64,000 nt of DNA, taken from IMG/VR virus record IMGVR_UViG_3300044610_000169. The stretch is one strand, 5' to 3'. This DNA comes from an uncultured virus (IMG/VR IMGVR_UViG_3300044610_000169) (taxonomy: Duplodnaviria > Heunggongvirae > Uroviricota > Caudoviricetes). Below, piece by piece: positions 1-64,000 of this stretch. Position 1 is the first letter of the stretch. Each line of letters starts with the position of its first letter. The notes beneath the pieces are model-generated. The model made no database searches, was not told the origin of the DNA, and saw only the letters and a list, made by a program, of their open reading frames with translations. The position numbers and the translations under genes are program-made.

Positions 1-1066
1 AATTAGCAGAGAACGCCGCCGATGTTATCACGCCTGCCTGTAGTGCGTGAATGTCTGCTGCAATATGGCCGGATCCCCCGCCGGTCACTTGAACCGATCG
101 GTTATTGTTGTTTGAAATCAAGATGTGCTTACCGAAGCTATCGGCAACCCATGTCGTCGTCGTCAATGCACTCCAAACCGCCGTCGGAATCGCATCTACC
201 GCACCGTTAGCCGTGAGAGCATTGACCCCAAGCTCCGCAATCGCCCCGCCGTCCGTAATGTCAAGATTGCTGAAATTGGCCGGGAACGTCACGCCGCTGA
301 TCGACCCTACCGAACCTGTGACGTTGCCGGTCAAATTACCTGTGATGCCAACGGTCCACGCCGTCACCAACGCCAAGCCATCGGACGCAAGTTTGAACCC
401 TGTTTTGTCGCTAACCGCCACTGGACTGGTAACGCTGCCGACCGCCCCTGTCACGCTGCCGACCGTTCCGCTTAGATTGCCGGTAATGTTCGCCGTCTGA
501 TTGCCAAGTCCAGTCGTTGGCGCAAGGCTGAACCCTGTCTTGTCGCTAACTGTTGCCGTGTAGCCGGTCTTATCGCCAACGACCTCAGCATTTGCCGCGA
601 TCCTGCCGCCAACCAACGCCGCTGGAATCCTCGATTGAATATCCTGAGTATCGGTTTCAATGTCGGCAAGCTTCGACAACCCAAACGCTGTTGCATCCTG
701 ATAGTCAACCGCATCGAGTTCGATTTCGATTAGCACGGGGAGCATATTAGCAACGCCCCGAACGCAAAGTTCAACCCATTCGACGCCCGCCGCCGACGCA
801 AAAGCCGCATCGGGAAAATCTACCTCATAACGCCCTGCTAGCGATCCACTTGCGACAATGCCACCTGAGACGTAGGTGCCAAGGGTTTTGGATACCGCCG
901 TTACGCTAGTCCAAGTCGATTGGTTCTGCCGCCTGTACTCAAGCACTAGCCCGCTAGATGAGTGCGTAACCCCGCTGAGACCGCCGCCCGTTGTGCTGCT
1001 TGTGTCAGCGATAAATACCGGAAGCGATCGACTGGTTTTTGCTCTGGTTGTCTTTTGCTTGCTCAT
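1..1066 (-). CDS. Virion structural/tail-fibre-like protein, 3' end runs off the window
   Basis: Not in the ORF track because no stop is in the window. ATG at 1066 overlaps the upstream TGA (ATGA). Open frame MSKQKTTRAKTSRSLPVFIADTSSTTGGG..., Gly/Ser/Thr/Val-rich with repeated (V/G)SDKTG and VGSV motifs. Confidence 0.7.
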   Translation of the reverse strand, partial: MSKQKTTRAKTSRSLPVFIADTSSTTGGGLSGVTHSSSGLVLEYRRQNQSTWTSVTAVSKTLGTYVSGGIVASGSLAGRYEVDFPDAAFASAAGVEWVELCVRGVANMLPVLIEIELDAVDYQDATAFGLSKLADIETDTQDIQSRIPAALVGGRIAANAEVVGDKTGYTATVSDKTGFSLAPTTGLGNQTANITGNLSGTVGSVTGAVGSVTSPVAVSDKTGFKLASDGLALVTAWTVGITGNLTGNVTGSVGSISGVTFPANFSNLDITDGGAIAELGVNALTANGAVDAIPTAVWSALTTTTWVADSFGKHILISNNNNRSVQVTGGGSGHIAADIHALQAGVITSAAFSAN

Positions 1067-2112
1067 CCCGAATATCCTCCGTTCATCGCCCTAGGCAAAA
1101 TCAAACCACCGCCACCGCCGCCCGCTCCGTCGTCGAGTCCGTCGAGGACAACCCCAAGACACGGGCATTGCGTCGTTGTGTCAACCCAGGAGCCGCCCGA
1201 GGATTCGGTGTAATGCTGATCCTTTACAATCGCATTGCGTCGATCGGAACTGCCGTAAGATACGAGAGTAAATCTTGTTCCGGTCGCACCAGTAAATGCC
1301 GCTGCAAGTCTGTACCAGGTGTTAGCCGAAAGCGTCAAGCTAGAATCGAAAACATGCTGATTAACTCCACTGGCTTGGATTAAAGACGCCGAGGTTATTT
1401 GCTTGGTCAACAATGCTGTCCCTCCTGGTGCGGTCGCGTCTGCGTAAAGATTCACCGTGATGTCATTGCGGATGTCGTAATTCATCCAAAATCCTGATAT
1501 GCGAGCACTGTAAGGAAGCCTAAACCGGATGCCTTTTTCTCCGCTGGTAAAAAGCGAGGTCAGAGAGCTAGTTCCGTACGATACCCCTTCAATACTCGGC
1601 GAAAAATAAGTGCCATCGGAATATCGAAACAACGCTCGCATGTTTCTCGATCCGATAATTGACCATGTTCCGGCTGTGTTGATCTGCGGATAATTATGTG
1701 CCGAGGACACCTGACCCCATGATTGATCTACGCCGATCGCAATTGATGTGCCCGAGTTGTATGCAAGAGCCAAGCCAACCAACTGCCCTTTAGTTACAGA
1801 CGCTGCTGATGTTAACGTCGATTCATATTCGGTATTGCTCGCAACGGTTCCGGTCACGATGTTAGTGTTGGTCCCCAACAATGTACCGCTTGGGCTTGCA
1901 CCGCTAACCGTCTCAAGCCTCACGTCGACCGTTGGCGATCCTGTCGCCGTGCCAGAGTACCATACAACCCGGTCTATGCTATCGGTTTTGGGTGCGCGAA
2001 AAATAAACCCAACTTTTCCCGCAGCAACAAGGCCGGCTGTGGACGCAATTCCACCGACCGAAACCAGCGGAACTTTCCCGATTGCAATTGGGTTGACGTC
2101 GACGATTGCCAC
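1063..2112 (-). CDS. Virion structural protein (beta-rich, tail-associated)
   Basis: Long Gly/Ser/Thr-rich ORF with two similar beta-sandwich-like halves; likely GTG start overlapping the upstream TAG; late-gene position. Confidence 0.6.
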   Translation of the reverse strand: MAIVDVNPIAIGKVPLVSVGGIASTAGLVAAGKVGFIFRAPKTDSIDRVVWYSGTATGSPTVDVRLETVSGASPSGTLLGTNTNIVTGTVASNTEYESTLTSAASVTKGQLVGLALAYNSGTSIAIGVDQSWGQVSSAHNYPQINTAGTWSIIGSRNMRALFRYSDGTYFSPSIEGVSYGTSSLTSLFTSGEKGIRFRLPYSARISGFWMNYDIRNDITVNLYADATAPGGTALLTKQITSASLIQASGVNQHVFDSSLTLSANTWYRLAAAFTGATGTRFTLVSYGSSDRRNAIVKDQHYTESSGGSWVDTTTQCPCLGVVLDGLDDGAGGGGGGLILPRAMNGGYSG

Positions 2113-2654
2113 TATATCACCAATTCCGAATCGCCGTGTTTCCAAGCGTCGATTGCCGCTTGAGTCGCATTGTACCGATCAACATTTTCCTGGGTCCATG
2201 CAGCCCGCTTAGCTGTCGCGCCGTTCATTATGTCGCGAATAACTCGCACCGAATGAGCTGACTGATTTCCCACCGAAACGTGATCGACCCAACGCACGGT
2301 CTGATCTGCTAGAGCCATGAGTTCCGAAATGTGCGTAGCCGTCGCAAAACCGCAAGAAACCATTGCACCAAACATGCCTTGAGTCTCGGCCAAGTCAAGG
2401 TCGATCATCTTTCCGCGAGGCGATGTAATGTAGGCTAGGATATCAATTGCGATGTCTTGGCAAGGGTTTGCGGTGTTGCCCTCAGCCTTTTTTAGTAACG
2501 CTCGAATGCCGTGCCGCCGAGCGTATTCTTCGATCTGCCAGAGGTCAACCAAGACGCGAATCGTCACCGTCTTGGCGTTGATCGCATCCGCTGCCGCTTG
2601 GTCGCTCATCGAAGCGTATTCGGCTTTTGAAAGCTCGTCGATTAGTGCTTGCAT
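2112..2654 (-). CDS. Hypothetical phage protein
   Basis: 180-aa ORF with an AAGGA RBS, translationally coupled to the next gene. Confidence 0.65.
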   Translation of the reverse strand: MQALIDELSKAEYASMSDQAAADAINAKTVTIRVLVDLWQIEEYARRHGIRALLKKAEGNTANPCQDIAIDILAYITSPRGKMIDLDLAETQGMFGAMVSCGFATATHISELMALADQTVRWVDHVSVGNQSAHSVRVIRDIMNGATAKRAAWTQENVDRYNATQAAIDAWKHGDSELVI

Positions 2655-2707
2655 CTACTGATTCCTTTTCACTTGAGCAACTTGCATCGCCAACTCGTTT
2701 TTGCTGA

Positions 2708-3070
2708 TTACGTCTTTTGGAACAAAACCGTTTCAACCTTCTCAAGTTTCGTCCTGGCTTCTGCATGGTTGCCGTCAAGCGTGGCAATGCCCGCTTCAGC
2801 GAGTATGCCAATTGCATTGTGCGTTGCGTAATGCGATGTCTGATCTTTCGTAGCTGTCGCCTCAAGTTTTGCAAGCGTGTCGGCGTTTGTCTCCTGCGTC
2901 TTTGTGGCGCTCACCATGAAGTCGATATGAGCCTCCGCAATCTTTGGTCCGTACTTTCGACCAAGAGAAAAAAACAGCCATAAAAAGGGTCCAACAAACA
3001 GCAACAAACAAGCGAAGGGTATCCCGACCGCTTGTACGAACTGAGCAACGCTAGTCCAGTCAAAACTCAT
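2708..3070 (-). CDS. Holin-like membrane protein
   Basis: N-terminal TM helix (VGIPFACLLLFVGPFLWLFF) followed by a helical soluble tail; sits with secreted proteins and a protease. Confidence 0.5.
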   Translation of the reverse strand: MSFDWTSVAQFVQAVGIPFACLLLFVGPFLWLFFSLGRKYGPKIAEAHIDFMVSATKTQETNADTLAKLEATATKDQTSHYATHNAIGILAEAGIATLDGNHAEARTKLEKVETVLFQKT

Positions 3071-3111
3071 GATTGATCTTTCTACTCTGGTTCCCAAAGC
3101 AACAAATAAAA

Positions 3112-3819
3112 CTAGGGGTTCGGGCATTTACCGTCGACGCACAATCCGCGAATCACGGCTTTCAAGCACTCCTTGTACTCTTCGACCGTCTGCGGGTTGG
3201 CTTTACCAATCTCCTTGTCGATCGGAATTCGCCAAATGTTGAGCCAATCTTTTTTTCGGCTGGTTGGCTCTCGCATCCCAAAGCACGTTTCGATAGTGCT
3301 CGTCACAAGCCCCTTCGCGTCAGGGAGGTAGGATGGAAGCTTAGGAAGTAGGTTGATCAGCGAGCTTGCCAGCAGCGACGTTGTGGCTGCATCCTGCAAC
3401 GTGTCTACAGCAGCTCGAGATGTCAGGCGAATCGATTCGTAGCTTGGCGTTGGATTTGGACTCGGGTTGATCGGTCCTGGCGTTGGCGGTGGCGTAGGTG
3501 GTGGTGTTGGTGCGATCGATCCTGTAACGTTGATCTCGTGCCAACTGTAGGCAATTTCAGCCTGCTTGTTGGCAACGATTAAACCGAACTGATACTTCCC
3601 AGGTGTTGGGATCGAAAAAAAGATGTTGGACCCGCACGACGCCGAAGCCGACTTGAGTTCGTCCGGAATTATCCAAACTTTGTTGTCGCCAGTCGCTTCT
3701 TCATAGGACAGAAAAACCAAGGTGCCAGCGAGCGCCGTTGCCGGTCCCTTGATCGCAGCCTTGAGCTCTTGGCCGAAAGCTGGAATCGTAAGCAACAGGA
3801 AGGCAATCAGTGTTCGCAT
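3112..3819 (-). CDS. Secreted protein with Pro-rich linker
   Basis: Signal peptide MRTLIAFLLLTIPAFG, small beta domain, PTPPPTPPPTP linker, C-terminal CxxGxC. Confidence 0.7.
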   Translation of the reverse strand: MRTLIAFLLLTIPAFGQELKAAIKGPATALAGTLVFLSYEEATGDNKVWIIPDELKSASASCGSNIFFSIPTPGKYQFGLIVANKQAEIAYSWHEINVTGSIAPTPPPTPPPTPGPINPSPNPTPSYESIRLTSRAAVDTLQDAATTSLLASSLINLLPKLPSYLPDAKGLVTSTIETCFGMREPTSRKKDWLNIWRIPIDKEIGKANPQTVEEYKECLKAVIRGLCVDGKCPNP

Positions 3820-3871
3820 AATCTAACCTTGGTTTTGTAGAAGGGTTGGGTATTGACGAATCGAGTTCGCC

Positions 3872-4300
3872 TTAGGGGGTCGGAACTGGTTGTTGCTTCT
3901 TGCGGCGGTTCTCGATGATCATCTTGACCAACTCGAGAATCAGCGGGATAAACACTTCCCAGCCTTGCGTACCGACCGCAGGTCCAGACTGGATAGAGAC
4001 TTCTCGCTCGGCGCACTTCGTCTCGATCGCCTGAAGCACGCTTTCAATGTCGCTTCCGGAATTGACAACCTCGCCTTCGACCATCAAGCCTTCGACGTAA
4101 AGGTCGTCAACCTCGCTCATCGCGGAGAAGCCGATCGTCCCGGATTGAGGCGCGGCAATCTTCGCAACAAGGCACCCGAAAAGCCACATTGCTTGCATCA
4201 AAGTTTTTGCAGACGGTCCCTTGCGAACATCGGCAACCAATTCGAGCAAGCACGATACGCTTACTTCACCATCAAACTTGCTTTCGCACTGATTTGACAT
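3872..4300 (-). CDS. Hypothetical membrane-associated protein
   Basis: 142 aa; amphipathic C-terminal WEVFIPLILELVKMII; AAAGGTG RBS. Confidence 0.65.
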   Translation of the reverse strand: MSNQCESKFDGEVSVSCLLELVADVRKGPSAKTLMQAMWLFGCLVAKIAAPQSGTIGFSAMSEVDDLYVEGLMVEGEVVNSGSDIESVLQAIETKCAEREVSIQSGPAVGTQGWEVFIPLILELVKMIIENRRKKQQPVPTP

Positions 4301-4329
4301 AACAAAACACCTTTCAAAAATGGTACAGG

Positions 4330-5256
4330 CTAAACAAAACTGAGTTGATCGTTGACGAGTGCGGAAATGATGTCTTGAGTCTTTGGAACACCCATACCCC
4401 AGAACGGATCGAACCCAGGATCACCCTTGTCCTGGGTGTACTTCGCCAGAAACGCTCGAACGGCTTCAACCCCGGTAAACTCTGCTGCGCCTTCGCGTCG
4501 CATTAGCTCAACAATCAGAGCAAACAAACCCGCCGCGAACGGAGTTGCCATGCTCGTTCCCGACATGCCTCGGAAACTATTGTTGGTCGAGCAAGACACG
4601 ATGTCTTGCCCTGGACAGCACATATCGAGCTCGCGCCCACCAGACGAAAACGAAGCTCGCTGACCGTCTTTTCGGTACGCACCGATACAAAGCGATTCAG
4701 GATACTTCGCTGGGTAGCCGATTGTATTTTGCCTTCCGTTGAAACCTGAGTTGCCAGCAGCCGAGATAGTGATCACCCCCTTGCTCCAAGCGTACTCCAT
4801 GGACTTCCGAGTAGGCTCGTAAGGACTGCTCGATCCTAGTGACAGCGAAAGGATATCTGCTCCATTGTCGACCGCATCTCGCACTCCCTGAGCTATCCCA
4901 TCGGAGGATCCTTGTCCGCCATTTGAAAGCACCTTGATTGCCATCAACGACGCATCGGGAGCAACCCCGACTCCATCTCTGGCGAGCACGGTCCCTGCGC
5001 AATGATTGCCGTGACCGTTGCCGTCACTTATGCTTTCACCTCGAATAAACGACTTCGAATAAACTGGCTTCGGAAGCAAGTCATGGGGAGTGTATCCAGT
5101 GTCCAGGACCGCAACGACGATACCTTTGCCAGTAACCCGCCTCCAGATCGGCTCGAACGTTGCTTTCGGCAGATGCCACAGATCTCCCGGCGCTGCGAAC
5201 ATCTCGACATCCGAAACCAAGTCCGGTGGCAAATATACTGGTGGTGAATCCATCAC
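4330..5256 (-). CDS. Subtilisin-like S8 serine peptidase
   Basis: Catalytic triad motifs VAVLDTG, HGNHCAG, SGTSMATP and oxyanion motif AAGNSG; no signal peptide. Confidence 0.95.
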   Translation of the reverse strand: MMDSPPVYLPPDLVSDVEMFAAPGDLWHLPKATFEPIWRRVTGKGIVVAVLDTGYTPHDLLPKPVYSKSFIRGESISDGNGHGNHCAGTVLARDGVGVAPDASLMAIKVLSNGGQGSSDGIAQGVRDAVDNGADILSLSLGSSSPYEPTRKSMEYAWSKGVITISAAGNSGFNGRQNTIGYPAKYPESLCIGAYRKDGQRASFSSGGRELDMCCPGQDIVSCSTNNSFRGMSGTSMATPFAAGLFALIVELMRREGAAEFTGVEAVRAFLAKYTQDKGDPGFDPFWGMGVPKTQDIISALVNDQLSFV

Positions 5257-5281
5257 TTGACCCCGAGCTTACTTTGAAGGG

Positions 5282-5316
5282 AAAAACGGGGGGTAGGCAA
5301 ATCGCCTGCCCCCCCT
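5282..5316 (-). terminator. Rho-independent terminator
   Basis: GGGGGGCAGGC/GCCTACCCCCC hairpin followed by a T-run, just after the 5336 stop. Confidence 0.75.
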
Positions 5317-5335
5317 TGAACGTCACAGATAACGA

Positions 5336-6184
5336 TTACTCGTACTGTGCGCAAGCAACCCAGTCCATGTTGATGGTCAACGCAGCATTACCAGCGATGT
5401 CCTTGATGCCGATAATAGGAGCAAGAAAAGCATCATCAGGGAACGTAGCTGCATCAAGTTCCGATGCCGTCAACCTCGCAGGTGCCGGAACAGTTCCAGC
5501 AAGTCTTCCGTTGGCATAGAACTCCAGCGACTTTGGACCAGCACGATAACGCAACCCAAGCTTGACGTAGGTGCTCGCCACTGCCGTGTGCAGTGCGTTC
5601 AACTTCGTCTTGGTAGCACCGTCCTGGTAGGTCTGACCATCAGCCTTGTAAGCTGCGTCAATTGCAGCCCCCTCAGCCGACAGGTGATTAAACCCAACAA
5701 AGTTCTTGTCTGCAAGAACACCAGTCGTATCAACAAACAAACCATCAGTCACGATCATGTTGGCCTCTCCAAGACCAATACCATACGACCACTTGGCGGC
5801 TGTGATTGCAGATACGGACAACCGGCACTCAAAAGCCAAGTCGTTATTTGCAAGGAAGAACGGCGCACTTGCCAATCCACCCCACTTGATGACAGCTTCA
5901 TCGTTTGCAGCATTACCATCGACTGCTAACGCTAAAACTCCCTTTTCAGTCGCCGTGTCAGCAGCCAATGCAGCCGTACAACCAGCACTGAGCAAGTTCA
6001 TCCACGGACCAACGAGCGACGTCGCATTGAACGTCATGAAGTCGTCAAAGAAACCAAAGGCGAGATTCCCGCTTGGAGTCTGGAACGAACTTCCCGAGGG
6101 GTTCATGTTGGTTGGCGATCCGAATCCTTTCCACAAACGTGGCGAAAACAAACGGGTCGAAAGTTCTTCGTAATGCAAATCCAT
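5336..6184 (-). CDS. Probable capsid decoration/cement protein
   Basis: 282-aa beta-rich ORF immediately downstream of the major capsid gene. Confidence 0.55.
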   Translation of the reverse strand: MDLHYEELSTRLFSPRLWKGFGSPTNMNPSGSSFQTPSGNLAFGFFDDFMTFNATSLVGPWMNLLSAGCTAALAADTATEKGVLALAVDGNAANDEAVIKWGGLASAPFFLANNDLAFECRLSVSAITAAKWSYGIGLGEANMIVTDGLFVDTTGVLADKNFVGFNHLSAEGAAIDAAYKADGQTYQDGATKTKLNALHTAVASTYVKLGLRYRAGPKSLEFYANGRLAGTVPAPARLTASELDAATFPDDAFLAPIIGIKDIAGNAALTINMDWVACAQYE

Positions 6185-6248
6185 CTTACTGTTTCCCTTT
6201 CAAGGAAGTTTTAGGAGTGTCCCAGCCTTGGGTGGACGTTGTCCCATT

Positions 6249-6284
6249 AAAAAACTGGCGGCGCAATTTAACGTCTCGCCGCCA
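6249..6284 (-). terminator. Rho-independent terminator after the capsid gene
   Basis: TGGCGGCG/CGCCGCCA stem plus GTTTTTT. Confidence 0.7.
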
Positions 6285-6325
6285 CAGACGCTTGCCAACG
6301 ACTGACATCATGTCAGCCAGTCGTG

Positions 6326-7444
6326 TTAGGCGGTTTCGGTCACAGTCTGAGTGCAATAGCCACGGAAGTTTGCGCGACGATTGAAACAGACCATTTGAAG
6401 CGAGTCATCCATGCAGCGAACGCGAACGTTGCTCATCTCTGGGTGCTGGAATGCCTTCCTCTTGCGCATCTGCCGACCTGCGGCGTAGTACGCTTTGAAA
6501 GTTGACCAGTTGACCCCAAGGACGATCCCGTCAGTTCGAGCATTGACGCTATCGCTGCTGGTCCAAGCTGGAACCCAGTTCAACGGCACGCCACGGATGT
6601 AAACCTGACCGCTGCGAGCAGCCATGTCGTCGCCAATGTTGTCGTTTCCAAGCTGAAGCATTCGCCGACCAGCCGCCAAGACGCTGTAAGTCGTCAAAAG
6701 CTCCCAGTCGCTTCGCTTCTGATCAACGATGTCTGGTCGCTGAACAGGAGGCTCGAACGAACACTTATCCATCGAGCTGATCGTCTTTTCGACAAAATCG
6801 CTTCGAGTGATCGACGTGTAAGGGAACGTTCGGTTTCTCCATTGCGGGTACTGGGTACACGAAATGCCGCCAACGCCGACGCTTGACCATCCAACAGGCT
6901 CGGCTCCATTGAAGCCTTCAGTCGCGTTGTTCTCAGTCACGCTGTCGCTCGTGGAGGTGATCCACCAAAGCAACGACGAAACGATATTGGGGGTCTGAGT
7001 AGGACTCGATGGACCAGGACCGAACACCAAGTCTTCCATGCCAGTGTAGAACGACGTCATGAGGTCGCGTTCTTGATCCTCGATGTAGTCGTAAATCTGC
7101 CGACCGCCAGTGCGGAAGATCTCTTCGTCGATGTCGTAGTGGTAGTTGTTCGTGGTCAACGCCCACTTCAATTCACCTTGGTCGAGCGTGTTGACTCGAG
7201 TCGAAGAATCTCGGTGGTACAGACCAACAGACTGGAAGTTGTCTTGGTATCCGACCTTTACCTTCCACCTGCACTCCGACGTGCTCATCGTGTCCTTCTT
7301 CAGATTTCCCGAAAAAAGACGCGATGCGTAATGGTACTTCTGCAACGTCAAGGACAAATCCTGCGCTGCAAGTCGGTCTTCACCCGCAAACTTCTGGTGG
7401 ATGCTGTTTACAAAATCGTCAATCTGGTCAATGGACAAAGCCAT
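6326..7444 (-). CDS. Major capsid protein
   Basis: 372 aa, strong AAGGAG RBS, portal-scaffold-MCP order, followed by a terminator; C-terminal IRGVP..W and NRRANF-type motifs resemble HK97-fold coats. Confidence 0.8.
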   Translation of the reverse strand: MALSIDQIDDFVNSIHQKFAGEDRLAAQDLSLTLQKYHYASRLFSGNLKKDTMSTSECRWKVKVGYQDNFQSVGLYHRDSSTRVNTLDQGELKWALTTNNYHYDIDEEIFRTGGRQIYDYIEDQERDLMTSFYTGMEDLVFGPGPSSPTQTPNIVSSLLWWITSTSDSVTENNATEGFNGAEPVGWSSVGVGGISCTQYPQWRNRTFPYTSITRSDFVEKTISSMDKCSFEPPVQRPDIVDQKRSDWELLTTYSVLAAGRRMLQLGNDNIGDDMAARSGQVYIRGVPLNWVPAWTSSDSVNARTDGIVLGVNWSTFKAYYAAGRQMRKRKAFQHPEMSNVRVRCMDDSLQMVCFNRRANFRGYCTQTVTETA

Positions 7445-7463
7445 GTTACGGCTCCTTTATTGT

Positions 7464-8399
7464 TTAAGCTCGTTCGAGTTCCCTGTAGAGGCGATCAGCC
7501 GCTTCCCGAGGGTCTTCACTCGGAGGTTGAGGCTTCGTTGGGCTTCCGCCCAAACGCATACCGCTCTGCCTGGAAATCTTCTGTGTATGTTGTTTCAAAC
7601 GCTTCTTCCCGATTTCGTCCGCGAAAACCATACCGGCAACGCGATCGTACAATCGTTCATTTTCTTCCACTGGATAACCAAGCTGTTCCATGCCGATCAA
7701 GTGAGCCTTGATGGCAATCCGAAGCTCTTTTCGCCGTTCAAGCTCCTTCTCGGTCTCCTTGCCCGTCTTGCCAAACAAGTCGGCGTGACCAAGCTGATCA
7801 ACGATGCCGTCGAAACGAGCCTCGTCGTGAGTGATGGTTGCTTGAACGAGATTCGCTTCGAGTCTTTCGAGTCGAGTTTCGTAGTGGTCCCGCATTCGCG
7901 AAAACTCATCCACGATCTCGTCGTCGTAAAGATCCTTGCTCAGCGTAACCTCGTACTTGCCGCTATCTTTGGCGACAGGCTTTTGGTCTTCCCGTGAGGC
8001 TTCTTGCTTGCTTGGCTTGTCGTCGGAGAGTGCCTTTCGGCCAGAGTCCAACGCTTTTTTGTCAAACAATCGCAAAGCCCGATCCAACTCCTCGCGGCTG
8101 GCAAAATCAGACAAGTCAGACTCGTCGATCCCATACGCGGCTACCTCGGCTTTAACGTCGTCAGTGACCCACTCTGGAGCAATTGACTCGTCGCCGGAAC
8201 CATCCTCGCTTTGGACCGTGTCCTCGGCGGCTTTTCTGCTGGACTTGTTCTCAGCAGCTATTTTTTCGACTTGCGCAGTGTCAACGATGATCTCGGCGTC
8301 CGATTTTCGCTCGGCTTGAGATTCCTCGAACACCTTTTCAGCGTATTCTTTGATTTGTTCGCTGGTCATTTCTTCATTCAAATCATCATTCATCGCCAT
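7464..8399 (-). CDS. Capsid scaffolding protein
   Basis: Acidic, helical, low-complexity protein directly upstream of the MCP. Confidence 0.7.
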   Translation of the reverse strand: MAMNDDLNEEMTSEQIKEYAEKVFEESQAERKSDAEIIVDTAQVEKIAAENKSSRKAAEDTVQSEDGSGDESIAPEWVTDDVKAEVAAYGIDESDLSDFASREELDRALRLFDKKALDSGRKALSDDKPSKQEASREDQKPVAKDSGKYEVTLSKDLYDDEIVDEFSRMRDHYETRLERLEANLVQATITHDEARFDGIVDQLGHADLFGKTGKETEKELERRKELRIAIKAHLIGMEQLGYPVEENERLYDRVAGMVFADEIGKKRLKQHTQKISRQSGMRLGGSPTKPQPPSEDPREAADRLYRELERA

Positions 8400-8709
8400 A
8401 TCCTCCATCCATATCCCTGAATCCGCGCATACGAAGGAACTCGTTACGTGCGCGACGACTTGTAAATTGAACTTGACCGCTGTCGCGAACAGCAGCTCCC
8501 TGGATGCAATGCTGCTTAATCAGCTTGCGAGTCTCGTCCACTTGGCTTTTCATTACCCCGCAACCCTCAGATACCAAGGGGTTGTGCTCGGTGTACGTGT
8601 TTGCAGCCATTGCTGGTCGCTCGAGCCAGTCGGCTTTACGAGGCACCAAGCGATCGAGCTCTGCCTCGGACACTTCCTTGCCTTTGTACTTGTGGACGAT
8701 CTTGCTCAT
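8386..8709 (-). CDS. Hypothetical head-module protein
   Basis: 107 aa, coupled to the portal stop (ATGA). Confidence 0.65.
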   Translation of the reverse strand: MSKIVHKYKGKEVSEAELDRLVPRKADWLERPAMAANTYTEHNPLVSEGCGVMKSQVDETRKLIKQHCIQGAAVRDSGQVQFTSRRARNEFLRMRGFRDMDGGYGDE

Positions 8710-10499
8710 GACCCAACTCCTTGCAACATCGAGTTTCTTTGCTGTGAGTTGATCTGCGGCTGACCACCCATCAAGGTTTGGATCAACGCATTACTTCTAG
8801 CTGCTTCGGTGCCGCCACTGCTAACGTTTTTCCTGATCGTCTCCCTGCTCGTGACAGGTGACTGCCTAACCGTGTTCTCGTCGCCACCGAGCATCTCAGC
8901 CGGCGCGGCGAACGTGATGAACCGCTTGAACTCAGGTCTGTTTTTCAGTCTGGCAATTTCTTCGACAATGGCTTGCGCATCGATCGAGGCACCCGAAGCT
9001 TGGAACATCGGCCAAAGCGGTGCGATCTCGCGGATCACCTGGAACAACTCCTGAAGCTTCTGCTCCGGAGTCTTGAAGATCATTGAGTATGGTTCGATCC
9101 TGAACTCGTAGTCGTCAAACTCACCCTGGCGGTAGTCTGGAGTCCAGTCAGAGTTTACGTTGATGCCTGTGTTGCCGACTTCCATAGAGGTCTTCAACTC
9201 AAGCGTCTCATCCTCCCACATCAGCCTGCCGAGGTCCAAGATGCACTTGGAGGCAAACGAAACCACCGCCATTCGCATGTCAGCTACGTTCTTTGAAACG
9301 TTGCCATGGATTAACTCTTCCTGGCCGAGCGTGCTAGCCTGTTGACCAAGACCACCCATAGCCTGAAGATTTCCAGCAAAACGGTCGTATTCCGTTTGAA
9401 TGAACGTCGCTAGCGCCATGTCTCGCTGATCAACGCCGCCGCTTTGGAACTGCTTGATTGACTCTGGACTCTTGGCTCGATACCACCCGTTCCGCTCGGC
9501 AGTCCTGAGCCTTTCGGCGTCATCCTCCATCCCTGGTGGGTAGACCATGACCACTCGATTGGCATCCGAGTCAGCTTCCATGCGCCTGTGCAGACGATTC
9601 TGGAGATCGTGCATTCCCTTGAGGTTCATCGCGGGAGACGTCGGGATGATGTTGTCGGGGGTTTCGCCAAGCGACAAGAACTTGTACGGACCTGCTTGGG
9701 ATCCCGTCCATGGTCTTTCGATGAGCGGCTCCATGTCTTGCTGGTCGCAAGGCAAGGTGACAATTGTGTTGTTTTCGGCGATCCAGATGTCCTGGAGCCA
9801 GATCATGTCCTTGAGATCGTCGTCCTGAGCACTCCCCCAGTCCGAAGCCATGTCTCGAGTAGCGCCTACCGAATCATGGTGTTCCCTGTTGGTCGGTCTA
9901 AGTTTGTCCTTGACCTTTTTGTCGTACCCAGGTTCATCCATAACCTTTTCAAAGTCAGCGCGATAGCGATGTCCGCAATATCGCATCTTGCTTAACTCTT
10001 TGGCGGTCATATCGAGAATCAAATCGTCAAGCGACACTCGATTGAACCAAGGCTCACCTGGATCGAGCCAAACATCTTCCTCTGACGCGAGAAGTCCGTG
10101 AAAGCGAGTGTCCGTGTCACGCATCATGACAACGCCACACCCAAGACAGAAGAACGCATCAAGGACAATCATCCTGAACGTCTCATCAAGAGCCATGTCG
10201 CTGATGAGCTTGGCGAGATTGACTTCAAAACGCCTTGCGAACGGAAGCATGTCCATTCGTGGAGTCGAAACCAAGACGCTAGGGTTGTTCGCAGCCAGAG
10301 CGACCGTGTAGATACGTGCCGTCTGGTTCATCAAGTTGACGAGAGTCTTGTTCTCTGCGCCTGATTCGTTGTACCAAGAGCCAACGTAATCCTTGATCAG
10401 CGTCTGCCGAACGCGACGAAAAGGTTCCAGAGCATCCCGCGATGAGCGGATTGCCTTGTAAAGCCGATCTCGTTTTTGCTGGTCTCTTAGATCAAACAT
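8706..10499 (-). CDS. Portal protein
   Basis: 597 aa between terL and scaffold; motifs such as RVSLDDLILD, LKGMHDLQNRL and ASTLGQEELI in portal-like order. Confidence 0.85.
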   Translation of the reverse strand: MFDLRDQQKRDRLYKAIRSSRDALEPFRRVRQTLIKDYVGSWYNESGAENKTLVNLMNQTARIYTVALAANNPSVLVSTPRMDMLPFARRFEVNLAKLISDMALDETFRMIVLDAFFCLGCGVVMMRDTDTRFHGLLASEEDVWLDPGEPWFNRVSLDDLILDMTAKELSKMRYCGHRYRADFEKVMDEPGYDKKVKDKLRPTNREHHDSVGATRDMASDWGSAQDDDLKDMIWLQDIWIAENNTIVTLPCDQQDMEPLIERPWTGSQAGPYKFLSLGETPDNIIPTSPAMNLKGMHDLQNRLHRRMEADSDANRVVMVYPPGMEDDAERLRTAERNGWYRAKSPESIKQFQSGGVDQRDMALATFIQTEYDRFAGNLQAMGGLGQQASTLGQEELIHGNVSKNVADMRMAVVSFASKCILDLGRLMWEDETLELKTSMEVGNTGINVNSDWTPDYRQGEFDDYEFRIEPYSMIFKTPEQKLQELFQVIREIAPLWPMFQASGASIDAQAIVEEIARLKNRPEFKRFITFAAPAEMLGGDENTVRQSPVTSRETIRKNVSSGGTEAARSNALIQTLMGGQPQINSQQRNSMLQGVGS

Positions 10500-10585
10500 C
10501 TACAGTCGAAATGGTACGGATGATTTTCCGAACGACTCCGACTGGGTTTTATCGCCAGCCTATCGCTTAACTAAGCTTTTTCCAG

Positions 10586-10924
10586 CTACTTTTTCCCGCT
10601 GGATGGGGTCTTCTCGCCTGTGAGCAATGCTTTCGCTTGCGTCAAATATTGAGCCGATTGCGAATACTTTTGTGCGCAGTCCGCATCCTGTTCGTCCATT
10701 GATTGCTGAATCGCCTTCAACGCCGCCTGAGCCAACTTGTCAACCGATTCGCTTAGCAAACTTGACAGAGAAGAGCGATCCCCTCCATGCGTACCCCACG
10801 AATGAGTTGAAGTCAGAGCCGACTGCGAAAACTTTAGCGATTTGTCTGCAATTTGGCTAGCTCTTGCTTTGTCAGCAAGCTTGCCAATTGCTGTCAGTGT
10901 CTTTTCTGCGAACTCGTCAGCCAT
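10586..10924 (-). CDS. Hypothetical protein with two internal helical repeats
   Basis: GGAGGA RBS; repeats KLA...LKFSQSA and KLA...QKYSQSA. Confidence 0.65.
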   Translation of the reverse strand: MADEFAEKTLTAIGKLADKARASQIADKSLKFSQSALTSTHSWGTHGGDRSSLSSLLSESVDKLAQAALKAIQQSMDEQDADCAQKYSQSAQYLTQAKALLTGEKTPSSGKK

Positions 10925-10962
10925 TCTTTGCTTCCTCCAGGTATTAACCTGAGATTCCTTGC

Positions 10963-12858
10963 TTATCGCTTCAAAACGTCGCGTATTGAGTACATCGGAC
11001 TGCCGATATCGACACTACGTCGTTCCTGGCGTTCCCGCCATAAGTAACTACCATACTCTGGAGTTTGTCCCGTTTCAACATCGCTGTCAATTTTTTTTCC
11101 AGGATTATCGGTAGAAAATACCAACCAAGCACCCGCAGCGGAGATTGCTCGATCGCCGTGATTCTTCTCTGTCGCACCTTTGTTCTTGGTCGGAGCGTGG
11201 ATAATTCTTCCGTTTTCCCACTCGTACTCGCCGCACTCGACGAGCATTTCTTCGGACCTTGGCGTGTACTCTCCACTCTCCATCGCCAACGCAAACTGCT
11301 CAAACATATCCGCCTTGTCGGCATCACGGCATGGGAACCCAGCCTTGCGACTCTTCGTTTGGGATCCGAGCTGATCGACGTCCCGATAAAAAATGTTGCC
11401 GTAGTAGCAAACCTCACGCACCTCCTTGGCGAAACCTCCGGAGACACCCGAGTCTTCCCATCCGAGCAAGGCGTTTCGCATCCACAGGCACAATCCGACT
11501 ACGATGCGAGCAAACGGACGCGGCTCAAGACCTTTGACCGTGTACTCAAGCACTTGCTCGCCTGTCCGATTGTCGATTCCCGATGCCACGGAGTTCGAGG
11601 CAAAGGCTCCCACCCCGCCTGACGCGATGTCGCAAGCGATCGTGAATGGACCAAGTGTTGGTCTGTTGTCGATCCCTGGCTTGAACCAGAGCGACAAGGG
11701 ACCGTTCTCGTCGGGAATGAGACCTTTGAGCTCGAGCGTTTCGCTGTCGAACACCGGCTTGCCTCTCCAGACTGGCTTCTTGCTATTCTCCCGCTTCATT
11801 CGATCCAACAGGTCCGTGGTGAACACCTTGCCGGCTGACCCTCTGGCGTCCATGTCCAACTCTCGAGCGATGTACCGCGGAGTAGACCCTGGGACCAAGC
11901 AATGGGAGTCGTACCATGGAGATCTCACCTTGCCTTCGATCTTGTGTCCCTTGCGCTCGATTGTCCGAAGTTCTCGCTCATGCGACTTGATGTACTTTTC
12001 GACTTCCTCTTGCTCGTCAGGGTTGATCGCTTTAACCACCCCGTCCTGCTTGACGTAAGCTAATCTGGCGTGCTCTGGGTTGTCCTTCCAGTCGAGAGAA
12101 TAGACTTTCGGGTTGTCCGTGTCAGTTGCCGACTCGTAGAACACTCCCGTATCGGCACCGAATGTCGAACACAAAACGACGCAATTAGTCACATGCGCAA
12201 CGCTGGACATGATTTTGTAGTCGATGCCGTTTGCGATGAACTCCTCAGATCCAACTTCGTCAAACGCAAACATCGTTGTCCGACCACCCCGAGCAACGTC
12301 GCTCGTTGCAGCAAACCCAACCCATATCGAACCCGTAGTTGGCAAAAGAATCGTGTGGTCGTCGATATTCCGCTTGTACCCGTCGAGCATCCACAACGGA
12401 AGCTTGTCAAGCATCGTGGATAACTTGTTCATTACCGCGGTTGGATCTTTTGAATCCATCATCTTTTCGTTCCGAGTCACCAAACCCGACGAAAAGCCTT
12501 TTTCGAACAAAGCTCGCCTGATCTGCGTCCCGAGGTAGACGTATGTCCCGCCTTGCGCTCGGCTTTTGGGGATCGTCACCGACACTGGATGCTCAGTGTC
12601 CATCGCCTCTGTGATCGCATCATCGATCGCCGTGATCACCTTTTCTTGGTGGTTCCAAGGCACAAACGGCTTCATCTTGACCTTGGCTCGAGGCTCATGC
12701 ACCCACAGGGCGAACGCGAAGAAGAACAGCACGTCGGTTTCGCAGGCTTGCAGCAAAGCATCGCGGAACCGCTTGTCGGTCAAGGCGCGCTCCCTGCATC
12801 GGATTCGCCACTCCAGGTTTTCTACTGGATCTTTTGGTGCTAGGTCGTAGTAAGACAT
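10963..12858 (-). CDS. terL: Terminase large subunit
   Basis: PWNHQ adenine motif, KSRAQGGTY Walker A-like, FDEVG Walker B, STF motif III, nuclease CDIASG and HGDRAIS. Confidence 0.92.
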   Translation of the reverse strand: MSYYDLAPKDPVENLEWRIRCRERALTDKRFRDALLQACETDVLFFFAFALWVHEPRAKVKMKPFVPWNHQEKVITAIDDAITEAMDTEHPVSVTIPKSRAQGGTYVYLGTQIRRALFEKGFSSGLVTRNEKMMDSKDPTAVMNKLSTMLDKLPLWMLDGYKRNIDDHTILLPTTGSIWVGFAATSDVARGGRTTMFAFDEVGSEEFIANGIDYKIMSSVAHVTNCVVLCSTFGADTGVFYESATDTDNPKVYSLDWKDNPEHARLAYVKQDGVVKAINPDEQEEVEKYIKSHERELRTIERKGHKIEGKVRSPWYDSHCLVPGSTPRYIARELDMDARGSAGKVFTTDLLDRMKRENSKKPVWRGKPVFDSETLELKGLIPDENGPLSLWFKPGIDNRPTLGPFTIACDIASGGVGAFASNSVASGIDNRTGEQVLEYTVKGLEPRPFARIVVGLCLWMRNALLGWEDSGVSGGFAKEVREVCYYGNIFYRDVDQLGSQTKSRKAGFPCRDADKADMFEQFALAMESGEYTPRSEEMLVECGEYEWENGRIIHAPTKNKGATEKNHGDRAISAAGAWLVFSTDNPGKKIDSDVETGQTPEYGSYLWRERQERRSVDIGSPMYSIRDVLKR

Positions 12859-12979
12859 GACTTCGCGTCAGTAAATGGAAGAAGCCGCGAGACAGGAGTC
12901 CCGCAGCTTCTTTGGAGATTTGCTCCCGATAAAAGAGCATGCGTAAGTGTACCGAAAGCAAGTCGCATGTCAACTACTT

Positions 12980-13276
12980 TTATTTTCTTTCTAGCGCCTC
13001 TCGCATCCCCATCGTCTTGAGCCGAGCTCGAAGCGTCGATTCTTTGATCTTGTGGGACATCGCCCAGTCCTTGATCGACATCCGCATGCCGTTGTACTCT
13101 ACGCCGCAGTTCCCGCAAGACGACGTGTGGCCGCTTTGCAGGTGGTCCAAACGCACCTCAACCTTGTTTCCGCACGAACACTCGCATTGGAACTTGCGCT
13201 TGCCAGTGGACGCAACCTCGCTGACTACGGTCAACTCGCCGTACTTCTTTCCTTTTCCAATGACGATCGGTCGCAA
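12980..13276 (-). CDS. HNH/AP2-endonuclease-associated DNA-binding protein lacking a nuclease core
   Basis: GKKYGELTV...CECSCG...L.SG.T.SCG domain joined directly to a YNG...SIKDWA...STLRARL HTH-like tail. Confidence 0.7.
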   Translation of the reverse strand: MRPIVIGKGKKYGELTVVSEVASTGKRKFQCECSCGNKVEVRLDHLQSGHTSSCGNCGVEYNGMRMSIKDWAMSHKIKESTLRARLKTMGMREALERK

Positions 13277-13277
13277 C

Positions 13278-13415
13278 TTACTTTCCCTTCGCCTTGGGTT
13301 TTGGGGAACTTTTCTTCGTCGAGGAGGTCGCTTTCTTGCAACTCCCACTGCTGTACGCTTTCTTGCCTTTCACTGGCTCGTATCCTTTCCAACATCGATT
13401 CTTGTCCATCAGCAT
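13278..13415 (-). CDS. Small basic protein with CWKGY motif
   Basis: RCWKGYEPVKGKK..GSC, Lys-rich; motif recurrent in phage small proteins. Confidence 0.6.
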   Translation of the reverse strand: MLMDKNRCWKGYEPVKGKKAYSSGSCKKATSSTKKSSPKPKAKGK

Positions 13416-13500
13416 CCCTTTCTGCGCAAAATCACCTTGCAATAACTTAGCAACATCCACCCCACTTAGCAATACGTCACCAATTAGGCTACCACCCTAC

Positions 13501-13529
13501 TTGACTATTTTGGCATTGCGCACTATCAT
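13501..13529 (+). promoter_or_regulatory. Sigma70-like promoter for the resolvase
   Basis: TTGACT-N17-TATCAT. Confidence 0.6.
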
Positions 13530-13574
13530 GCCGATGGTGTTTTAACGATGGTTTTCTTCGAAGGAGATATTTCG

Positions 13575-14183
13575 ATGACAGTAGCAGCGTATGTTCGAGT
13601 AAGCACAGCTTCGCAGAATGAGGCTGGACAAAAGCAGGAGATCTTGAGGTGGCTTGTTGGCAACGGCATCAACCCCAACATCGTTATTTGGTACATCGAC
13701 AAGGAGAGTGGCGAAACACTCAAGCGTCCTGAGTTCGAAAGCATGCAGCGGGACATCTTCAACGGCGCAATCAAAACCGTTGTGGTCTACAAGCTCGATC
13801 GGCTCTCGAGATCGCTCAAGGATGGTGTTGATACCCTTTGTTCGTGGTGCCAGGGTGGTATCAGGGTGGTTTCAACGTCTCAACAGATCGATTTTACTGG
13901 CGCAATGGGACAACTCGTCGCCGCAGTGTTATTCGCAGTTGCGCAGTTCGAAACTGAGACTCGAAGGGAGCGCCAAGCGGCTGGAATCGCCGTTGCGAAG
14001 GAGAAGGGCGCTTACCGAGGTCGCATTCGTGGCGCTACCAAGGCTGGCGTTAATCCAGCTCGCGCGGCTGAACTGCGAGCGAAGGGTTTGAAACACGCGG
14101 AAGTAGCGCAAGCCATGGGTATCAGCGTGAGCACAGCGTTCCGATATGCGCAAGATGCTAAACGCGAAGCAGCAGGCAGGTAA
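13575..14183 (+). CDS. Small serine recombinase (resolvase/invertase) with C-terminal HTH
   Basis: YVRVST catalytic motif, ESG...RP, VYKLDRLSRS, ERQAAGI, terminal HTH; AAGGAG RBS. Confidence 0.95.
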   Translation: MTVAAYVRVSTASQNEAGQKQEILRWLVGNGINPNIVIWYIDKESGETLKRPEFESMQRDIFNGAIKTVVVYKLDRLSRSLKDGVDTLCSWCQGGIRVVSTSQQIDFTGAMGQLVAAVLFAVAQFETETRRERQAAGIAVAKEKGAYRGRIRGATKAGVNPARAAELRAKGLKHAEVAQAMGISVSTAFRYAQDAKREAAGR

Positions 14184-14706
14184 GAGCGCACCCCAGGCCC
14201 ATATAAGGATGCAATCTCGCAAGGTGCCGGAAATCACGGGATTTTTTCCGTGATACTGACAAATAGGCTTACTTTGGCAAAGGTAAGGTGCGAGCAGCCA
14301 GCGCTGCTTGGTCTCCGTTTTTGTTGCCGATCGGCAACAAATTCAGAACCGCCGTTCTCTTCGCCTGCGTCCACCTATCGGTCAGCCTGTTGCTCCTGTT
14401 CGACCCTTGAGGTTAGGAGCCTTTCCACGTCGCAGGACGCTTCTTAGACTCGTTCCCATGCACTTCGGCGGTCTTCCACAGATCGGACAACTTGCTCAAA
14501 CGATTGCAGGCACAAGCGCCGATTGCTCGGCATTACACTCGTGCCATATACGTGCTCACCCCCAGGATGTGGATTTGGGGGTGAGCTGTGCGAAAGAGAC
14601 ACGCACGAATAGACGCCCGAAGGCGAATGTTGGTCATGGAATTTGTCTCTTTCTTTGTGCCGAATCCACTCAGCACGCAATCATGTTATCAGACGGCTGT
14701 TGAATG

Positions 14707-15651
14707 TCAACCGCGTACTTCAGGCTCCGGTGGCCCTGGCTGTTTTGCTTCAACACCCAATATACGTTCGAAGCGTTTGAGCCACCCAACCAGCAACGCC
14801 AACTCCCCAGCAAGACGCGGCGTCTCCATGGACGTGCTTTGCATCCCAACGCACCGTGCCAGCTCCTCGCTTCCAGTTGCCTCGTCCCAAATTTGCATCT
14901 CCAAGCGAAGCATGGCAGCATCGACAGCATCGTCCTTGCCAATCGCCATGCCTGGACAATGGCTTCCGTGACTGCTTACGTCATTTTCGTCGACCAGAAT
15001 CATTGGAGTGACAAGGCGTGTGCCGATCAGTGGCTTCAAAGGATCCCACTTGACTTGATCCGCTTCCAGTTTCGCACGCATGGCTTCGGTATGACACATC
15101 CCAGATCCCCACACAGCCTTTGAAGCCAGTCGTTTTCGTTCTTGGATGTCGATCGGCCAGTGCTTGTTGTAAGCCTCCCACCAGAACGTCAAGTCTTGCG
15201 TCTCGTCGTCGTAGTACCGCGCAACAAACTCCGACTTGAACGCCGAATGCACGTTTTCGAACACGGTGCTTGTGACAATGACTTGTCCTGGGTAGTGCTT
15301 GTGAATCAGGTCGCACAATCGCCTGTAGTTGCTACCGCGGATAACGCCGGCTTCGATCAGAATCAGGTTGTCTCTGAAAAAGACCGTTTTGCATGCCTGC
15401 AACGCCAGTCGCTCAAATTCGCCACTCCACGCTTCGTCTGGGTACGGGACATCGACAGTGAACCCGTTGCAAACCTCGCCATCGTGGCTCAGGAAGTGAC
15501 GCAGGATTTGCCATGCAATGGACGAGTAGTCCGACGAAACGGCTACGAGCGTCGAATTTGACGCATTAAAGCCTGCATTCCGCAGCATGATGCCGAGCTT
15601 GTTGATCAATTCGTGCTCCTCAGCCTGCGAGCACTCCAAAATTTGCCTCAT
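14707..15651 (-). CDS. Phosphoribosyltransferase-like domain fused to an unknown domain
   Basis: LILIEAGVIRGSNY resembles a degenerate PRPP-binding loop; domain ends at LTFWWE; extra C-terminal region of about 145 aa. Confidence 0.45.
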   Translation of the reverse strand: MRQILECSQAEEHELINKLGIMLRNAGFNASNSTLVAVSSDYSSIAWQILRHFLSHDGEVCNGFTVDVPYPDEAWSGEFERLALQACKTVFFRDNLILIEAGVIRGSNYRRLCDLIHKHYPGQVIVTSTVFENVHSAFKSEFVARYYDDETQDLTFWWEAYNKHWPIDIQERKRLASKAVWGSGMCHTEAMRAKLEADQVKWDPLKPLIGTRLVTPMILVDENDVSSHGSHCPGMAIGKDDAVDAAMLRLEMQIWDEATGSEELARCVGMQSTSMETPRLAGELALLVGWLKRFERILGVEAKQPGPPEPEVRG

Positions 15652-15705
15652 AAACCACCATTTTCGTGAAAAAGTCTCGAAACTACTGCTGAAACGGCGT
15701 CATCT

Positions 15706-15999
15706 TTACTCTGGCTCAAACTTGTGCTCGTTGAGGTATTGCAGCACGTCCCAAGCGTGTGCCGCGCTTTCGTAAGCCGAGATGGTCTCGCTTTCGTAGG
15801 CATAGCGACCAGGGATTCCAAGTTTTCTTGGTGCTTTAACAACCGTGGCTTTCATGTGGCAGTCCTCCTGACCGTTTTTTCGAGTTTCCTCGATCTCCAG
15901 CGTGGTAAGGTCTTCGTCCCAGTCGGTGATCGCATATTGCTCGCCATCGACTTCGAACGTGTAACTGACCGACTTCTTGTACGCTACTTCTTGTGCCAT
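15706..15999 (-). CDS. Hypothetical protein
   Basis: 97 aa with GAGG RBS. Confidence 0.6.
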   Translation of the reverse strand: MAQEVAYKKSVSYTFEVDGEQYAITDWDEDLTTLEIEETRKNGQEDCHMKATVVKAPRKLGIPGRYAYESETISAYESAAHAWDVLQYLNEHKFEPE

Positions 16000-16427
16000 C
16001 GTTTAACATCCTCTCGAACATTCGGGTTGTAAAGCGTCCAGGAGGGTCTACGCCACCCCCATGGACCGTCTGGGTCGTGACCAATGCGGAAATGATGCTC
16101 CCGGCAAAGCGTGATCAGATTGTCCATGTCCAGCTCCAATTCAGGGTGGTCCTTGAACGGCTTGATGTGGTGGACGTTCAAGTCCCACGACAGACCGCAA
16201 GCCTCGCAACGGGGGTGCAGCTCGACGAACTCGTTGCGGACAGCCTGCCACCTCCCCGAGCGTTCGCCGTAAGGAGTCATCGACTCGACCGACTCGACAT
16301 GCTGCTCGATCGGCTCGTCCGGTATCGGACCTATCGCGTTGGAGAAAAAGTATGCGACGATACCGAGTAGGCAAACGCCGAGCAACGTAAAAAACGCCTC
16401 TGCCAAAGCTTTATGTTTAAGTATCAT
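15984..16427 (-). CDS. HNH endonuclease with N-terminal TM segment
   Basis: CEACG...VHHIKPF...NLITLCREHH; hydrophobic FFTLLGVCLLGIVAYFF. Confidence 0.85.
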   Translation of the reverse strand: MILKHKALAEAFFTLLGVCLLGIVAYFFSNAIGPIPDEPIEQHVESVESMTPYGERSGRWQAVRNEFVELHPRCEACGLSWDLNVHHIKPFKDHPELELDMDNLITLCREHHFRIGHDPDGPWGWRRPSWTLYNPNVREDVKRWHKK

Positions 16428-17752
16428 TCTGTCACCTCGATCTGACATTGCCTCCATTGAACAGCTATAATTCGCTCTTTGTTGACGCAAAGGAAAGGAT
16501 AAACCCCATCAAGAACGTAAACCAGCAAGCCGCTTTTCCATTGCTCGTCTTCATCGTCTCGATACCCGCACGCAATTGGACCATTCGCTAGGTCGGCTAG
16601 CGTCGGCTCGCGGTATCGTTTTGGGGGGGAGCTCGTCACTTCGATCTTACGACAAGCCACCCAGTCATCGCGGTTTGCGTACTCGACTTGCTTGGGCTTG
16701 ATCGGAATCCAATTCTTCGCCGATAGCGACCAATAAAGATCGCTTGCCTGCCTTGGCTCATCCTTTGCCGATCCCAGCATTCGATAGTCGCTTGGCGGTT
16801 GCGTCTTCGATGGCTTAGGGGTTGGCTTGCTCGAACCATCCAGGATTTTTGGAGGGTGCGATTGTTGCTCTTGTGCTGAATAATTTCTACTTGCGTATTC
16901 CAGATATCGATAATGCCTGCCGCCCTTCAAAGCTTCAACATCTTTTCGACCATCTAAAATAAACGCTATAACATGACCATCAATACTGCATGACGATCCA
17001 ACAATTTGCCGACAAGCGTGTTCGAAATTTGCGCTGTTGAAAACTCCGTCGCCCCTGCCAAATTCCTCGCAAGCCATTTGCATCGCAATCGCGACTAACT
17101 CGGAAAATTCATTCGATATTTCTGGATTGTTGCAATCTGCCTGCACAAGCCTCCCGTATCTCCAATTCGTCGGAAAGTCGCGAGTGTTTTTCTCTACTCT
17201 GGCGACATAGGCAAATTCAGTGTGTGGAAACACCGCCTCCAGTTCGGCGCGTTGCCAGTTAGCATCCTCGTAATTACGCACCTCGATTATCTGGCCAAGG
17301 TGACTGCTGTTTGGTGTTGGTGTTTCTTTGCAACTATTCGGGATTTCCGAAGAGTTGGGTTCAGTCGTCAAGGATTGCCTGACCATCTCCACCATTTTCG
17401 AAAGCTGCGCCTCGTTTCGCATCGGTCGATTCACGCCTAGGATTGGATGCTCAAGCGATCGCTCATCGATGCTAAAAGTGTACTCCGAGACCGTTGCCGA
17501 ACGAAACGCCGCAGCGAACGTCGTCATAAACTCATCCGACAGCAAAACCTCGCGGATTGCTTGTTTCATGTCGGCTTGCGGGTCTCGACGCTCAATCAAT
17601 TCAAGATCAGCAATTGCGGTCCAAACGAGTCTCCGTCCGCATTCGGATTTGCATCGCACGCTATCAGATAAAAACTCTTTCACGATTAGAGGCAACCTAT
17701 ATGGTTCGTCAGTCTTCAATCGCACCACATCGCCAACTTTAAATTTCGTCAT
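16424..17752 (-). CDS. Mosaic multi-module hypothetical protein
   Basis: FKVGDVV N-terminus, modules joined by NSSEIPNS-like linkers. Confidence 0.7.
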   Translation of the reverse strand: MTKFKVGDVVRLKTDEPYRLPLIVKEFLSDSVRCKSECGRRLVWTAIADLELIERRDPQADMKQAIREVLLSDEFMTTFAAAFRSATVSEYTFSIDERSLEHPILGVNRPMRNEAQLSKMVEMVRQSLTTEPNSSEIPNSCKETPTPNSSHLGQIIEVRNYEDANWQRAELEAVFPHTEFAYVARVEKNTRDFPTNWRYGRLVQADCNNPEISNEFSELVAIAMQMACEEFGRGDGVFNSANFEHACRQIVGSSCSIDGHVIAFILDGRKDVEALKGGRHYRYLEYASRNYSAQEQQSHPPKILDGSSKPTPKPSKTQPPSDYRMLGSAKDEPRQASDLYWSLSAKNWIPIKPKQVEYANRDDWVACRKIEVTSSPPKRYREPTLADLANGPIACGYRDDEDEQWKSGLLVYVLDGVYPFLCVNKERIIAVQWRQCQIEVTE

Positions 17753-18012
17753 CGCTTCTCTTTTTCGGCTTGGATTTTCTTCTGCGCAACACAAATGACG
17801 CACGGCGACAATGCAACAGTGTTGCCGCACGCACATAGATAGCTTGGAACGCGATAGAACTTTACGCCAGTTGTCGCTAGAGCGTCGGCTTCGCGGCATG
17901 CAGGACACTTCTTAGAATTGCTGTGTGTCAGTTGGTACTGTTCGCCACACTTGGCGCAATGGCTGTAGGCGGCTACCTTGCGTGCTGGTCGTATTCGCTG
18001 GGTCGGTCTCAT
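17749..18012 (-). CDS. Small Zn-ribbon protein
   Basis: CxxC/CxC pairs; GGAGA RBS. Confidence 0.6.
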   Translation of the reverse strand: MRPTQRIRPARKVAAYSHCAKCGEQYQLTHSNSKKCPACREADALATTGVKFYRVPSYLCACGNTVALSPCVICVAQKKIQAEKEKR

Positions 18013-18034
18013 CGCAAATCTCCGGTTAAAAAAC

Positions 18035-18163
18035 GGGTAGGGTGTATACTGTGCGTCTCGGACTATGAATGCCTTGGCCCATTACAGGAACCGTCTTACC
18101 GATTTCACCAGCCAACCAGCGACTCCTTGTACAAGTCCGCCACTGATCCACACTCTCCTACCC
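18035..18163 (-). ncRNA. Putative structured ncRNA (about 130 nt, long hairpin)
   Basis: Terminal stem GGGTAGG/CCTACCC, then GTGTG/TACAC and CGGACT/AGTCCG; bounded by short U-runs within the tRNA array. Confidence 0.45.
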
Positions 18164-18167
18164 AAAA

Positions 18168-18241
18168 GGACCGGACAGGATTGGCTACCTGCTTAACACG
18201 TCAAACGCGACTGATTACGGTGCTTAGCGATGTTCCGATCC
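18168..18241 (-). ncRNA. tRNA-like RNA without canonical D/anticodon arms
   Basis: Acceptor GGATCGG/CCGGTCC and T-like arm GCAGG-TAGCCAAT-CCTGT; same acceptor 5' strand as the 18496-18611 element. Confidence 0.55.
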
Positions 18242-18243
18242 AA

Positions 18244-18315
18244 AGCCCCCGGTAGGATTCGAACCTACGCCATCTGGTAAACAACCAGGCGTTCCACCGC
18301 AATAACTTCAGGAGC
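18244..18315 (-). tRNA. tRNA-Asn(GTT), atypical
   Basis: Acceptor GCTCCTG/CGGGGGC, anticodon arm CTGG-TTGTTTA-CCAG, T arm GTAGG-TTCGAAT-CCTAC; U37 instead of a purine; no encoded CCA. Confidence 0.75.
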
Positions 18316-18318
18316 AAA

Positions 18319-18376
18319 TTGCCGTCTCTCCGGCTGTCACGCACTGTCGCTACTATTTCCCCACAAACCATGCGTT
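18319..18376 (-). ncRNA. C4/CI-family antisense-RNA-like element
   Basis: ACGCA/TGCGT stem followed by GTGACA-GCCG-GAGAGA-CGGC, resembling (from memory) the 3' motif of C4-family RNAs. Confidence 0.45.
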
Positions 18377-18495
18377 ATTGTTGGGTGAACTCGATGCCGT
18401 AGCTGGCTGCGGTCGCCTATCCTGCTAAGCAACCGAGTGGTCTTTTTTTCTCCCTTTCGGGGTAGGTCTGTCGACCAACCAGGAACCACTTCAAA

Positions 18496-18611
18496 GGATC
18501 GGGCAGGATTCGAACCTGCTTGGCAGTCAACTGTTTGCCCACGCGAAGTCATGCACCTCTGCCTCGTTTCGCGGTCACCTTACTAGCGTGTTCCCACCAC
18601 GCCGCCGATCC
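18496..18611 (-). ncRNA. tRNA-scaffold RNA with about 66-nt insert in place of the anticodon arm
   Basis: Perfect acceptor GGATCGG/CCGATCC, D-like arm GCGTG-GTGGGAA-CACGC, canonical T arm GCAGG-TTCGAAT-CCTGC; insert has CGCGAA/TTCGCG and GGCA/TGCC stems. Confidence 0.75.
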
Positions 18612-18613
18612 AG

Positions 18614-18681
18614 TTGCGGGTCTAGGAATCGCACCTAGCACTCGGAGCTTATGAGACTCCGATGGGCCTAGCCCACCCGCA
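18614..18681 (-). tRNA. tRNA with CAT anticodon (Met/Ile2), shrunken D arm
   Basis: Acceptor TGCGGGT/ACCCGCA, GGGC-TAG-GCCC mini D arm, extended anticodon stem around CTCATAA, T arm CTAGG-TGCGATT-CCTAG. Confidence 0.7.
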
Positions 18682-18772
18682 ATATTTGCCGGTTACGTTT
18701 GTCCGGCGTGCCGTCCGTAAGCACCGTACACCCTCAGCAGCCGGTCCTCTCCCCCCGACTGCCGAGCATGGA

Positions 18773-19018
18773 TTAACCGCGTCTTCGACAACGCAGAATA
18801 GGTCTTCGCAAGACGCGAGTCGCACTGGCAACCGTCGATCGCACAGGCTGAGCCTCGCTGACAACCTGCACAGCTCGCACAGGCAACGCAACTACCGACA
18901 CCGCGGCAGAAGCCACGCGAGCCGCACACTGACCGCCGAGGCAGTCCTGAGCCGACGCTGGCAACGTTGCCACCAACAGAGCCACAACCAACATGATTGC
19001 CGACCTGATGCTTTTCAT
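18773..19018 (-). CDS. Small secreted Cys/Arg-rich protein
   Basis: GGAGGA RBS, signal peptide ending ASA-Q, DCLGGQC, Arg-rich tail; style common in Planctomycetes. Confidence 0.7.
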   Translation of the reverse strand: MKSIRSAIMLVVALLVATLPASAQDCLGGQCAARVASAAVSVVALPVRAVQVVSEAQPVRSTVASATRVLRRPILRCRRRG

Positions 19019-19067
19019 AATCGAATCCTCCTGAAACATGGAAACCGAAACCTCAACCAAAAACGAC

Positions 19068-19095
19068 ATGATAGCACATTGACCCGTCAACGCAA
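19068..19095 (-). promoter_or_regulatory. Promoter upstream of the ncRNA array
   Basis: TTGCGT-N16-TATCAT with extended TG; overlaps palindrome TTGAC-CC-GTCAA. Confidence 0.55.
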
Positions 19096-19111
19096 GAGCA
19101 GGTTGGGAAAA

Positions 19112-19693
19112 TTACGACGGCGAAGTGTAGTTTGTGTCCAGCGGGATTTGTTCGCCTTCGGGTACTAAAGGGAAGTCTTCGTGTTCAAAATACGCTTCAA
19201 AGCCTATTTCCGCAGAACCCGAGACGTTTTTGAGCGTCATGCCACGCGGGTATCCGTATCGCACAGCAAACGCTTTTGTTCCGTTTTTTTCCAGAAATTG
19301 CACCATCGAAGCACTGACTCGAAAACGCTTGATACGGGTAGCACCTCCGCTGCGAATAGACTTAGGCATTCCCAAACCTATTTTGCGTAGCTTTTGGAAA
19401 ATAAAAGGCTCGGCTAAATACATATCAAGGTGCTCGCGTTTGATCCCGCTGGCGAAGTAGACGTAAGCCAGAAGGTCGTCGTCGCTGCGCACCCTCCGCA
19501 AAACATACTCGCATTTTTCATACGTGAAAGCGTTTACTGGCTCGTACTGATTGACTATCGCTGACGGACCCGTAAACAAATGCAATCGGTCGTCTGGGTC
19601 ATACGGGACAACAGTCTTCTCCATCGGAATCTTGCCGCTGTCGAGGCTTTCGATTTTTCCGTGCTGGCAACCACCGACAAACAAAACGTTCAT
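19112..19693 (-). CDS. Hypothetical protein
   Basis: AAGGAGG RBS; MNVLFVGGCQHG start typical of small phage proteins. Confidence 0.7.
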   Translation of the reverse strand: MNVLFVGGCQHGKIESLDSGKIPMEKTVVPYDPDDRLHLFTGPSAIVNQYEPVNAFTYEKCEYVLRRVRSDDDLLAYVYFASGIKREHLDMYLAEPFIFQKLRKIGLGMPKSIRSGGATRIKRFRVSASMVQFLEKNGTKAFAVRYGYPRGMTLKNVSGSAEIGFEAYFEHEDFPLVPEGEQIPLDTNYTSPS

Positions 19694-19787
19694 TGCTATT
19701 GCCTCCTTGTGGATTCTGCGCAAAGAAAAACCACCACCATGATCAAAACTTCCAATGCCATAACGCAAACAACCGCCGCGGTAGTGC

Positions 19788-20351
19788 TCATGGTGCCACC
19801 TTCTTGGCTACGATTACGTTTTGCAGCCAGTTGCAATTTCTAAGTTCCTCGCCGTTGAGTTTCGCCGCATGGTCCAACACGACACCTGAAAGCCTTCGAC
19901 CGCGAAACATTTCAATTCGACCGTCGTTGAGACAATCAATCCCGTAAATTTCGAGATCGCTGCGGTCGGCACTTACAGCCAAACGAGTCGCTTCGAGAAA
20001 TTCCGTGTTTCGCCAAATATAGACAGCGTTTGCTGGAGCTGAACGCATTTGCTTGACCGACTCGTTTTCGTCGAAAGTCAAATCGCTCCCCTCCATAGCT
20101 TTTATTTTCGCAAGCCTAGATTGCAGCCTCCACAACTCACCTTCAACCCTAGCAATATCCACTAGCGTCATGCGATTAGCGTACTGGATTGCTTCCAGCC
20201 TGTCTTCAAACACGATGTAATAATTCGTGCGCTTTCTTGATATGCCGTGACGGTCTATGTAGCTTTCCTTAGTAAAGCGATCGACTTCGATCTCCTCGAC
20301 AGGATGGTCGTATTCAGCCGCGTACCTCGTTCGTACTTTGTATGCTTTCAT
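19788..20351 (-). CDS. Hypothetical protein
   Basis: 187 aa, GGGAG RBS. Confidence 0.65.
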   Translation of the reverse strand: MKAYKVRTRYAAEYDHPVEEIEVDRFTKESYIDRHGISRKRTNYYIVFEDRLEAIQYANRMTLVDIARVEGELWRLQSRLAKIKAMEGSDLTFDENESVKQMRSAPANAVYIWRNTEFLEATRLAVSADRSDLEIYGIDCLNDGRIEMFRGRRLSGVVLDHAAKLNGEELRNCNWLQNVIVAKKVAP

Positions 20352-20365
20352 CGTCTTAATTCTCC

Positions 20366-20647
20366 CTAGCCGCCGTGTTTTTCGAGTATCGCCCGAGCGT
20401 CTGCGAATGCTTGCTCGGACTCTGCCGCTAGACCCCTTTCACGCAATGGCAAGGCGAAGTCGTGAAGCGTTCGCAATACCTCCAGCAACCTTGGAGCGTC
20501 GGCCCATAGTTCCGCGTTGGCTTGTGCGCTTTCGTCAAACGCAACGCCCAAAAAATCCCTATCGGATCGCACGTCCCACAAGCCTTTAACCGTTTCGTTT
20601 TGTGTAGCAACTAGAGGCCCCGGAGTAAATTTCGATTCTGCCATCAT
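20366..20647 (-). CDS. Phage 'TPGP...ANA.L.A.AP.LL' family protein
   Basis: KFTPGP and ANAELWADAPRLLE motifs; paralog at 29612. Confidence 0.75.
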   Translation of the reverse strand: MMAESKFTPGPLVATQNETVKGLWDVRSDRDFLGVAFDESAQANAELWADAPRLLEVLRTLHDFALPLRERGLAAESEQAFADARAILEKHGG

Positions 20648-20671
20648 GTTTCCTTTCGAGTTGATAGATGC

Positions 20672-21013
20672 TTACGACTGCACCTGCTCCTTCGCTAAAG
20701 CCACGTCCCGCAAGACCCTGCTCACAATCACTTCCAGGCTCTCCTTGTGCTCAGGATACGCCTCCATCAAGCATTTAGAGTCAACGTAAAGATGACCCTG
20801 AAACGTGATCATGTCGCATTCGCAATGCTTCGAAAACGCGACAGCCCAAACCGCACTGTTGAACCAGATCTCGGCAGCGAGGTAAACCGATTCGCCCTTG
20901 ACCAGTGAGGTGCGCTGCCATTCAGCGAGCGTCTCTTGCTCGCCAGCCGGACCCTCGATAACCGCCCTGTAAACCTTGTCGTCCAAATCCGCATTAAAAT
21001 CCACCATTTGCAA
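20672..21013 (-). CDS. Hypothetical protein
   Basis: ORF with GGAGA RBS. Confidence 0.6.
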   Translation of the reverse strand: MQMVDFNADLDDKVYRAVIEGPAGEQETLAEWQRTSLVKGESVYLAAEIWFNSAVWAVAFSKHCECDMITFQGHLYVDSKCLMEAYPEHKESLEVIVSRVLRDVALAKEQVQS

Positions 21014-21182
21014 GTCTCCATTTTGTAAAACTACTCAGCGCCAAACCACACGCGATCCAGCCACTCCAAATCGCTTGGGTTCACACAGACACCCAACCCT
21101 AACTCATGGCACCTAACGACGTGACGCGCAAGCATCCACGAATGCCAAAGCCAACGCACATGCCGAACACCCCATAGTCGCT

Positions 21183-21821
21183 TCATGTTGCCACTGGTGC
21201 TTTCAGTTGGGAGGACGAAACAATGTCACACACGATGCCTTTCAGTTCTTCTGCCTGTCGCAGAAAACCCGAAAGCATCAACCGCTCAGTCGTCGGCAAC
21301 CACAAAAAATGCTCTGTCGCCGTAAAGTCGTCGTGCGTTGGGTTGTACCAATGCCCCCCAATGTCGCCGCCAATTAAATACGTCAGGTAGCACCCGCCTT
21401 GTCCTGCTGGGGATGGCTTTTGATGCCAGCGTTTCAATCCGCATTGAATATGCGTTACCTTTTGGTAGATGTGGCCAACTTGCGACGTTCGTCCGCAACC
21501 AAAGAAGTCGCCACGATGAATGTTGCTGCAAACCTCTTTGTATCCGTCTGGCTGACGATTGATACAGTACATTGGTGATCTCCAATACTGCTGCAACTCG
21601 TCGTGCTCTTTGATGAACTTTGCGTACCGCTCATCTGCGAACATTGACACAAATTGACGGTCGTTACCTTCGTATGGGCGCGTTTTTGCGTGCGTATCCG
21701 AATCGTAATCGAAATAAATGTTTCCTAGACGCGACTTCTCTAGTTTAACCTGCTTCAGGCGATTGCCTTGCACCAAACGCAACTGCTCTTCTAACTCTGC
21801 TATTCTTTTTTCGCTGTTCAT
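21183..21821 (-). CDS. Hypothetical protein
   Basis: AGGTG RBS before the MNSEK start. Confidence 0.65.
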   Translation of the reverse strand: MNSEKRIAELEEQLRLVQGNRLKQVKLEKSRLGNIYFDYDSDTHAKTRPYEGNDRQFVSMFADERYAKFIKEHDELQQYWRSPMYCINRQPDGYKEVCSNIHRGDFFGCGRTSQVGHIYQKVTHIQCGLKRWHQKPSPAGQGGCYLTYLIGGDIGGHWYNPTHDDFTATEHFLWLPTTERLMLSGFLRQAEELKGIVCDIVSSSQLKAPVAT

Positions 21822-21880
21822 ACGCCACCTAAAAAATGATGAATCAAAGCCGCCGATCAAGTCCGCTGGTATTGACTCGC

Positions 21881-22111
21881 TTATGTGTTGTCGTCCCATG
21901 ACCATTCGGGATACCCATCGCAGTAAAAGTAGTCCTGAACCGCCTTCATTTTCTCTTCCTCAGTGGCAGCATCCCATGCCGCACGATCGTCAAAGCCAAG
22001 CTCCTCCGCAGTTGTAATTGCGTGCCGACCGCTTTTGCAGTTCGATCCGTCGTCTACCGTCACTCGAATCTCGTCGCCTTTCGGCTTCGGCGTGTTGTCA
22101 AAACCACCCAT
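21881..22111 (-). CDS. Hypothetical protein
   Basis: GGAGGTG RBS before MGGFD. Confidence 0.6.
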   Translation of the reverse strand: MGGFDNTPKPKGDEIRVTVDDGSNCKSGRHAITTAEELGFDDRAAWDAATEEEKMKAVQDYFYCDGYPEWSWDDNT

Positions 22112-22281
22112 GATCACCTCCCGTACTGGAAACGTTACCACCCCGCCAACGCAATTGTACCGCGATGGACCCAGAAACGCAAGAACCAACAGACGACCAA
22201 ACAGCAGCAATCACCATATGCCGCGCGGTTTTTGGTCGCTGTCGGCATGTCAAAAAGCGCCAACATATAACAGATCGCAAG

Positions 22282-22533
22282 CTAGAACCCTGCCTCTGTG
22301 GTCGGCTTGGCATCTTGCATTATGGAGCATCGGTCGCAAACCAGCTCGGGAGTAACCCTGGCGTTCCAGCTAACCACAGTTTCGGCATCAAGTATGTGGA
22401 AGCTGCGACCAAAATCCACTTGCTTGAAATAGCACGAATCCTCGTGCCAGACCCGCCACAACCCTTCGCTATGCCGAAGCTTCTTAGCATTTGCGCCACA
22501 GAAAGGACACAGAGCAACCTTTACGCCATCCAT
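22282..22533 (-). CDS. Lar-like restriction-alleviation Zn-ribbon protein
   Basis: CPFCG..A and terminal WNAR motif. Confidence 0.6.
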   Translation of the reverse strand: MDGVKVALCPFCGANAKKLRHSEGLWRVWHEDSCYFKQVDFGRSFHILDAETVVSWNARVTPELVCDRCSIMQDAKPTTEAGF

Positions 22534-22571
22534 TTTGCCACTACACCTTTGAAAGCAAGTACCGTATCAGC

Positions 22572-22856
22572 CTACCAAGCCATCGCCTCGAGAATCGTCT
22601 GACGCATCTTCGCTCTCGTGATCCGCTTCGCTGTAACACAAACCTCTTCCGTACTTGCGCATTGCCAATCGTCGAGCGTGTACAACGCCTTGACGGCTCT
22701 AGCCGCATCCTCGGCACGACCGAACGTCATCTCTGTCCAGATGTTTTCAAAACCATCGCACTCCCAAGCAACACGCCACCCAGGAAAGACAACGGTTGAC
22801 TTTTTCCTGGATGTTACCCTGTCCCAGGTAGCTACCCAGCGACCAATCTCTGACAT
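22572..22856 (-). CDS. Hypothetical protein
   Basis: GGAGAT RBS. Confidence 0.6.
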   Translation of the reverse strand: MSEIGRWVATWDRVTSRKKSTVVFPGWRVAWECDGFENIWTEMTFGRAEDAARAVKALYTLDDWQCASTEEVCVTAKRITRAKMRQTILEAMAW

Positions 22857-22888
22857 CGTGGCAATCTCCATCGCAAAAAGGCAGGTGC

Positions 22889-23269
22889 TTACAGGTCGAT
22901 CTTAGGCTCGGCAGGCTGGCCAAGGACGTTCTGGAGATACAAAAGACACTCATCGAATCCAGCTAGCATTCCCTGGGCCAGAATCTTTGATACGCTGTTT
23001 CCGCTTACACTTGATAAGCTGCCTTCGTGAAACTTGCGAGCCGCAGCAAGTTTCACCATAAACTCAACAAGCTGCTTAGCGGTCAAACCGCCGTCCGGCT
23101 TTGCCCCCGATGATTTCGCATCGAAGATTTCAACCCTGTCGACCAACTGCGCAGGGTCGTGAACGATCGGAACCGACTTCCATTCAGTCCAGCCTCGTTG
23201 AACACAGAATCCTCGGGACTGCAACTGCATGTACCCATGATCGTCAGCCACCATTCGCATCTCAGTCAT
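22889..23269 (-). CDS. Hypothetical protein
   Basis: GGAGAT RBS; LQ...EWKSVPIV motif. Confidence 0.6.
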   Translation of the reverse strand: MTEMRMVADDHGYMQLQSRGFCVQRGWTEWKSVPIVHDPAQLVDRVEIFDAKSSGAKPDGGLTAKQLVEFMVKLAAARKFHEGSLSSVSGNSVSKILAQGMLAGFDECLLYLQNVLGQPAEPKIDL

Positions 23270-23312
23270 CGCAATCTCCAATCACAAAAACACACCAGCC
23301 ACAACACAAACG

Positions 23313-23660
23313 TTACGAACCCCAGGGAGCGTCGGCAACCCAAAGAATGTCCGAAACTCTAACCTCTATCCCTCTTTCGAACGTGAACAGATCTGAATCT
23401 GCTGCTTTGGGGTTCATTGGATCAAAACCGCACAACTCGTTGTTCAGCTTAATGTTTTTCAGCCTAACCCAGTCGGGGTTAGCTACGGTAACCACCCCGC
23501 TGTATGTGCCTGCGTGTTGATGACACATAATCTCGGCATACTCAAACGTAACCACGCCAATACTGCGCAATTCCATCGCGTAAACGAACGGATCGCCTAC
23601 TGCTTTTTGTAAAGCAGCCGGCCAGTTCCGAGGGACATAACCAAGATACTCTTCAGTCAT
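23313..23660 (-). CDS. Hypothetical protein
   Basis: GGAGGT RBS; C-terminal RGIEVRVSDILWVADAP.GS. Confidence 0.7.
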   Translation of the reverse strand: MTEEYLGYVPRNWPAALQKAVGDPFVYAMELRSIGVVTFEYAEIMCHQHAGTYSGVVTVANPDWVRLKNIKLNNELCGFDPMNPKAADSDLFTFERGIEVRVSDILWVADAPWGS

Positions 23661-24149
23661 CGCAAACCTCCAAAGAAATCTTCAATCAAACGTATCCATT
23701 GCAGGATCTTCGAGTCGCATGCCGAGGGATTCGAACCCCCGCGCCACACACGCTGTCTCGCTTTCGATTGCAATCCTACTCGCGTAGTCGATGGCCATCA
23801 TTCTCGAAGACCCTGCGATAAACACGTCACCGCCGTAAGTATACTCGCATGGACCCGATGACGCAAGTGCTTTTATAAACGCGGGAAACGGGGATACCGC
23901 TACCGTCTCGTGCGATGGGGTGGGGGGTCCGGTTCGTTTTCCGTTGGTTCGCATCGCTTCGCGTCGTTTCGGTCGTCGCGCGGTCGATAGCCACCGCAGC
24001 GCAAAAATGTTGCCCATGGGCAACAAAAAGCGTCAAATAGGGTCCATCGCTTTGCTCGTCACAAAACGCAGGGAAAACACCGCGAAACACCGCACAAAAC
24101 AACGCACCATCAAGCCTATACCCGTGCCAACGTGCCATTGTGGCATCCA

Positions 24150-24755
24150 TCAGCGATCCGGCAGCATTTCAGCGAGCAACCCACGGATCTCGTCGATTGC
24201 CAGCCGTTCGCGTCGCACCATGTCCCGCTCGTCCTCGACATGCGCAGAAGCTTTGGCAGCGACGTCCACAAATTTGCTGTATGCGCGGATGGAAGTCTCA
24301 AGCCAACCCAACGCCGCCCAGCTCGGCGCGGGACTCATCGCTTTGCGCAGATCGACGATTGCGCGGTCCCCGAGGTCACGGACCACCGACAGCCGGTTCG
24401 CCTGTACCCACTGGATCTCTTGCGCTAGCGTCGCGTTCGGCGGCAGCGTCGGCCACTCCGCTGGGATTGCGTCCAGTCCAGTGACGGCGGCTTCGTCTCG
24501 TGCGTGCGTGCCGTTCCCCGCTACGTTGTTTTGCGCCGTCGGGTTCGCGTCGCCCCCTGCATCCCCCCGCGATTCTTCCCGATGCTGTTCTCGTTGCGGA
24601 TACAGTTCGAGGAGTTTCGCGTAGACTTCCGCCCGCGCTGCTTCTTTTTCCAGTCCGCTGCGCCTGGCGATCCGCATCAGTTCATCACGCTGCGGCTCAA
24701 TCTCGGTCCAGCGTCCATCGCGTTGCCAGTTTCGCGTCACTTCCAGTATGTCCAC
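24150..24755 (-). CDS. Hypothetical protein, candidate terminase small subunit
   Basis: First gene of the leftward transcript; helical, 201 aa; shares ACGCGAAGT at its start codon with terL. The ORF is credible, but the function is inferred only. Confidence 0.4.
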   Translation of the reverse strand: MDILEVTRNWQRDGRWTEIEPQRDELMRIARRSGLEKEAARAEVYAKLLELYPQREQHREESRGDAGGDANPTAQNNVAGNGTHARDEAAVTGLDAIPAEWPTLPPNATLAQEIQWVQANRLSVVRDLGDRAIVDLRKAMSPAPSWAALGWLETSIRAYSKFVDVAAKASAHVEDERDMVRRERLAIDEIRGLLAEMLPDR

Positions 24756-25007
24756 TTCGCGTTACCCTTTCGCGTCACTTTCAGAGCGCAAAGATTCCTA
24801 TGATTCCGCAGGTTGTTTATCGACGCCGCAACCGATCCGAAGATCCCGACTAGCCATTGGCTACCCCTCGCGTCTATTCGGCAGTGTAGGCTTTCGCCTG
24901 CTCACCGACAGATTGGATCAACTCCGGTCGACCCGCTCGACGATCCTTCGGTCTGTGCTCTCGCCTTAGACTCTCGGCAGGATCGTATGCCGCTTTGATT
25001 TGCTCCC

Positions 25008-25035
25008 AAGATACCACCCCGAGATCCAGCGTCAA
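25008..25035 (-). promoter_or_regulatory. Leftward promoter of a divergent pair
   Basis: TTGACG-N16-TATCTT with extended TG; AT-rich upstream tract. Confidence 0.55.
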
Positions 25036-25085
25036 CTATTTTGGAAAAAACTAGATCTTTTTTTTATTTAGGGTGGAACCCTAAT

Positions 25086-25114
25086 TGACAAATAGCCGTA
25101 TGGTACTTAGGATC
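25086..25114 (+). promoter_or_regulatory. Rightward early promoter
   Basis: TTGACA-N17-TAGGAT at the strand switch. Confidence 0.65.
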
Positions 25115-25189
25115 ATATCGGGTAGGCACGTTGCCACCCACACACAACCCGCGACCGTGAGACGTCGCACATTTTTGGAGATGATGACG

Positions 25190-25564
25190 ATGATTGCCAT
25201 TCAGACAAAAGTGCTTTCAACAGGGACCAAAGGCACGAAAATCAAGGCTTGGACCTCGAACAAGCACTCCGTGACGATCCCGTATCCACACGATCTATCC
25301 AACGAACGCGCCCATTTTGCTGCGGTCCAAGCTCTGGTGGCAAAACACAAGCTCGAATGGGACTTGTCCGAGATGCGATGGGGCGGAGTGGATCACGGTT
25401 ATGTTTTTTGCTTTGCGGACTCCATCGTAGCTCCCCCCAAGCCTGAATACCAGCCAAAGACTGGCGAAGCTTGCGGCTGCCGTCCTGGCGTGGCTCGGGA
25501 CAACTGTCCAGCCTGTGAGGGTACTGGCCAAAAGATCGATTTCGCCGCGATCCGTGCTCGATAA
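25190..25564 (+). CDS. Early phage protein (AIQTK...GTKIKA family) with C-terminal Zn finger
   Basis: GGAG RBS; CGC...CPACEGTG. Confidence 0.7.
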   Translation: MIAIQTKVLSTGTKGTKIKAWTSNKHSVTIPYPHDLSNERAHFAAVQALVAKHKLEWDLSEMRWGGVDHGYVFCFADSIVAPPKPEYQPKTGEACGCRPGVARDNCPACEGTGQKIDFAAIRAR

Positions 25565-25572
25565 TCCGCTGC

Positions 25573-25627
25573 CAGTGCTCACCCGAGGGGAACCGCCCGA
25601 TCCCCGAGGGCCTGCACTGTTCGCAGG
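25573..25627 (+). repeat. Structured intergenic motif, copy A
   Basis: CAGT..CCC-GA-GGGGA-loop-TCCCC-GA-GGG-CCTGC-ACTGTTC-GCAGG. Confidence 0.7.
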
Positions 25628-25656
25628 ACAATCACAACATTTTGGAGACGATACGA

Positions 25657-25944
25657 ATGCAATTCACGAAGACAGCAAGCGGCAATTGGGCAAGGCAGAC
25701 GCAAACCAGAGAGAGCAAGTCTCTCGGCACCTACTTGACCGAATTGGAAGCCCGAGCGGTCCCAGGCGTCGACGAGGTTGGCCCACTGGTCGCTAACGGC
25801 AAGGTGGCAAAGCGTCACGGCGTAGCGGTCGGCACCGTGGTCTATCTGGCGATCAAGTACGGCAAGACTCGGCGATTCATGGTTCACGCCACGGCTGCGG
25901 AATGCGTAGCTCGCGGCGTGGTCCCAGGTGCTTGCAACGTCTAA
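25657..25944 (+). CDS. Hypothetical protein
   Basis: GGAGA RBS. Confidence 0.65.
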   Translation: MQFTKTASGNWARQTQTRESKSLGTYLTELEARAVPGVDEVGPLVANGKVAKRHGVAVGTVVYLAIKYGKTRRFMVHATAAECVARGVVPGACNV

Positions 25945-25968
25945 TTTTTCACCAACGGAGAAAAGACC

Positions 25969-26190
25969 GTGCCGACTTACACCCTTCAAGACACCTTCAA
26001 CCAACGCGCAATCAGTAACCACCGCTCCATGGCAGCGGCAGTCAAGGCGGATCTAAAGCATCGTCGAGGGGTCGCGAGATCCAACGGACGAGGGAGCTAC
26101 ATTCCGACTACAATCCTGATCGACGGCAAGAAACTCGACGGCGAAGACTATTTGTATTGCTTGTCACTTTATGAAAAATTTTATCGCTAG
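25969..26190 (+). CDS. Hypothetical protein
   Basis: GGAGA RBS; YTL.DTFN...IS.HR motif. Confidence 0.65.
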   Translation: MPTYTLQDTFNQRAISNHRSMAAAVKADLKHRRGVARSNGRGSYIPTTILIDGKKLDGEDYLYCLSLYEKFYR

Positions 26191-26303
26191 GCTCGGTGGG
26201 GTTAGGCCGAGTGCGGCTCCCTCTCGGGAGCGTCCCCAAGTTGACACAGTGTCAACCGGAAACACCGCAGGCGTGAGACCCTGCACGACATGGAGATTGT
26301 TCG

Positions 26304-26804
26304 ATGAACGGCATTTACGAAACACGATTGACGAAGACCGACAGCGGATACCAAACAAGCTTGGTACGGATCGGCGAGACCGCCGCCCATTATGGAGCGG
26401 TCACGCTTACCGGATGCGACGACAGCAAGCGATTTGGCGAAACCCATCTCCGATCCTGGTTTCGCGACAAGTGCGACCAAGAGGAGATGGTTGTTGTCTT
26501 GCTCGGCACGCGAAACAACGTCATCAACATCATTCGGTCGACCCGAGGCACGCTTAACGCTTCCCTAGTGCATCCCCGCGAAGTGTTTCGCGCAGCAGTG
26601 CAACAAGCAGCGGCGGCTGTCCTGCTCGCGCACAACCACCCTTCTGGCGACTCTACGCCGAGCCAAGAAGACATATCGATCACGGATCGACTCAAGAAGG
26701 CTGGGGAGATTGTTGGAATCCAGGTTCTCGATCATATCGTTATTGGCGACGACGTTGTATCGATCGTCGAACATCAAACCCGTCGATCTTGGGCAACGTT
26801 CTAA
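26304..26804 (+). CDS. radC: RadC-family JAB domain protein
   Basis: GTLNASLVHPREVF, HNHPSGD..PS.ED, VLDHIVIG. Confidence 0.92.
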   Translation: MNGIYETRLTKTDSGYQTSLVRIGETAAHYGAVTLTGCDDSKRFGETHLRSWFRDKCDQEEMVVVLLGTRNNVINIIRSTRGTLNASLVHPREVFRAAVQQAAAAVLLAHNHPSGDSTPSQEDISITDRLKKAGEIVGIQVLDHIVIGDDVVSIVEHQTRRSWATF

Positions 26805-26863
26805 TCGCATCTCCCGCTTGGTCCAGCACCCAGGCGGATCGTCTCACAGTGCTGGCGCGGTTT

Positions 26864-26886
26864 GCCGATGCGTATTCGGCTTTTTT
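26864..26886 (+). terminator. Possible intrinsic terminator
   Basis: GCCGA/TCGGC stem plus T6. Confidence 0.45.
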
Positions 26887-26918
26887 CCCACACACAATGC
26901 AATTGGAGATTTGCACGA

Positions 26919-27545
26919 ATGAAGATGCTTAAAGTGGTTACAAATGGCGAGAACGCGAAAATGGGACCGGGAGTTGGGACGACGTATCGCCCAGTCGGTG
27001 ACACCTGCCCTCCTGATTGTGGTTTGCTCAAGCTTTGCTATGCCAAACGTGGACACGTCAACATCCACCAGCAGCATTCCAAGCAAGATGACCACGACCT
27101 GATGAAACTTGCTGGCAACACCCTGGTGCGCCACCTCGTATCGGGCGACTGGCTCAAGACGATTGCAAACGGACGCAAGATCCTTGACCGCGCCCTGGTT
27201 GCTGGCGTCCTGGAATTGCATCGTAAGTGTCCCTGGCTCACCGGATGGGGCTACACCCATGCCATTGATCGATTCGACAAGGCTGGCATCACCCCGGCAA
27301 GCCTGCCAAGCAATTTCCACCTGTTAGCAAGTTGCGACACCGCAGAGCAAAAGGCACAAGCCAATGCGAACGGATGGAGGACCGCCCGAGTCATCGACGA
27401 ACTGACAGACAAGCAACCAGACGAGTTTGTGTGTCCGGTTGATGCAGCCAAGCGCAAAGGCATCCCACAAGAACGCAGGACCAACTGCGCATTGTGCAAG
27501 GCTTGTTTTGCCACTGATCGTAACATCGCTTTTTTGAAGTTCTGA
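26919..27545 (+). CDS. GP88-like radical-SAM-fold protein
   Basis: NAKMG, TCPPDC...CYAKRG, VRHLVSGD, WGYTH, CP...CALCKAC. Confidence 0.7.
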   Translation: MKMLKVVTNGENAKMGPGVGTTYRPVGDTCPPDCGLLKLCYAKRGHVNIHQQHSKQDDHDLMKLAGNTLVRHLVSGDWLKTIANGRKILDRALVAGVLELHRKCPWLTGWGYTHAIDRFDKAGITPASLPSNFHLLASCDTAEQKAQANANGWRTARVIDELTDKQPDEFVCPVDAAKRKGIPQERRTNCALCKACFATDRNIAFLKF

Positions 27546-27565
27546 CCACACAAGGAAAATCGACC

Positions 27566-27784
27566 ATGACCAACTTAGAACGCAAGACCAGGAGACTGCG
27601 CAACGCACTGCGCGAGATCTACGGCGACGAATCACCCGAAACGCTCATAACCGACGCGCTGGCTGATATGCGGCATTTGTGCGATGCCGACGGCGTTTCA
27701 TTTTCTGAGGTTGACCGCATCGCGCAGGATCACTATTTGACCGAGAAAAACACTCAGATGCGCTTCCAGTTCGAGGACGCATAG
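27566..27784 (+). CDS. Hypothetical protein
   Basis: AAGGA RBS; ITDALADMRHLCD motif. Confidence 0.7.
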   Translation: MTNLERKTRRLRNALREIYGDESPETLITDALADMRHLCDADGVSFSEVDRIAQDHYLTEKNTQMRFQFEDA

Positions 27785-27853
27785 TACACGACCGAACAAG
27801 CCTTTTTTGCGGGTCGGCTCCGCTTTTTACTGCTAACTTTGGAGATTTCTAAC

Positions 27854-28177
27854 ATGCTACGAACACTGAAGGCCGTTCACACCGTTTGGGGTCAGTCCCA
27901 ACACAGTAAAGAGTTTGCGCCGGGTATCGTGCTGCATTCAACGGCAGGACACGGAGGAATTGTGCTGAGTGCTGCAAGGCACAAGGAGCTACAAGCAAAA
28001 TTTGAGTTCGAAACGTTCGCGGGAGGGTCCAACTACGAAGAGGATTGTGACGTCGCGGTTGTTGTGATGGCATTCCCTCAATTCTTCAACGAGGATCAGC
28101 AACAACGCGCGAGATCACAAGTGTTAGCCAATCCCGAGTATTACGGCAACGTCGCCGCATGGGTCAAGGCGAACTAG
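27854..28177 (+). CDS. DUF7007-like protein
   Basis: T.WG, STAGHGG, YEEDC motifs. Confidence 0.7.
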   Translation: MLRTLKAVHTVWGQSQHSKEFAPGIVLHSTAGHGGIVLSAARHKELQAKFEFETFAGGSNYEEDCDVAVVVMAFPQFFNEDQQQRARSQVLANPEYYGNVAAWVKAN

Positions 28178-28205
28178 GACAACCAACTACAAGGAGATTT
28201 TTACG

Positions 28206-28454
28206 ATGAACCAACAAATGCAAAGAGAGATCGGAGCACGACGGGGAGCGATAATGCTCTATAAGGCGAATCATCTCGTATGCGACCTGAAAAAAGGCGA
28301 TTTATTTTGCTTTCCGAACAGTCCTCACGTTTTTGAATATCGTGGTCGAGGGTGGTATAGGTCAACCGCATTCCCAAATTCTGGCATGACGTACAGAACA
28401 GGCACGTTTACGGCATGTTTCCCGCAGTCGGCAACGTGTTTGGCGGCAAGCTAA
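28206..28454 (+). CDS. Hypothetical protein
   Basis: AAGGAG RBS. Confidence 0.6.
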   Translation: MNQQMQREIGARRGAIMLYKANHLVCDLKKGDLFCFPNSPHVFEYRGRGWYRSTAFPNSGMTYRTGTFTACFPQSATCLAAS

Positions 28455-28514
28455 GACGTTTCGCGCGTGAGTCCATCGAACGCCCCGATGGACAATCGCC
28501 TGCAACGTCGCAGG
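28455..28514 (+). repeat. Structured intergenic motif, copy B
   Basis: GACGTT-TCGC-GCG..GA-GTCCATCG/CGATGGAC..CGC-CTGC-AACGTC-GCAGG. Confidence 0.75.
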
Positions 28515-28545
28515 AATGTTTCACCCTATGTTTGGAGATAGTACG

Positions 28546-28722
28546 ATGAAAGTCACGATTGAGAACAACGAGTTGGTTATCCGCATCGCAATGCAAGAGC
28601 CACGACCATCGGCAAGCGGTAAAACGCTGGTTGTGGCGACCAGCAGCGGCAACAAGACGACTGAGGCGACCGTAAACGGGAAACCGATCACCATCGGTTT
28701 GAACGCCTACATCACTCGCTAG
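28546..28722 (+). CDS. Small conserved protein (SASGKTLVVAT family)
   Basis: PSASGKTLVVATSSGN...IGLNAY; GGAGA RBS. Confidence 0.75.
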   Translation: MKVTIENNELVIRIAMQEPRPSASGKTLVVATSSGNKTTEATVNGKPITIGLNAYITR

Positions 28723-28724
28723 CC

Positions 28725-28779
28725 ACGTTTCGCGCACGAGGGGACACCCCGAGTCCCTGAGTGCCTGCAACGTCGCAGG
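28725..28779 (+). repeat. Structured intergenic motif, copy C
   Basis: ACGTT-TCGC-GCAC-GA-GGGGAC/GTCCCT-GA-GTGC-CTGC-AACGTC-GCAGG. Confidence 0.75.
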
Positions 28780-28806
28780 AACACAACAACACAAGGAGAT
28801 TTTGCA

Positions 28807-29247
28807 ATGGCTTCAGACGAACAATTCAAGCGGCTGCTATTGGCGGCTAACGTACTACTGGACAACCACATGGACCTTGGCGATTGCTACGTCCATAACG
28901 ACAACGACGACGATGATTATCCAGAAGACGGAGACGGAGACCGCTGGTATCACGATTGGTGGGAACTGCGCGAGGCAATCAGAGGATGCGAACAGGCGGA
29001 CCCCGAAACGGCGGAAAAGTGGTTCGACATGATCGGCGACACAACGATCACCCGCGAGGCACTCGACTCAGGTAAGATCGTCCACACTGGATGGAAGTTG
29101 AACGGACAGGACACCCGTCGTCTGTACGAAACCCAGCCAGATTGGGGCGTCAACGTCATTAATTACTTTGATCTCAACGGCAGGTATTTAGGGCGAGACG
29201 ACAACGGACTTGAACCGACGTTTGCCGAGGCGACCAGCCAGCAATAG
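28807..29247 (+). CDS. Acidic hypothetical protein
   Basis: AAGGAG RBS; YLG.D..G.EP.F tail. Confidence 0.7.
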   Translation: MASDEQFKRLLLAANVLLDNHMDLGDCYVHNDNDDDDYPEDGDGDRWYHDWWELREAIRGCEQADPETAEKWFDMIGDTTITREALDSGKIVHTGWKLNGQDTRRLYETQPDWGVNVINYFDLNGRYLGRDDNGLEPTFAEATSQQ

Positions 29248-29321
29248 GAAACATGGTGCGCGGTACGAGCCACATCGACCGCACGGCTAGAGCGTGTTTC
29301 GAACTTTCGCGCGGCTAGCCG

Positions 29322-29379
29322 ATTCGGCGCGCAACTGAGCGGATGCGCCAGCATCGCGGGTTCGACCCCGCCGCCGAAT
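29322..29379 (+). ncRNA. Mini tRNA-like element (no anticodon arm)
   Basis: ATTCGGCG/CGCCGAAT stem, CGCA/TGCG hairpin, GCGGG-TTCGAC-CCCGC T-like arm. Confidence 0.45.
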
Positions 29380-29435
29380 TTGCCTCCTGCCGGGATTGGC
29401 TCCGGCTTACTAACACATTTTTTGGAGACGGTACA

Positions 29436-29561
29436 ATGGACTACGAAAAGCAGCTCCGAGTTCTGGCGGCGTTAAACTTCATCATTATTCTTCTGATGGC
29501 TAACTTGGTCCTCAATATGGGGATCTTGGTTCAAGTCGCTCTCATGCGCTCAGGCAAGTGA
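29436..29561 (+). CDS. Small membrane protein
   Basis: GGAGA RBS; long hydrophobic stretch. Confidence 0.6.
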   Translation: MDYEKQLRVLAALNFIIILLMANLVLNMGILVQVALMRSGK

Positions 29562-29611
29562 AGCGAAGCTCGATTAACAACGTTTTTTTGGAAACACAAG
29601 GAGATTTTACG

Positions 29612-29953
29612 ATGGCTAAGCATTCCCCAGGACCATACGTTGTTTGCACAAACGACAACGAACCAAACGTATTATTTATCGAGCAGGACGCTGAAAACTT
29701 GGCGGAGGAACACGGAGAACCGTCAGTAATTGGAGAGGTATATTTGACAGGCAACGGCATCGACGAGGCAACGGGACGAGCCAACGCAACACTGTGGGCA
29801 TCCGCGCCCGATATGCTCAAGGCTCTCAGAGAGTGCATCACCGACGAAGCATCTGTAGCCTACAAGAACAACGACCCTGAAAAACTCAGAAGGAGATTGC
29901 GATACATCACTAAAATCGTAATCCAGCAGATTGCACGAGCTACTGGCGAATAA
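29612..29953 (+). CDS. Phage 'SPGP...ANA.L.A.AP.ML' family protein
   Basis: KHSPGPY, ANATLWASAPDMLKAL. Confidence 0.75.
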   Translation: MAKHSPGPYVVCTNDNEPNVLFIEQDAENLAEEHGEPSVIGEVYLTGNGIDEATGRANATLWASAPDMLKALRECITDEASVAYKNNDPEKLRRRLRYITKIVIQQIARATGE

Positions 29954-30007
29954 CGACTCGCGCAAGCATTTACATTTTCAGTGAAGCTTTTACAGGAGAT
30001 TTTGATT

Positions 30008-30427
30008 ATGTCTGATCGGTATTACGGAACGGTTTACTTGGGCGGAAAAGTCACTCAAGAGCAGTTCGGCAAGTGCAAGGAGTTGCTAGAGTCTTGCTTG
30101 GACGACGAACTGAGCGACGACGGATCGGGAGCGTTTATTGAATGCAATGAGAGCGATTTAGCGGATATCGTTGCGTACTGCAAGTCTGAAAGCATTGCGT
30201 TGTCTTTGCACTGGGAAGCTTCAGGCGACCAAGGTAGTTACGTTGAGTATTGGATCGGCGGAGCTTACAAGTTCTATGTCGCTGATTTAGAAGGCAACAT
30301 TGCGGTCAGAATGTCCGACTTGAAAGCACACCCCGAGATGACTATCGCGGAGTTCATTGCCAGGATGGACATCCCCGAGTTCCCCTTGTTTGAAATCATC
30401 GAAACCCCTGAGCAGCAACCCGCCTGA
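30008..30427 (+). CDS. Hypothetical protein
   Basis: AGGAGA RBS. Confidence 0.7.
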   Translation: MSDRYYGTVYLGGKVTQEQFGKCKELLESCLDDELSDDGSGAFIECNESDLADIVAYCKSESIALSLHWEASGDQGSYVEYWIGGAYKFYVADLEGNIAVRMSDLKAHPEMTIAEFIARMDIPEFPLFEIIETPEQQPA

Positions 30428-30494
30428 CACCACCCGTCACCCAGCGGCGGGGTGATGGTTTCAACAATAGCGCGCCCGAACGCCGCTCGGGCGC

Positions 30495-30839
30495 ATGGAA
30501 TTTATGCAAATGTTACTCGAAGAAGCAGTTGAGATAATCGACAACCGAAATGGAAAACCGCATGAAGATGATTGGGATTTGGCTGATGCCGCAACTACAG
30601 TTAGGCAATATGTCATGAGTATTCCTAAATTGGAAAGGGTATCGACAAAGCGACTAAAAGCCATGGACGTCGGGGAGTGTCGCGTATTTTCGGAACCAGA
30701 AAACACGAAAAATACTGGCGCACCTTCGCAGGGGTTCGCCTGTCGTGCCAATGTTAAAATCACTACTACGGCTTGTTTGATTGTAGTGCCGTCAACTGCA
30801 ACGACAGTAAAAGCCGTAATCGTAGTTAGGGTCGCATAA
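30495..30839 (+). CDS. Hypothetical protein
   Basis: ORF on the coding strand; start uncertain. Confidence 0.5.
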   Translation: MEFMQMLLEEAVEIIDNRNGKPHEDDWDLADAATTVRQYVMSIPKLERVSTKRLKAMDVGECRVFSEPENTKNTGAPSQGFACRANVKITTTACLIVVPSTATTVKAVIVVRVA

Positions 30840-30984
30840 CACCCTGGGATCACCAAAGCTCCCGCAGTAATCCTTATATCGCGATAGAGACGCGAACACG
30901 AGGGGATTCGCCCAATCCCCGACTGTCCGCGCCCCTGGCAGTCAGAGGCAGGATAGCACCATTGCAAAGGAGATTGCACACACC

Positions 30985-31428
30985 ATGACATCCGTAACGA
31001 TTAAGACCGTCACGGCTCCCCCGTTCATTGAGCGCGGCACAAGGCTCACGCCACGGCTGCACCTTGTCGTTGATTACACGAAAGGAGGGACCAGCCTGAT
31101 TAACGGCAAGCACTACCCCCGAGGGTATCAGATTTCAGTCCGGTTCGACCGGATCGCCGACGATGGCGAGATATCGCAGGTCATCGACGGCAAAGGAGAT
31201 CCGTCGCTGTGCATCGAACCATCACCACGGTTCACTAGGAAGCGACTGGATAGCATTGTCGCGGAAGTCTATGGCGAGCTGCATCAACGGCTCATCAGGG
31301 AACTGTACCGCCAAGCAACGGCGGACCGCAGCAACCACGTTTGGCCGGACGACATCCTACCGTTGAACAAGCCAACAGAACATACGGAGAGTACAAGTGT
31401 ACGTAGTGAAAACATGCACGAAGTGTAA
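30985..31428 (+). CDS. Hypothetical protein
   Basis: AAGGAG RBS; YTKGG.....G...PRGY motif. Confidence 0.7.
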   Translation: MTSVTIKTVTAPPFIERGTRLTPRLHLVVDYTKGGTSLINGKHYPRGYQISVRFDRIADDGEISQVIDGKGDPSLCIEPSPRFTRKRLDSIVAEVYGELHQRLIRELYRQATADRSNHVWPDDILPLNKPTEHTESTSVRSENMHEV

Positions 31429-31612
31429 GCAGGAAAAGCCGCTTGCCGAATTTGGACGCTACACGCGCACCAAAGACGGCTTGGACACTCAATGCAAGGA
31501 ATGTCGGAAATCCAAACAAAAGACCCCAGAGTCACGCAACTTGCCTGGGAATCGTCGGCAATGGACTGAAGGCATGATGCGGCATCTCGAACTAGGACCA
31601 GGAGACTATTGA
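31397..31612 (+). CDS. Zn-binding protein (HNH-associated N-terminal type)
   Basis: KTCTKC..EKPL.EF...KDGL...CKEC. Confidence 0.65.
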   Translation: MYVVKTCTKCKQEKPLAEFGRYTRTKDGLDTQCKECRKSKQKTPESRNLPGNRRQWTEGMMRHLELGPGDY

Positions 31613-31613
31613 T

Positions 31614-31760
31614 ATGGCAAGATGGATTTTGCTAGTTTTGTGCCTGTGCAGCGGTTGCGCAGGCTATCGGACGAAAGTGACTTTCACCAAGATCGACGGG
31701 AAGCCAGCGATCAGTTTTGAGATTGAGGAATCAAGGAGATTTAATCATGCGGATAGGTAG
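31614..31760 (+). CDS. Small lipoprotein (48 aa)
   Basis: Below the ORF-track cutoff: MARWILLVLCLCSGC with a lipobox-like SGC; AGGAGA RBS. Confidence 0.6.
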   Translation: MARWILLVLCLCSGCAGYRTKVTFTKIDGKPAISFEIEESRRFNHADR

Positions 31761-32274
31761 TACAGTGCAGATCGGACGGCGCAACGAGGATTACGAATAC
31801 TCGGCTGTGCCGGGATCACCATCGGGCATCGTCATTGGAATCGACAGCCAGGAATGCGACAATCACGAGCGCGTCGAGTCGGTGAAAATCCGATGGCAGG
31901 ACGGCAGGATCGAAACCCTCGAACCCGAGGGAGACGACGATCAAGGCGACTGGGAGTTGGTCGACACGACCCCGTTGCTCTATGCCAACCTCTATTTGTA
32001 CGACCGCGCTTACGGCGGTTCAGAGGAGGGTGGATGGTGGTACGATACCTACACACCTGCCGATGGCGATTGGAACACCGAGCCAGCAAAGCACGGCTTA
32101 TGCGAGTCGGTTGACGCTGCCAAGGCGGCTTACGAAGCGTTGCAAGCATGGTGCGAAGAAGAGAACAAGAACCGTCGCAGTCCCCATAGCGTGGCGTCTG
32201 AGGGTCATTACGTTGTGTGGCTCGAAGCGTGGCCGGCTGAACACTCGCCAGCACGCAAACCCTACTATTGTTGA
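31747..32274 (+). CDS. Hypothetical protein
   Basis: AAGGAG RBS; DRAYGG.EEGGWWY motif, ends P.Y. Confidence 0.75.
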   Translation: MRIGSTVQIGRRNEDYEYSAVPGSPSGIVIGIDSQECDNHERVESVKIRWQDGRIETLEPEGDDDQGDWELVDTTPLLYANLYLYDRAYGGSEEGGWWYDTYTPADGDWNTEPAKHGLCESVDAAKAAYEALQAWCEEENKNRRSPHSVASEGHYVVWLEAWPAEHSPARKPYYC

Positions 32275-32286
32275 TTGGAGGCAATC

Positions 32287-32412
32287 GTGGATATTGTCGA
32301 CTGGATTGTTTTGGGAGTCCTGTACGTTGCAGGCTCCTATGGTTTGGCGGTACTTTGCTACGATGTTATTTTCCCAGCAATGGCTGGAAAGGATGAATGG
32401 GATGACAACTAA
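32287..32412 (+). CDS. Small membrane protein (41 aa)
   Basis: GGAGG RBS, GTG start, single TM. Confidence 0.55.
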   Translation: MDIVDWIVLGVLYVAGSYGLAVLCYDVIFPAMAGKDEWDDN

Positions 32413-32998
32413 ACACATCGAGGCGTTTTGGGTAAACGCAACGGCGGATGATGTTGCGCGGGTAATGGCAGGGGAGACGGTGGAGGCTAGGTTTCGCAAT
32501 TCAAAAAAGCACGAATGGGAAAACGGGAACTTGCGAGGGTGGAGTCAAGTCGAACAGGACAAGAGGTTTTGGGATCAACGCGCATACCAATGGCTTAAAT
32601 GCCAAGTCTACCGCGAGCCTTCCTGGTACGCGAACAAGCCCGAGCCGGGGCCGGGGTTCAGGCTGCTGGATAAGTTTCCCGATGAGGAATTGAAGCCGGG
32701 GGATGAGCTATGGTATAAGGAAGATGAGTTATGGGGCATAAGCAACAATGCCCACCACGACATGGCGCAGGGTCCAGGATGCTGGTATCGCCGACGCATC
32801 GAGGTGGTCGAGCCTGAGCCGAAGCATTACGTTTTGCGGGTGGGTGATTCGGTCGAAAGCCCAAGCGGCGATCGGATCAAGTGCGTAGAGCCGAGCGTTG
32901 AGCAAAGGCACTACAAGCTCAGGGCTACCGATACGATCAGCACACCCAACGGGCTGACGATCACGATCACGGAAAAAGGCTTTGAGGTGACGCAGTGA
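32402..32998 (+). CDS. Modular hypothetical protein
   Basis: Contains the PG.G.RLL...E....GD...WYRR module and a duplicated HY.LR..D...P.G unit. Confidence 0.7.
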   Translation: MTTKHIEAFWVNATADDVARVMAGETVEARFRNSKKHEWENGNLRGWSQVEQDKRFWDQRAYQWLKCQVYREPSWYANKPEPGPGFRLLDKFPDEELKPGDELWYKEDELWGISNNAHHDMAQGPGCWYRRRIEVVEPEPKHYVLRVGDSVESPSGDRIKCVEPSVEQRHYKLRATDTISTPNGLTITITEKGFEVTQ

Positions 32999-33198
32999 GC
33001 GAACAACAGAAGCCCAACCCAGGTTTAGGCTATAGATTGCTGGCTAGCCATGAGTCGTTGCAGGCGGGTGATGACGTATACAAAATCTCTGGATGGAAAA
33101 AAAGCATGGGCGCAGAATGCGGACAAAAACAAATGCTAGATCTTTGGTATCGACGGAAAAAGAAAAAATCGAAGCCGATCGATCCAGAGCAGCCATGA
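32995..33198 (+). CDS. Single-module paralog of the preceding gene
   Basis: PGLGYRLL...ESLQAGD...WYRR. Confidence 0.65.
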   Translation: MSEQQKPNPGLGYRLLASHESLQAGDDVYKISGWKKSMGAECGQKQMLDLWYRRKKKKSKPIDPEQP

Positions 33199-33265
33199 AA
33201 CGAGCTCACTGCTGTAAGCATTTACAGGGAATGATTTCAGTGTCAGTTAGCGAGGAGGTGAAGCA

Positions 33266-33472
33266 ATGACTCAGGAAACTAAACCAACGCCGCGAGAGTG
33301 GTTCGTCGAGGCGATCATTCGCGACAAAGGTAATTCGGCAGACGAAGTGTGGGAAGCGTTTTGTGCGTTCGCACAGCAGCGGCTCAAAGAGGACTACCCC
33401 GACTCGTCATACGCCGCAATGGTGTTTGACGGAGGGGACGGCGAGATCATTGGACTGGAGCTGCACGAATGA
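33266..33472 (+). CDS. Hypothetical protein
   Basis: GGAGGTG RBS; last gene before convergence. Confidence 0.65.
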   Translation: MTQETKPTPREWFVEAIIRDKGNSADEVWEAFCAFAQQRLKEDYPDSSYAAMVFDGGDGEIIGLELHE

Positions 33473-33539
33473 GCATTTATACCCACCAACCACGCAACGC
33501 TGACACTCGCTCATGGGGTGCCAGCGTTTTTTCGTTGGT

Positions 33540-34109
33540 CTATCGCTCCGAAGACTTTCGAGCCTGCGCAAACCGTAATAGGTCGATCGGCTGCACTCGC
33601 CACATAGCACGTTGCGCCTTGTCGGGTCGAACGTCCACCGCAGCTAGCTCGCCACTGTCGATCCAGGTTTGCACTGTGCGACGGTTCACCCGCATCTTGT
33701 CCGCCACTTCATCGACTTTAAGCATTTCGTTTTTCATAAACGCAACAACCTCCTCTATCTCGATTCTCCGAGGTGCTCTCGGTGAAGTCAACTCCAAGTA
33801 GGCAATGAGATCCCAGTCGTGCAACCGACGCTCGGCGAGCAATGCAAGCTGCCTTGCCTCCGGCCACTTCCCCGCATCTCCAAGCGAGTCATGGCAAGTT
33901 CGGCAGACAACAAGCAACGCAAAGAGTTTGTCGAGACTCTTTTGCCGATGCACCCCCCTGGAGATTTCATGGACATCGAATGGCATTGTCCAATCGCTCA
34001 AGAATGGACGATCGCACACCTCACAGCACCCAACCGACTCACGGAGGCTGTCCCGAACAGGCTTAGCCGCCATGAATCGTGCTCGTGTCTTGTCGCTCAT
34101 GCGTTTCAT
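33540..34109 (-). CDS. HNH-like domain fused to excisionase-type HTH
   Basis: CEVC...DVHEI...CRTCH, then LKVDEVADKMRVNRRTVQTWIDSGEL.A. Confidence 0.75.
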   Translation of the reverse strand: MKRMSDKTRARFMAAKPVRDSLRESVGCCEVCDRPFLSDWTMPFDVHEISRGVHRQKSLDKLFALLVVCRTCHDSLGDAGKWPEARQLALLAERRLHDWDLIAYLELTSPRAPRRIEIEEVVAFMKNEMLKVDEVADKMRVNRRTVQTWIDSGELAAVDVRPDKAQRAMWRVQPIDLLRFAQARKSSER

Positions 34110-34111
34110 GG

Positions 34112-34363
34112 CTAGAAGGGTGCTCCGCCAGTCGATGGAGAGTCTGGCTTGCTAGATTGGGCATTGCTGCCGCCTGCTTCTTTCGGAGTGAAAGACAGAC
34201 TGAGAAACTCACCTGACTTTCCTTGCTTGATCCAAGCGGATATCCACACCTTCTGTCCGTTAATCACCCCGTCCCCTTTGCGATCGGGCAGGTTCGACTT
34301 CGGATCGGTTTTCTTATCGTTGACGAAAAGGGTTCCGCTATTGTCGCGTTGTTCGTAAGGCAT
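34112..34363 (-). CDS. Small ssDNA-binding-like protein
   Basis: NSGTLF.N.KK, PD.KG, ISAW, FLSL, C-terminal APF. Confidence 0.75.
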   Translation of the reverse strand: MPYEQRDNSGTLFVNDKKTDPKSNLPDRKGDGVINGQKVWISAWIKQGKSGEFLSLSFTPKEAGGSNAQSSKPDSPSTGGAPF

Positions 34364-34364
34364 A

Positions 34365-34754
34365 CTAAGTCACTTCCTTTTGCGAGCCGTGAGTTTTTAC
34401 ATTGTGGCAATGCTCGCACAGCACCACAAATCCGTCTGCTTCACATAGCAGACGCTCTACAAATCCTGGGAGATCACTGTACGCCAGCAACCTCCCTACT
34501 GGAATCACATGGTCGACCGCGACTTGCTTCTGCGGGAACCACTGCAAGCATTGGCTGCATTGGTGCTCGTATTTCAGTCGCTTGTTGTCGCTCTGACTCG
34601 GACGCCGCGAGGCTTCCATCGCACGTTGTAACGGACGCCACTTGCGAGACATCAGCCGCAGGTTCGATCGGATGAACGACCAGAACCCCGCCTCTGTCAT
34701 GGTGTTGTCGGCTCGGGTTCTAGGAACCCGCTGTTTCTTCGGTTGCTTTCGCAT
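34365..34754 (-). CDS. HNH-type endonuclease
   Basis: FIRS.LR, CSQC, VDHVIPVG, LCEHCHNVKT. Confidence 0.8.
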   Translation of the reverse strand: MRKQPKKQRVPRTRADNTMTEAGFWSFIRSNLRLMSRKWRPLQRAMEASRRPSQSDNKRLKYEHQCSQCLQWFPQKQVAVDHVIPVGRLLAYSDLPGFVERLLCEADGFVVLCEHCHNVKTHGSQKEVT

Positions 34755-35037
34755 CACCACTCCCTTCTTCTTTTCGCCAGCCTGCAATTACTTCTTGCGC
34801 CCACGGCTCATCTACTTTAGATAGAGCCTCAGCCATCACAACAATTCCATTTTCTACCGCTAAGTACGCTTGCGCTCTATCGGCAAGACTTAAAGTTTCA
34901 TCGCCCACTTTGCTCAAAAGTCGTTTGAGCGAGCCTCTTTGCAGTGCAACTTCTATTTTGTTTTCGCTTAAACCCTGCTGCTTCCACCAGTCTACAATTG
35001 TATCTAAAAGTTGGTCAGTTTTGCTTTTCTCGCTCAT
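34720..35037 (-). CDS. Hypothetical protein
   Basis: GGAGAT RBS. Confidence 0.55.
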   Translation of the reverse strand: MSEKSKTDQLLDTIVDWWKQQGLSENKIEVALQRGSLKRLLSKVGDETLSLADRAQAYLAVENGIVVMAEALSKVDEPWAQEVIAGWRKEEGSGDAKATEETAGS

Positions 35038-35051
35038 CGTCAAATCTCCAA

Positions 35052-35918
35052 TTAAAACAACTCAACCAAATCCAACCACAGACCACCTGCGGTTAGCAAT
35101 TCTCGCATATCCTTGTGCGGCTTGGGGACCATCACCCATCGAGTGTTGAGTTCCGCAGCCACCTTCTTCGCGCCGAACAGTCCAGGCCAGCAGAACGCGC
35201 ACCCTCGGCAGTTCAGCGTACAGCTCGGCACGCGCCCTCGTTTCTCAGGCACTTCGTCACGCTCACCAACTACGATCACTCGCTTGTCTGGACAGCATTG
35301 CTTGACCATGCGACGAACGTACTCGCCACCGTGGGTGTTCGATGCTCGACCAATTGCGCAAAGTCCCGCCGACTCGCAAGCCGCAACGTCCGATCCCCCC
35401 TCAACGACCCAAAGCGGACCAGGACGGCTGAACCACTCCGAAGTGTAGAATACGCCAGTGGAACCTCCCTCGTTGGTACGCTTGGCACCATCAACGTACC
35501 TGCGAACGTAACCGATGCAACGTCCGTTGTGGTCGCGACTCGGCCAACTTGAGAACTCTGCGCCGTTCCATTCGTCCCATCCAATGCCAACTCGCATCAA
35601 TTCAAGCGACTCGACGGAGACTGCCAACGTATCAGCAATCTCGCAACGCTTGTCGTGCGCCTTCTCATGGTCGAACATCGCTCGGCACTCCCTTGTCCAG
35701 TCAGGCTTCTTCAGGACGGTCTTCGTCGGTGAGACTGGCGGCAACGGGTTGGACAGCACATGGATCCACCCCATGGTCCCGTCTTTCGCCGCACTCGGCT
35801 TGTCTGAATCGACCCGCATACACCGCACAGCAGAGCCGTCTACGGTCCTGGTGCAGTAGTCAGGCTTGCCGCACACCGGACATGGCTCGCGCCGTGATAC
35901 TCGCTTCCATTCGCTCAT
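35052..35918 (-). CDS. DNA primase (Zn finger + TOPRIM)
   Basis: CPVCGKPDYC, VVEGGSD, ERD in place of DxD, KDMRE. Confidence 0.8.
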   Translation of the reverse strand: MSEWKRVSRREPCPVCGKPDYCTRTVDGSAVRCMRVDSDKPSAAKDGTMGWIHVLSNPLPPVSPTKTVLKKPDWTRECRAMFDHEKAHDKRCEIADTLAVSVESLELMRVGIGWDEWNGAEFSSWPSRDHNGRCIGYVRRYVDGAKRTNEGGSTGVFYTSEWFSRPGPLWVVEGGSDVAACESAGLCAIGRASNTHGGEYVRRMVKQCCPDKRVIVVGERDEVPEKRGRVPSCTLNCRGCAFCWPGLFGAKKVAAELNTRWVMVPKPHKDMRELLTAGGLWLDLVELF

Positions 35919-36193
35919 TCTAGCGCTCTCAGTTTCACTTTTTTTGAAGCATTGACGCCTATCGTAACTTCCTGTCCCTTAAACCGCACGATCGCCAACA
36001 GGATCGCTGTCTCCCCACCCATGACGATCTCAGCGCCAGCAGCCAGCGGTCCGTGTGTTTCGCCGTTGATCGCAAGCCACGCATGCTTGCCGTCGATCAC
36101 TCGCACCAACTTTACCGTGTTGACGTAGCCGAGGTGTTCCATCTCGATCGAATCGCCAGGGTTGCGCTTGCAGATCCAGTTTCCGCCGCTCAA
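35915..36193 (-). CDS. CsrA-like protein with duplicated fold
   Basis: ICKRNPGDSI start and KGQEVTIGVNA.K.VK....E end match the CsrA pattern; about 35 extra internal residues. Confidence 0.5.
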   Translation of the reverse strand: MSGGNWICKRNPGDSIEMEHLGYVNTVKLVRVIDGKHAWLAINGETHGPLAAGAEIVMGGETAILLAIVRFKGQEVTIGVNASKKVKLRALE

Positions 36194-36360
36194 AATGCCA
36201 CCTCTTCTGTTCGTTTCTCGATCAACGCCCTAGCAAATCGAAGGCCGTTCATGTAAGCCGCACGAGCCGTTAGAGTCCCCATGCTCTCCTTGTGCCGATC
36301 CAAGTCCCATACCCTAGCGATTTCCGCATCGATCCGGTCAAGTATTTCTTGGTCTGTCAT
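36190..36360 (-). CDS. Small hypothetical protein
   Basis: ATGA-coupled start MTDQEIL. Confidence 0.55.
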   Translation of the reverse strand: MTDQEILDRIDAEIARVWDLDRHKESMGTLTARAAYMNGLRFARALIEKRTEEVAF

Positions 36361-36749
36361 AGCCCATCCCCTTCCGTGACTTCGCGATCGATTGGGATGA
36401 GGGCGAAACCGTGGTTTTTGGCGTTGGTAATCGCTTCTCCTTCCTTGTAAAAGACAGTCACCACGCCATTTGGCCAAACCAATAGCCATAACTTCACCCG
36501 AACCGTTTTCTTTGGCTGTGGGGCTAGGTTGCATTCGTGGTCGGTCTCGGCGTACATTGTTGGGTTCGAGGCGCTAGCGTGCATGAGCCTTCCGCTAGCG
36601 TGCCAGCCGCAAGCAATCCAAAGACCCGGAAGGTACTGAACCCTGCCAATGTATCGCCAGTCCTCCTGCCCCTCATTGATCGCGTCAACGAAAGCCTCTT
36701 CCCCATTGGCCAGCTTAACCGGCCCGATCTGCCACTTTGGGTTACTCAC
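36357..36749 (-). CDS. Hypothetical protein
   Basis: AAGGAGG RBS; coupled to neighbours. Confidence 0.65.
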   Translation of the reverse strand: MSNPKWQIGPVKLANGEEAFVDAINEGQEDWRYIGRVQYLPGLWIACGWHASGRLMHASASNPTMYAETDHECNLAPQPKKTVRVKLWLLVWPNGVVTVFYKEGEAITNAKNHGFALIPIDREVTEGDGL

Positions 36750-37048
36750 GCTTGCGCCTCCTTCACGAACACTCCGTCAACCATCTTACCCTTGCGGTCC
36801 TTGATCTCTCCCCAGGCGATTTCCCGGCATTCGTCGATATCGATGCCCAGTTGACAGCACATGACCGCCAAGACCACTTGGATATCTCCGATCGCGTCCT
36901 TGATGTCGTCGCTGTCGTTGTCGAGTATCCCCTCGTAAAGCTCACTGCATTCCTCATTGAGTTTATCCATCTGCTTTCTCGGCGTTGACCCCTCGATCAA
37001 ATTACGATCCGCCGCCCATTGCCGAACACGTTCTTTCCACTCGCTCAT
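36746..37048 (-). CDS. mazG: MazG-like nucleotide pyrophosphohydrolase
   Basis: KLNEECSEL, DAIGD, AW.EIKDRKG.MVDGVFVK. Confidence 0.9.
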   Translation of the reverse strand: MSEWKERVRQWAADRNLIEGSTPRKQMDKLNEECSELYEGILDNDSDDIKDAIGDIQVVLAVMCCQLGIDIDECREIAWGEIKDRKGKMVDGVFVKEAQA

Positions 37049-37293
37049 TGTTGCTCTCCTTCGTTAGTTGCTGATGGTCCGACCGATTCCTGCCTCTGTT
37101 CGTCGACAAAATATTTCGCCTTGCCGTGATCCCAAGACAGCCGCCTACCTTCGGAATCGTAGGTCCGCTCAAACAGCCCCCATTGAGTGAACACCCCTAC
37201 GCAATGGAGCGTTGTACCGCAAGTCGATAGCCTTGTACCGAAGTAGTAGCACGGGTAGCCGTCGTGGCTTGTAGTTGCTGCGAAGTTGATCAC
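37045..37293 (-). CDS. Hypothetical protein
   Basis: GGAGGTG RBS. Confidence 0.55.
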   Translation of the reverse strand: MINFAATTSHDGYPCYYFGTRLSTCGTTLHCVGVFTQWGLFERTYDSEGRRLSWDHGKAKYFVDEQRQESVGPSATNEGEQQ

Positions 37294-37688
37294 TATTGCA
37301 CCTCCACGCCAAAGGGCTCGGTTGTTCCGTCGAGATTGTCGAAAACGTAGCGGTTAAATACGGCTTGATAAGTCTCCTTAGATCCTCCAAAAACCACGCC
37401 CCAATCATCGTACTTTGCTACTCGAAACGTGTAGTAAACACCGTCACTTTCGGCAAGTAAAAACTTAATCCATCGATCCCGATGCGGCTTAAATTCTTCC
37501 GCGTTCGCAAACGGTCGATACGTCGCAGGTTTCTCGATCTTGCGAAGCACAACAGCCCAGCCAGTGCTAGGTCCGATGGTTAGCCACTGCCTAATCGACC
37601 CGTCATCCATCAATCGCCATTCGCCGTGGTGGACCACTCCGACCCTCACTAACTCCCAGCCCTCCGGTACGCCTTCGATATTACTCAC
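37293..37688 (-). CDS. Hypothetical protein
   Basis: VPEGWELVR, YRPF..AEE, PFGVE motifs. Confidence 0.7.
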   Translation of the reverse strand: MSNIEGVPEGWELVRVGVVHHGEWRLMDDGSIRQWLTIGPSTGWAVVLRKIEKPATYRPFANAEEFKPHRDRWIKFLLAESDGVYYTFRVAKYDDWGVVFGGSKETYQAVFNRYVFDNLDGTTEPFGVEVQ

Positions 37689-37882
37689 CTTGCACCTCCT
37701 CCGAACTTAACCAACTTAGAAAAAGACACCATAGACGCTGCAATCGCGACAGGAATCGCAACCCACCAGGGAGCGAACTCCAGCATCAACCACAAGACCA
37801 CCACAAACGGGACGATCGCTGCAAGTGCCATCAGGCAAAGCATGATCACAACCCCGAATCCGTTGCTTGGCAAAATAATCAT
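37685..37882 (-). CDS. Small membrane protein
   Basis: Two hydrophobic helices. Confidence 0.6.
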   Translation of the reverse strand: MIILPSNGFGVVIMLCLMALAAIVPFVVVLWLMLEFAPWWVAIPVAIAASMVSFSKLVKFGGGAR

Positions 37883-38421
37883 TCCGAAATCCCCTTTTTT
37901 ACTTTTCCTGTAACCCTAAAAATTGGAAACGACATCGCATACCTGTCTGCGCTTTGCAACTTGTGGTGCTGAAGATGATTGGTACGCACCGACCAGCCCC
38001 ACCACGTTTTTGGCGTGTAGTTGCAATGACAGCTAAAGTGGATGAACTCATAAACCGAAAGCATTACCAAGACCGTAGCGTGCGCCGTGTAAATCCCTGA
38101 AGTTGCGAACACAAACGCCACCGAAAGCAGGTAGTAATCAGCGATCACCCACAGGTCCGGCAGCCCCGTTTCAGTTGTTGGCTCGTCGTGGTGCCGGTCA
38201 TGCGTCTTGCGAAACGGTGTCCAGGTCCATTCGTGAAACACCCACCTATGAGCGATGTACTCGAACGTCGGCCACAGCGCGACGATCAATCCAGCGATAA
38301 CCCAGTCCCTTGTCGTGAACGGCCAAAGCAGGATCCTGGCGACCACAGCGACCACCGCCGACAGAACGATCAAGCCCCCACGGCTCGACAAAAAAGCAAC
38401 GATCACATTCTTTAGGGTCAT
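37879..38421 (-). CDS. Fatty-acid hydroxylase/sterol desaturase family protein
   Basis: Four His boxes EYIAHRWVFH, HDRHH, YEFIHFSCH, HLQHH plus TM helices. Confidence 0.85.
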   Translation of the reverse strand: MTLKNVIVAFLSSRGGLIVLSAVVAVVARILLWPFTTRDWVIAGLIVALWPTFEYIAHRWVFHEWTWTPFRKTHDRHHDEPTTETGLPDLWVIADYYLLSVAFVFATSGIYTAHATVLVMLSVYEFIHFSCHCNYTPKTWWGWSVRTNHLQHHKLQSADRYAMSFPIFRVTGKVKKGISE

Positions 38422-38454
38422 GTTCGCTCCAAGTAAAAGGTAAAAGGATCGTGT

Positions 38455-40084
38455 CTACATCTCGCCGTTTGCAATCTTCTGCTTTCTGAGCCAAATCGCA
38501 AAAGGCGTTCTTGGGTTCCGAATCGCATAGTCAATGTTTTTCGCGATCTCCTTGACTGTCATCTTCTCGATCTGCGCTGTCGTGAAACCAAGTCGCGTGA
38601 GCATCTTGGTCTGCTTATCCGAAGGACGCTTATGCTTCAGAAACCCTGGCGTCACAGTCTTTGGCATCTCGTCCAAGCTCCACACCTCGCTGGATTGCTC
38701 CCTGGCTCGGTACTCGACTCCAACCGTCACCTTCTTGCGCCTTGCTTCCTGCTCAAGCCTCTTGGCTTCCTTCGCCTCTTCGATCGCGTCAAGTGTTGAC
38801 CCGTCGAAGTCCTTTGCGCTACTGATCCTGTTGGCAGCCTGTACGATGTCGTCGGGTTCATCGCCAGCCAGGATGCTAGCGGTGCATACCAGCTTGTGTC
38901 GGCTCGACTGACCAATAAAGTCCAGCACATCGACATGCTTCTTGTCACTCGCCTCGATTGCCGCAAGCCTGTCAGCCACGCTCATGCCGAACTGGTCAAC
39001 AACGCCAACCAGCGGTCTGGTCCCCCTCCCAATCATCTGGGTGTACATTGCTCGCGACTTCGTTGGGCGTCCGATTGCTACCAGCCGCACATTTGGCGCG
39101 TCAAATCCTTCAGTGGCTACCCCGCAGTTGCACAAGAACTGGATCTTGCCTTCCTTAAATTCCTTGACGATCCTTATGCGGTCTGGGTGCTGCGGATTCA
39201 TGGATCCATCAATCGAAACTGCGATCGGTGCGTCAGTTGGTCCGTGAGCACGAATGTAGTAGTCTCGAATCAGTTCCGATAGTCGCTGAGCGTGAGCAAC
39301 GGACGCAGCAAAAACGATCGACTGCTTGTCTGTCCCAGCGAAGTCCACAATGGGTTTTGCCATACCATGCAGGTTCTCCTCCTCCATCACGACTTTCGCC
39401 AACTGCTTCTCGTCGAGATCTCCACCGACCGTCCTAATCTGGCTCAAGTCAAGCCGGTCGAGAGTGACAATTACCTGCCTTGGCGAGACAAGCCAGCCGT
39501 TCTTGACGCCCCATAGCATATCCAGGTTGCAGGACACCTTATCGTACACACACCCAAGCCCAACCCCGTCGAGTCGGTCAGGCGTTGCAGTGACGCCAAC
39601 AACCACTAGGTTTTTGTTTTGCCGCATGTACTCAATCACCCTGCGGTAGCTTGCCGCTGCCGATCGGTGCGCTTCGTCGATGAGCAACAACCCAAACTCC
39701 TCGGGGTCGAATCGCTCCATCCGCATTTTGCCGCGTCGGGTACTGTTGAGGGTCTGGACAGAAGCCACCACGATCCGAGTCTTGTCGAATCGCTGATCGG
39801 CTCTGAAGTGCGCCTGCTCCAGGTCAACGTCCTCGCCGCAGATCCACTCAAACGACTTAATCGCCTGGGTGTTCAACTCGTATCGGTGCGAGATCATCAT
39901 CACCCGTCCTGTCGGCCAACTCCGAGCCAAGCCGCCCATGATCACCGTTTTCCCGAGTCCCGTCGCCGCAACAATGAGCAACGATTTCATCATCTGCTGG
40001 TCCATTTGGGTGCAATCCACAATCGGAGTAGATGTTTCGAATTGCATCGAGTTGGTATCCTCGAAATCTAATGTTGCCTGCCAT
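38455..40084 (-). CDS. SF2 DEAH helicase, frameshifted near 39980
   Basis: ATGLGKT, IDEAH, TATP, TEGFD.P, QMIGRGTR; the Q-motif (FRGYQLDAI) and RBS-bearing ATG (40084) lie in a different frame. Confidence 0.85.
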
Positions 40085-40097
40085 GTACTCACCTTGA

Positions 40098-40883
40098 CTA
40101 GCCCTTTAGCTCATCGAAACGTTGCTTGTTGACCCAGCCGTGGTTCCCGCATTGCGCGCAGCACTTGCCTTGACACCTCGGACATATTGCGTGAGGCATC
40201 ACAGCGCGGAAACTTCCCTTGATATGCTCGATCTCGCGCCGGATCGAAAGCCGCCTGGACATAAGGAGCTCATTCCCTGGAACCTCCACCACCGTATCCA
40301 TGTTGCGAATCAGTTCGTTGACCAAGCCGATTTGCTCCTTGAACCACCCAACGCAGTCCAGCGGACCAACTGGCTCAGGTTCAGGCTCGGGTTCAGGCTC
40401 GACGTCCTCGCAGGCGGGTTCCTCTGCTGTAGTCTCGGTCGGCTCTAAGACTTGCTCCCTTGCCTCTTTGAGCACCTTCGCGGTCAGCGGCGTATCGCCA
40501 GCAATCTCAGCCGCCTTTTCGATGACCTCCTCCAAGGACTCGTGAGGCACAGAGGCAAGTTCTCGCAACTGACGCTCAGTTGTGATCTCCCCCACCTTGG
40601 GGTTTTTGTTGCCCATGGGCAACAAATCCTTTTTGACATCCGAAGCGTCAATCAGCCTGTGCGCATAGGACCGATCAAACCCCCACCTAGCCTTTAGGTA
40701 GGACTCAAACGTCTTATGCTTCTCGCGGTACAGCCGTTGGTCTCGAATCCCCTTCAGCGCCGATCCAGTCGCCAGGAACGACTCGACGCCGCTTTCGATC
40801 ACCTTCTCCAGGCTTTCTAGGCTTCTCCGTTCGACCACGCTCAAAACGTCGATAACCTTCGGCTTGCTGGTTTTCTTTTTCAC
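40098..40883 (-). CDS. Putative DNA-binding protein
   Basis: G.AL..IRD.RLYR...TFE.Y...RWG..RS.A.RLI and ERQ.REL motifs; C-terminal Zn finger. Confidence 0.7.
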   Translation of the reverse strand: MKKKTSKPKVIDVLSVVERRSLESLEKVIESGVESFLATGSALKGIRDQRLYREKHKTFESYLKARWGFDRSYAHRLIDASDVKKDLLPMGNKNPKVGEITTERQLRELASVPHESLEEVIEKAAEIAGDTPLTAKVLKEAREQVLEPTETTAEEPACEDVEPEPEPEPEPVGPLDCVGWFKEQIGLVNELIRNMDTVVEVPGNELLMSRRLSIRREIEHIKGSFRAVMPHAICPRCQGKCCAQCGNHGWVNKQRFDELKG

Positions 40884-41030
40884 AGTTGGACCTTTCCTAA
40901 AAAATCGACTACTTCCAAAACATTTTCACAAACTCGATGATTACCGAGCCTGTGAAAAAAACAATCAACCCCAGGCACGTAACGACAAATGCAACGAACG
41001 CAGCATCGGCAATGTCGGACCAGTTGCGAT

Positions 41031-41300
41031 TCACGATGCCTTCGGCTCCGTAGCTTGCGCCACCTGCTGTTCGAGCAGCCGAGTGTACTGATCGTCGCGG
41101 TATCGCTTCGGTAGCTTCACCATCGGCCACAGGAACTCCACCATCGCCAACTTGGCTTGGTGGTCGCTGACGGCAACCACCCACTTCGAATCGCCGTTGG
41201 TGTTGCTCGCAATCTTGAACATCTGCATGTCACGCATGCGAGCGTCCTTGAGTGCTGCGAACTCGTTTTCGTGAACTACCGCCTGTTTGTCATCGGACAT
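41031..41300 (-). CDS. Hypothetical protein
   Basis: GGAGG RBS. Confidence 0.55.
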   Translation of the reverse strand: MSDDKQAVVHENEFAALKDARMRDMQMFKIASNTNGDSKWVVAVSDHQAKLAMVEFLWPMVKLPKRYRDDQYTRLLEQQVAQATEPKAS

Positions 41301-41347
41301 CAATCAAACCCTCCAATACGTTTCCGAAACTAACCTTTGCCTAGCCG

Positions 41348-42199
41348 CTACGATTGCGAGCTAGGATCCTGCGTTTTTGCTGCTGCTGCTTTGAGGCTCT
41401 TGAGCTTGTTGGGATAGAACACTTGCAGCGGAGCCAACAAGTGCTGAGGCTTCCCTCTCAGCCTCGGCGGAAACATCTCGAGATCTGCAACAGTCTGACA
41501 TCGGTCCATATCGAGCATCCAGCATCGCTTGTGCGCTTCGTTGTACACAGGCTCAATCGAAGCTTGCAATTCAACTGGCTGGTTGCGGAACTCCGTTGCG
41601 GTCTCTTCGAGTACCTTAACGCTGTCGCACTTAGTGAGCCTGTCAACCCACAATCGCTGGTCTTCCGTTTTGACGCTTGAGGTTGGCGCGATGGTCGTCT
41701 TTACCCTGCCTTGCCCCCCGCCTGCTGGAGGCTGATCCGCTACAGGGGAAGGCTTGGTGATGTTGTCGGCTTCGTTGTCTGGCTGTCCTCGCAGGTGGAA
41801 CGCTGACAGGTACGCCGACTTGAGAGCATAACTCATCGCCTTGCCTGTTGCCTTGTCGCTATTGTCCAGTCCTTGACCCCAACCAACGATCTTGGTCCTG
41901 TCTTCGGGATTGTCAACATTTACAAACTCGATCGTGATCAAGCACTGGCAATACCAAGTGGTTTTTACCTTGTCGTACCTGTCGGGAGGATCCTGCCAAT
42001 GATCCATTTGTCGATCTTCAATGGAAGTAACCATTGCCACAACGCCATGCTCAATGAGCGCATCGCGCAACTTGTCGTCAATATCATCGATCCGATGGTA
42101 GGCATACTTGTCGCCGTATGTGGCCTGACCGTTTTTAGCGATCGCACCCATGGTCCGCATAACCTCGAGCAGCCTTTGGTACAGATTCAAACTATTCAT
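41348..42199 (-). CDS. erf: ERF-family ssDNA annealing protein
   Basis: G.G.D.SDKATGKAMSYALK motif; GGAGG RBS; next to an exonuclease. Confidence 0.85.
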   Translation of the reverse strand: MNSLNLYQRLLEVMRTMGAIAKNGQATYGDKYAYHRIDDIDDKLRDALIEHGVVAMVTSIEDRQMDHWQDPPDRYDKVKTTWYCQCLITIEFVNVDNPEDRTKIVGWGQGLDNSDKATGKAMSYALKSAYLSAFHLRGQPDNEADNITKPSPVADQPPAGGGQGRVKTTIAPTSSVKTEDQRLWVDRLTKCDSVKVLEETATEFRNQPVELQASIEPVYNEAHKRCWMLDMDRCQTVADLEMFPPRLRGKPQHLLAPLQVFYPNKLKSLKAAAAKTQDPSSQS

Positions 42200-43088
42200 G
42201 GGATCCTCCAAGAGACAACGTAGCGTAGATTTTTCGTGCGGTTTCGACTCGCGACCTGAGCGTGTCGATGTACCTGTCATCGCGGTGAAACTCAAATCGC
42301 TTCACTCGCTGCGGTTCTGGCACCATCCAACTCGGAGCGTGCATTGCTCGGGTCTTTTCAACCGCATCGATATAATGCGGATTGCTTTCATCCCCACTGA
42401 ATCGGTAGTAGAACCGTTTGCATTCTTCCTCAACGATCGCTTGCGGCGTGTCGACCAGTACGTGCGCGACCCTGAACCGCTTGCGTCCAGTGAGCGCCAT
42501 GTACACTTGACCCTGCGCATAGTAAAGCGGGTCGGGACGAGTGACCTCAAAGAACGTCCGCAAGCTCCAAGACGACTTGATGTCCTCCACCCACTCGTCA
42601 TCGAGAATGATGTCTGGCGTGCCAGTAAAGTGACTGTCGCAGTATGTCACTTGGTTCTTGAGCCGAAAGGTGTTGTCGTTCATCACGCGACTCAGAAGCT
42701 CAATCGCTTCGTCCTCGCAGAGCAGACCCTTTAGGATTTCGTTTGTGACCATCGGCTCGTCGTAGTTGTATGTGTTCTTGAGCCAGCAGTCACGAATGTA
42801 GTTGGTAGCAGTGGCTCCAAACTGGAACTCGCTGTCACGCTTGGAAATCAAGTCGTCAAGCTCGGCTTGCATCGAAACAGTAAGCGGCTTGGCAAGAGGC
42901 TTCCCGTCATCGTCGTAGACGCTCGCGTTGTTCTTGCGAGTCTCTAACTCGCTGAGTTTTTCAAGTTGCTTGTCAGTGATCGCATTCCCACCAACGAGCA
43001 ACTGACCAACCGACGAAGCTCTAAATCTCAACAAGAATCCTGACTCAGGGTCAGCCAGCAAATCTCCCAAAATGCCTGAAAGCGGCAT
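42192..43088 (-). CDS. YqaJ/lambda-exo-like PD-(D/E)xK exonuclease
   Basis: RASS, KG...E, TGTPD, DIKSSW, Y.AQ.Q.YM.LTG. Confidence 0.85.
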   Translation of the reverse strand: MPLSGILGDLLADPESGFLLRFRASSVGQLLVGGNAITDKQLEKLSELETRKNNASVYDDDGKPLAKPLTVSMQAELDDLISKRDSEFQFGATATNYIRDCWLKNTYNYDEPMVTNEILKGLLCEDEAIELLSRVMNDNTFRLKNQVTYCDSHFTGTPDIILDDEWVEDIKSSWSLRTFFEVTRPDPLYYAQGQVYMALTGRKRFRVAHVLVDTPQAIVEEECKRFYYRFSGDESNPHYIDAVEKTRAMHAPSWMVPEPQRVKRFEFHRDDRYIDTLRSRVETARKIYATLSLGGSHE

Positions 43089-43110
43089 AAGCAAATCTCC
43101 CAAAATGCCT
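43057..43110. repeat. 21-bp direct repeat spanning the exonuclease start
   Basis: AGCAAATCTCCCAAAATGCCT at 43057-43077 and 43090-43110. Confidence 0.9.
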
Positions 43111-43145
43111 CAGAATAGCCAAGTACGATACTCGGCTCGTATCCC

Positions 43146-43173
43146 ATGGTAGCAATCGCACCCCAGCATGCAA
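43146..43173 (-). promoter_or_regulatory. Promoter of the replication/recombination block
   Basis: TTGCAT-N16-TACCAT with extended TG. Confidence 0.55.
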
Positions 43174-43195
43174 TAGCACCCTGGGAAATTTTCGC

Positions 43196-46100
43196 CTATT
43201 TTGCAGGGGTCTTTTTCTCGTTTAGCTTGCGTCGAATCGTCCGCAATCTGTTGGCAAGCGACTCCTTCATTTGGTACACGCCTTCTCGCGTTTCATAGGC
43301 TGAACCGTAGTTGCGCTTGTAGTAGGCGATCAGTAGCAGTTGGATTTCCTTCGGTCCCATGCCAGCCTTGACTATCGCATCGAGAGCCTTGTCGCGATCC
43401 TCGACCGACTTCTTGAACGTCTCGTCGCTGTTGTAGTCCTTGCGCTTCGGATCTGCTGCTGCTGAGAACACCAGCGATTGCTTGCGCCCTTCTCGCTGCT
43501 TGTTGAACTTGTCCAACTGAGCGGTCGTCAGGTAGTCCTTGTAAGCAAGGTCGGGATCGTTCCATTTGACCCTTTCCAAGTCCTTGCCGAACAACTCCTC
43601 GCGTTTGGCAGCGTCGGCAGTCGCATACTGCGTTTTGGGTCCGTAGGTGCCACCACCCATCCCAAGCAGCGACAATGCGGTCACAACCGCTCCACCGACG
43701 AGTCCTCGCGCTTTCATCGTCTCGCCAGCTTCCTGGAACGACAGCGGGACAAACAGGTCGGTCGTCGCACTGAGTACCGTTTCTTTCTCGCCAATAACGT
43801 TCTCTCCGACTCGGAGATCTACGATCGCACCAGGAATCGGAGCCAGCTTCTTGCGCAGGAACCCAGTGCCAACGTCCCACAGGTCTGGATCCCCAAACTT
43901 GCGGTTTTCGCCGTAGAGGTCTTGAATGTCCCCGCGGAGTCCCTTCTTCTGTCCCGTTGCCATTTGACCGATGAGTGTTACCGTCTGGGAAAGACCTGCC
44001 ATCGGATCGATTCGAGTGTCACCGATCTTGAGCTTCATGAAGTCGCTCGATCGCGGATCAAACTCGACGGTCGGCTTTTCTTCCTCGTCATCGGTAAGCA
44101 GGCTCGCAAGCGCCACTGACAATCCGAGGAACGCCGTCAACCCCATGGCGTGCCGAGCGTACTCCATGGCGATCATCTTCTTGACTCGTCCTGACACCTT
44201 GGTCGAAGGGAGCAGGTAGAACGGCATGGCAAGGTACTGGAACCTCGACGCAACGTATCGAGGAGCGAAGAACACCGTGTTGAGGTTTGCGGCGGCTTGA
44301 TTGAACTTGCCGAGCTCCGCACGTCCCGTAGCGGCGTTGACGTATGACGCGATGACTTTGGCTTCGTCGATCGTCACTTCACCGCCAGCACCCAGGTTGC
44401 TCACCATGTATTTGAAAACTCGGAACCGCATCGAGTTTAGGAACGTGGTGTAGGCTCTGGCTGACGCAGCAATTGGCTTCAGTACGACTTGGCTAGCCGT
44501 GTTGATTTTCGTGCCTTTCTTTCCGATACCCCACTTTGCCCACCTACCCATGTACGCTTCCTCTTGTCTTGTGATCTTGCCGCTGTCGGTCGTAATGCTC
44601 AGTCCAGCTCGCATAGCAAGAGTGTACAACTCGTCCTTGCTGATTTTGTCCATGGTGTCGAACTCGGCATCGCCACGACGTAACGCCGCAAGCATTTCTC
44701 GGCTAGCTGCTGCCGCCAGTCTCGGGTGCGCCAGCGAAGCGATGCCACCCTGTCGGAACACCGCTGACAAGTCAAACGATGTCATGATCGCTCGAGACAG
44801 GTGCATCGTCTCTTTCGTCCGATCCCAAAACCGCTCCACCTTGCTCATGTTCCTGAGTCGGTATTCCGCAGCGTAGCGGAAAAACTCGTCCTTGAGGCTC
44901 ACAAGCTGTCGAGACAACTCAACCTCCCTCGGACTGAGCGTTCTTGGCTCCTTCTTCGGTTTTGGTCCGAAGTACCCTTGCGCCTTGCGATCCTCGTAGT
45001 CGGCAATCTGATTGAGCAGGTTGGCAACGTAAGCCTTCTCGGCTTGTCGCTCCAATCTCTCTGCTCTTTGTTCCATGTCCGCGTCTGTCATCTGCATCTC
45101 CCTGACAGCCTCACGCTGAGCTCGCAGTGACTCCAGCCTGTTCTGCTTGTCCTTGAGCGCCGGCGTCGAGATTGGCTCGGCACGCTCCTTTGCAGCGACA
45201 TTCCCCGAGGCTAGTTGCTGTTCGATCTTGGTGATCTCGCGATCGACAGCTCGCTCGGCGATGGCAGCACGTTGCTCAAACGTCAACTCAGGCTTGGGGA
45301 ACGTTGCCTTGTAGTCAGCCATGAGCTCGTCACGTTGCTTGCGCAGGCTCTCGATTTCCTTGGCTTGCTCAGCCTCGAAAGTGTTGGGTGTCCGTCCTGG
45401 AATCGGCTCCTTTGCCTTAATCGCCTTGTTCAAGTCGTAAATACGGTTCCTGAGTCCAGTCCTGATCGCCTGGAAGATGGTTTTTAGCTGAGATTCGGGA
45501 TCCGTGATGAAGTATTTGCTGTTCCGCTTCATTTCGTTGACTTCGCGAATCAACTCTCGTAACTCAGGACTTGGCTCGTCTCTCCCCCTACCGCTCTTTT
45601 TTGGAGCGATCCCCTGTTGCATATCCTCCTTTTTCGCCATTTGCTGATACTGAGCGTTTAGATCGCGAATGATCTTGTCCACTGTCTTCTGGCTTGGCGG
45701 CGAATACTGACCATAGCCGCTCATGGCGTCCATTGCCTCGCGTCGGGTGACATCCTCAAACACTTCCTGCAACGCCTCATGCACGCCGTCGATGACCTCC
45801 TCGGGGTCGGTGATGCCGAACTCGACCAAGTTAAGCTCGACCATCTTGGCAAGCCGCCTGAGTTCCGCAGTTTGCCGTTCGTCGGACATATCGGGAGCGG
45901 GAATGTCGCCTTGCGCCTTCAGTTTGTCCCAAGCCTTGCGCAAAGCAGCTCTCGCAGCGACAGGAACGTCACCTTTGATCACAGCCTTGAACTTGGACAT
46001 GAACTCACCAAACGAGTAGACGCCTGCCTCAACGAAGCTCTTGATCACTTCCTCGCCGTCCTCAGCCATCGCCTCGTCTTCGGTCTGCTGGAGCGTTGTC

Positions 46101-49100
46101 GTGTCGTCTCGCTTGCCGAAGATATTGACGAACTTATTGACGAAGCTCTCAACCTTCTTGACCGCTCGATTCGTTGCCGTGTTGCGGACAGGCTTGCCAA
46201 CCTGCTTCTGAGTGTCGTCGATGCTCTCCTTGGCTGCGAGTTTACGTGCGAGGTCATCCTTCTCCTGTGTCTCCTTGGCGAGATCACCTTCAAGTTTAGC
46301 GATCTTGTCTGCCAATTCCCTTTGTTCTTGTAGCTGTGTTTCACTTAGCGGTTGACCAACGTTGGCGACTCGAGCCTTGAGAAGCAGATTGCCGAGCGTG
46401 TAATCTTCCGCAAGTGCGATCTTTCGCGCAACCAACGCACGACCAGCCTCAGTGCCGACCTTCTTGGTCATGTCTGTGAAGTCCTCGATTTCGTTGATCA
46501 GAGCGTCGGACTCCCGACGAGCCTGAACGATAGCAACGTCTCCCTGCTTGTCGTCGATCGCTTTGAACAATCGATTGGCAGCAGCGTCCGACAGGTTCTT
46601 GAGGTGGCGATAGTGCAAATTCAGGACAGCAACATCAACATCGTCGATGCTCCTAGAACTCTGCTGCAACTCCTTGACCAGTCGATTCGCATAAGTCGGA
46701 TCGTTTCTCATAAGTACGACCGCAGCGTCCAGCCACTCCTGAAACCCTTCGCTCGCAGGCTCAGTCAGGCTCGGCAATTTAAGCCGCTCTCTGGTGGCGT
46801 TCGCAGCAGCGTTGGCGAGGCTGGTCAGGTTGTCACCCCATTGGTCGCTTGTCACTGGGAGGTATATCGGTGGCTTGTCCTTGCCGCCGTCTCGCGACCT
46901 CGCGCCAGTACGCTGATCGGCAGGTAACTGACGCTGTACCATCTTGTCGAACAGATCGCGGACTTCGGGATCCAACGTGCCGCCAGTGATGCTCATGGCG
47001 CTCTGGTAGACCTGTTGCATCCAACGGGAGATCTTCTCGAACAGCGAGTCCAGCAGCGTGTTTGGCGACTTGCCTTCGAAGAAATACTGCTCCCACATCT
47101 TGGCAAACTTCTCTTCGGCTGGCACATCCCACTTCGTCACCCATTTGCCATCCACAAAGCTTCCAGCACCGCTCGCCTTCTCTAACGCTTCGATTTCCTC
47201 GTCCGTGATGTCGATTCGCTGATCTTGCGGAACGTCCCTGTTGAGCAGGAATCGGCGTATTACGTGAGCGTATTCATGGATCACCGTGGAGATGTCCGCC
47301 TTGCTGGTCGCACCGATCAACGCTCGGGTGCCGCTGATGAACTTCGTCCAGCCTTTGACGTTGCCGCCTTGCTGCTGGGTCTGGAATAGCGTCTGTCCGT
47401 ACTGCAATGCAGATTCACGCATCGCAGGGGTGATGTCGAAAGACTGAACGGTAATCCCTTCGCTTGTGTTTCCGAATGGAGTTTGGTTAAGTGTCCCGTC
47501 ATCATTTTCGGCTTTCGTCTGGTTGATTATAGTCGACTTGACATTTACCCCAAACTTTTTGATCAACTTATTGGTTTCGTTCGGCAGCATCTTATCGTAG
47601 AAGGCTTTCATGCCCTCGCCACCGACTTTGAGGTTGTCTCCATCAAGTGCTTTTCCAGAACCAGACGCCCATTGAAATGGAACGTCAGGTTGCTCAAGCA
47701 GTTTCTTAGCAGCCTCTTTGCCAATAAAGCCTTCCAACTTGTCGGATGTTACTCCTTTCTCGTCAATAACGGCTTTACCCATCTTCGATGCAACTAAACG
47801 TTGGTGTTTCTCACTCCATTGAATCGCGTCCACCTGCTTACTCAGGTCATACCGATCCGCCTGCTGCTCGCCGGTCGTCCATGCAATGCGATCAAATCCA
47901 TTCTCTGCTGCGTGCTGGATTGCACGCTTCATCGCAAGTATCATCCATGACTTTTTGAATGGAGCATCTGGAACACCACTTTCTCCCGTTGCGATGTTTT
48001 GTTGAAGCGTGTCACTTGTACTTCGACCGTTAATCGCTTCTCCAATAGCCTCCTCCCTTGAAGGGCGCTTGAATGGGTTCACCATCTTCCCGTTCACGTC
48101 CTCAACCCACCAGGTCTGACCGAATGAATTTTTAAGGGTGAACCCCGCTGGAAGCTTAGCGGCTGCGTCGGTGGCGTACCCCTTCTTTCGCCCCTCCTGG
48201 TGCCAGTCGCTCTGCACTTCCTCAATGAACATGACTCGCTTGCCGTCAGCGTCCATGCGTTCATTGAATCGCAGGTGCGCAAGGACATTGGGTTGATCCC
48301 AGTGCTGCGACTTGTATTCCTTAGCATTACGCGCAGCCATGAAGTCTGCTTTGTGCTGCTCGTAAGCTGCGTCATATTCAGGCGTGTTTGGATCTAACTC
48401 GCCAAGCTTCTTGAATGACTTTCGCTCTTTATCTTTTGCCGTGTCTGGCCGCGTAATCAGCAACTCTTTGTAGTTCTCGCCCCCAGGAAGTGTGTACTTC
48501 TTGAATTTAGTGTCTCTTTGCCTAACCTCCGCAAAGTTTTCCTCTAGGTTTCTTCTAATATTCTCAGTTGAGATGCTTTCCGCTTCACCTTCTTCTGGGT
48601 CGTATCCAATTTCGTCTATGTACGCATAAATCAACTGCTGGCGGTTCATGTTGGCGTAGCGATTAGGCTGGCCACCAAGCGTAACCTCCTCGATGCGAAG
48701 TCCGTTGTCGATCGCAGCAAGCACTTCATCCTTCGTCACTGTCTGCTTGCTGCCTAGCAGTTCCTCCAAGCCGCTCCAGTACAACTCCTCGTCGTTGACG
48801 CCGTTCTTGCGCAACATGCCGAGGACTTGCTCGGACGTAGCCTTTGGACCCATCTTGTCTTGGATCAGCTTGCGGGACTTCAAGTACCAACGCGGTGCCT
48901 CCTCTTGGTACAGCATGTTCGGGTTGTTCGGGTCGAACGTGCCGCGATTGCCAGTGGCGGACTTGACCTGGGTGGGGTCGAAGGCGAGGTAGTTTTTGTA
49001 GTCCTCATCCAGTTCTCCCAGCATGATAATTCCATCGTTCCCCTTAGCCTTCAATGTCTCCACTAGCGTCAACGCTGCCTGGGTTGACTCCCGCAGTTCA

Positions 49101-52100
49101 TCGGCATACTCGGCATCTTCGGGAGCAAGTTCCTCGTGTTCGTCAGCGTACTCTCTGAAGTCCACGAAGTTGTCTAGGTGCTTATCTACGTGATGCGGCT
49201 TGCTCATCCTCACATAAAACTCGTGGAGAGTTACGCCAGGGTGGAAATACTGCGCTTCGTCTTTGTTTTCCGTCATGTAAAAAAACGGAGTGCGAATGAT
49301 ATTGTCGTCTATCGTTGCTGCACCTCCGTGATACACCACCAGTGGCTTGCCGTCCTTGTCCACTACCTCGCTGTCACCGAACCACCGCACAAAATTTTGC
49401 CATGTCGGCTTGCCGTTCGAAGCCATCGCATCGCCCCACTTGTCGCGAGCGTATGACACGACGGCAGGACGGTAGTCGCTCTCGGTGAACTTGTAGTCGG
49501 CTGGCTGGTCGAAGTCCCCCTGCGTGAGCACCTCTCGGGTCTTGCGTCCAGGCACAGGCGTTCCTGCCGGCGAGAAACCCACAGCCATCTGCGGCAGTCC
49601 CGTAAGCATCGCCGCCTCAATGCCTGCCTCTACCTGCTCGGGTGTGACCTGGGGGGAACCCGCAAACGCTTCCTTGCCGAGCTGGACGTACTCGGCTGGC
49701 GTCATTGGCACGCCGAGGATGTCTTTGACGGGACGGACGCCTGTCATGCCGACCGTTTTGCCTACCATCGCAAGGTAAGCACCCATGTACCGAGTCAGCT
49801 TCTCGCCGTTTCTTTTGAGTGAATACCTCACGAAGTCGTCGAATGCTGTGATGCCAGCCTCGTTTGCTGCGATACCTAGATCCAGCGCCTTGGAGCGTAT
49901 GGTGGCATCGATGTCAGGATCGCTCTGGAACAACGACTGCGGAGGATCGGTGATCCTGTCGTCGAGTTGCATCAGCAGGTCATTGTCTTTCCTCAACGGA
50001 GGATTTATGACGTTTCTGACGGCATCTTCAATCGTATCGTAAGTAACGTCGTCGCCGAACAGCGATGGGGTTCGCTCCCCGATACCAAGCGACTCAACGA
50101 CATCTCGCATCGCATTGCGGAACTTAGTAGGCGTAAAATCAGCCAGCGCATGAACAATCCCAGCCACGGTCACGCTTCCGTGTCCTGGGACGGGAAACAT
50201 TTGTTTTTGTTCGAAGAAGTAGCTCTGGAGCGAATTTGTTTTGCGCTCTGCAATGTAGCCATCGTATGCTTCAATTGCTGCGACTAGATCGTCTAGCAAC
50301 TGCTTTCCGAACTTTTCACTTGCCAAACCCTTGGTTAGAGGTCCGATAGCAGACAGTATCTTTTGCTTGACTGCTGGTGCGACATCGCCAAGCAAACTCA
50401 CGTTTGGAATCACTCTGGCAACCAGCATATTTTCGATTGCTAGTTTCCCCTCGGCTGTCAAGTCGCCTGTGCCTGGATCGACATAAACAGCAATGTCTTT
50501 GTCAGACCAAGCTCCGTCTCTCACTATGGACTGAACAATCCTGGTGGATTGCCTTGGGTTCGCCATTACCTCTCTGAGGCTAGGCTCGGTTTCTGCGCCA
50601 AGAATAGAGGCTACCAAGTCTATCGTTTCTTCGCTCAATCGCTTGGATTGCGAAACAACAACAGTGGCTTGCGACTTGGCGGCAGCAAGAGACTCGTTCA
50701 GCAGTGAAGATATTGTGTTTTCGTCAAAAGGTTCTTCTATCACGCGAATAATGACTGGGTTGTTCAGCGCATCTAGCTGCTCTTGAGGAATTTCAAACTT
50801 AGCGCCTTCAGCTCGCATGTGCGATCGGAGAACATCCGCGTTTGGACCAGCATACGCCAACTGCATCCCCATGGACCTTGCGTTTCCGCCGAGAACTCGT
50901 CCATACAGGTCTACGATTGGCGGACCGTCTGTTGGCGACATTGTGTCGCTAGTAAGAAGATACCTTTTCTCTTTATCGACCTCTGCGATACTCCTAACCG
51001 TCTGTCTGGAGTCAGCGCCTTCTTTTGGATCCTCGTATGGCCGCTCGTTTTCAAGCGACCCTTCGTTCTTGGCGAAGTTCTTTCGAGCGTCGTGGGAAGG
51101 GATTAGGGAGTCGGCTTCGACTGCGTAGTACGTTGCTCTTCGAGTGCTTTTATCCGCTGTGATAACCGACGCGGACTTTCCTTTGACACCATATTCCGAT
51201 ATCGCTCTTCGATCTTGTCCCATTGGTCCTTGACCTGACTGCTCTCCTTCTCTTGGTTTTTCTTTTTCATCTTCTTGCTTTTCCTTGCTTACAGTAGTTT
51301 CTTCGCCCTTCCACTTCGTCACCGACACGATGTCAGTTTTGTACTCTGGGTGCCTTGATTTCGCCGCATCTGTGACGGCAAACGAAGCTTGGCTGTCCCT
51401 GTTTACTTGCGGCTTGTCATCGACTACTGGGTGAGCAATGACAACCCCACCACGAGACGAGTACGCTTCCCATTCTTGTCCTGCCGAGTCGATAAACCGA
51501 TCGCGTGGCTTGATCTCGGAAGCACCAGTATCTTTCCTTCCGATTTTTTTCTCGGTAGGAACGACCACATCCACGACCATTCCAGGGTAAAGCTTTTCAA
51601 GTGAATTGACCCACGCAAAATGTTTTGAATCTTGCGGGTTGTATTCCGATCCAACAAAGCCAGGAGAGGAAACAATCACTGCATGGGTCGGCACGCCTGT
51701 ATTTACGTTACCAACGACCACTACCGCCTGTACCGCACTGGTTTTGTTTGCAACGGTTTGCGCTCGCTTCTTGATTGCGTTAAGTCGCTTGTCGCCGCCG
51801 GTGTACTCGTATGCTTTCCCATCTGGGTTCCCTGCTACCCTTGGAGGCTTTGAATCCCCAGACACGAAGCCATCGATCATGTCACGCAATCCAACCTCAA
51901 CGGTAGAATCTGGGTCTAGTTGGTAGTAAGACCGCATATCGCTCCAGGCTTCATCGATATCCTTGCGACGTTGCTGCGACTCTGGAGACGACTCAGCGTA
52001 TGGGTCTTTTTTGTCTCTGGTTGCGGCTGGTCTGCTCACCAACTGCCACTTACCTTCGCTATGCTCGAAGATGCCGTACTCGCGACCGTCAATGCCCTTC

Positions 52101-55100
52101 ATGCCTAGAGCCATCTTTTGCTGCACTAGCTTACTTGCCAATCCAGAGTGCATTTGGTCGTAGGTTCCGTCTGCTCCACCACCAATCTGGTCTTCGGTTA
52201 CGATCGGCACGCTTTCAATGTCGTCAGAGGACACCCCAGGCTCTTCGGCGCCGATCCCCGCGAACTTCATTTTCTCAAGCAGCCTTTCGCGACTGCCTCT
52301 TTCGAATGTCTCTCCGTTGTTTAGGTTTACCAAGACTGACTGTTTACCAGATTCAGCGAGACCCCAGTTTTTATGGATAACCTCGTTGATGGTGATCTGA
52401 CTGCCATCCTTGTCCGTCACCGTATCACCAATCGTAAGCTTCTTGCCTCGCTTTGATTTTTTCGCGACAGGCTTTTTTTCCGGTGGCTGAACCAACTCAG
52501 CCTTACTGTCAACCAGATCGATCACACTTACTCGCTCGGCAGGGACTCGAATTGCCGAGTCGAAACCTTCTCGCTGCACCTCGATCGTCTCGCCCTTGTT
52601 CAGCACGCGAACGACGGTGCCAGCGTAACCCTCCTCCTTGCTTTTGGCGCTGACGTTCACTGTGGTCCCCGCCCAGCGTCCTTCATCCTCGACGGTAGCG
52701 CCAGACCACGGCGATACCGAAGTCTCAGTATCCTGGTCGTACTCGCCGGCAAACGACCGCTCCTCGAAATTCCAATCGAGAAGATCGGAAGCGCCTTTGA
52801 TTTCTTGTCCGTGTACGGAAGCCCCCATGTCTGCCATCCGACCGCCTACTCTTGCAGACAGCATCCTGTCGAACGGTATGTTGTCCGCAAACAGCCACAA
52901 GATCTCCGCCTTGCCTTTCAGCCCGTATCTTGCCGATCGTTGCGTAACCTGCACCACCTGAGTTGCAGTCCATGGGAGATTCACGTTGATTTGAGTTGTC
53001 TGGTGGTCGCCAACTTTGTCGTGCAAAGACAGCCCCGTGCCGCCCTTAGCCATGGTTGCGACGAGCAATGGCTTTTCGCCAGACCTCCATGCGTCCAGGT
53101 TCTTTTGAGCTTTGGCTGGGGTTACAGACCCAGTAAATATAGCAACATTGCCGACTCCAAAACGCTTTCTGATGACACTTTCAGCAGATGGTATTTCTAT
53201 GGTGCTTTCGCCTGTTATGCTCATGTAAGCAGCAAAAGTCTCAACGACTCCTGCTGGCGGGAGACCAAAGTCTTTTCTTTGCGGCTTTTCGTCACCCATC
53301 ATTTGCGCTGCGGAAACAGCTCGATTGTATTCATCAAGCCGCTCAATCAGGCTTGGAATGTCGATAGACCTCTTCTCCTTTGTCTCGACAAATATAATCG
53401 GGAATCTGCCACGATCGAGGGCAGCTTGCGCCTCGTCCATTGCCTGATTGACCTTAGATGCCTCAAGAAGTCGCTTTTGAAGGTTGACTATGTACGGCCT
53501 ACCGTACCCAAACAACTGCTGAGCATTCTCTGCTGCCGCTTGAGCCAAAGCGTCATACCTTGCAGCATCACTGTCCTGAACGCCGATTTTTACAAACCTA
53601 GAGTCTACTTGATTCTCAGGAAGCATGATTCTGCGACTTACCATCAACCCTCGCTTGGTCAAATACTCCTGTGATCTCCTGGCATCGGTTTCGCTAAGCG
53701 GGTTCCTCTCCCATGCGATGTACTCTTGATCTCCAATCCTCCTGATGTTTGCGCCGAACAGCAATGCAAACTGCTTAAACCCACCTAGATCCTCGAAAAC
53801 ACCAGTTGGCTCAAGGTACTCCGCTTGAACCGGATTTTCCATCGGAGTCGCACTGGCGAAAATCGTAAAACCAGCCTTCCTGATCCACTTAGCAGCCTCC
53901 TTAGCTTGCTGTGATTCGTCGATGTTTTTAATTGAGTGAGCCTCGTCGAAAATCAAAACATCGGACTGCTTTGCGCCACCACTCCGCATTGCCGGATAGG
54001 TTATAAACTCAACGTCGTCGATGCCATACGCTTTCAGGTCATTCTTTATTTGACCAATGAGCTCAGTTCTTAATGTGACGTAAGTAAACTTTTTGGCACC
54101 AGCCTTTTTCAGTTCTCTGATCGCACCACCAAGCACAAACGTTTTGCCGCTTCCTGGCTCGCTTGCCAAAAGAAACAGCCCTTTGTTTTCCTTGTAAGCG
54201 TCTACGATACTACCTACGTCCTCGATTTGCTCATCGACGACCCTCTGAGGCATCCCAATTTTCAGCCCTTGAGATATTAGGTCCTTGGTGTCTTGACCAA
54301 CAAGCCCTGCGACAACTCCAGGAGATTTTCGACTGTCGGGCCTTCCGTCAACATCTTCTCTGAGTCGCCTGAGTTCAGTATCTTTGAGGTAAGCTGGGAG
54401 CCTTCCGCCAGTTGCATCATCAGGGACAGGAAGTCCTCTAAGCTCTTCCTGTAGTTTTTCGAACCCTTCGGCGGTAAGACTCCACGCCTCGTCTCCCTTG
54501 TTCCATCTTCCGCCTGCATTTCTGATCTGGTCTTTCCATTCATAGGTTTCACCCTTTATGTAAATTCTTCCGCTCGACGCATTTGCCCTCAGCCCGAACT
54601 TAGCGAGCAACTTGGTCGCTTTTTCATCGACCAGATTGCTGACGTTCTGATTCTCTTGTTCGATCTTGGCGGCGAACTCGGGTCGCTCAAGCAAGTAGCT
54701 AACGATCTGCTTTGCTCTTGGAGTGGTGGCGTTTTCAATCAACCATGACACATACCCAGGCTCTTGCTCAATAAGATCCTTGACTGTTTTGTTTGCGTGC
54801 TTGCCGAATCCAACAGGCTGGTCGCCGATCGCGACCTTCTCGGCAGACACAAGCTGCTCTGGGTCGAGCGTGTTCTCAAGCACTTGAATGAGCTTTGGCT
54901 TTACGGCTAGAAGTTCGCTTCCAATGAACGCCACGCCCGTAGTCTCGCCCCGTGCGATCGATTCCGCCCTCTCTTTGGCTTTTGCGATCGCTTGCTCTCG
55001 GTTAGCGCCAGCATTACCAATGAACCTCCATCTAGTACCTATCTTCGCCCAAATGCCATACTGGTTGTTTGCAGCAACAGCAGCGATCTGCAAATCAGGC

Positions 55101-58100
55101 TTCCTTCCGTCAGTTATTTCTCCGAATACGACTTCTGCGGGAGTTGGCTCGGTCGGAGCCAAGAAGCTACCTCCGCCAGTTTGCTCGAGCCAACCCAAGA
55201 CCTTCGGGAGGTTTGTATCTGGAGCGGCACCAATGAAGTTTCCGTCGGCAGAATCGACTTGATATCCGTAATTCGCCCACTCCATTCTCTTCCAGGAATT
55301 TACTCGCCCCATGTGAATCTTTTTGCCGAGACGTTTTGCCTCTTTGATCAAATCAACTTGCGATCTAAGAACACCAGCCTTGCTAAGCTCTTCGTCTGTT
55401 GGACGATTAAAATCCTTGTACTGTCCCTTTGGATCAAAGCCTAGTTTCCACGGAGTGGACCCGCCAATGAAAAGCACATCAAAGTCGTCCCACGGAATCT
55501 GGCTCATGTTCTCGTCGACACCGTCTTGCGCTACATACGCCAATGGCATCCCGTATTCTTTAACTCGCTCGTAGAATTGCTTCCATCGCTCGGTGGTTCC
55601 TTGCCAGTCACCGACCTTGTCCGGAACAACGACAAACTGTACTTTGTCTTGCAGACCAGCCTCAACGATCGAGTCAAGCAACGCGAAGAACTTGTCTTCG
55701 CTGAACGGCGCAGTTCCAGTGAACTCCGAAAACGCTCCGTTGTCGATCATGATGTGGCTGTAATCACCGCCATGTTTGATGTATTGCTTCGTTGCTGGAG
55801 TAATGACCAAGCCGAGACCAGGGTTTGCCTTTGCGGCATCTCTCACTGGGTTCGAGCTATGCCCAGTAAGGAAACTTGTTGGGTGATCGCCTACCCTGTG
55901 CCTGCGATTCATCCACTTTCGATACGCAGATCCGTCTGGGTAGTGCGTCTCGCTAGGTGCAACTTCCTTGCCGCCTTCAGCCTTGCCCTTGAGCGCATCA
56001 TCAAACTTGCCACCTGGATCCCCTGTTAGATCCAAGCTATGCGCAACTCTCCACGCCGACTCGAAGTAAGGCTTGATCTCATCGAGCGCATCTGCCGCGA
56101 AGTTAGTCGACACGTTTTCCACAAACGCAGCAAACGTCAAAACTCCATCTTCTATCTCAGCAATAGCGATCTGCACTGCAATTTTCGCGAGTTTCGCATC
56201 AAGACCCGAAGGCGGCTTGTTCTTAAACTCATCCTTGAACTGCTGGTACAGATCAGCCTTCTTTTTGCGCGCAGCATCTCTGGCTTGCTCGGTAGCGGTT
56301 GGCTTCTTGTCTTTCTTTAACGATCGAGGCTTCTTTCGCTTCTTACCCTTCTTCTCGATCGGAGCGGCTTGTCTTGATCGCATCTGAGCCTCAAACTCAG
56401 CCCTCACCATGTCATCCATTGCGGCATTCTCATCGTCCACCGTGTCGGGTATTGCTATCTGCCCGTCCTCAGATTGCCATGTCGGCTCAGCTTTCAGCTT
56501 CGACTCTGTTCGCACGACACCAGACCTGGACGCCTTCGAAAGCAACTCTAGCATGCGAGCGTGCTTCGCCTCCCCGGCTTGCGTAAAGTAGAACGTTCCA
56601 GCTATCCCCTGCGAAGGCTGCTGAAGTCCGAAGTCCATCAACTCCATAAGCTCGGACTCTTCGTCGTCAGTAAGCTTTGAACGATCTAGCCCGTTGTTGT
56701 TCAGTAGTCCAGTTCCGTCTTTGTGTGTGTATCGAACAACGGTATCGCCAACTTTCGCTTTCGGCATTTCCTCTCGTTTAGGCGATTTTGCCTCACGCTC
56801 TTTGTCGTAAGCGAACAACTCGTCCCGCACTGACGCTGGAACGTCTTTGCCTTGATCGATGCCTCGACGCACGACCGATGACCAACTCTCGCCCCAACCT
56901 GCCTCTTGTGCCTCAAGGCGGCTAGCTTGCCATGGTTCTTTTTGCGATGGTGCTACTGGCTGCTCCTGCGATTGCTGGTCTTTGGAGACTCCTGCCAGCG
57001 ATTGCGCAGAAGGCTCTTTCCCTTCTGGCTGCTCCCACGGATCCTCGGCTGGCGGGGTAGTTCCCTCAAACGGATCGCCGGCAGTCGGCACCTCTGGCGT
57101 GGCAACGTTGCCGCTTGCTTGCTGATCGAAGAACTCCTTGTCGGTTAGCGGCTGGACTGGAGGTTGCTCTGCGGGTGGCGCTGAATCACTCAGTTTTTTA
57201 GCACCAGAGAAATTACTAATTTCAAAAGCGTATGCCAGTAACTCCTCGTCGCTTTTGTCCTTAGCAAACGCTGCGTTATATTTTATTTCGTTATAACCAT
57301 CGGCAAATATAGAGACCGATCCATCCGAAACCCGAAAAACAATGGCGACCCATTCGCCGTTTTCGTCAGTGACTTGGTAATCCGCCCTGGTCCTGGTTTC
57401 CCTCGGTTTCAATCGCTGCTCTTCTAGATCCCTAGCGTTTTGTTCCTCGGTTTCTTTTTTCCATTGCTCAAACGACAATTTCCTACTGGCTACTTCCGCT
57501 TCCTCTAAAACTTTAGCTTGGTCAATTGAAACTGGAGTTCCGCTTATCACTGCGTTTTGCAAGGCATCGACGCCTGAACTACCAATCCCATTGGACTCCG
57601 CAAACTTCCTGGTAAAATTCCAGCCTAAGGGCAATCCATCAGAATTAAACAGAGATTCATATTCTGCCGGAATTGGATTGCCATTGTATGTAAGCCTTTG
57701 CTGCGACCCAAGCGGAGGCTGGAGCGGTGGCTGGACGGTCGGCTGCGGAACCACTGGAGGCACTGTCGCCGTGTCATTTGGCGGTGGAGTGGAAACGTTA
57801 CCACCCCTAGCAGCCATCCTTTCAAAAAACTCCCTGTCTAAATCGGCCTGGGAAGCCTGCGGAACGAGCTCGCCATCTTCGGGGATCGGAACCTCGGCGA
57901 ACTGCTCAGGTTGCACGGCAACTTGCGGCTGTGGAGTCTGAGCCTGTTGCTGCTGGTTGATGAACTCTTGGTCCAACTGCTTCGAAGCTTCTGCTTCTTG
58001 CTGACCTAGCTGCTCGATCTCACTTTCAACGTTCGCCATGCGTTCGCGACGGCTGTTGCCTTCGATTCCAGCCGCTTTGGCGTCCGACTCCGAAACGAAG

Positions 58101-59410
58101 TTCTTGGCACGAATCTGCTCAAGTTGGTATCGGCGAGCGCGGATAGACGACAATCCAGCACCACCAACCGCCGGTACTCCAAGCAAGAACGCCATCGGCA
58201 GAGCTGCTTCCTTGGTTTGCTCCCATCCGTTGGCAAACGCATCCGCGATCGTTTTCTCTTTGGCGTCCTTGTCGATGTACTGCGCAACGTACTGACCGAG
58301 ACCGCTCGTGACGCCTTGCAAATACTCCTCACCCAACTCTGGAGGTGCTTTCTTCAACGCTTCCCACAAATACTGGCGAGCTGCCTTCATCGCCCCTTGC
58401 TTGAGCGAAACGGTGCCACCAAACGGATTCGGAACGATACCCTCGACCAGACCTGCGACCGTTGCTGTGCCGCCAGCAAGCAACCGCAATTTCCAGTCGT
58501 CCTCCATGCCGATTTCTTTGAGTTGGTCAACCTCTTGAGCGTATTGACCTGGAAACGCAGCCGACGTGATACCAGCTAGTGTTCCAGCACCCTGAAAAAC
58601 GCCTTTTGTCGTTGCGCCTTTCAAACCGATCGCTGTTGGAACGCGACCAACCGCACCAGCCGCCTGAAATGCTGCCTTTGCTCCAGGGACTCCTGCCGCA
58701 GCACCTCTAGCCAGTAACGTTCCAGCCCCTTGACCAGCAGCACGCCCAAGACCACCAGCACCAACGATGGTCGCCATCCACGGTGCCATTTGGAGAGCTT
58801 GAAGAGGACCGCGTTCGTACCACGGATCGCTTGGACGAGCAGGATCGAACTCTTGTGCGGCCATTGCGTCAAGTTTGCGAATAGTTTCGATTTCCTCTGC
58901 GGTCCCCCCAGCACCGAACAACTCCTTGACAGGTTGAGACACCTGCGCGACGCCTCTGCTGACAGCACCCATGGTACGATTGAGGATTCCGCCGCGATCG
59001 TCACCCATCTGCTGCGAGACACCTGACGACACCCGCAACACCTCTTCCAGTTGCTCAGGTTTCAGCTTGCGAATGATTTCGAGACGCTTCGCTCGATCGC
59101 CGACGTTCATCTGGAGATCTTTGGCAATGCTGACCACCTTTGGGTCCGCTTGCTCGGCATAGGCTCGCTGCTGCCGACGCTGATTGACTTCCTTTTTCCT
59201 TTGCGAAAGCGAATACAAATCAAGAAAGCTATTTCCCGTATCCTTTAACCTACTGTCGATAATCGCCTGTTCGCGTGGATCTTCATACGCAGGGATCGCA
59301 AGTCCTTCCGAAGCAGGAGCGACGCTACTCTCCACAACTGGCGTTTGCGATAAGCTGCCAGTGCTCTTTTGCCTCTGCACTTCCCTGAACATCTCTAGGA
59401 AATCACCCAT
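43196..59410 (-). CDS. Giant (5404 aa) polyvalent, probably virion-ejected protein
   Basis: Uninterrupted ORF. Domains seen by motif: Gly/Ala hydrophobic N-terminus, TGT/DpdA-like barrel (about 55190-55875), FGKH domain, Strawberry-notch-like SF2 helicase (about 52800-54300), DdrB/ParB-like (about 50100-51140), ART-PolyVal-like (about 48910-49400), EEVQSDW domain, HEYAH metallopeptidase (47264-47278), coiled coil, LPD38-like C-terminus. Confidence 0.9.
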   Translation of the reverse strand: MGDFLEMFREVQRQKSTGSLSQTPVVESSVAPASEGLAIPAYEDPREQAIIDSRLKDTGNSFLDLYSLSQRKKEVNQRRQQRAYAEQADPKVVSIAKDLQMNVGDRAKRLEIIRKLKPEQLEEVLRVSSGVSQQMGDDRGGILNRTMGAVSRGVAQVSQPVKELFGAGGTAEEIETIRKLDAMAAQEFDPARPSDPWYERGPLQALQMAPWMATIVGAGGLGRAAGQGAGTLLARGAAAGVPGAKAAFQAAGAVGRVPTAIGLKGATTKGVFQGAGTLAGITSAAFPGQYAQEVDQLKEIGMEDDWKLRLLAGGTATVAGLVEGIVPNPFGGTVSLKQGAMKAARQYLWEALKKAPPELGEEYLQGVTSGLGQYVAQYIDKDAKEKTIADAFANGWEQTKEAALPMAFLLGVPAVGGAGLSSIRARRYQLEQIRAKNFVSESDAKAAGIEGNSRRERMANVESEIEQLGQQEAEASKQLDQEFINQQQQAQTPQPQVAVQPEQFAEVPIPEDGELVPQASQADLDREFFERMAARGGNVSTPPPNDTATVPPVVPQPTVQPPLQPPLGSQQRLTYNGNPIPAEYESLFNSDGLPLGWNFTRKFAESNGIGSSGVDALQNAVISGTPVSIDQAKVLEEAEVASRKLSFEQWKKETEEQNARDLEEQRLKPRETRTRADYQVTDENGEWVAIVFRVSDGSVSIFADGYNEIKYNAAFAKDKSDEELLAYAFEISNFSGAKKLSDSAPPAEQPPVQPLTDKEFFDQQASGNVATPEVPTAGDPFEGTTPPAEDPWEQPEGKEPSAQSLAGVSKDQQSQEQPVAPSQKEPWQASRLEAQEAGWGESWSSVVRRGIDQGKDVPASVRDELFAYDKEREAKSPKREEMPKAKVGDTVVRYTHKDGTGLLNNNGLDRSKLTDDEESELMELMDFGLQQPSQGIAGTFYFTQAGEAKHARMLELLSKASRSGVVRTESKLKAEPTWQSEDGQIAIPDTVDDENAAMDDMVRAEFEAQMRSRQAAPIEKKGKKRKKPRSLKKDKKPTATEQARDAARKKKADLYQQFKDEFKNKPPSGLDAKLAKIAVQIAIAEIEDGVLTFAAFVENVSTNFAADALDEIKPYFESAWRVAHSLDLTGDPGGKFDDALKGKAEGGKEVAPSETHYPDGSAYRKWMNRRHRVGDHPTSFLTGHSSNPVRDAAKANPGLGLVITPATKQYIKHGGDYSHIMIDNGAFSEFTGTAPFSEDKFFALLDSIVEAGLQDKVQFVVVPDKVGDWQGTTERWKQFYERVKEYGMPLAYVAQDGVDENMSQIPWDDFDVLFIGGSTPWKLGFDPKGQYKDFNRPTDEELSKAGVLRSQVDLIKEAKRLGKKIHMGRVNSWKRMEWANYGYQVDSADGNFIGAAPDTNLPKVLGWLEQTGGGSFLAPTEPTPAEVVFGEITDGRKPDLQIAAVAANNQYGIWAKIGTRWRFIGNAGANREQAIAKAKERAESIARGETTGVAFIGSELLAVKPKLIQVLENTLDPEQLVSAEKVAIGDQPVGFGKHANKTVKDLIEQEPGYVSWLIENATTPRAKQIVSYLLERPEFAAKIEQENQNVSNLVDEKATKLLAKFGLRANASSGRIYIKGETYEWKDQIRNAGGRWNKGDEAWSLTAEGFEKLQEELRGLPVPDDATGGRLPAYLKDTELRRLREDVDGRPDSRKSPGVVAGLVGQDTKDLISQGLKIGMPQRVVDEQIEDVGSIVDAYKENKGLFLLASEPGSGKTFVLGGAIRELKKAGAKKFTYVTLRTELIGQIKNDLKAYGIDDVEFITYPAMRSGGAKQSDVLIFDEAHSIKNIDESQQAKEAAKWIRKAGFTIFASATPMENPVQAEYLEPTGVFEDLGGFKQFALLFGANIRRIGDQEYIAWERNPLSETDARRSQEYLTKRGLMVSRRIMLPENQVDSRFVKIGVQDSDAARYDALAQAAAENAQQLFGYGRPYIVNLQKRLLEASKVNQAMDEAQAALDRGRFPIIFVETKEKRSIDIPSLIERLDEYNRAVSAAQMMGDEKPQRKDFGLPPAGVVETFAAYMSITGESTIEIPSAESVIRKRFGVGNVAIFTGSVTPAKAQKNLDAWRSGEKPLLVATMAKGGTGLSLHDKVGDHQTTQINVNLPWTATQVVQVTQRSARYGLKGKAEILWLFADNIPFDRMLSARVGGRMADMGASVHGQEIKGASDLLDWNFEERSFAGEYDQDTETSVSPWSGATVEDEGRWAGTTVNVSAKSKEEGYAGTVVRVLNKGETIEVQREGFDSAIRVPAERVSVIDLVDSKAELVQPPEKKPVAKKSKRGKKLTIGDTVTDKDGSQITINEVIHKNWGLAESGKQSVLVNLNNGETFERGSRERLLEKMKFAGIGAEEPGVSSDDIESVPIVTEDQIGGGADGTYDQMHSGLASKLVQQKMALGMKGIDGREYGIFEHSEGKWQLVSRPAATRDKKDPYAESSPESQQRRKDIDEAWSDMRSYYQLDPDSTVEVGLRDMIDGFVSGDSKPPRVAGNPDGKAYEYTGGDKRLNAIKKRAQTVANKTSAVQAVVVVGNVNTGVPTHAVIVSSPGFVGSEYNPQDSKHFAWVNSLEKLYPGMVVDVVVPTEKKIGRKDTGASEIKPRDRFIDSAGQEWEAYSSRGGVVIAHPVVDDKPQVNRDSQASFAVTDAAKSRHPEYKTDIVSVTKWKGEETTVSKEKQEDEKEKPREGEQSGQGPMGQDRRAISEYGVKGKSASVITADKSTRRATYYAVEADSLIPSHDARKNFAKNEGSLENERPYEDPKEGADSRQTVRSIAEVDKEKRYLLTSDTMSPTDGPPIVDLYGRVLGGNARSMGMQLAYAGPNADVLRSHMRAEGAKFEIPQEQLDALNNPVIIRVIEEPFDENTISSLLNESLAAAKSQATVVVSQSKRLSEETIDLVASILGAETEPSLREVMANPRQSTRIVQSIVRDGAWSDKDIAVYVDPGTGDLTAEGKLAIENMLVARVIPNVSLLGDVAPAVKQKILSAIGPLTKGLASEKFGKQLLDDLVAAIEAYDGYIAERKTNSLQSYFFEQKQMFPVPGHGSVTVAGIVHALADFTPTKFRNAMRDVVESLGIGERTPSLFGDDVTYDTIEDAVRNVINPPLRKDNDLLMQLDDRITDPPQSLFQSDPDIDATIRSKALDLGIAANEAGITAFDDFVRYSLKRNGEKLTRYMGAYLAMVGKTVGMTGVRPVKDILGVPMTPAEYVQLGKEAFAGSPQVTPEQVEAGIEAAMLTGLPQMAVGFSPAGTPVPGRKTREVLTQGDFDQPADYKFTESDYRPAVVSYARDKWGDAMASNGKPTWQNFVRWFGDSEVVDKDGKPLVVYHGGAATIDDNIIRTPFFYMTENKDEAQYFHPGVTLHEFYVRMSKPHHVDKHLDNFVDFREYADEHEELAPEDAEYADELRESTQAALTLVETLKAKGNDGIIMLGELDEDYKNYLAFDPTQVKSATGNRGTFDPNNPNMLYQEEAPRWYLKSRKLIQDKMGPKATSEQVLGMLRKNGVNDEELYWSGLEELLGSKQTVTKDEVLAAIDNGLRIEEVTLGGQPNRYANMNRQQLIYAYIDEIGYDPEEGEAESISTENIRRNLEENFAEVRQRDTKFKKYTLPGGENYKELLITRPDTAKDKERKSFKKLGELDPNTPEYDAAYEQHKADFMAARNAKEYKSQHWDQPNVLAHLRFNERMDADGKRVMFIEEVQSDWHQEGRKKGYATDAAAKLPAGFTLKNSFGQTWWVEDVNGKMVNPFKRPSREEAIGEAINGRSTSDTLQQNIATGESGVPDAPFKKSWMILAMKRAIQHAAENGFDRIAWTTGEQQADRYDLSKQVDAIQWSEKHQRLVASKMGKAVIDEKGVTSDKLEGFIGKEAAKKLLEQPDVPFQWASGSGKALDGDNLKVGGEGMKAFYDKMLPNETNKLIKKFGVNVKSTIINQTKAENDDGTLNQTPFGNTSEGITVQSFDITPAMRESALQYGQTLFQTQQQGGNVKGWTKFISGTRALIGATSKADISTVIHEYAHVIRRFLLNRDVPQDQRIDITDEEIEALEKASGAGSFVDGKWVTKWDVPAEEKFAKMWEQYFFEGKSPNTLLDSLFEKISRWMQQVYQSAMSITGGTLDPEVRDLFDKMVQRQLPADQRTGARSRDGGKDKPPIYLPVTSDQWGDNLTSLANAAANATRERLKLPSLTEPASEGFQEWLDAAVVLMRNDPTYANRLVKELQQSSRSIDDVDVAVLNLHYRHLKNLSDAAANRLFKAIDDKQGDVAIVQARRESDALINEIEDFTDMTKKVGTEAGRALVARKIALAEDYTLGNLLLKARVANVGQPLSETQLQEQRELADKIAKLEGDLAKETQEKDDLARKLAAKESIDDTQKQVGKPVRNTATNRAVKKVESFVNKFVNIFGKRDDTTTLQQTEDEAMAEDGEEVIKSFVEAGVYSFGEFMSKFKAVIKGDVPVAARAALRKAWDKLKAQGDIPAPDMSDERQTAELRRLAKMVELNLVEFGITDPEEVIDGVHEALQEVFEDVTRREAMDAMSGYGQYSPPSQKTVDKIIRDLNAQYQQMAKKEDMQQGIAPKKSGRGRDEPSPELRELIREVNEMKRNSKYFITDPESQLKTIFQAIRTGLRNRIYDLNKAIKAKEPIPGRTPNTFEAEQAKEIESLRKQRDELMADYKATFPKPELTFEQRAAIAERAVDREITKIEQQLASGNVAAKERAEPISTPALKDKQNRLESLRAQREAVREMQMTDADMEQRAERLERQAEKAYVANLLNQIADYEDRKAQGYFGPKPKKEPRTLSPREVELSRQLVSLKDEFFRYAAEYRLRNMSKVERFWDRTKETMHLSRAIMTSFDLSAVFRQGGIASLAHPRLAAAASREMLAALRRGDAEFDTMDKISKDELYTLAMRAGLSITTDSGKITRQEEAYMGRWAKWGIGKKGTKINTASQVVLKPIAASARAYTTFLNSMRFRVFKYMVSNLGAGGEVTIDEAKVIASYVNAATGRAELGKFNQAAANLNTVFFAPRYVASRFQYLAMPFYLLPSTKVSGRVKKMIAMEYARHAMGLTAFLGLSVALASLLTDDEEEKPTVEFDPRSSDFMKLKIGDTRIDPMAGLSQTVTLIGQMATGQKKGLRGDIQDLYGENRKFGDPDLWDVGTGFLRKKLAPIPGAIVDLRVGENVIGEKETVLSATTDLFVPLSFQEAGETMKARGLVGGAVVTALSLLGMGGGTYGPKTQYATADAAKREELFGKDLERVKWNDPDLAYKDYLTTAQLDKFNKQREGRKQSLVFSAAADPKRKDYNSDETFKKSVEDRDKALDAIVKAGMGPKEIQLLLIAYYKRNYGSAYETREGVYQMKESLANRLRTIRRKLNEKKTPAK

Positions 59411-59461
59411 CTGGAAACCTTTTGCCTTGTAAAGCTTGTTGATTGTCTTAAAAGTTCAGGG

Positions 59462-61723
59462 TCAGCTTATTTGACCTGTCACGCTTCTTGACGAAGACGG
59501 TGGTTTTCGCAGCACTTCCTCTGGGATTTCTCCTCGGTATGACTTGCTCATTGGACCTGACCTAGAGGGGTATTTCTTCTGCTCCGTAGTTGGCTTTTCG
59601 TACTTGCTCGCTTTTCCTTTGCCAACCTTGATCGTATTGCCCGTCGTCCAGTCGTACCCGTCTAAATACCGAGACACCTTAAATGCAGCCTCTAAGTAGG
59701 CCATATCTTCCTCGCTAAGCTGCGAGACAGGGATATTGAAGAATTGACCATCCTTTCGCTTCACAGTGATCGTCTGCTGACCAGAAGGCTGTCTAGATGC
59801 TGCTGCAAGAGACTCCACGACGAGAGTTCCTTCCAGAGTTTTCCCTTCTGCGTTTTTCCATGTCCTCAGTTTTCCTTGGTCCTGCGTTGCATCACTTGCA
59901 GGCGACGGAGCAACTGAACTTGCTGCTGGTGGCTCAGCCTGCTCAAGTTGACCAAGTAGCGATGGGCTTGCCGGTGGGCTTGCGGGTTTCATCCTGGGGT
60001 TTTTTCTTTGAGTTTCAATCGACTCTCTAAGAGAATCCGCAATCTCCTGGTCCTTCGAAGGCGGAAGCCCAGTCATTAGCGACTTAGCTCGTTGGCGGTT
60101 GTCGGTGTCTCTGTCTTGCATGACTTTACCGACTCTTTTTTGGGTTTCCTTGACCTGAGCAGAAATGTCGCCATAGATTTGACCAGGAATTTCCAGGACG
60201 TCCTTTTGGCTTCCCCATGCAGGCAATTTCTTTTTGGTGGGCTGACCTGAATTGCGACCAGCGACCAATTTTGCTACGTCATCCTCCGTGAATCCTGCCG
60301 CATCCAGCGTTGCCACTGCTGCTGCCTGTTGTTCGCGTGTCGCACTGGGGTTTGCAGCGATCGCCTCAGCTTCCTTAACCTTCGGGTCGTCCCTGCTTAT
60401 GCGCATTGGAGCGGCAGTCGCCTCTGGCAACGCATTGTAAGTCGCCATTTGCGCTGGCGTTGACGCCCCTGGCGAAACATCAGCAGTCGCAGCCGGCGCA
60501 GGCTTCTTCCTGCCGCCCATTATCGTCAGTCCACCTCTGCCGCCGCCCATGGCTGTCCCAGGCTTACCGACTGGCTCGTCGTACTCTGGCATTGTTCCGC
60601 CAGGACGGATCGAAGCGGTGACACGGTTGCCTGTCGCGGGATTGATGCCGTAATCGATCATTCCGAGGCCGTATCTACCTCCTGGCTTGCCAAGCGTTTC
60701 CTTTTGAGGGTTGACGATGCTCTGATCGGCACCACGCATCCGAGCGTACTCTGGGTTCTCTGGGTCGAAATAGTTTGTGCCTGCGCTTCTACCAGGGTTT
60801 GCAGCATCGTAAGCCATGTCTACTAAATTGGCATTGTAAGGAGCGCCGCCTGGGAGGTACTGCGTTGCAGGCTGCTGCTGCGGAGGTTGTGCAGGGTTCG
60901 CCAGCACGTTCGCAGCACCAAACACTTGTGGCGAGGTATAGCTCCCTGGCTGATACGCACCTGGACCGACCGGAGCACCCATCCCGCCTTGTGCCATCAC
61001 TGGAGACGCACCGAACGTTGGCTGACCGCCAGTGTACGACGCTTGGGGATTCGCCGCTGGAGTTGTCGCAGGAGCGTTTGGCGGTTGTGCTGCTGGTTGA
61101 CCTTGCCCTTGAGGTTGCGACAAGCCTTGCAGGAACTTCTGCTTCGCCAAGTAGTCGTTGTGCATCTGCGCCTGGATGTTCTCTGGAGTAACAGGGGTGT
61201 CTGGACCTGCCGCTTCGAGCCTAGCCTGCGCGGCTGCATACGCATTGGCGTAGTTCTTCTCGTCGCTGAAATACTCAGCCTCAGTCATGGGTGGCTTCGT
61301 TTGCAGTGCTGCTGGACCCATCTGCTGCATCATCGGCTGAACCTTGCCCGTCGACCTGGACATTCGCATGCGGGATTGCAGGTTCCCCAATGCTTGCGCT
61401 CGTTGAGTGCCGTCGATGTTCGTGTCTCGCATGATCTGCCTCATGGCACGCTGATCTTGCCGTAGCGCCCTGACCGTATCGGGATCGTACAAACCGCTAC
61501 GGATCTCCTGCTCGAGCATTGCGTCGTCTTCCCCGATCGACGGCTCACGCATCTCCCGCATTGCACCCATGCGCTGCATGTCGTACTGTTGGTCTTGCGT
61601 TCTCTGACGCATCTGCTGGTCGGCTCGCTGCTGCTGGAGGACCATCGCCATGCCGTACTTGGTCCGTGGGTTCTCTTGGTCTGGCGCAATTCCAGCGGCT
61701 TGGTGTCTGAGTACGATCGGCAT
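59462..61723 (-). CDS. Gln/Pro-rich probable ejection protein with SHD1 domain
   Basis: Low-complexity Q/M/P sequence upstream of the giant gene; RTWKN..GK..EG.....KRKDG....IPVSQLS.ED..Y near the C-terminus. Confidence 0.7.
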   Translation of the reverse strand: MPIVLRHQAAGIAPDQENPRTKYGMAMVLQQQRADQQMRQRTQDQQYDMQRMGAMREMREPSIGEDDAMLEQEIRSGLYDPDTVRALRQDQRAMRQIMRDTNIDGTQRAQALGNLQSRMRMSRSTGKVQPMMQQMGPAALQTKPPMTEAEYFSDEKNYANAYAAAQARLEAAGPDTPVTPENIQAQMHNDYLAKQKFLQGLSQPQGQGQPAAQPPNAPATTPAANPQASYTGGQPTFGASPVMAQGGMGAPVGPGAYQPGSYTSPQVFGAANVLANPAQPPQQQPATQYLPGGAPYNANLVDMAYDAANPGRSAGTNYFDPENPEYARMRGADQSIVNPQKETLGKPGGRYGLGMIDYGINPATGNRVTASIRPGGTMPEYDEPVGKPGTAMGGGRGGLTIMGGRKKPAPAATADVSPGASTPAQMATYNALPEATAAPMRISRDDPKVKEAEAIAANPSATREQQAAAVATLDAAGFTEDDVAKLVAGRNSGQPTKKKLPAWGSQKDVLEIPGQIYGDISAQVKETQKRVGKVMQDRDTDNRQRAKSLMTGLPPSKDQEIADSLRESIETQRKNPRMKPASPPASPSLLGQLEQAEPPAASSVAPSPASDATQDQGKLRTWKNAEGKTLEGTLVVESLAAASRQPSGQQTITVKRKDGQFFNIPVSQLSEEDMAYLEAAFKVSRYLDGYDWTTGNTIKVGKGKASKYEKPTTEQKKYPSRSGPMSKSYRGEIPEEVLRKPPSSSRSVTGQIS

Positions 61724-61739
61724 TTACAGAATCCTTAAA

Positions 61740-62870
61740 TCAAACGTTTGTGTTTTCACCAGCCACTTGCTGGGTCCGAATGTAATCTTTGATCAACGCC
61801 AAGCGATTCGATGCGCTAGAAAAGTGAACAATATAGGCGTTTTCCAGTCCATCGGCAAATCCCGAGTACCAGTATTGCCAGTTCCATCGATAATCGAGGT
61901 GCCTGAGCGAAGCCCCAAGCGCGACCAAATCGTCGATCTGCTTGCCCACCCACACTTGCTCTGCGCAGTGCATGGTGCCAATGTCAACTTCCGGTCTGCG
62001 CCAAATACCGCTGGATTCCCGGCGACACAAGACCACGCCTGAGTTGACGGAATGCTCCGTGTCCTCGATCTTGACTTTTGAGCGAGACTCGACCGATTTT
62101 CGCTCTTTCGTCATCCATTCCCGGTGCCGGTGCAGAAACTTGCTGGACTCTTCGCAAATACCGATCGATTCGGGGTACTCGTCGAAAATGGACGGCGATT
62201 GCTCTCGAACCACGCAATCGGCATCCAGGAACAGCGTTTCGTCGTACTGGCTTGCGAAATGACCCGTCCGGAACTTCTCGAGTCCCCACCAGTCCTCGGT
62301 GTCGTTGTCGAGACCGATAAAGTCGGCTCCGCACCGATCGGCGTAAGCCTGCATGAGCGGCCAAGTCTCCTTGGCTATCTGCATCATCTCAAGACCCACG
62401 GCAACAGACACGATGCAACGAGTCTTGGTCGTAGGGGGTCTGCGGTTGCGCCAAAGCACGTAGGCTCGCTCGATCGGAACGGCAGGCTTTGGGGTGTTCA
62501 GTCCTGCGCTCACTTCGTTGTGGAACTCCACGGTCCACTCAAACCACTCCTCGGGAGATCCGTACCTCGGCGGGAGTCGGATCAAAATCGCAGCAACCTT
62601 CTTGCGGCACTCGCAACCTGCTGGCATGTACCGCTTCCACTTCTCGAAAGCTTCGGGAGTCCCGAGCTCAATGCGATGCAGCTTCGACCACGCTCTGCGT
62701 CCCTCAATGGCTTTTCTAGCCTCGCGGTCAAGAATCACATTGCCACTGGTCGGCTTGACCGTCACGGTTGTCAGCCAGCCTCGCTTGCCAAGCACGGCAC
62801 CACACGTGCAAACGTATGGACGGATGTCATTCGAGCAAGCCTTATCGCAATGCGGACAGCTACACACCAC
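61740..62870 (-). CDS. Erv/Alr-like domain fused to a GT-A glycosyltransferase
   Basis: W.KLH...GCEC...F.W.V.FHNEV...L..PKP, then YA.RCGADF, LFLDAD, NSGVV, EQ, RWN, IVHF. Confidence 0.75.
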   Translation of the reverse strand: MVCSCPHCDKACSNDIRPYVCTCGAVLGKRGWLTTVTVKPTSGNVILDREARKAIEGRRAWSKLHRIELGTPEAFEKWKRYMPAGCECRKKVAAILIRLPPRYGSPEEWFEWTVEFHNEVSAGLNTPKPAVPIERAYVLWRNRRPPTTKTRCIVSVAVGLEMMQIAKETWPLMQAYADRCGADFIGLDNDTEDWWGLEKFRTGHFASQYDETLFLDADCVVREQSPSIFDEYPESIGICEESSKFLHRHREWMTKERKSVESRSKVKIEDTEHSVNSGVVLCRRESSGIWRRPEVDIGTMHCAEQVWVGKQIDDLVALGASLRHLDYRWNWQYWYSGFADGLENAYIVHFSSASNRLALIKDYIRTQQVAGENTNV

Positions 62871-64000
62871 TGCAATCCCTCCTTGAGCAACAGTCATCGG
62901 AACTTACCGTCACATAGTAACCACACGAACCAGTTCCGAAGATAGTGTCGCGACAAAGGCAAGCAAAATCTAGCTCGGTTATCACGTATGGACCAAAAAG
63001 GAAGCACGACTCCCCCGTCTCGCTTGCGCATCTATATTCGATCGGGTTGCGAGTGCTGGTGCCTTCACCTGTTTGCGTGCAACCACCAATGTTTGCCAAG
63101 ACGTACTTGTTGATCCCTGGCTCGGCAGTGCAAGAAAACTCGACGATAAACTGACCGCAACACTGCTGTTCCTCATGCTTCCATGCGTTGTCGACTCTAT
63201 CGTATTCGATCTGAAAACAACACGGCTCGAGGTTTATCAGGCGAGCGCAATCCTCTGGATCAGGCCAAATGCAAACGTTCAGCACTGCGGGTAGTTCAAT
63301 CTGGTTGTCGGTTCCTTCTTCGGTGTTGTCGTCGCAAAGGCACAATCCGCATCGCGGACAATTGCGGTTTCTGGTTTCAGGCGGATTGCTGTTGTAGTGC
63401 CGATAGAACTCAAAGTCATCAACCAGCATGTCCTCTTCGCTCATCCCGAAGCCGCTGTACCATCCATTTGCAAACAACCCAGGAGACTCCATCGACACGG
63501 AGCCAAGTACGGAATTGTCGACACCGGCGCAGAAGCTATCTTCGTCGATCGTCGCCCAAAACCGCCTTGAGTTTCCCGTTTCAGAGAAAATTTGCAGTTC
63601 TTTCAAGATCGATTCGCTGCCCCCGCTGCCAACCCCAAGCCGAATCCAACTCCGGTCGGCGGGATCCGCAGACCCTCCCGCAGCTCCACCAAGCCGCTCG
63701 TACTCCGCGAAGTAGTACGAAGTCGCCTCGCACTCCTCCGGATCGCCCGAGACCGTCCTGACTACGTTCAGGTAGATCCGCCACTTCTGACCGTCAGAGT
63801 ATTCCGAACCAGCTCGGTTCTCTTCCTCTTGAGTCACCACAGAGACGTACATGGAGCCAACTTCGTCGGGATGCTTTACGTTGCAGATCGCTTTCGCGTC
63901 TGGGACTTCGCATCTGGCTCTCCACGTTGGAGTGTCCACGATGTAGTAGTCGCCAGGAGTGTCGCACCAACCCTTGCCTAAGAACGGAGCAGAAACGCGA
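62860..64000 (-). CDS. Cys-rich probable virion protein, 5' end outside the window
   Basis: Frame stays open to the window edge; 24 Cys in the 359 aa shown, 20 of them in the C-terminal half, several CC pairs. Confidence 0.7.
   Translation of the reverse strand, partial: RVSAPFLGKGWCDTPGDYYIVDTPTWRARCEVPDAKAICNVKHPDEVGSMYVSVVTQEEENRAGSEYSDGQKWRIYLNVVRTVSGDPEECEATSYYFAEYERLGGAAGGSADPADRSWIRLGVGSGGSESILKELQIFSETGNSRRFWATIDEDSFCAGVDNSVLGSVSMESPGLFANGWYSGFGMSEEDMLVDDFEFYRHYNSNPPETRNRNCPRCGLCLCDDNTEEGTDNQIELPAVLNVCIWPDPEDCARLINLEPCCFQIEYDRVDNAWKHEEQQCCGQFIVEFSCTAEPGINKYVLANIGGCTQTGEGTSTRNPIEYRCASETGESCFLFGPYVITELDFACLCRDTIFGTGSCGYYVTVSSDDCCSRRDCSGV

Follow-up and report, generated by a model that had tools for sequence, protein, structure and literature searches.

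A New RNA Motif between the Early Genes of Lake-Water Phages

A structured RNA motif of ∼60 nt, which occurs three times between genes of the 64,000-nt stretch of viral DNA analyzed here (the window), is a new RNA family, and we put at roughly 40% the probability that it acts in cis, on the sense strand, as a punctuation module (processing, stability, or insulation) of a polycistronic early transcript. The motif consists of a 5' strand, a variable hairpin (H1) that usually contains a tandem G·A internal loop, and a near-invariant hairpin (H2) with the stem CYGC/GCRG; in the three window copies the H2 loop is complementary to the 5' strand. The copies reported in an earlier note were confirmed at 25571..25627 (copy A), 28455..28514 (copy B), and 28724..28779 (copy C), all on the + strand, by the sequence, the alignment, the pair counts, and a covariance model (54.7, 71.0, and 78.9 bits, respectively) that for the window search was built without the 5'-strand/loop pairing; in the rest of the window, no other score exceeded 21 bits. 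The pattern CCTGC-N4-9-GCAGG is found three times in the window, with 0.35 expected, and three occurrences were reached in none of 100 shuffles. The copies begin, as previously described, just after stop codons (TAA 25562-25564, TAA 28452-28454, and TAG 28720-28722 for A, B, and C) and are each followed by a GGAGA-type ribosome-binding site and then an ATG, at 25657, 28546, and 28807.

In copy A, the 5' strand CAGT (25573-25576; alignment columns 12 to 17 correspond to 25571-25576) pairs with ACTG of the H2 loop ACTGTTC (25616-25622), which is enclosed by CCTGC (25611-25615) and GCAGG (25623-25627), and H1 (25582-25610) reads CCC/GA/GGGGA, loop, TCCCC/GA/GGG. Copy B has the 5' strand GACGTT (28455-28460) followed by the linker TCGCG (28461-28465), H1 at 28466-28498 (CG/TGA/GTCCATCG, loop AACGCCC, CGATGGAC/AAT/CG), and H2 formed by CCTGC (28499-28503), the loop AACGTC (28504-28509), and GCAGG (28510-28514). 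Copy C has the 5' strand (C)ACGTT (28724-28729), the linker TCGCG (28730-28734), H1 at 28735-28763 (CAC/GA/GGGGAC, loop ACCCCGA, GTCCCT/GA/GTG), and H2 formed by CCTGC (28764-28768), the loop AACGTC (28769-28774), and GCAGG (28775-28779). The internal loops of H1 (G·A/A·G in A and C; U·U, G·A, and A·A in B), its C-rich terminal loops, the outer stems (CCC/GGG, (G)CG/CG(C), and GCAC/GUGC), and the complementarity between 5' strand and H2 loop (ACGTT/AACGT in B and C, CAGT/ACTG in A) all agree with that first description.

Distribution and Gene Setting

Copies are present in the window and in 14 further records, of which 13 are viral contigs and one is a phage-like MAG contig; 29 copies could be aligned, and one more is weak. 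The carriers form a small group of lake-water phages, and all 24 sequencing runs listed for window positions 25000-31500 were DNA-type lake-water metagenomes. An exact 16-mer scan of viral contigs returned 38 loci, 13 with the motif context and 25 at chance level, and a genome scan matched once, within a contig of 9 kb that had been binned with a Crocinitomicaceae MAG; since the phage genes on this contig are those also found in the window, it indicates no reliable host. No DNA match was found among the INPHARED phages. A metagenome scan with a loop-agnostic pattern matched at least 121 stretches; most of the 80 loci listed were antisense tRNA genes and a few were unrelated coding sequence, the covariance model gave two weak hits (18.6 and 17.1 bits) on the matches listed, and no true motif copy was present among them. 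The likeness to antisense tRNA was dismissed as an artifact of the pattern, which matches the reverse complement of tRNA genes.

All 29 copies are intercistronic, in sense orientation, and co-oriented with the flanking ORFs. The 5' strand begins −1 to 8 nt after the upstream stop codon in every copy, and H2 ends about 21 to 46 nt upstream of the following start codon, with most of these distances in the twenties. Genomes carry one to four copies, some separated by a single 58-aa gene, and the motif also lies between late-positioned cassettes. The unit of motif, spacer, and ribosome-binding site is common to the phages, with the genes on both sides swapped. In the window, a sigma-70-like promoter match (25085..25113, + strand; TTGACA-17-TAGGAT, 10 of 12 matches, a consensus match only) precedes the + strand early operon bearing all window copies, and copy A lies ∼450 nt downstream of it, after the first gene. 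At 26864-26886 and 27809-27828 lie hairpins of terminator-like form with T runs (consensus matches only). Pfam searches identified RadC-JAB, DUF7227/GP88, and DUF7007 genes in the region, which we take to be typical of early accessory or anti-defense regions, and a serine recombinase gene in the window.

Covariation and the Folding Strand

Covariation stayed strong across the full set of 29 copies, which come from the window and 13 further records, upholding the motif. Standard pairs occupied 88.9% of pair cells, compared with 73.7% after shuffling, and none of 500 shuffles scored as high; when pairing partners were slid along the alignment, at most 46% of cells were paired. The 5' strand and the loop occur in at least five distinct combinations, and both sides change in four of the six pairs of their helix. 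Column pair 15-67 is GC in 20 copies and AU in 9, H2 pair 62-74 is UA in 25 and CG in 4, and neither is ever unpaired. Three of the five H2 stem pairs never vary, with the H2 loop and H1 varying freely, and the tandem G·A loop is missing from three copies (G4a, G5a, and G7a) that keep everything else. On the sense strand G·U pairs outnumber A·C pairs by 29 to 8, and thus it is the sense strand that folds.

This asymmetry argues against a DNA-level element (operator, promoter, or recombination site) at cassette junctions, of which the RNA structure would be an imperfect-palindrome by-product. The whole motif is indeed an imperfect palindrome, its copies sit exactly at mosaic junctions between phages, and a recombinase gene is at hand; however, the pairing of the variable hairpin is kept by many compensatory changes with no conserved sequence to read, promoter-like hexamers are absent from the copies, and the single orientation is that of transcription, which together make such an element highly improbable. 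T4-type PeSL cassettes consist of an early promoter and a stem-loop at gene-shuffling junctions, and the motif resembles them in recurring as an intergenic stem-loop module where mosaic early-gene cassettes meet, but it lacks their promoter and its conservation is an RNA-fold pattern. Identity with a promoter or a PeSL-type cassette, which would require −35 and −10 hexamers 16 to 18 bp apart within the repeat, was rejected, as the six promoter-like sites within 24000-35000 (6.1 expected) include none at a copy.

Alternative Folds and a Sister Motif

The description of the motif as pseudoknot-like holds in part. The strand order S1a-S2a-S1b-S2b is realized by the 5' strand, CYGC, the loop, and GCRG, and both helices covary; however, the same 5'-strand/loop pairs also fit a nested long hairpin, which excludes H2 and is preferred. 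This long hairpin is the minimum free energy fold of the window copies and is more stable than H1 plus H2 in 27 of the 29 copies, by roughly 0.1 to 11 kcal/mol. It runs from the 5' strand:loop helix through linker:CYGC to H1, extended by linker pairs 19-63 (paired in 29 of 29 copies), 20-62 (27 of 29), and 22-60 (24 of 29), and comprises about 20 to 25 stacked levels with a 2×2 or 3×3 internal loop. No nucleotide connects S2a with S1b and only 0 to 1 nt (2 to 3 nt in copy A) connects S1b with S2b; coexisting pseudoknot helices would need a kissing-loop-like geometry.

The claim of a partial fourth copy at 30891-30953 was not sustained, as only H1 matches, the 3' half is another hairpin, and the 5' strand pairs just after H1. 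This D-type element (30891..30948, + strand), defined by a covariance-model match to H1 only and an alignment of seven copies, is a conserved sister motif without the pseudoknot rather than a degraded copy. Its lower stem pairs CGCG (30891-30894) with CGCG (30928-30931), its H1 (30897-30925) has a tandem GA and the loop CGCCC (20.7 bits; E = 3e-4), and CCCCTG (30932-30937) and CAGAGG (30943-30948) form a separate second hairpin, all on the + strand. The loop/5'-strand pairing is lacking, and the two hairpins coexist without competition. One compensatory change, from CGCG/CGCG to CUCG/CGAG in the lower stem, was observed in the alignment. The long helix is shorter, at about 17 to 19 levels, which counts against the processing reading of the motif.

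The two mutually exclusive partners of CYGC, both conserved, could point to a translation-coupled switch, in which the long hairpin would form when no ribosome stands at the stop codon and a terminating ribosome would free CYGC for GCRG, the two states setting initiation or decay of the downstream cistron. The distance of −1 to 8 nt past the stop codon places the 5' strand of all 29 copies inside the footprint of a terminating ribosome, and the energetic preference for the long hairpin in nearly all of them also fits. We nevertheless regard a switch as quite improbable, since neither conformer sequesters the ribosome-binding site or the start codon, inspection of the downstream sequence revealed no fourth strand that could pair with GCRG, tight packing behind stop codons would be a feature of any compact phage genome, and the D-type hairpins do not compete.

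Comparison with Known RNA Families

The proposal of a new cis RNA motif was substantiated by the lack of any Rfam match at the gathering score or at E ≤ 10, by the absence of the motif 16-mer from the literature searched, by the strong covariation, and by the sense orientation. With Rfam 15, the whole window yielded only a tRNA (18244-18315) at the gathering threshold, positions 25000-31500 yielded four weak hits at E ≤ 10, none on a motif copy, and 13 related loci yielded nothing at E ≤ 0.5. The 16-mer was not found in papers, in a search that stopped short of ∼1.7 million PMC articles and the Weinberg supplements, and among the papers returned for pistol variants and for ribozymes within polycistronic transcripts of phages, no title or abstract opening describes the motif or a pistol without P1.

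The earlier note had recognized no hammerhead, twister, pistol, or HDV core, and no Rfam ribozyme matches the copies at E ≤ 10. The hammerhead core flanks stem II, with the short motif CUGANGA ... GAAA in a three-way junction; this identity was rejected, as the core is absent by inspection and there is no Rfam hammerhead hit. Likeness to it is limited to the G·A/A·G pairs by H1, whose flanks are paired outer-stem nucleotides of varying sequence. Pistol is marked by P1, P2, and P3, by a pseudoknot of 6 bp that joins the loop of P1 to the P2/P3 junction, by 10 nucleotides of high conservation, and by a GU junction at which it cleaves (PMC4604425, PMC6154101). It was rejected as well, with no Pistol hit on A, B, or C and UUAGG...GCG...GU absent from the motif alignment. 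Other candidates set aside were integron attC (the R''/R' core motifs do not fit the motif ends), a stop-codon read-through signal (copy B has an in-frame stop within 28 codons), an intrinsic terminator (no terminator-like site at the copies, and H2 is followed by A/C-rich sequence), and a tRNA-like origin (ARAGORN finds only two real tRNA genes). Weinberg et al. (2015, 2017), as summarized in PMC6765202, described conserved, non-cleaving intergenic structures near ribozymes and phage genes; these resemble the motif in being intergenic and next to self-cleaving ribozymes and phage genes, but, compared through that summary, none of the curated Rfam families matches it.

A Pistol-Like Neighbor

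The structured intergenic region that comes next holds an element distinct from the motif, a pistol-like core without P1 (26191..26237, + strand), less than 600 nt from the motif in the window. It comprises pseudoknot strands GCTCGG (26191-26196, 5') and CCGAGT (26207-26212, 3'), P2/P2' (GGGG 26198-26201, CCCC 26234-26237), junctions TTAGG (26202-26206), GCG (26213-26215), and GT (26232-26233), and P3 (26216-26231), all on the + strand. Pistol-like elements score 19 to 23 bits with the Rfam Pistol model, short of the 34.5-bit cut-off; in two of the three hits the match is confined to model positions 24-68, and the P1 part of the third aligns across an 18-nt insertion and was taken as spurious. 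In 18 copies of the core, all 270 pair cells are paired (100%), and 11 of the 15 pairs show double changes. After orthologous first genes (71% identity), the window carries the motif and the relative L090 the pistol-like element, so that one orthologous junction carries either. The motif further shares with pistol (RF02679) and pistol-like elements the operon, the slot (directly behind a stop codon, ahead of a ribosome-binding site), and the helix order S1a-S2a-S1b-S2b with an inserted variable hairpin. In contrast, they have no conserved nucleotides in common, the motif lacks long conserved junctions, and its variable hairpin lies between S1a and S2a, whereas that of pistol lies between S1b and S2b. 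A different junction has a terminator-like hairpin in the equivalent intergenic region, so positional exchange alone is no proof of equal function.

Nearness and exchange, together with the small size, the pseudoknot-type pairing, and the several copies per genome, raise the question of a new self-cleaving ribozyme class that would do the job of the pistol-like element, making protein-free cuts at cassette boundaries; the same guilt-by-association logic yielded pistol, hatchet, and twister-sister, according to PMC10085705 and PMC6765202. We consider this unlikely, as few conserved unpaired nucleotides could build an active site, conservation is strongest inside the H2 stem, three otherwise intact copies lack the tandem G·A loop, Rfam ribozyme matches and a hammerhead core are absent, and several ribozyme-associated motifs did not cleave (PMC10085705, PMC6765202). 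Similarly doubtful is a new small self-cleaving ribozyme, or a ribosome-gated self-processing RNA, that substitutes for the P1-less pistol at the same slots; if true, two catalytic RNAs unrelated to each other, their folding gated by the terminating ribosome, would cut the early mRNA into cassettes. Self-cleavage would make the motif a new ribozyme class found by the association logic behind pistol and hatchet, and its companion would show that a natural pistol can do without P1, a helix reported important in the canonical form.

Proposed Function in Early mRNA

Of the functions suggested in the earlier note (antiterminator, processing site, ribozyme, or protein-binding site), processing, or more broadly punctuation, is the one that context favors. 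The motif occupies the same kind of slot as the nearby ribozyme-like element and thus probably marks a cut or insulation point of the early mRNA, a reading further based on the perfect covariation of the pistol-like core in the neighboring intergenic region, the exchange of the two elements after an orthologous gene, and the retention of the module while flanking genes are swapped. Ribozymes near phage genes have likewise been proposed as processors of polycistronic transcripts, according to PMC6765202. Many gene boundaries of the same operon, however, lack any module, which counts against punctuation. Mechanistically, the long irregular helix could be the target of endonucleolytic processing, the likeliest agent being an RNase III-type enzyme of the host, specific for double strands, as at the intercistronic sites of T7 early mRNA; the presence of an RNase III that accepts this helix is an assumption. 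Once cut, the upstream message would end in H1 as a 3' cap, and the downstream message would begin with a folded H2; both would thereby be stabilized, and the unstructured A/C-rich leader with its ribosome-binding site would be shielded from upstream sequence. The 5' strand would lie under a ribosome terminating at the neighboring stop codon, and therefore the fold should also respond to upstream translation.

The T7 early-gene RNase III sites R0.3, R0.5, R1, R1.1, and R1.3 are repeated, related hairpins between cistrons of a host-transcribed operon, each with an internal loop in an irregular, roughly two-turn helix that lies immediately before the following ribosome-binding site. The motif shares their intercistronic early-operon slot and, as predicted, an irregular hairpin of at least ∼20 bp with an internal loop, but adds an invariant 3' hairpin whose loop is one strand of the lower stem. 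This likeness is one of layout only, a sequence relation not being expected, and cleavage of the motif is putative.

The sequence conservation of the H2 stem goes beyond the needs of a simple stabilizer and hints at specific recognition or tertiary contacts. A binding site for one particular protein (candidates being a translational repressor of the phage, a Cas6/Csy4-like endoribonuclease, or host CRISPR proteins whose repeats are mimicked) would suit a nearly invariant stem with a freely varying loop and H1, in a region with RadC-JAB, DUF7227/GP88, and DUF7007 genes. It is very unlikely, however, given that Pfam searches of the window detected no candidate RNA-binding protein or nuclease and that the loop/5'-strand complementarity would be left unexplained.

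A further reading, quite unlikely in our judgment, is a processive antitermination RNA, acting directly like HK022 put or through a phage protein (nut/boxB-like), that reads through the terminator-like hairpins of the operon. According to PMC9378689, put is a ∼70-nt element of two stem-loops in the nascent early transcript, with putR after the first gene, and suppresses terminators via the zinc-binding domain of the RNA polymerase β' subunit. Compared by layout only, both RNAs are ∼60 to 70 nt with two stem-loops downstream of an early promoter, and copy A, following the promoter-like site, is itself followed by both terminator-like hairpins. Put, however, occurs twice per genome, compared with one to four times for the motif, which also lies between late-positioned cassettes; put has a stem I triplex, and a loop/5'-strand pairing is not described in the passages of PMC9378689 considered here. 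Moreover, up to four copies per genome, some one 58-aa gene apart, exceed the need, and the copies in the L089 and L090 records lie downstream of the first terminator-like T runs (consensus matches).

Returning to punctuation, a processing or insulating signal would be a natural counterpart of the ribozyme and Csy4 insulators in synthetic operons, and the motif could serve as a compact new part.

Modular Intercistronic Elements

To our knowledge, only a few model phages have provided examples of structured RNAs that organize early transcripts. The uncultivated lake phages studied here carry modular intercistronic RNA elements at the exact borders of cassette exchange, the members of this system being the motif, its sister form, the P1-less pistol-like core, hairpins with conserved loops, and a cloverleaf-like fold, which lies in a third intergenic region.

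Early operon and occurrence of the motif

Small genes with GGAGA-type ribosome-binding sites are closely packed into a plus-strand operon spanning ~25,100 to 34,200, which lies behind a consensus match to a sigma-70-like promoter (25085-25113, + strand). Few of its products could be named by Pfam (a RadC-like JAB protein, DUF7227/GP88, and DUF7007), and phage markers elsewhere in the window included an SU10-like portal, a serine recombinase, ERF, and a polyvalent protein. The polyvalent protein is encoded as a single 5,404-aa ORF (43196-59410, - strand) with ddrB-ParB, ART-PolyVal (ADP-ribosyltransferase), ExoX-like, and helicase (ResIII/DEAD) domains, and belongs to a type presumed to be delivered together with the DNA. 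The closest record, IMG/VR provirus G001, was 80 to 95% identical across the early-operon region, and DNA of the window was present in lake-water metagenomes. Two phage tRNA genes were found on the - strand, namely, Asn(GTT) at 18244-18315, the only one called at the Rfam gathering threshold, and Met(CAT) at 18613-18681.

The earlier note had described three intercistronic copies of an RNA motif in this operon, and the sequence agrees exactly with that description at all three sites (copy A, 25571-25627; copy B, 28455-28514; copy C, 28724-28779; all + strand). Each copy consists of a 5' strand, a variable hairpin (H1) usually containing tandem G.A mismatches, and a near-invariant hairpin (H2; CYGC/GCRG) whose loop complements the 5' strand. 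These copies start 0 to 8 nt from a stop codon and end 27 to 31 nt ahead of the next ATG. The pattern CCTGC-N4-9-GCAGG occurred three times in the window against 0.35 expected, and none of 100 shuffles reached three. Rfam comparison, as proposed in the earlier note, returned no family matching copies A, B, and C: gathering thresholds across the whole window gave nothing but a tRNA, E≤10 across 25000-31500 gave no match on any motif copy, and E≤0.5 on thirteen related loci gave no match. The exact 16-nt H2 string of copies B and C was absent from the searched papers, a search by which a motif in the Weinberg 2015/2017 supplements but outside Rfam could be missed.

Scanning IMG/VR for this 16-mer yielded 38 loci, which is near chance expectation, and 13 of them (12 records) have the full context of 5' strand, differing hairpin, 16-mer, A/C-rich spacer, GGAGA, and ATG. 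A covariance model built from 18 copies, encoding H1 and H2 and leaving out the 5'-strand/loop pairing, scored the window copies at 54.7 to 78.9 bits and everything else in the window at ≤21 bits; applied to whole related records, it recovered additional copies with differing loops and stems. Two more records with the motif came from a loop-agnostic pattern scan, and one weak copy came from a scan seeded on an unrelated, pistol-like element (described below). In total, 29 alignable copies and the weak one were retrieved from the window and 14 other records, of which 13 are IMG/VR contigs and one is a phage-like MAG contig; the family is small, and its copies are partly redundant by descent. 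Genomes carry one to four copies each, all within a shared stretch of a few kilobases in the early operon. Pattern searches meet one trap, as GAGGGG...CCCNGA....CTGC......GCAG also fits many bacterial tRNA genes read in reverse complement, across the T arm and the anticodon arm (metagenome loci L165 to L244).

Covariation and strand of the fold

The covariation on which the earlier note had staked the motif was present in the further copies. In the alignment of 29 copies (A3), with 20 declared pairs in the 5'-strand/loop helix, the outer and inner stems of H1, and H2, standard pairs filled 88.9% of 577 cells compared with 73.7% after shuffling, a control that ignores the relatedness of the copies; none of 500 shuffles reached the observed value, and sliding the partners by one to three columns left at most 46% standard pairs. 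Counting independent events, the loop helix has switched at least four times and H2 two or three times. Both sides change at four of the six pairs of the 5'-strand/loop helix, including columns 15-67 (GC in 20 copies, AU in 9) and 16-66 (UA in 19, GC in 8, UG in 1, other in 1). At least five distinct combinations of 5' strand and loop occur: GACGUU with AACGUC, or with GACGUU through two G.U pairs; CAGU or GGCAGU with ACUG(UC); AGAUU with AAUUU; ACAGC with GCUGU; and GACGGC with GCCUUU, with one mismatch. The extra weak copy combines UAGC with GCUA. H2 is nearly invariant, and its variation keeps pairing (columns 62-74, UA in 25, CG in 4, none unpaired), including a single replacement of C-G by U-A at the terminal pair. 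Pairing was missed at the outermost position of the pseudoknot helix in 11 of 29 copies and at that of H2 in 5 of 29, and copies G11a, G12, and G8c have single mismatches.

Summed over the helices, 29 G.U but 8 A.C juxtapositions were counted, and all 29 aligned copies share the orientation of their flanking ORFs; thus, the fold belongs to the sense strand, i.e., to mRNA, and a site acting at the DNA level is highly improbable. Taken together, we consider the motif to be a selected, sense-strand, cis-acting RNA fold, with a probability of roughly 85 to 90%.

Pseudoknot, long hairpin, and a sister motif

The term "pseudoknot-like" in the earlier note holds insofar as the 5'-strand/loop helix and H2 both covary; however, the loop pairs also fit a nested long hairpin, in which imperfect pairing joins the linker (consensus UCGCG) to the CYGC strand of H2. 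Its columns 19-63, 20-62, and 22-60 are paired in 29, 27, and 24 of 29 copies, respectively, and columns 18-64 and 21-61 in 6 and 4. The long hairpin is the minimum free energy fold of the window copies and in 27 of 29 copies it exceeds H1 plus H2 in stability, by some 0.1 to 11 kcal/mol. Against a pure long-hairpin model stands the conservation and covariation of H2, while the connecting segments of a true pseudoknot would be very short (0 to 1 nt) and therefore demand a kissing-loop-like geometry.

What had been taken for a partial fourth copy (30891-30953) proved instead to be a sister motif, designated D-type, found at 30891-30948 (+ strand); six further records also contain it. H1 is shared with the main type, the lower stem is nested and shows one compensatory change, after these comes a second, separate hairpin, and the loop pairing is absent. 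Considering that the D-type accommodates a long hairpin alongside a 3' hairpin, both helices may be wanted at the same time in the main-type motif as well.

A probable minimal pistol variant in the same operon

The intergenic region 26191-26303 opens with a pistol-like element (26191-26237, + strand), which scored 22.5 bits against the Rfam Pistol model (cut-off, 34.5), covering model positions 24 to 68 only; two further copies scored 19 to 23 bits, also below the cut-off. Its parts are, in order, a pseudoknot 5' strand, one base, GGGG, UUAGG, the pseudoknot 3' strand, GCG, a variable P3, GU, and CCCC. Among 18 distinct copies from these phages, all 270 pair cells were standard, both sides changed at 11 of 15 pairs, and the unpaired UUAGG, GCG, and GU were invariant. 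Beside the window, the element is present at loci L001, L006, L018, L025, L034, L035, L039, L041, L074, L090, L091, L297, L303, L330, L339, L356, L360, and L364. At least 17 additional distinct full copies were present among 97 pattern matches at 80 IMG/VR loci, and the element is more widespread than the motif.

In one account, the active site and cleavage junction of pistol comprise purine-32/G33, G40-C41-G42, and G53-U54 (PMC6154101), to which UUAGG, GCG, and GU would correspond if numbering is transferred through the Rfam alignment. Unlike canonical pistol, the element has neither P1 nor the linker, and its pseudoknot 5' strand lies one base ahead of P2. P1 disruption has been reported to strongly reduce the activity of canonical pistol (PMC4604425). 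Since P1 and the linker are missing, the element is a variant outside the published pistol definition, probably a natural minimal one. Self-cleavage of the element is probable.

Module exchange and proposed function

The window and the record behind L090 share an orthologous first gene in the operon (71% identity, up to the last residue); behind it comes motif copy A in the former and a pistol-like element in the latter. In both elements, the pseudoknot 5' strand lies on or adjoins the upstream stop codon, although for the pistol-like element this placement came from a crude script with some unreliable rows. Moreover, the motif, its spacer, and the ribosome-binding site are common to phages whose flanking genes differ. 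The 27 nt 3' of copy C are identical in G001, where the next gene differs, and the window gene 3' of copy C was found again in the MAG contig, there behind a motif copy with another H1.

Considering this slot, the exchangeability with a probable self-cleaving element, the irregular helix of two turns, and the positions of H1 and H2, we tentatively propose, at somewhat under even odds, that the motif punctuates the early transcript. Processing of the transcript at the motif would most simply fall to an RNase III-type enzyme, as in the early mRNA of T7. H1 could then end one message and H2 begin the next, and the hairpins would stabilize and insulate the product messages. Other roles for an RNA element in this slot, a put- or nut-like antitermination element or a ribosome-gated switch, both appear quite unlikely. 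The near-invariance of the H2 stem falls outside what punctuation explains and is the main reason for retaining two further readings: a new self-cleaving ribozyme, which is unlikely, and a specific protein site, a CRISPR-repeat mimic included, which is very unlikely.

Other structured intergenic regions

The MAG contig (C357, 9 kb; L091/G013), from a MAG labeled Crocinitomicaceae and the only genome match, has the same early-operon genes with one motif copy, one D-type, and two pistol-like elements, and has the appearance of a phage fragment that was placed in the MAG during binning. Its strong Shine-Dalgarno sites would be unusual for Crocinitomicaceae, so this host label is doubtful.

Hairpins with a conserved 8-nt loop, (A/C)GUGAGAC, and variable stems of 4 to 5 bp occur on the + strand at 25151-25168, in the operon 5' leader, and at 26267-26284, as well as in L089, L090, and L074. 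Ribosome-binding sites follow them at 15 to 25 nt, and their settings are the 5' leader, the 3' side of pistol-like elements, and the 3' side of one motif copy, a pattern expected of a loop-specific, boxB-like protein site, for which they are candidates. Directly 3' of pistol-like elements lies a conserved hairpin that forms a near-perfect palindrome, (G/C)UGACAC(A/U)GUGUCA(A/G)C (26240-26256, + strand), with similar ones in L089, L090, L018, L074, and L360. Terminator-like hairpins with T runs lie between coding genes of the operon (26864-26886 and 27809-27828, + strand) and, if functional, would imply control of read-through. Finally, within the 188-nt intergenic region 29248-29435, a cloverleaf-like four-way junction is predicted at 29323-29378 (+ strand), with an 8-bp closing stem and three arms, one of which (GCGGG-TTCGAC-CCCGC) resembles a T arm. 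Neither ARAGORN nor Rfam called a tRNA there; G001 matches the intergenic region at 97% identity, and the predicted fold may be a tRNA-like processing signal.
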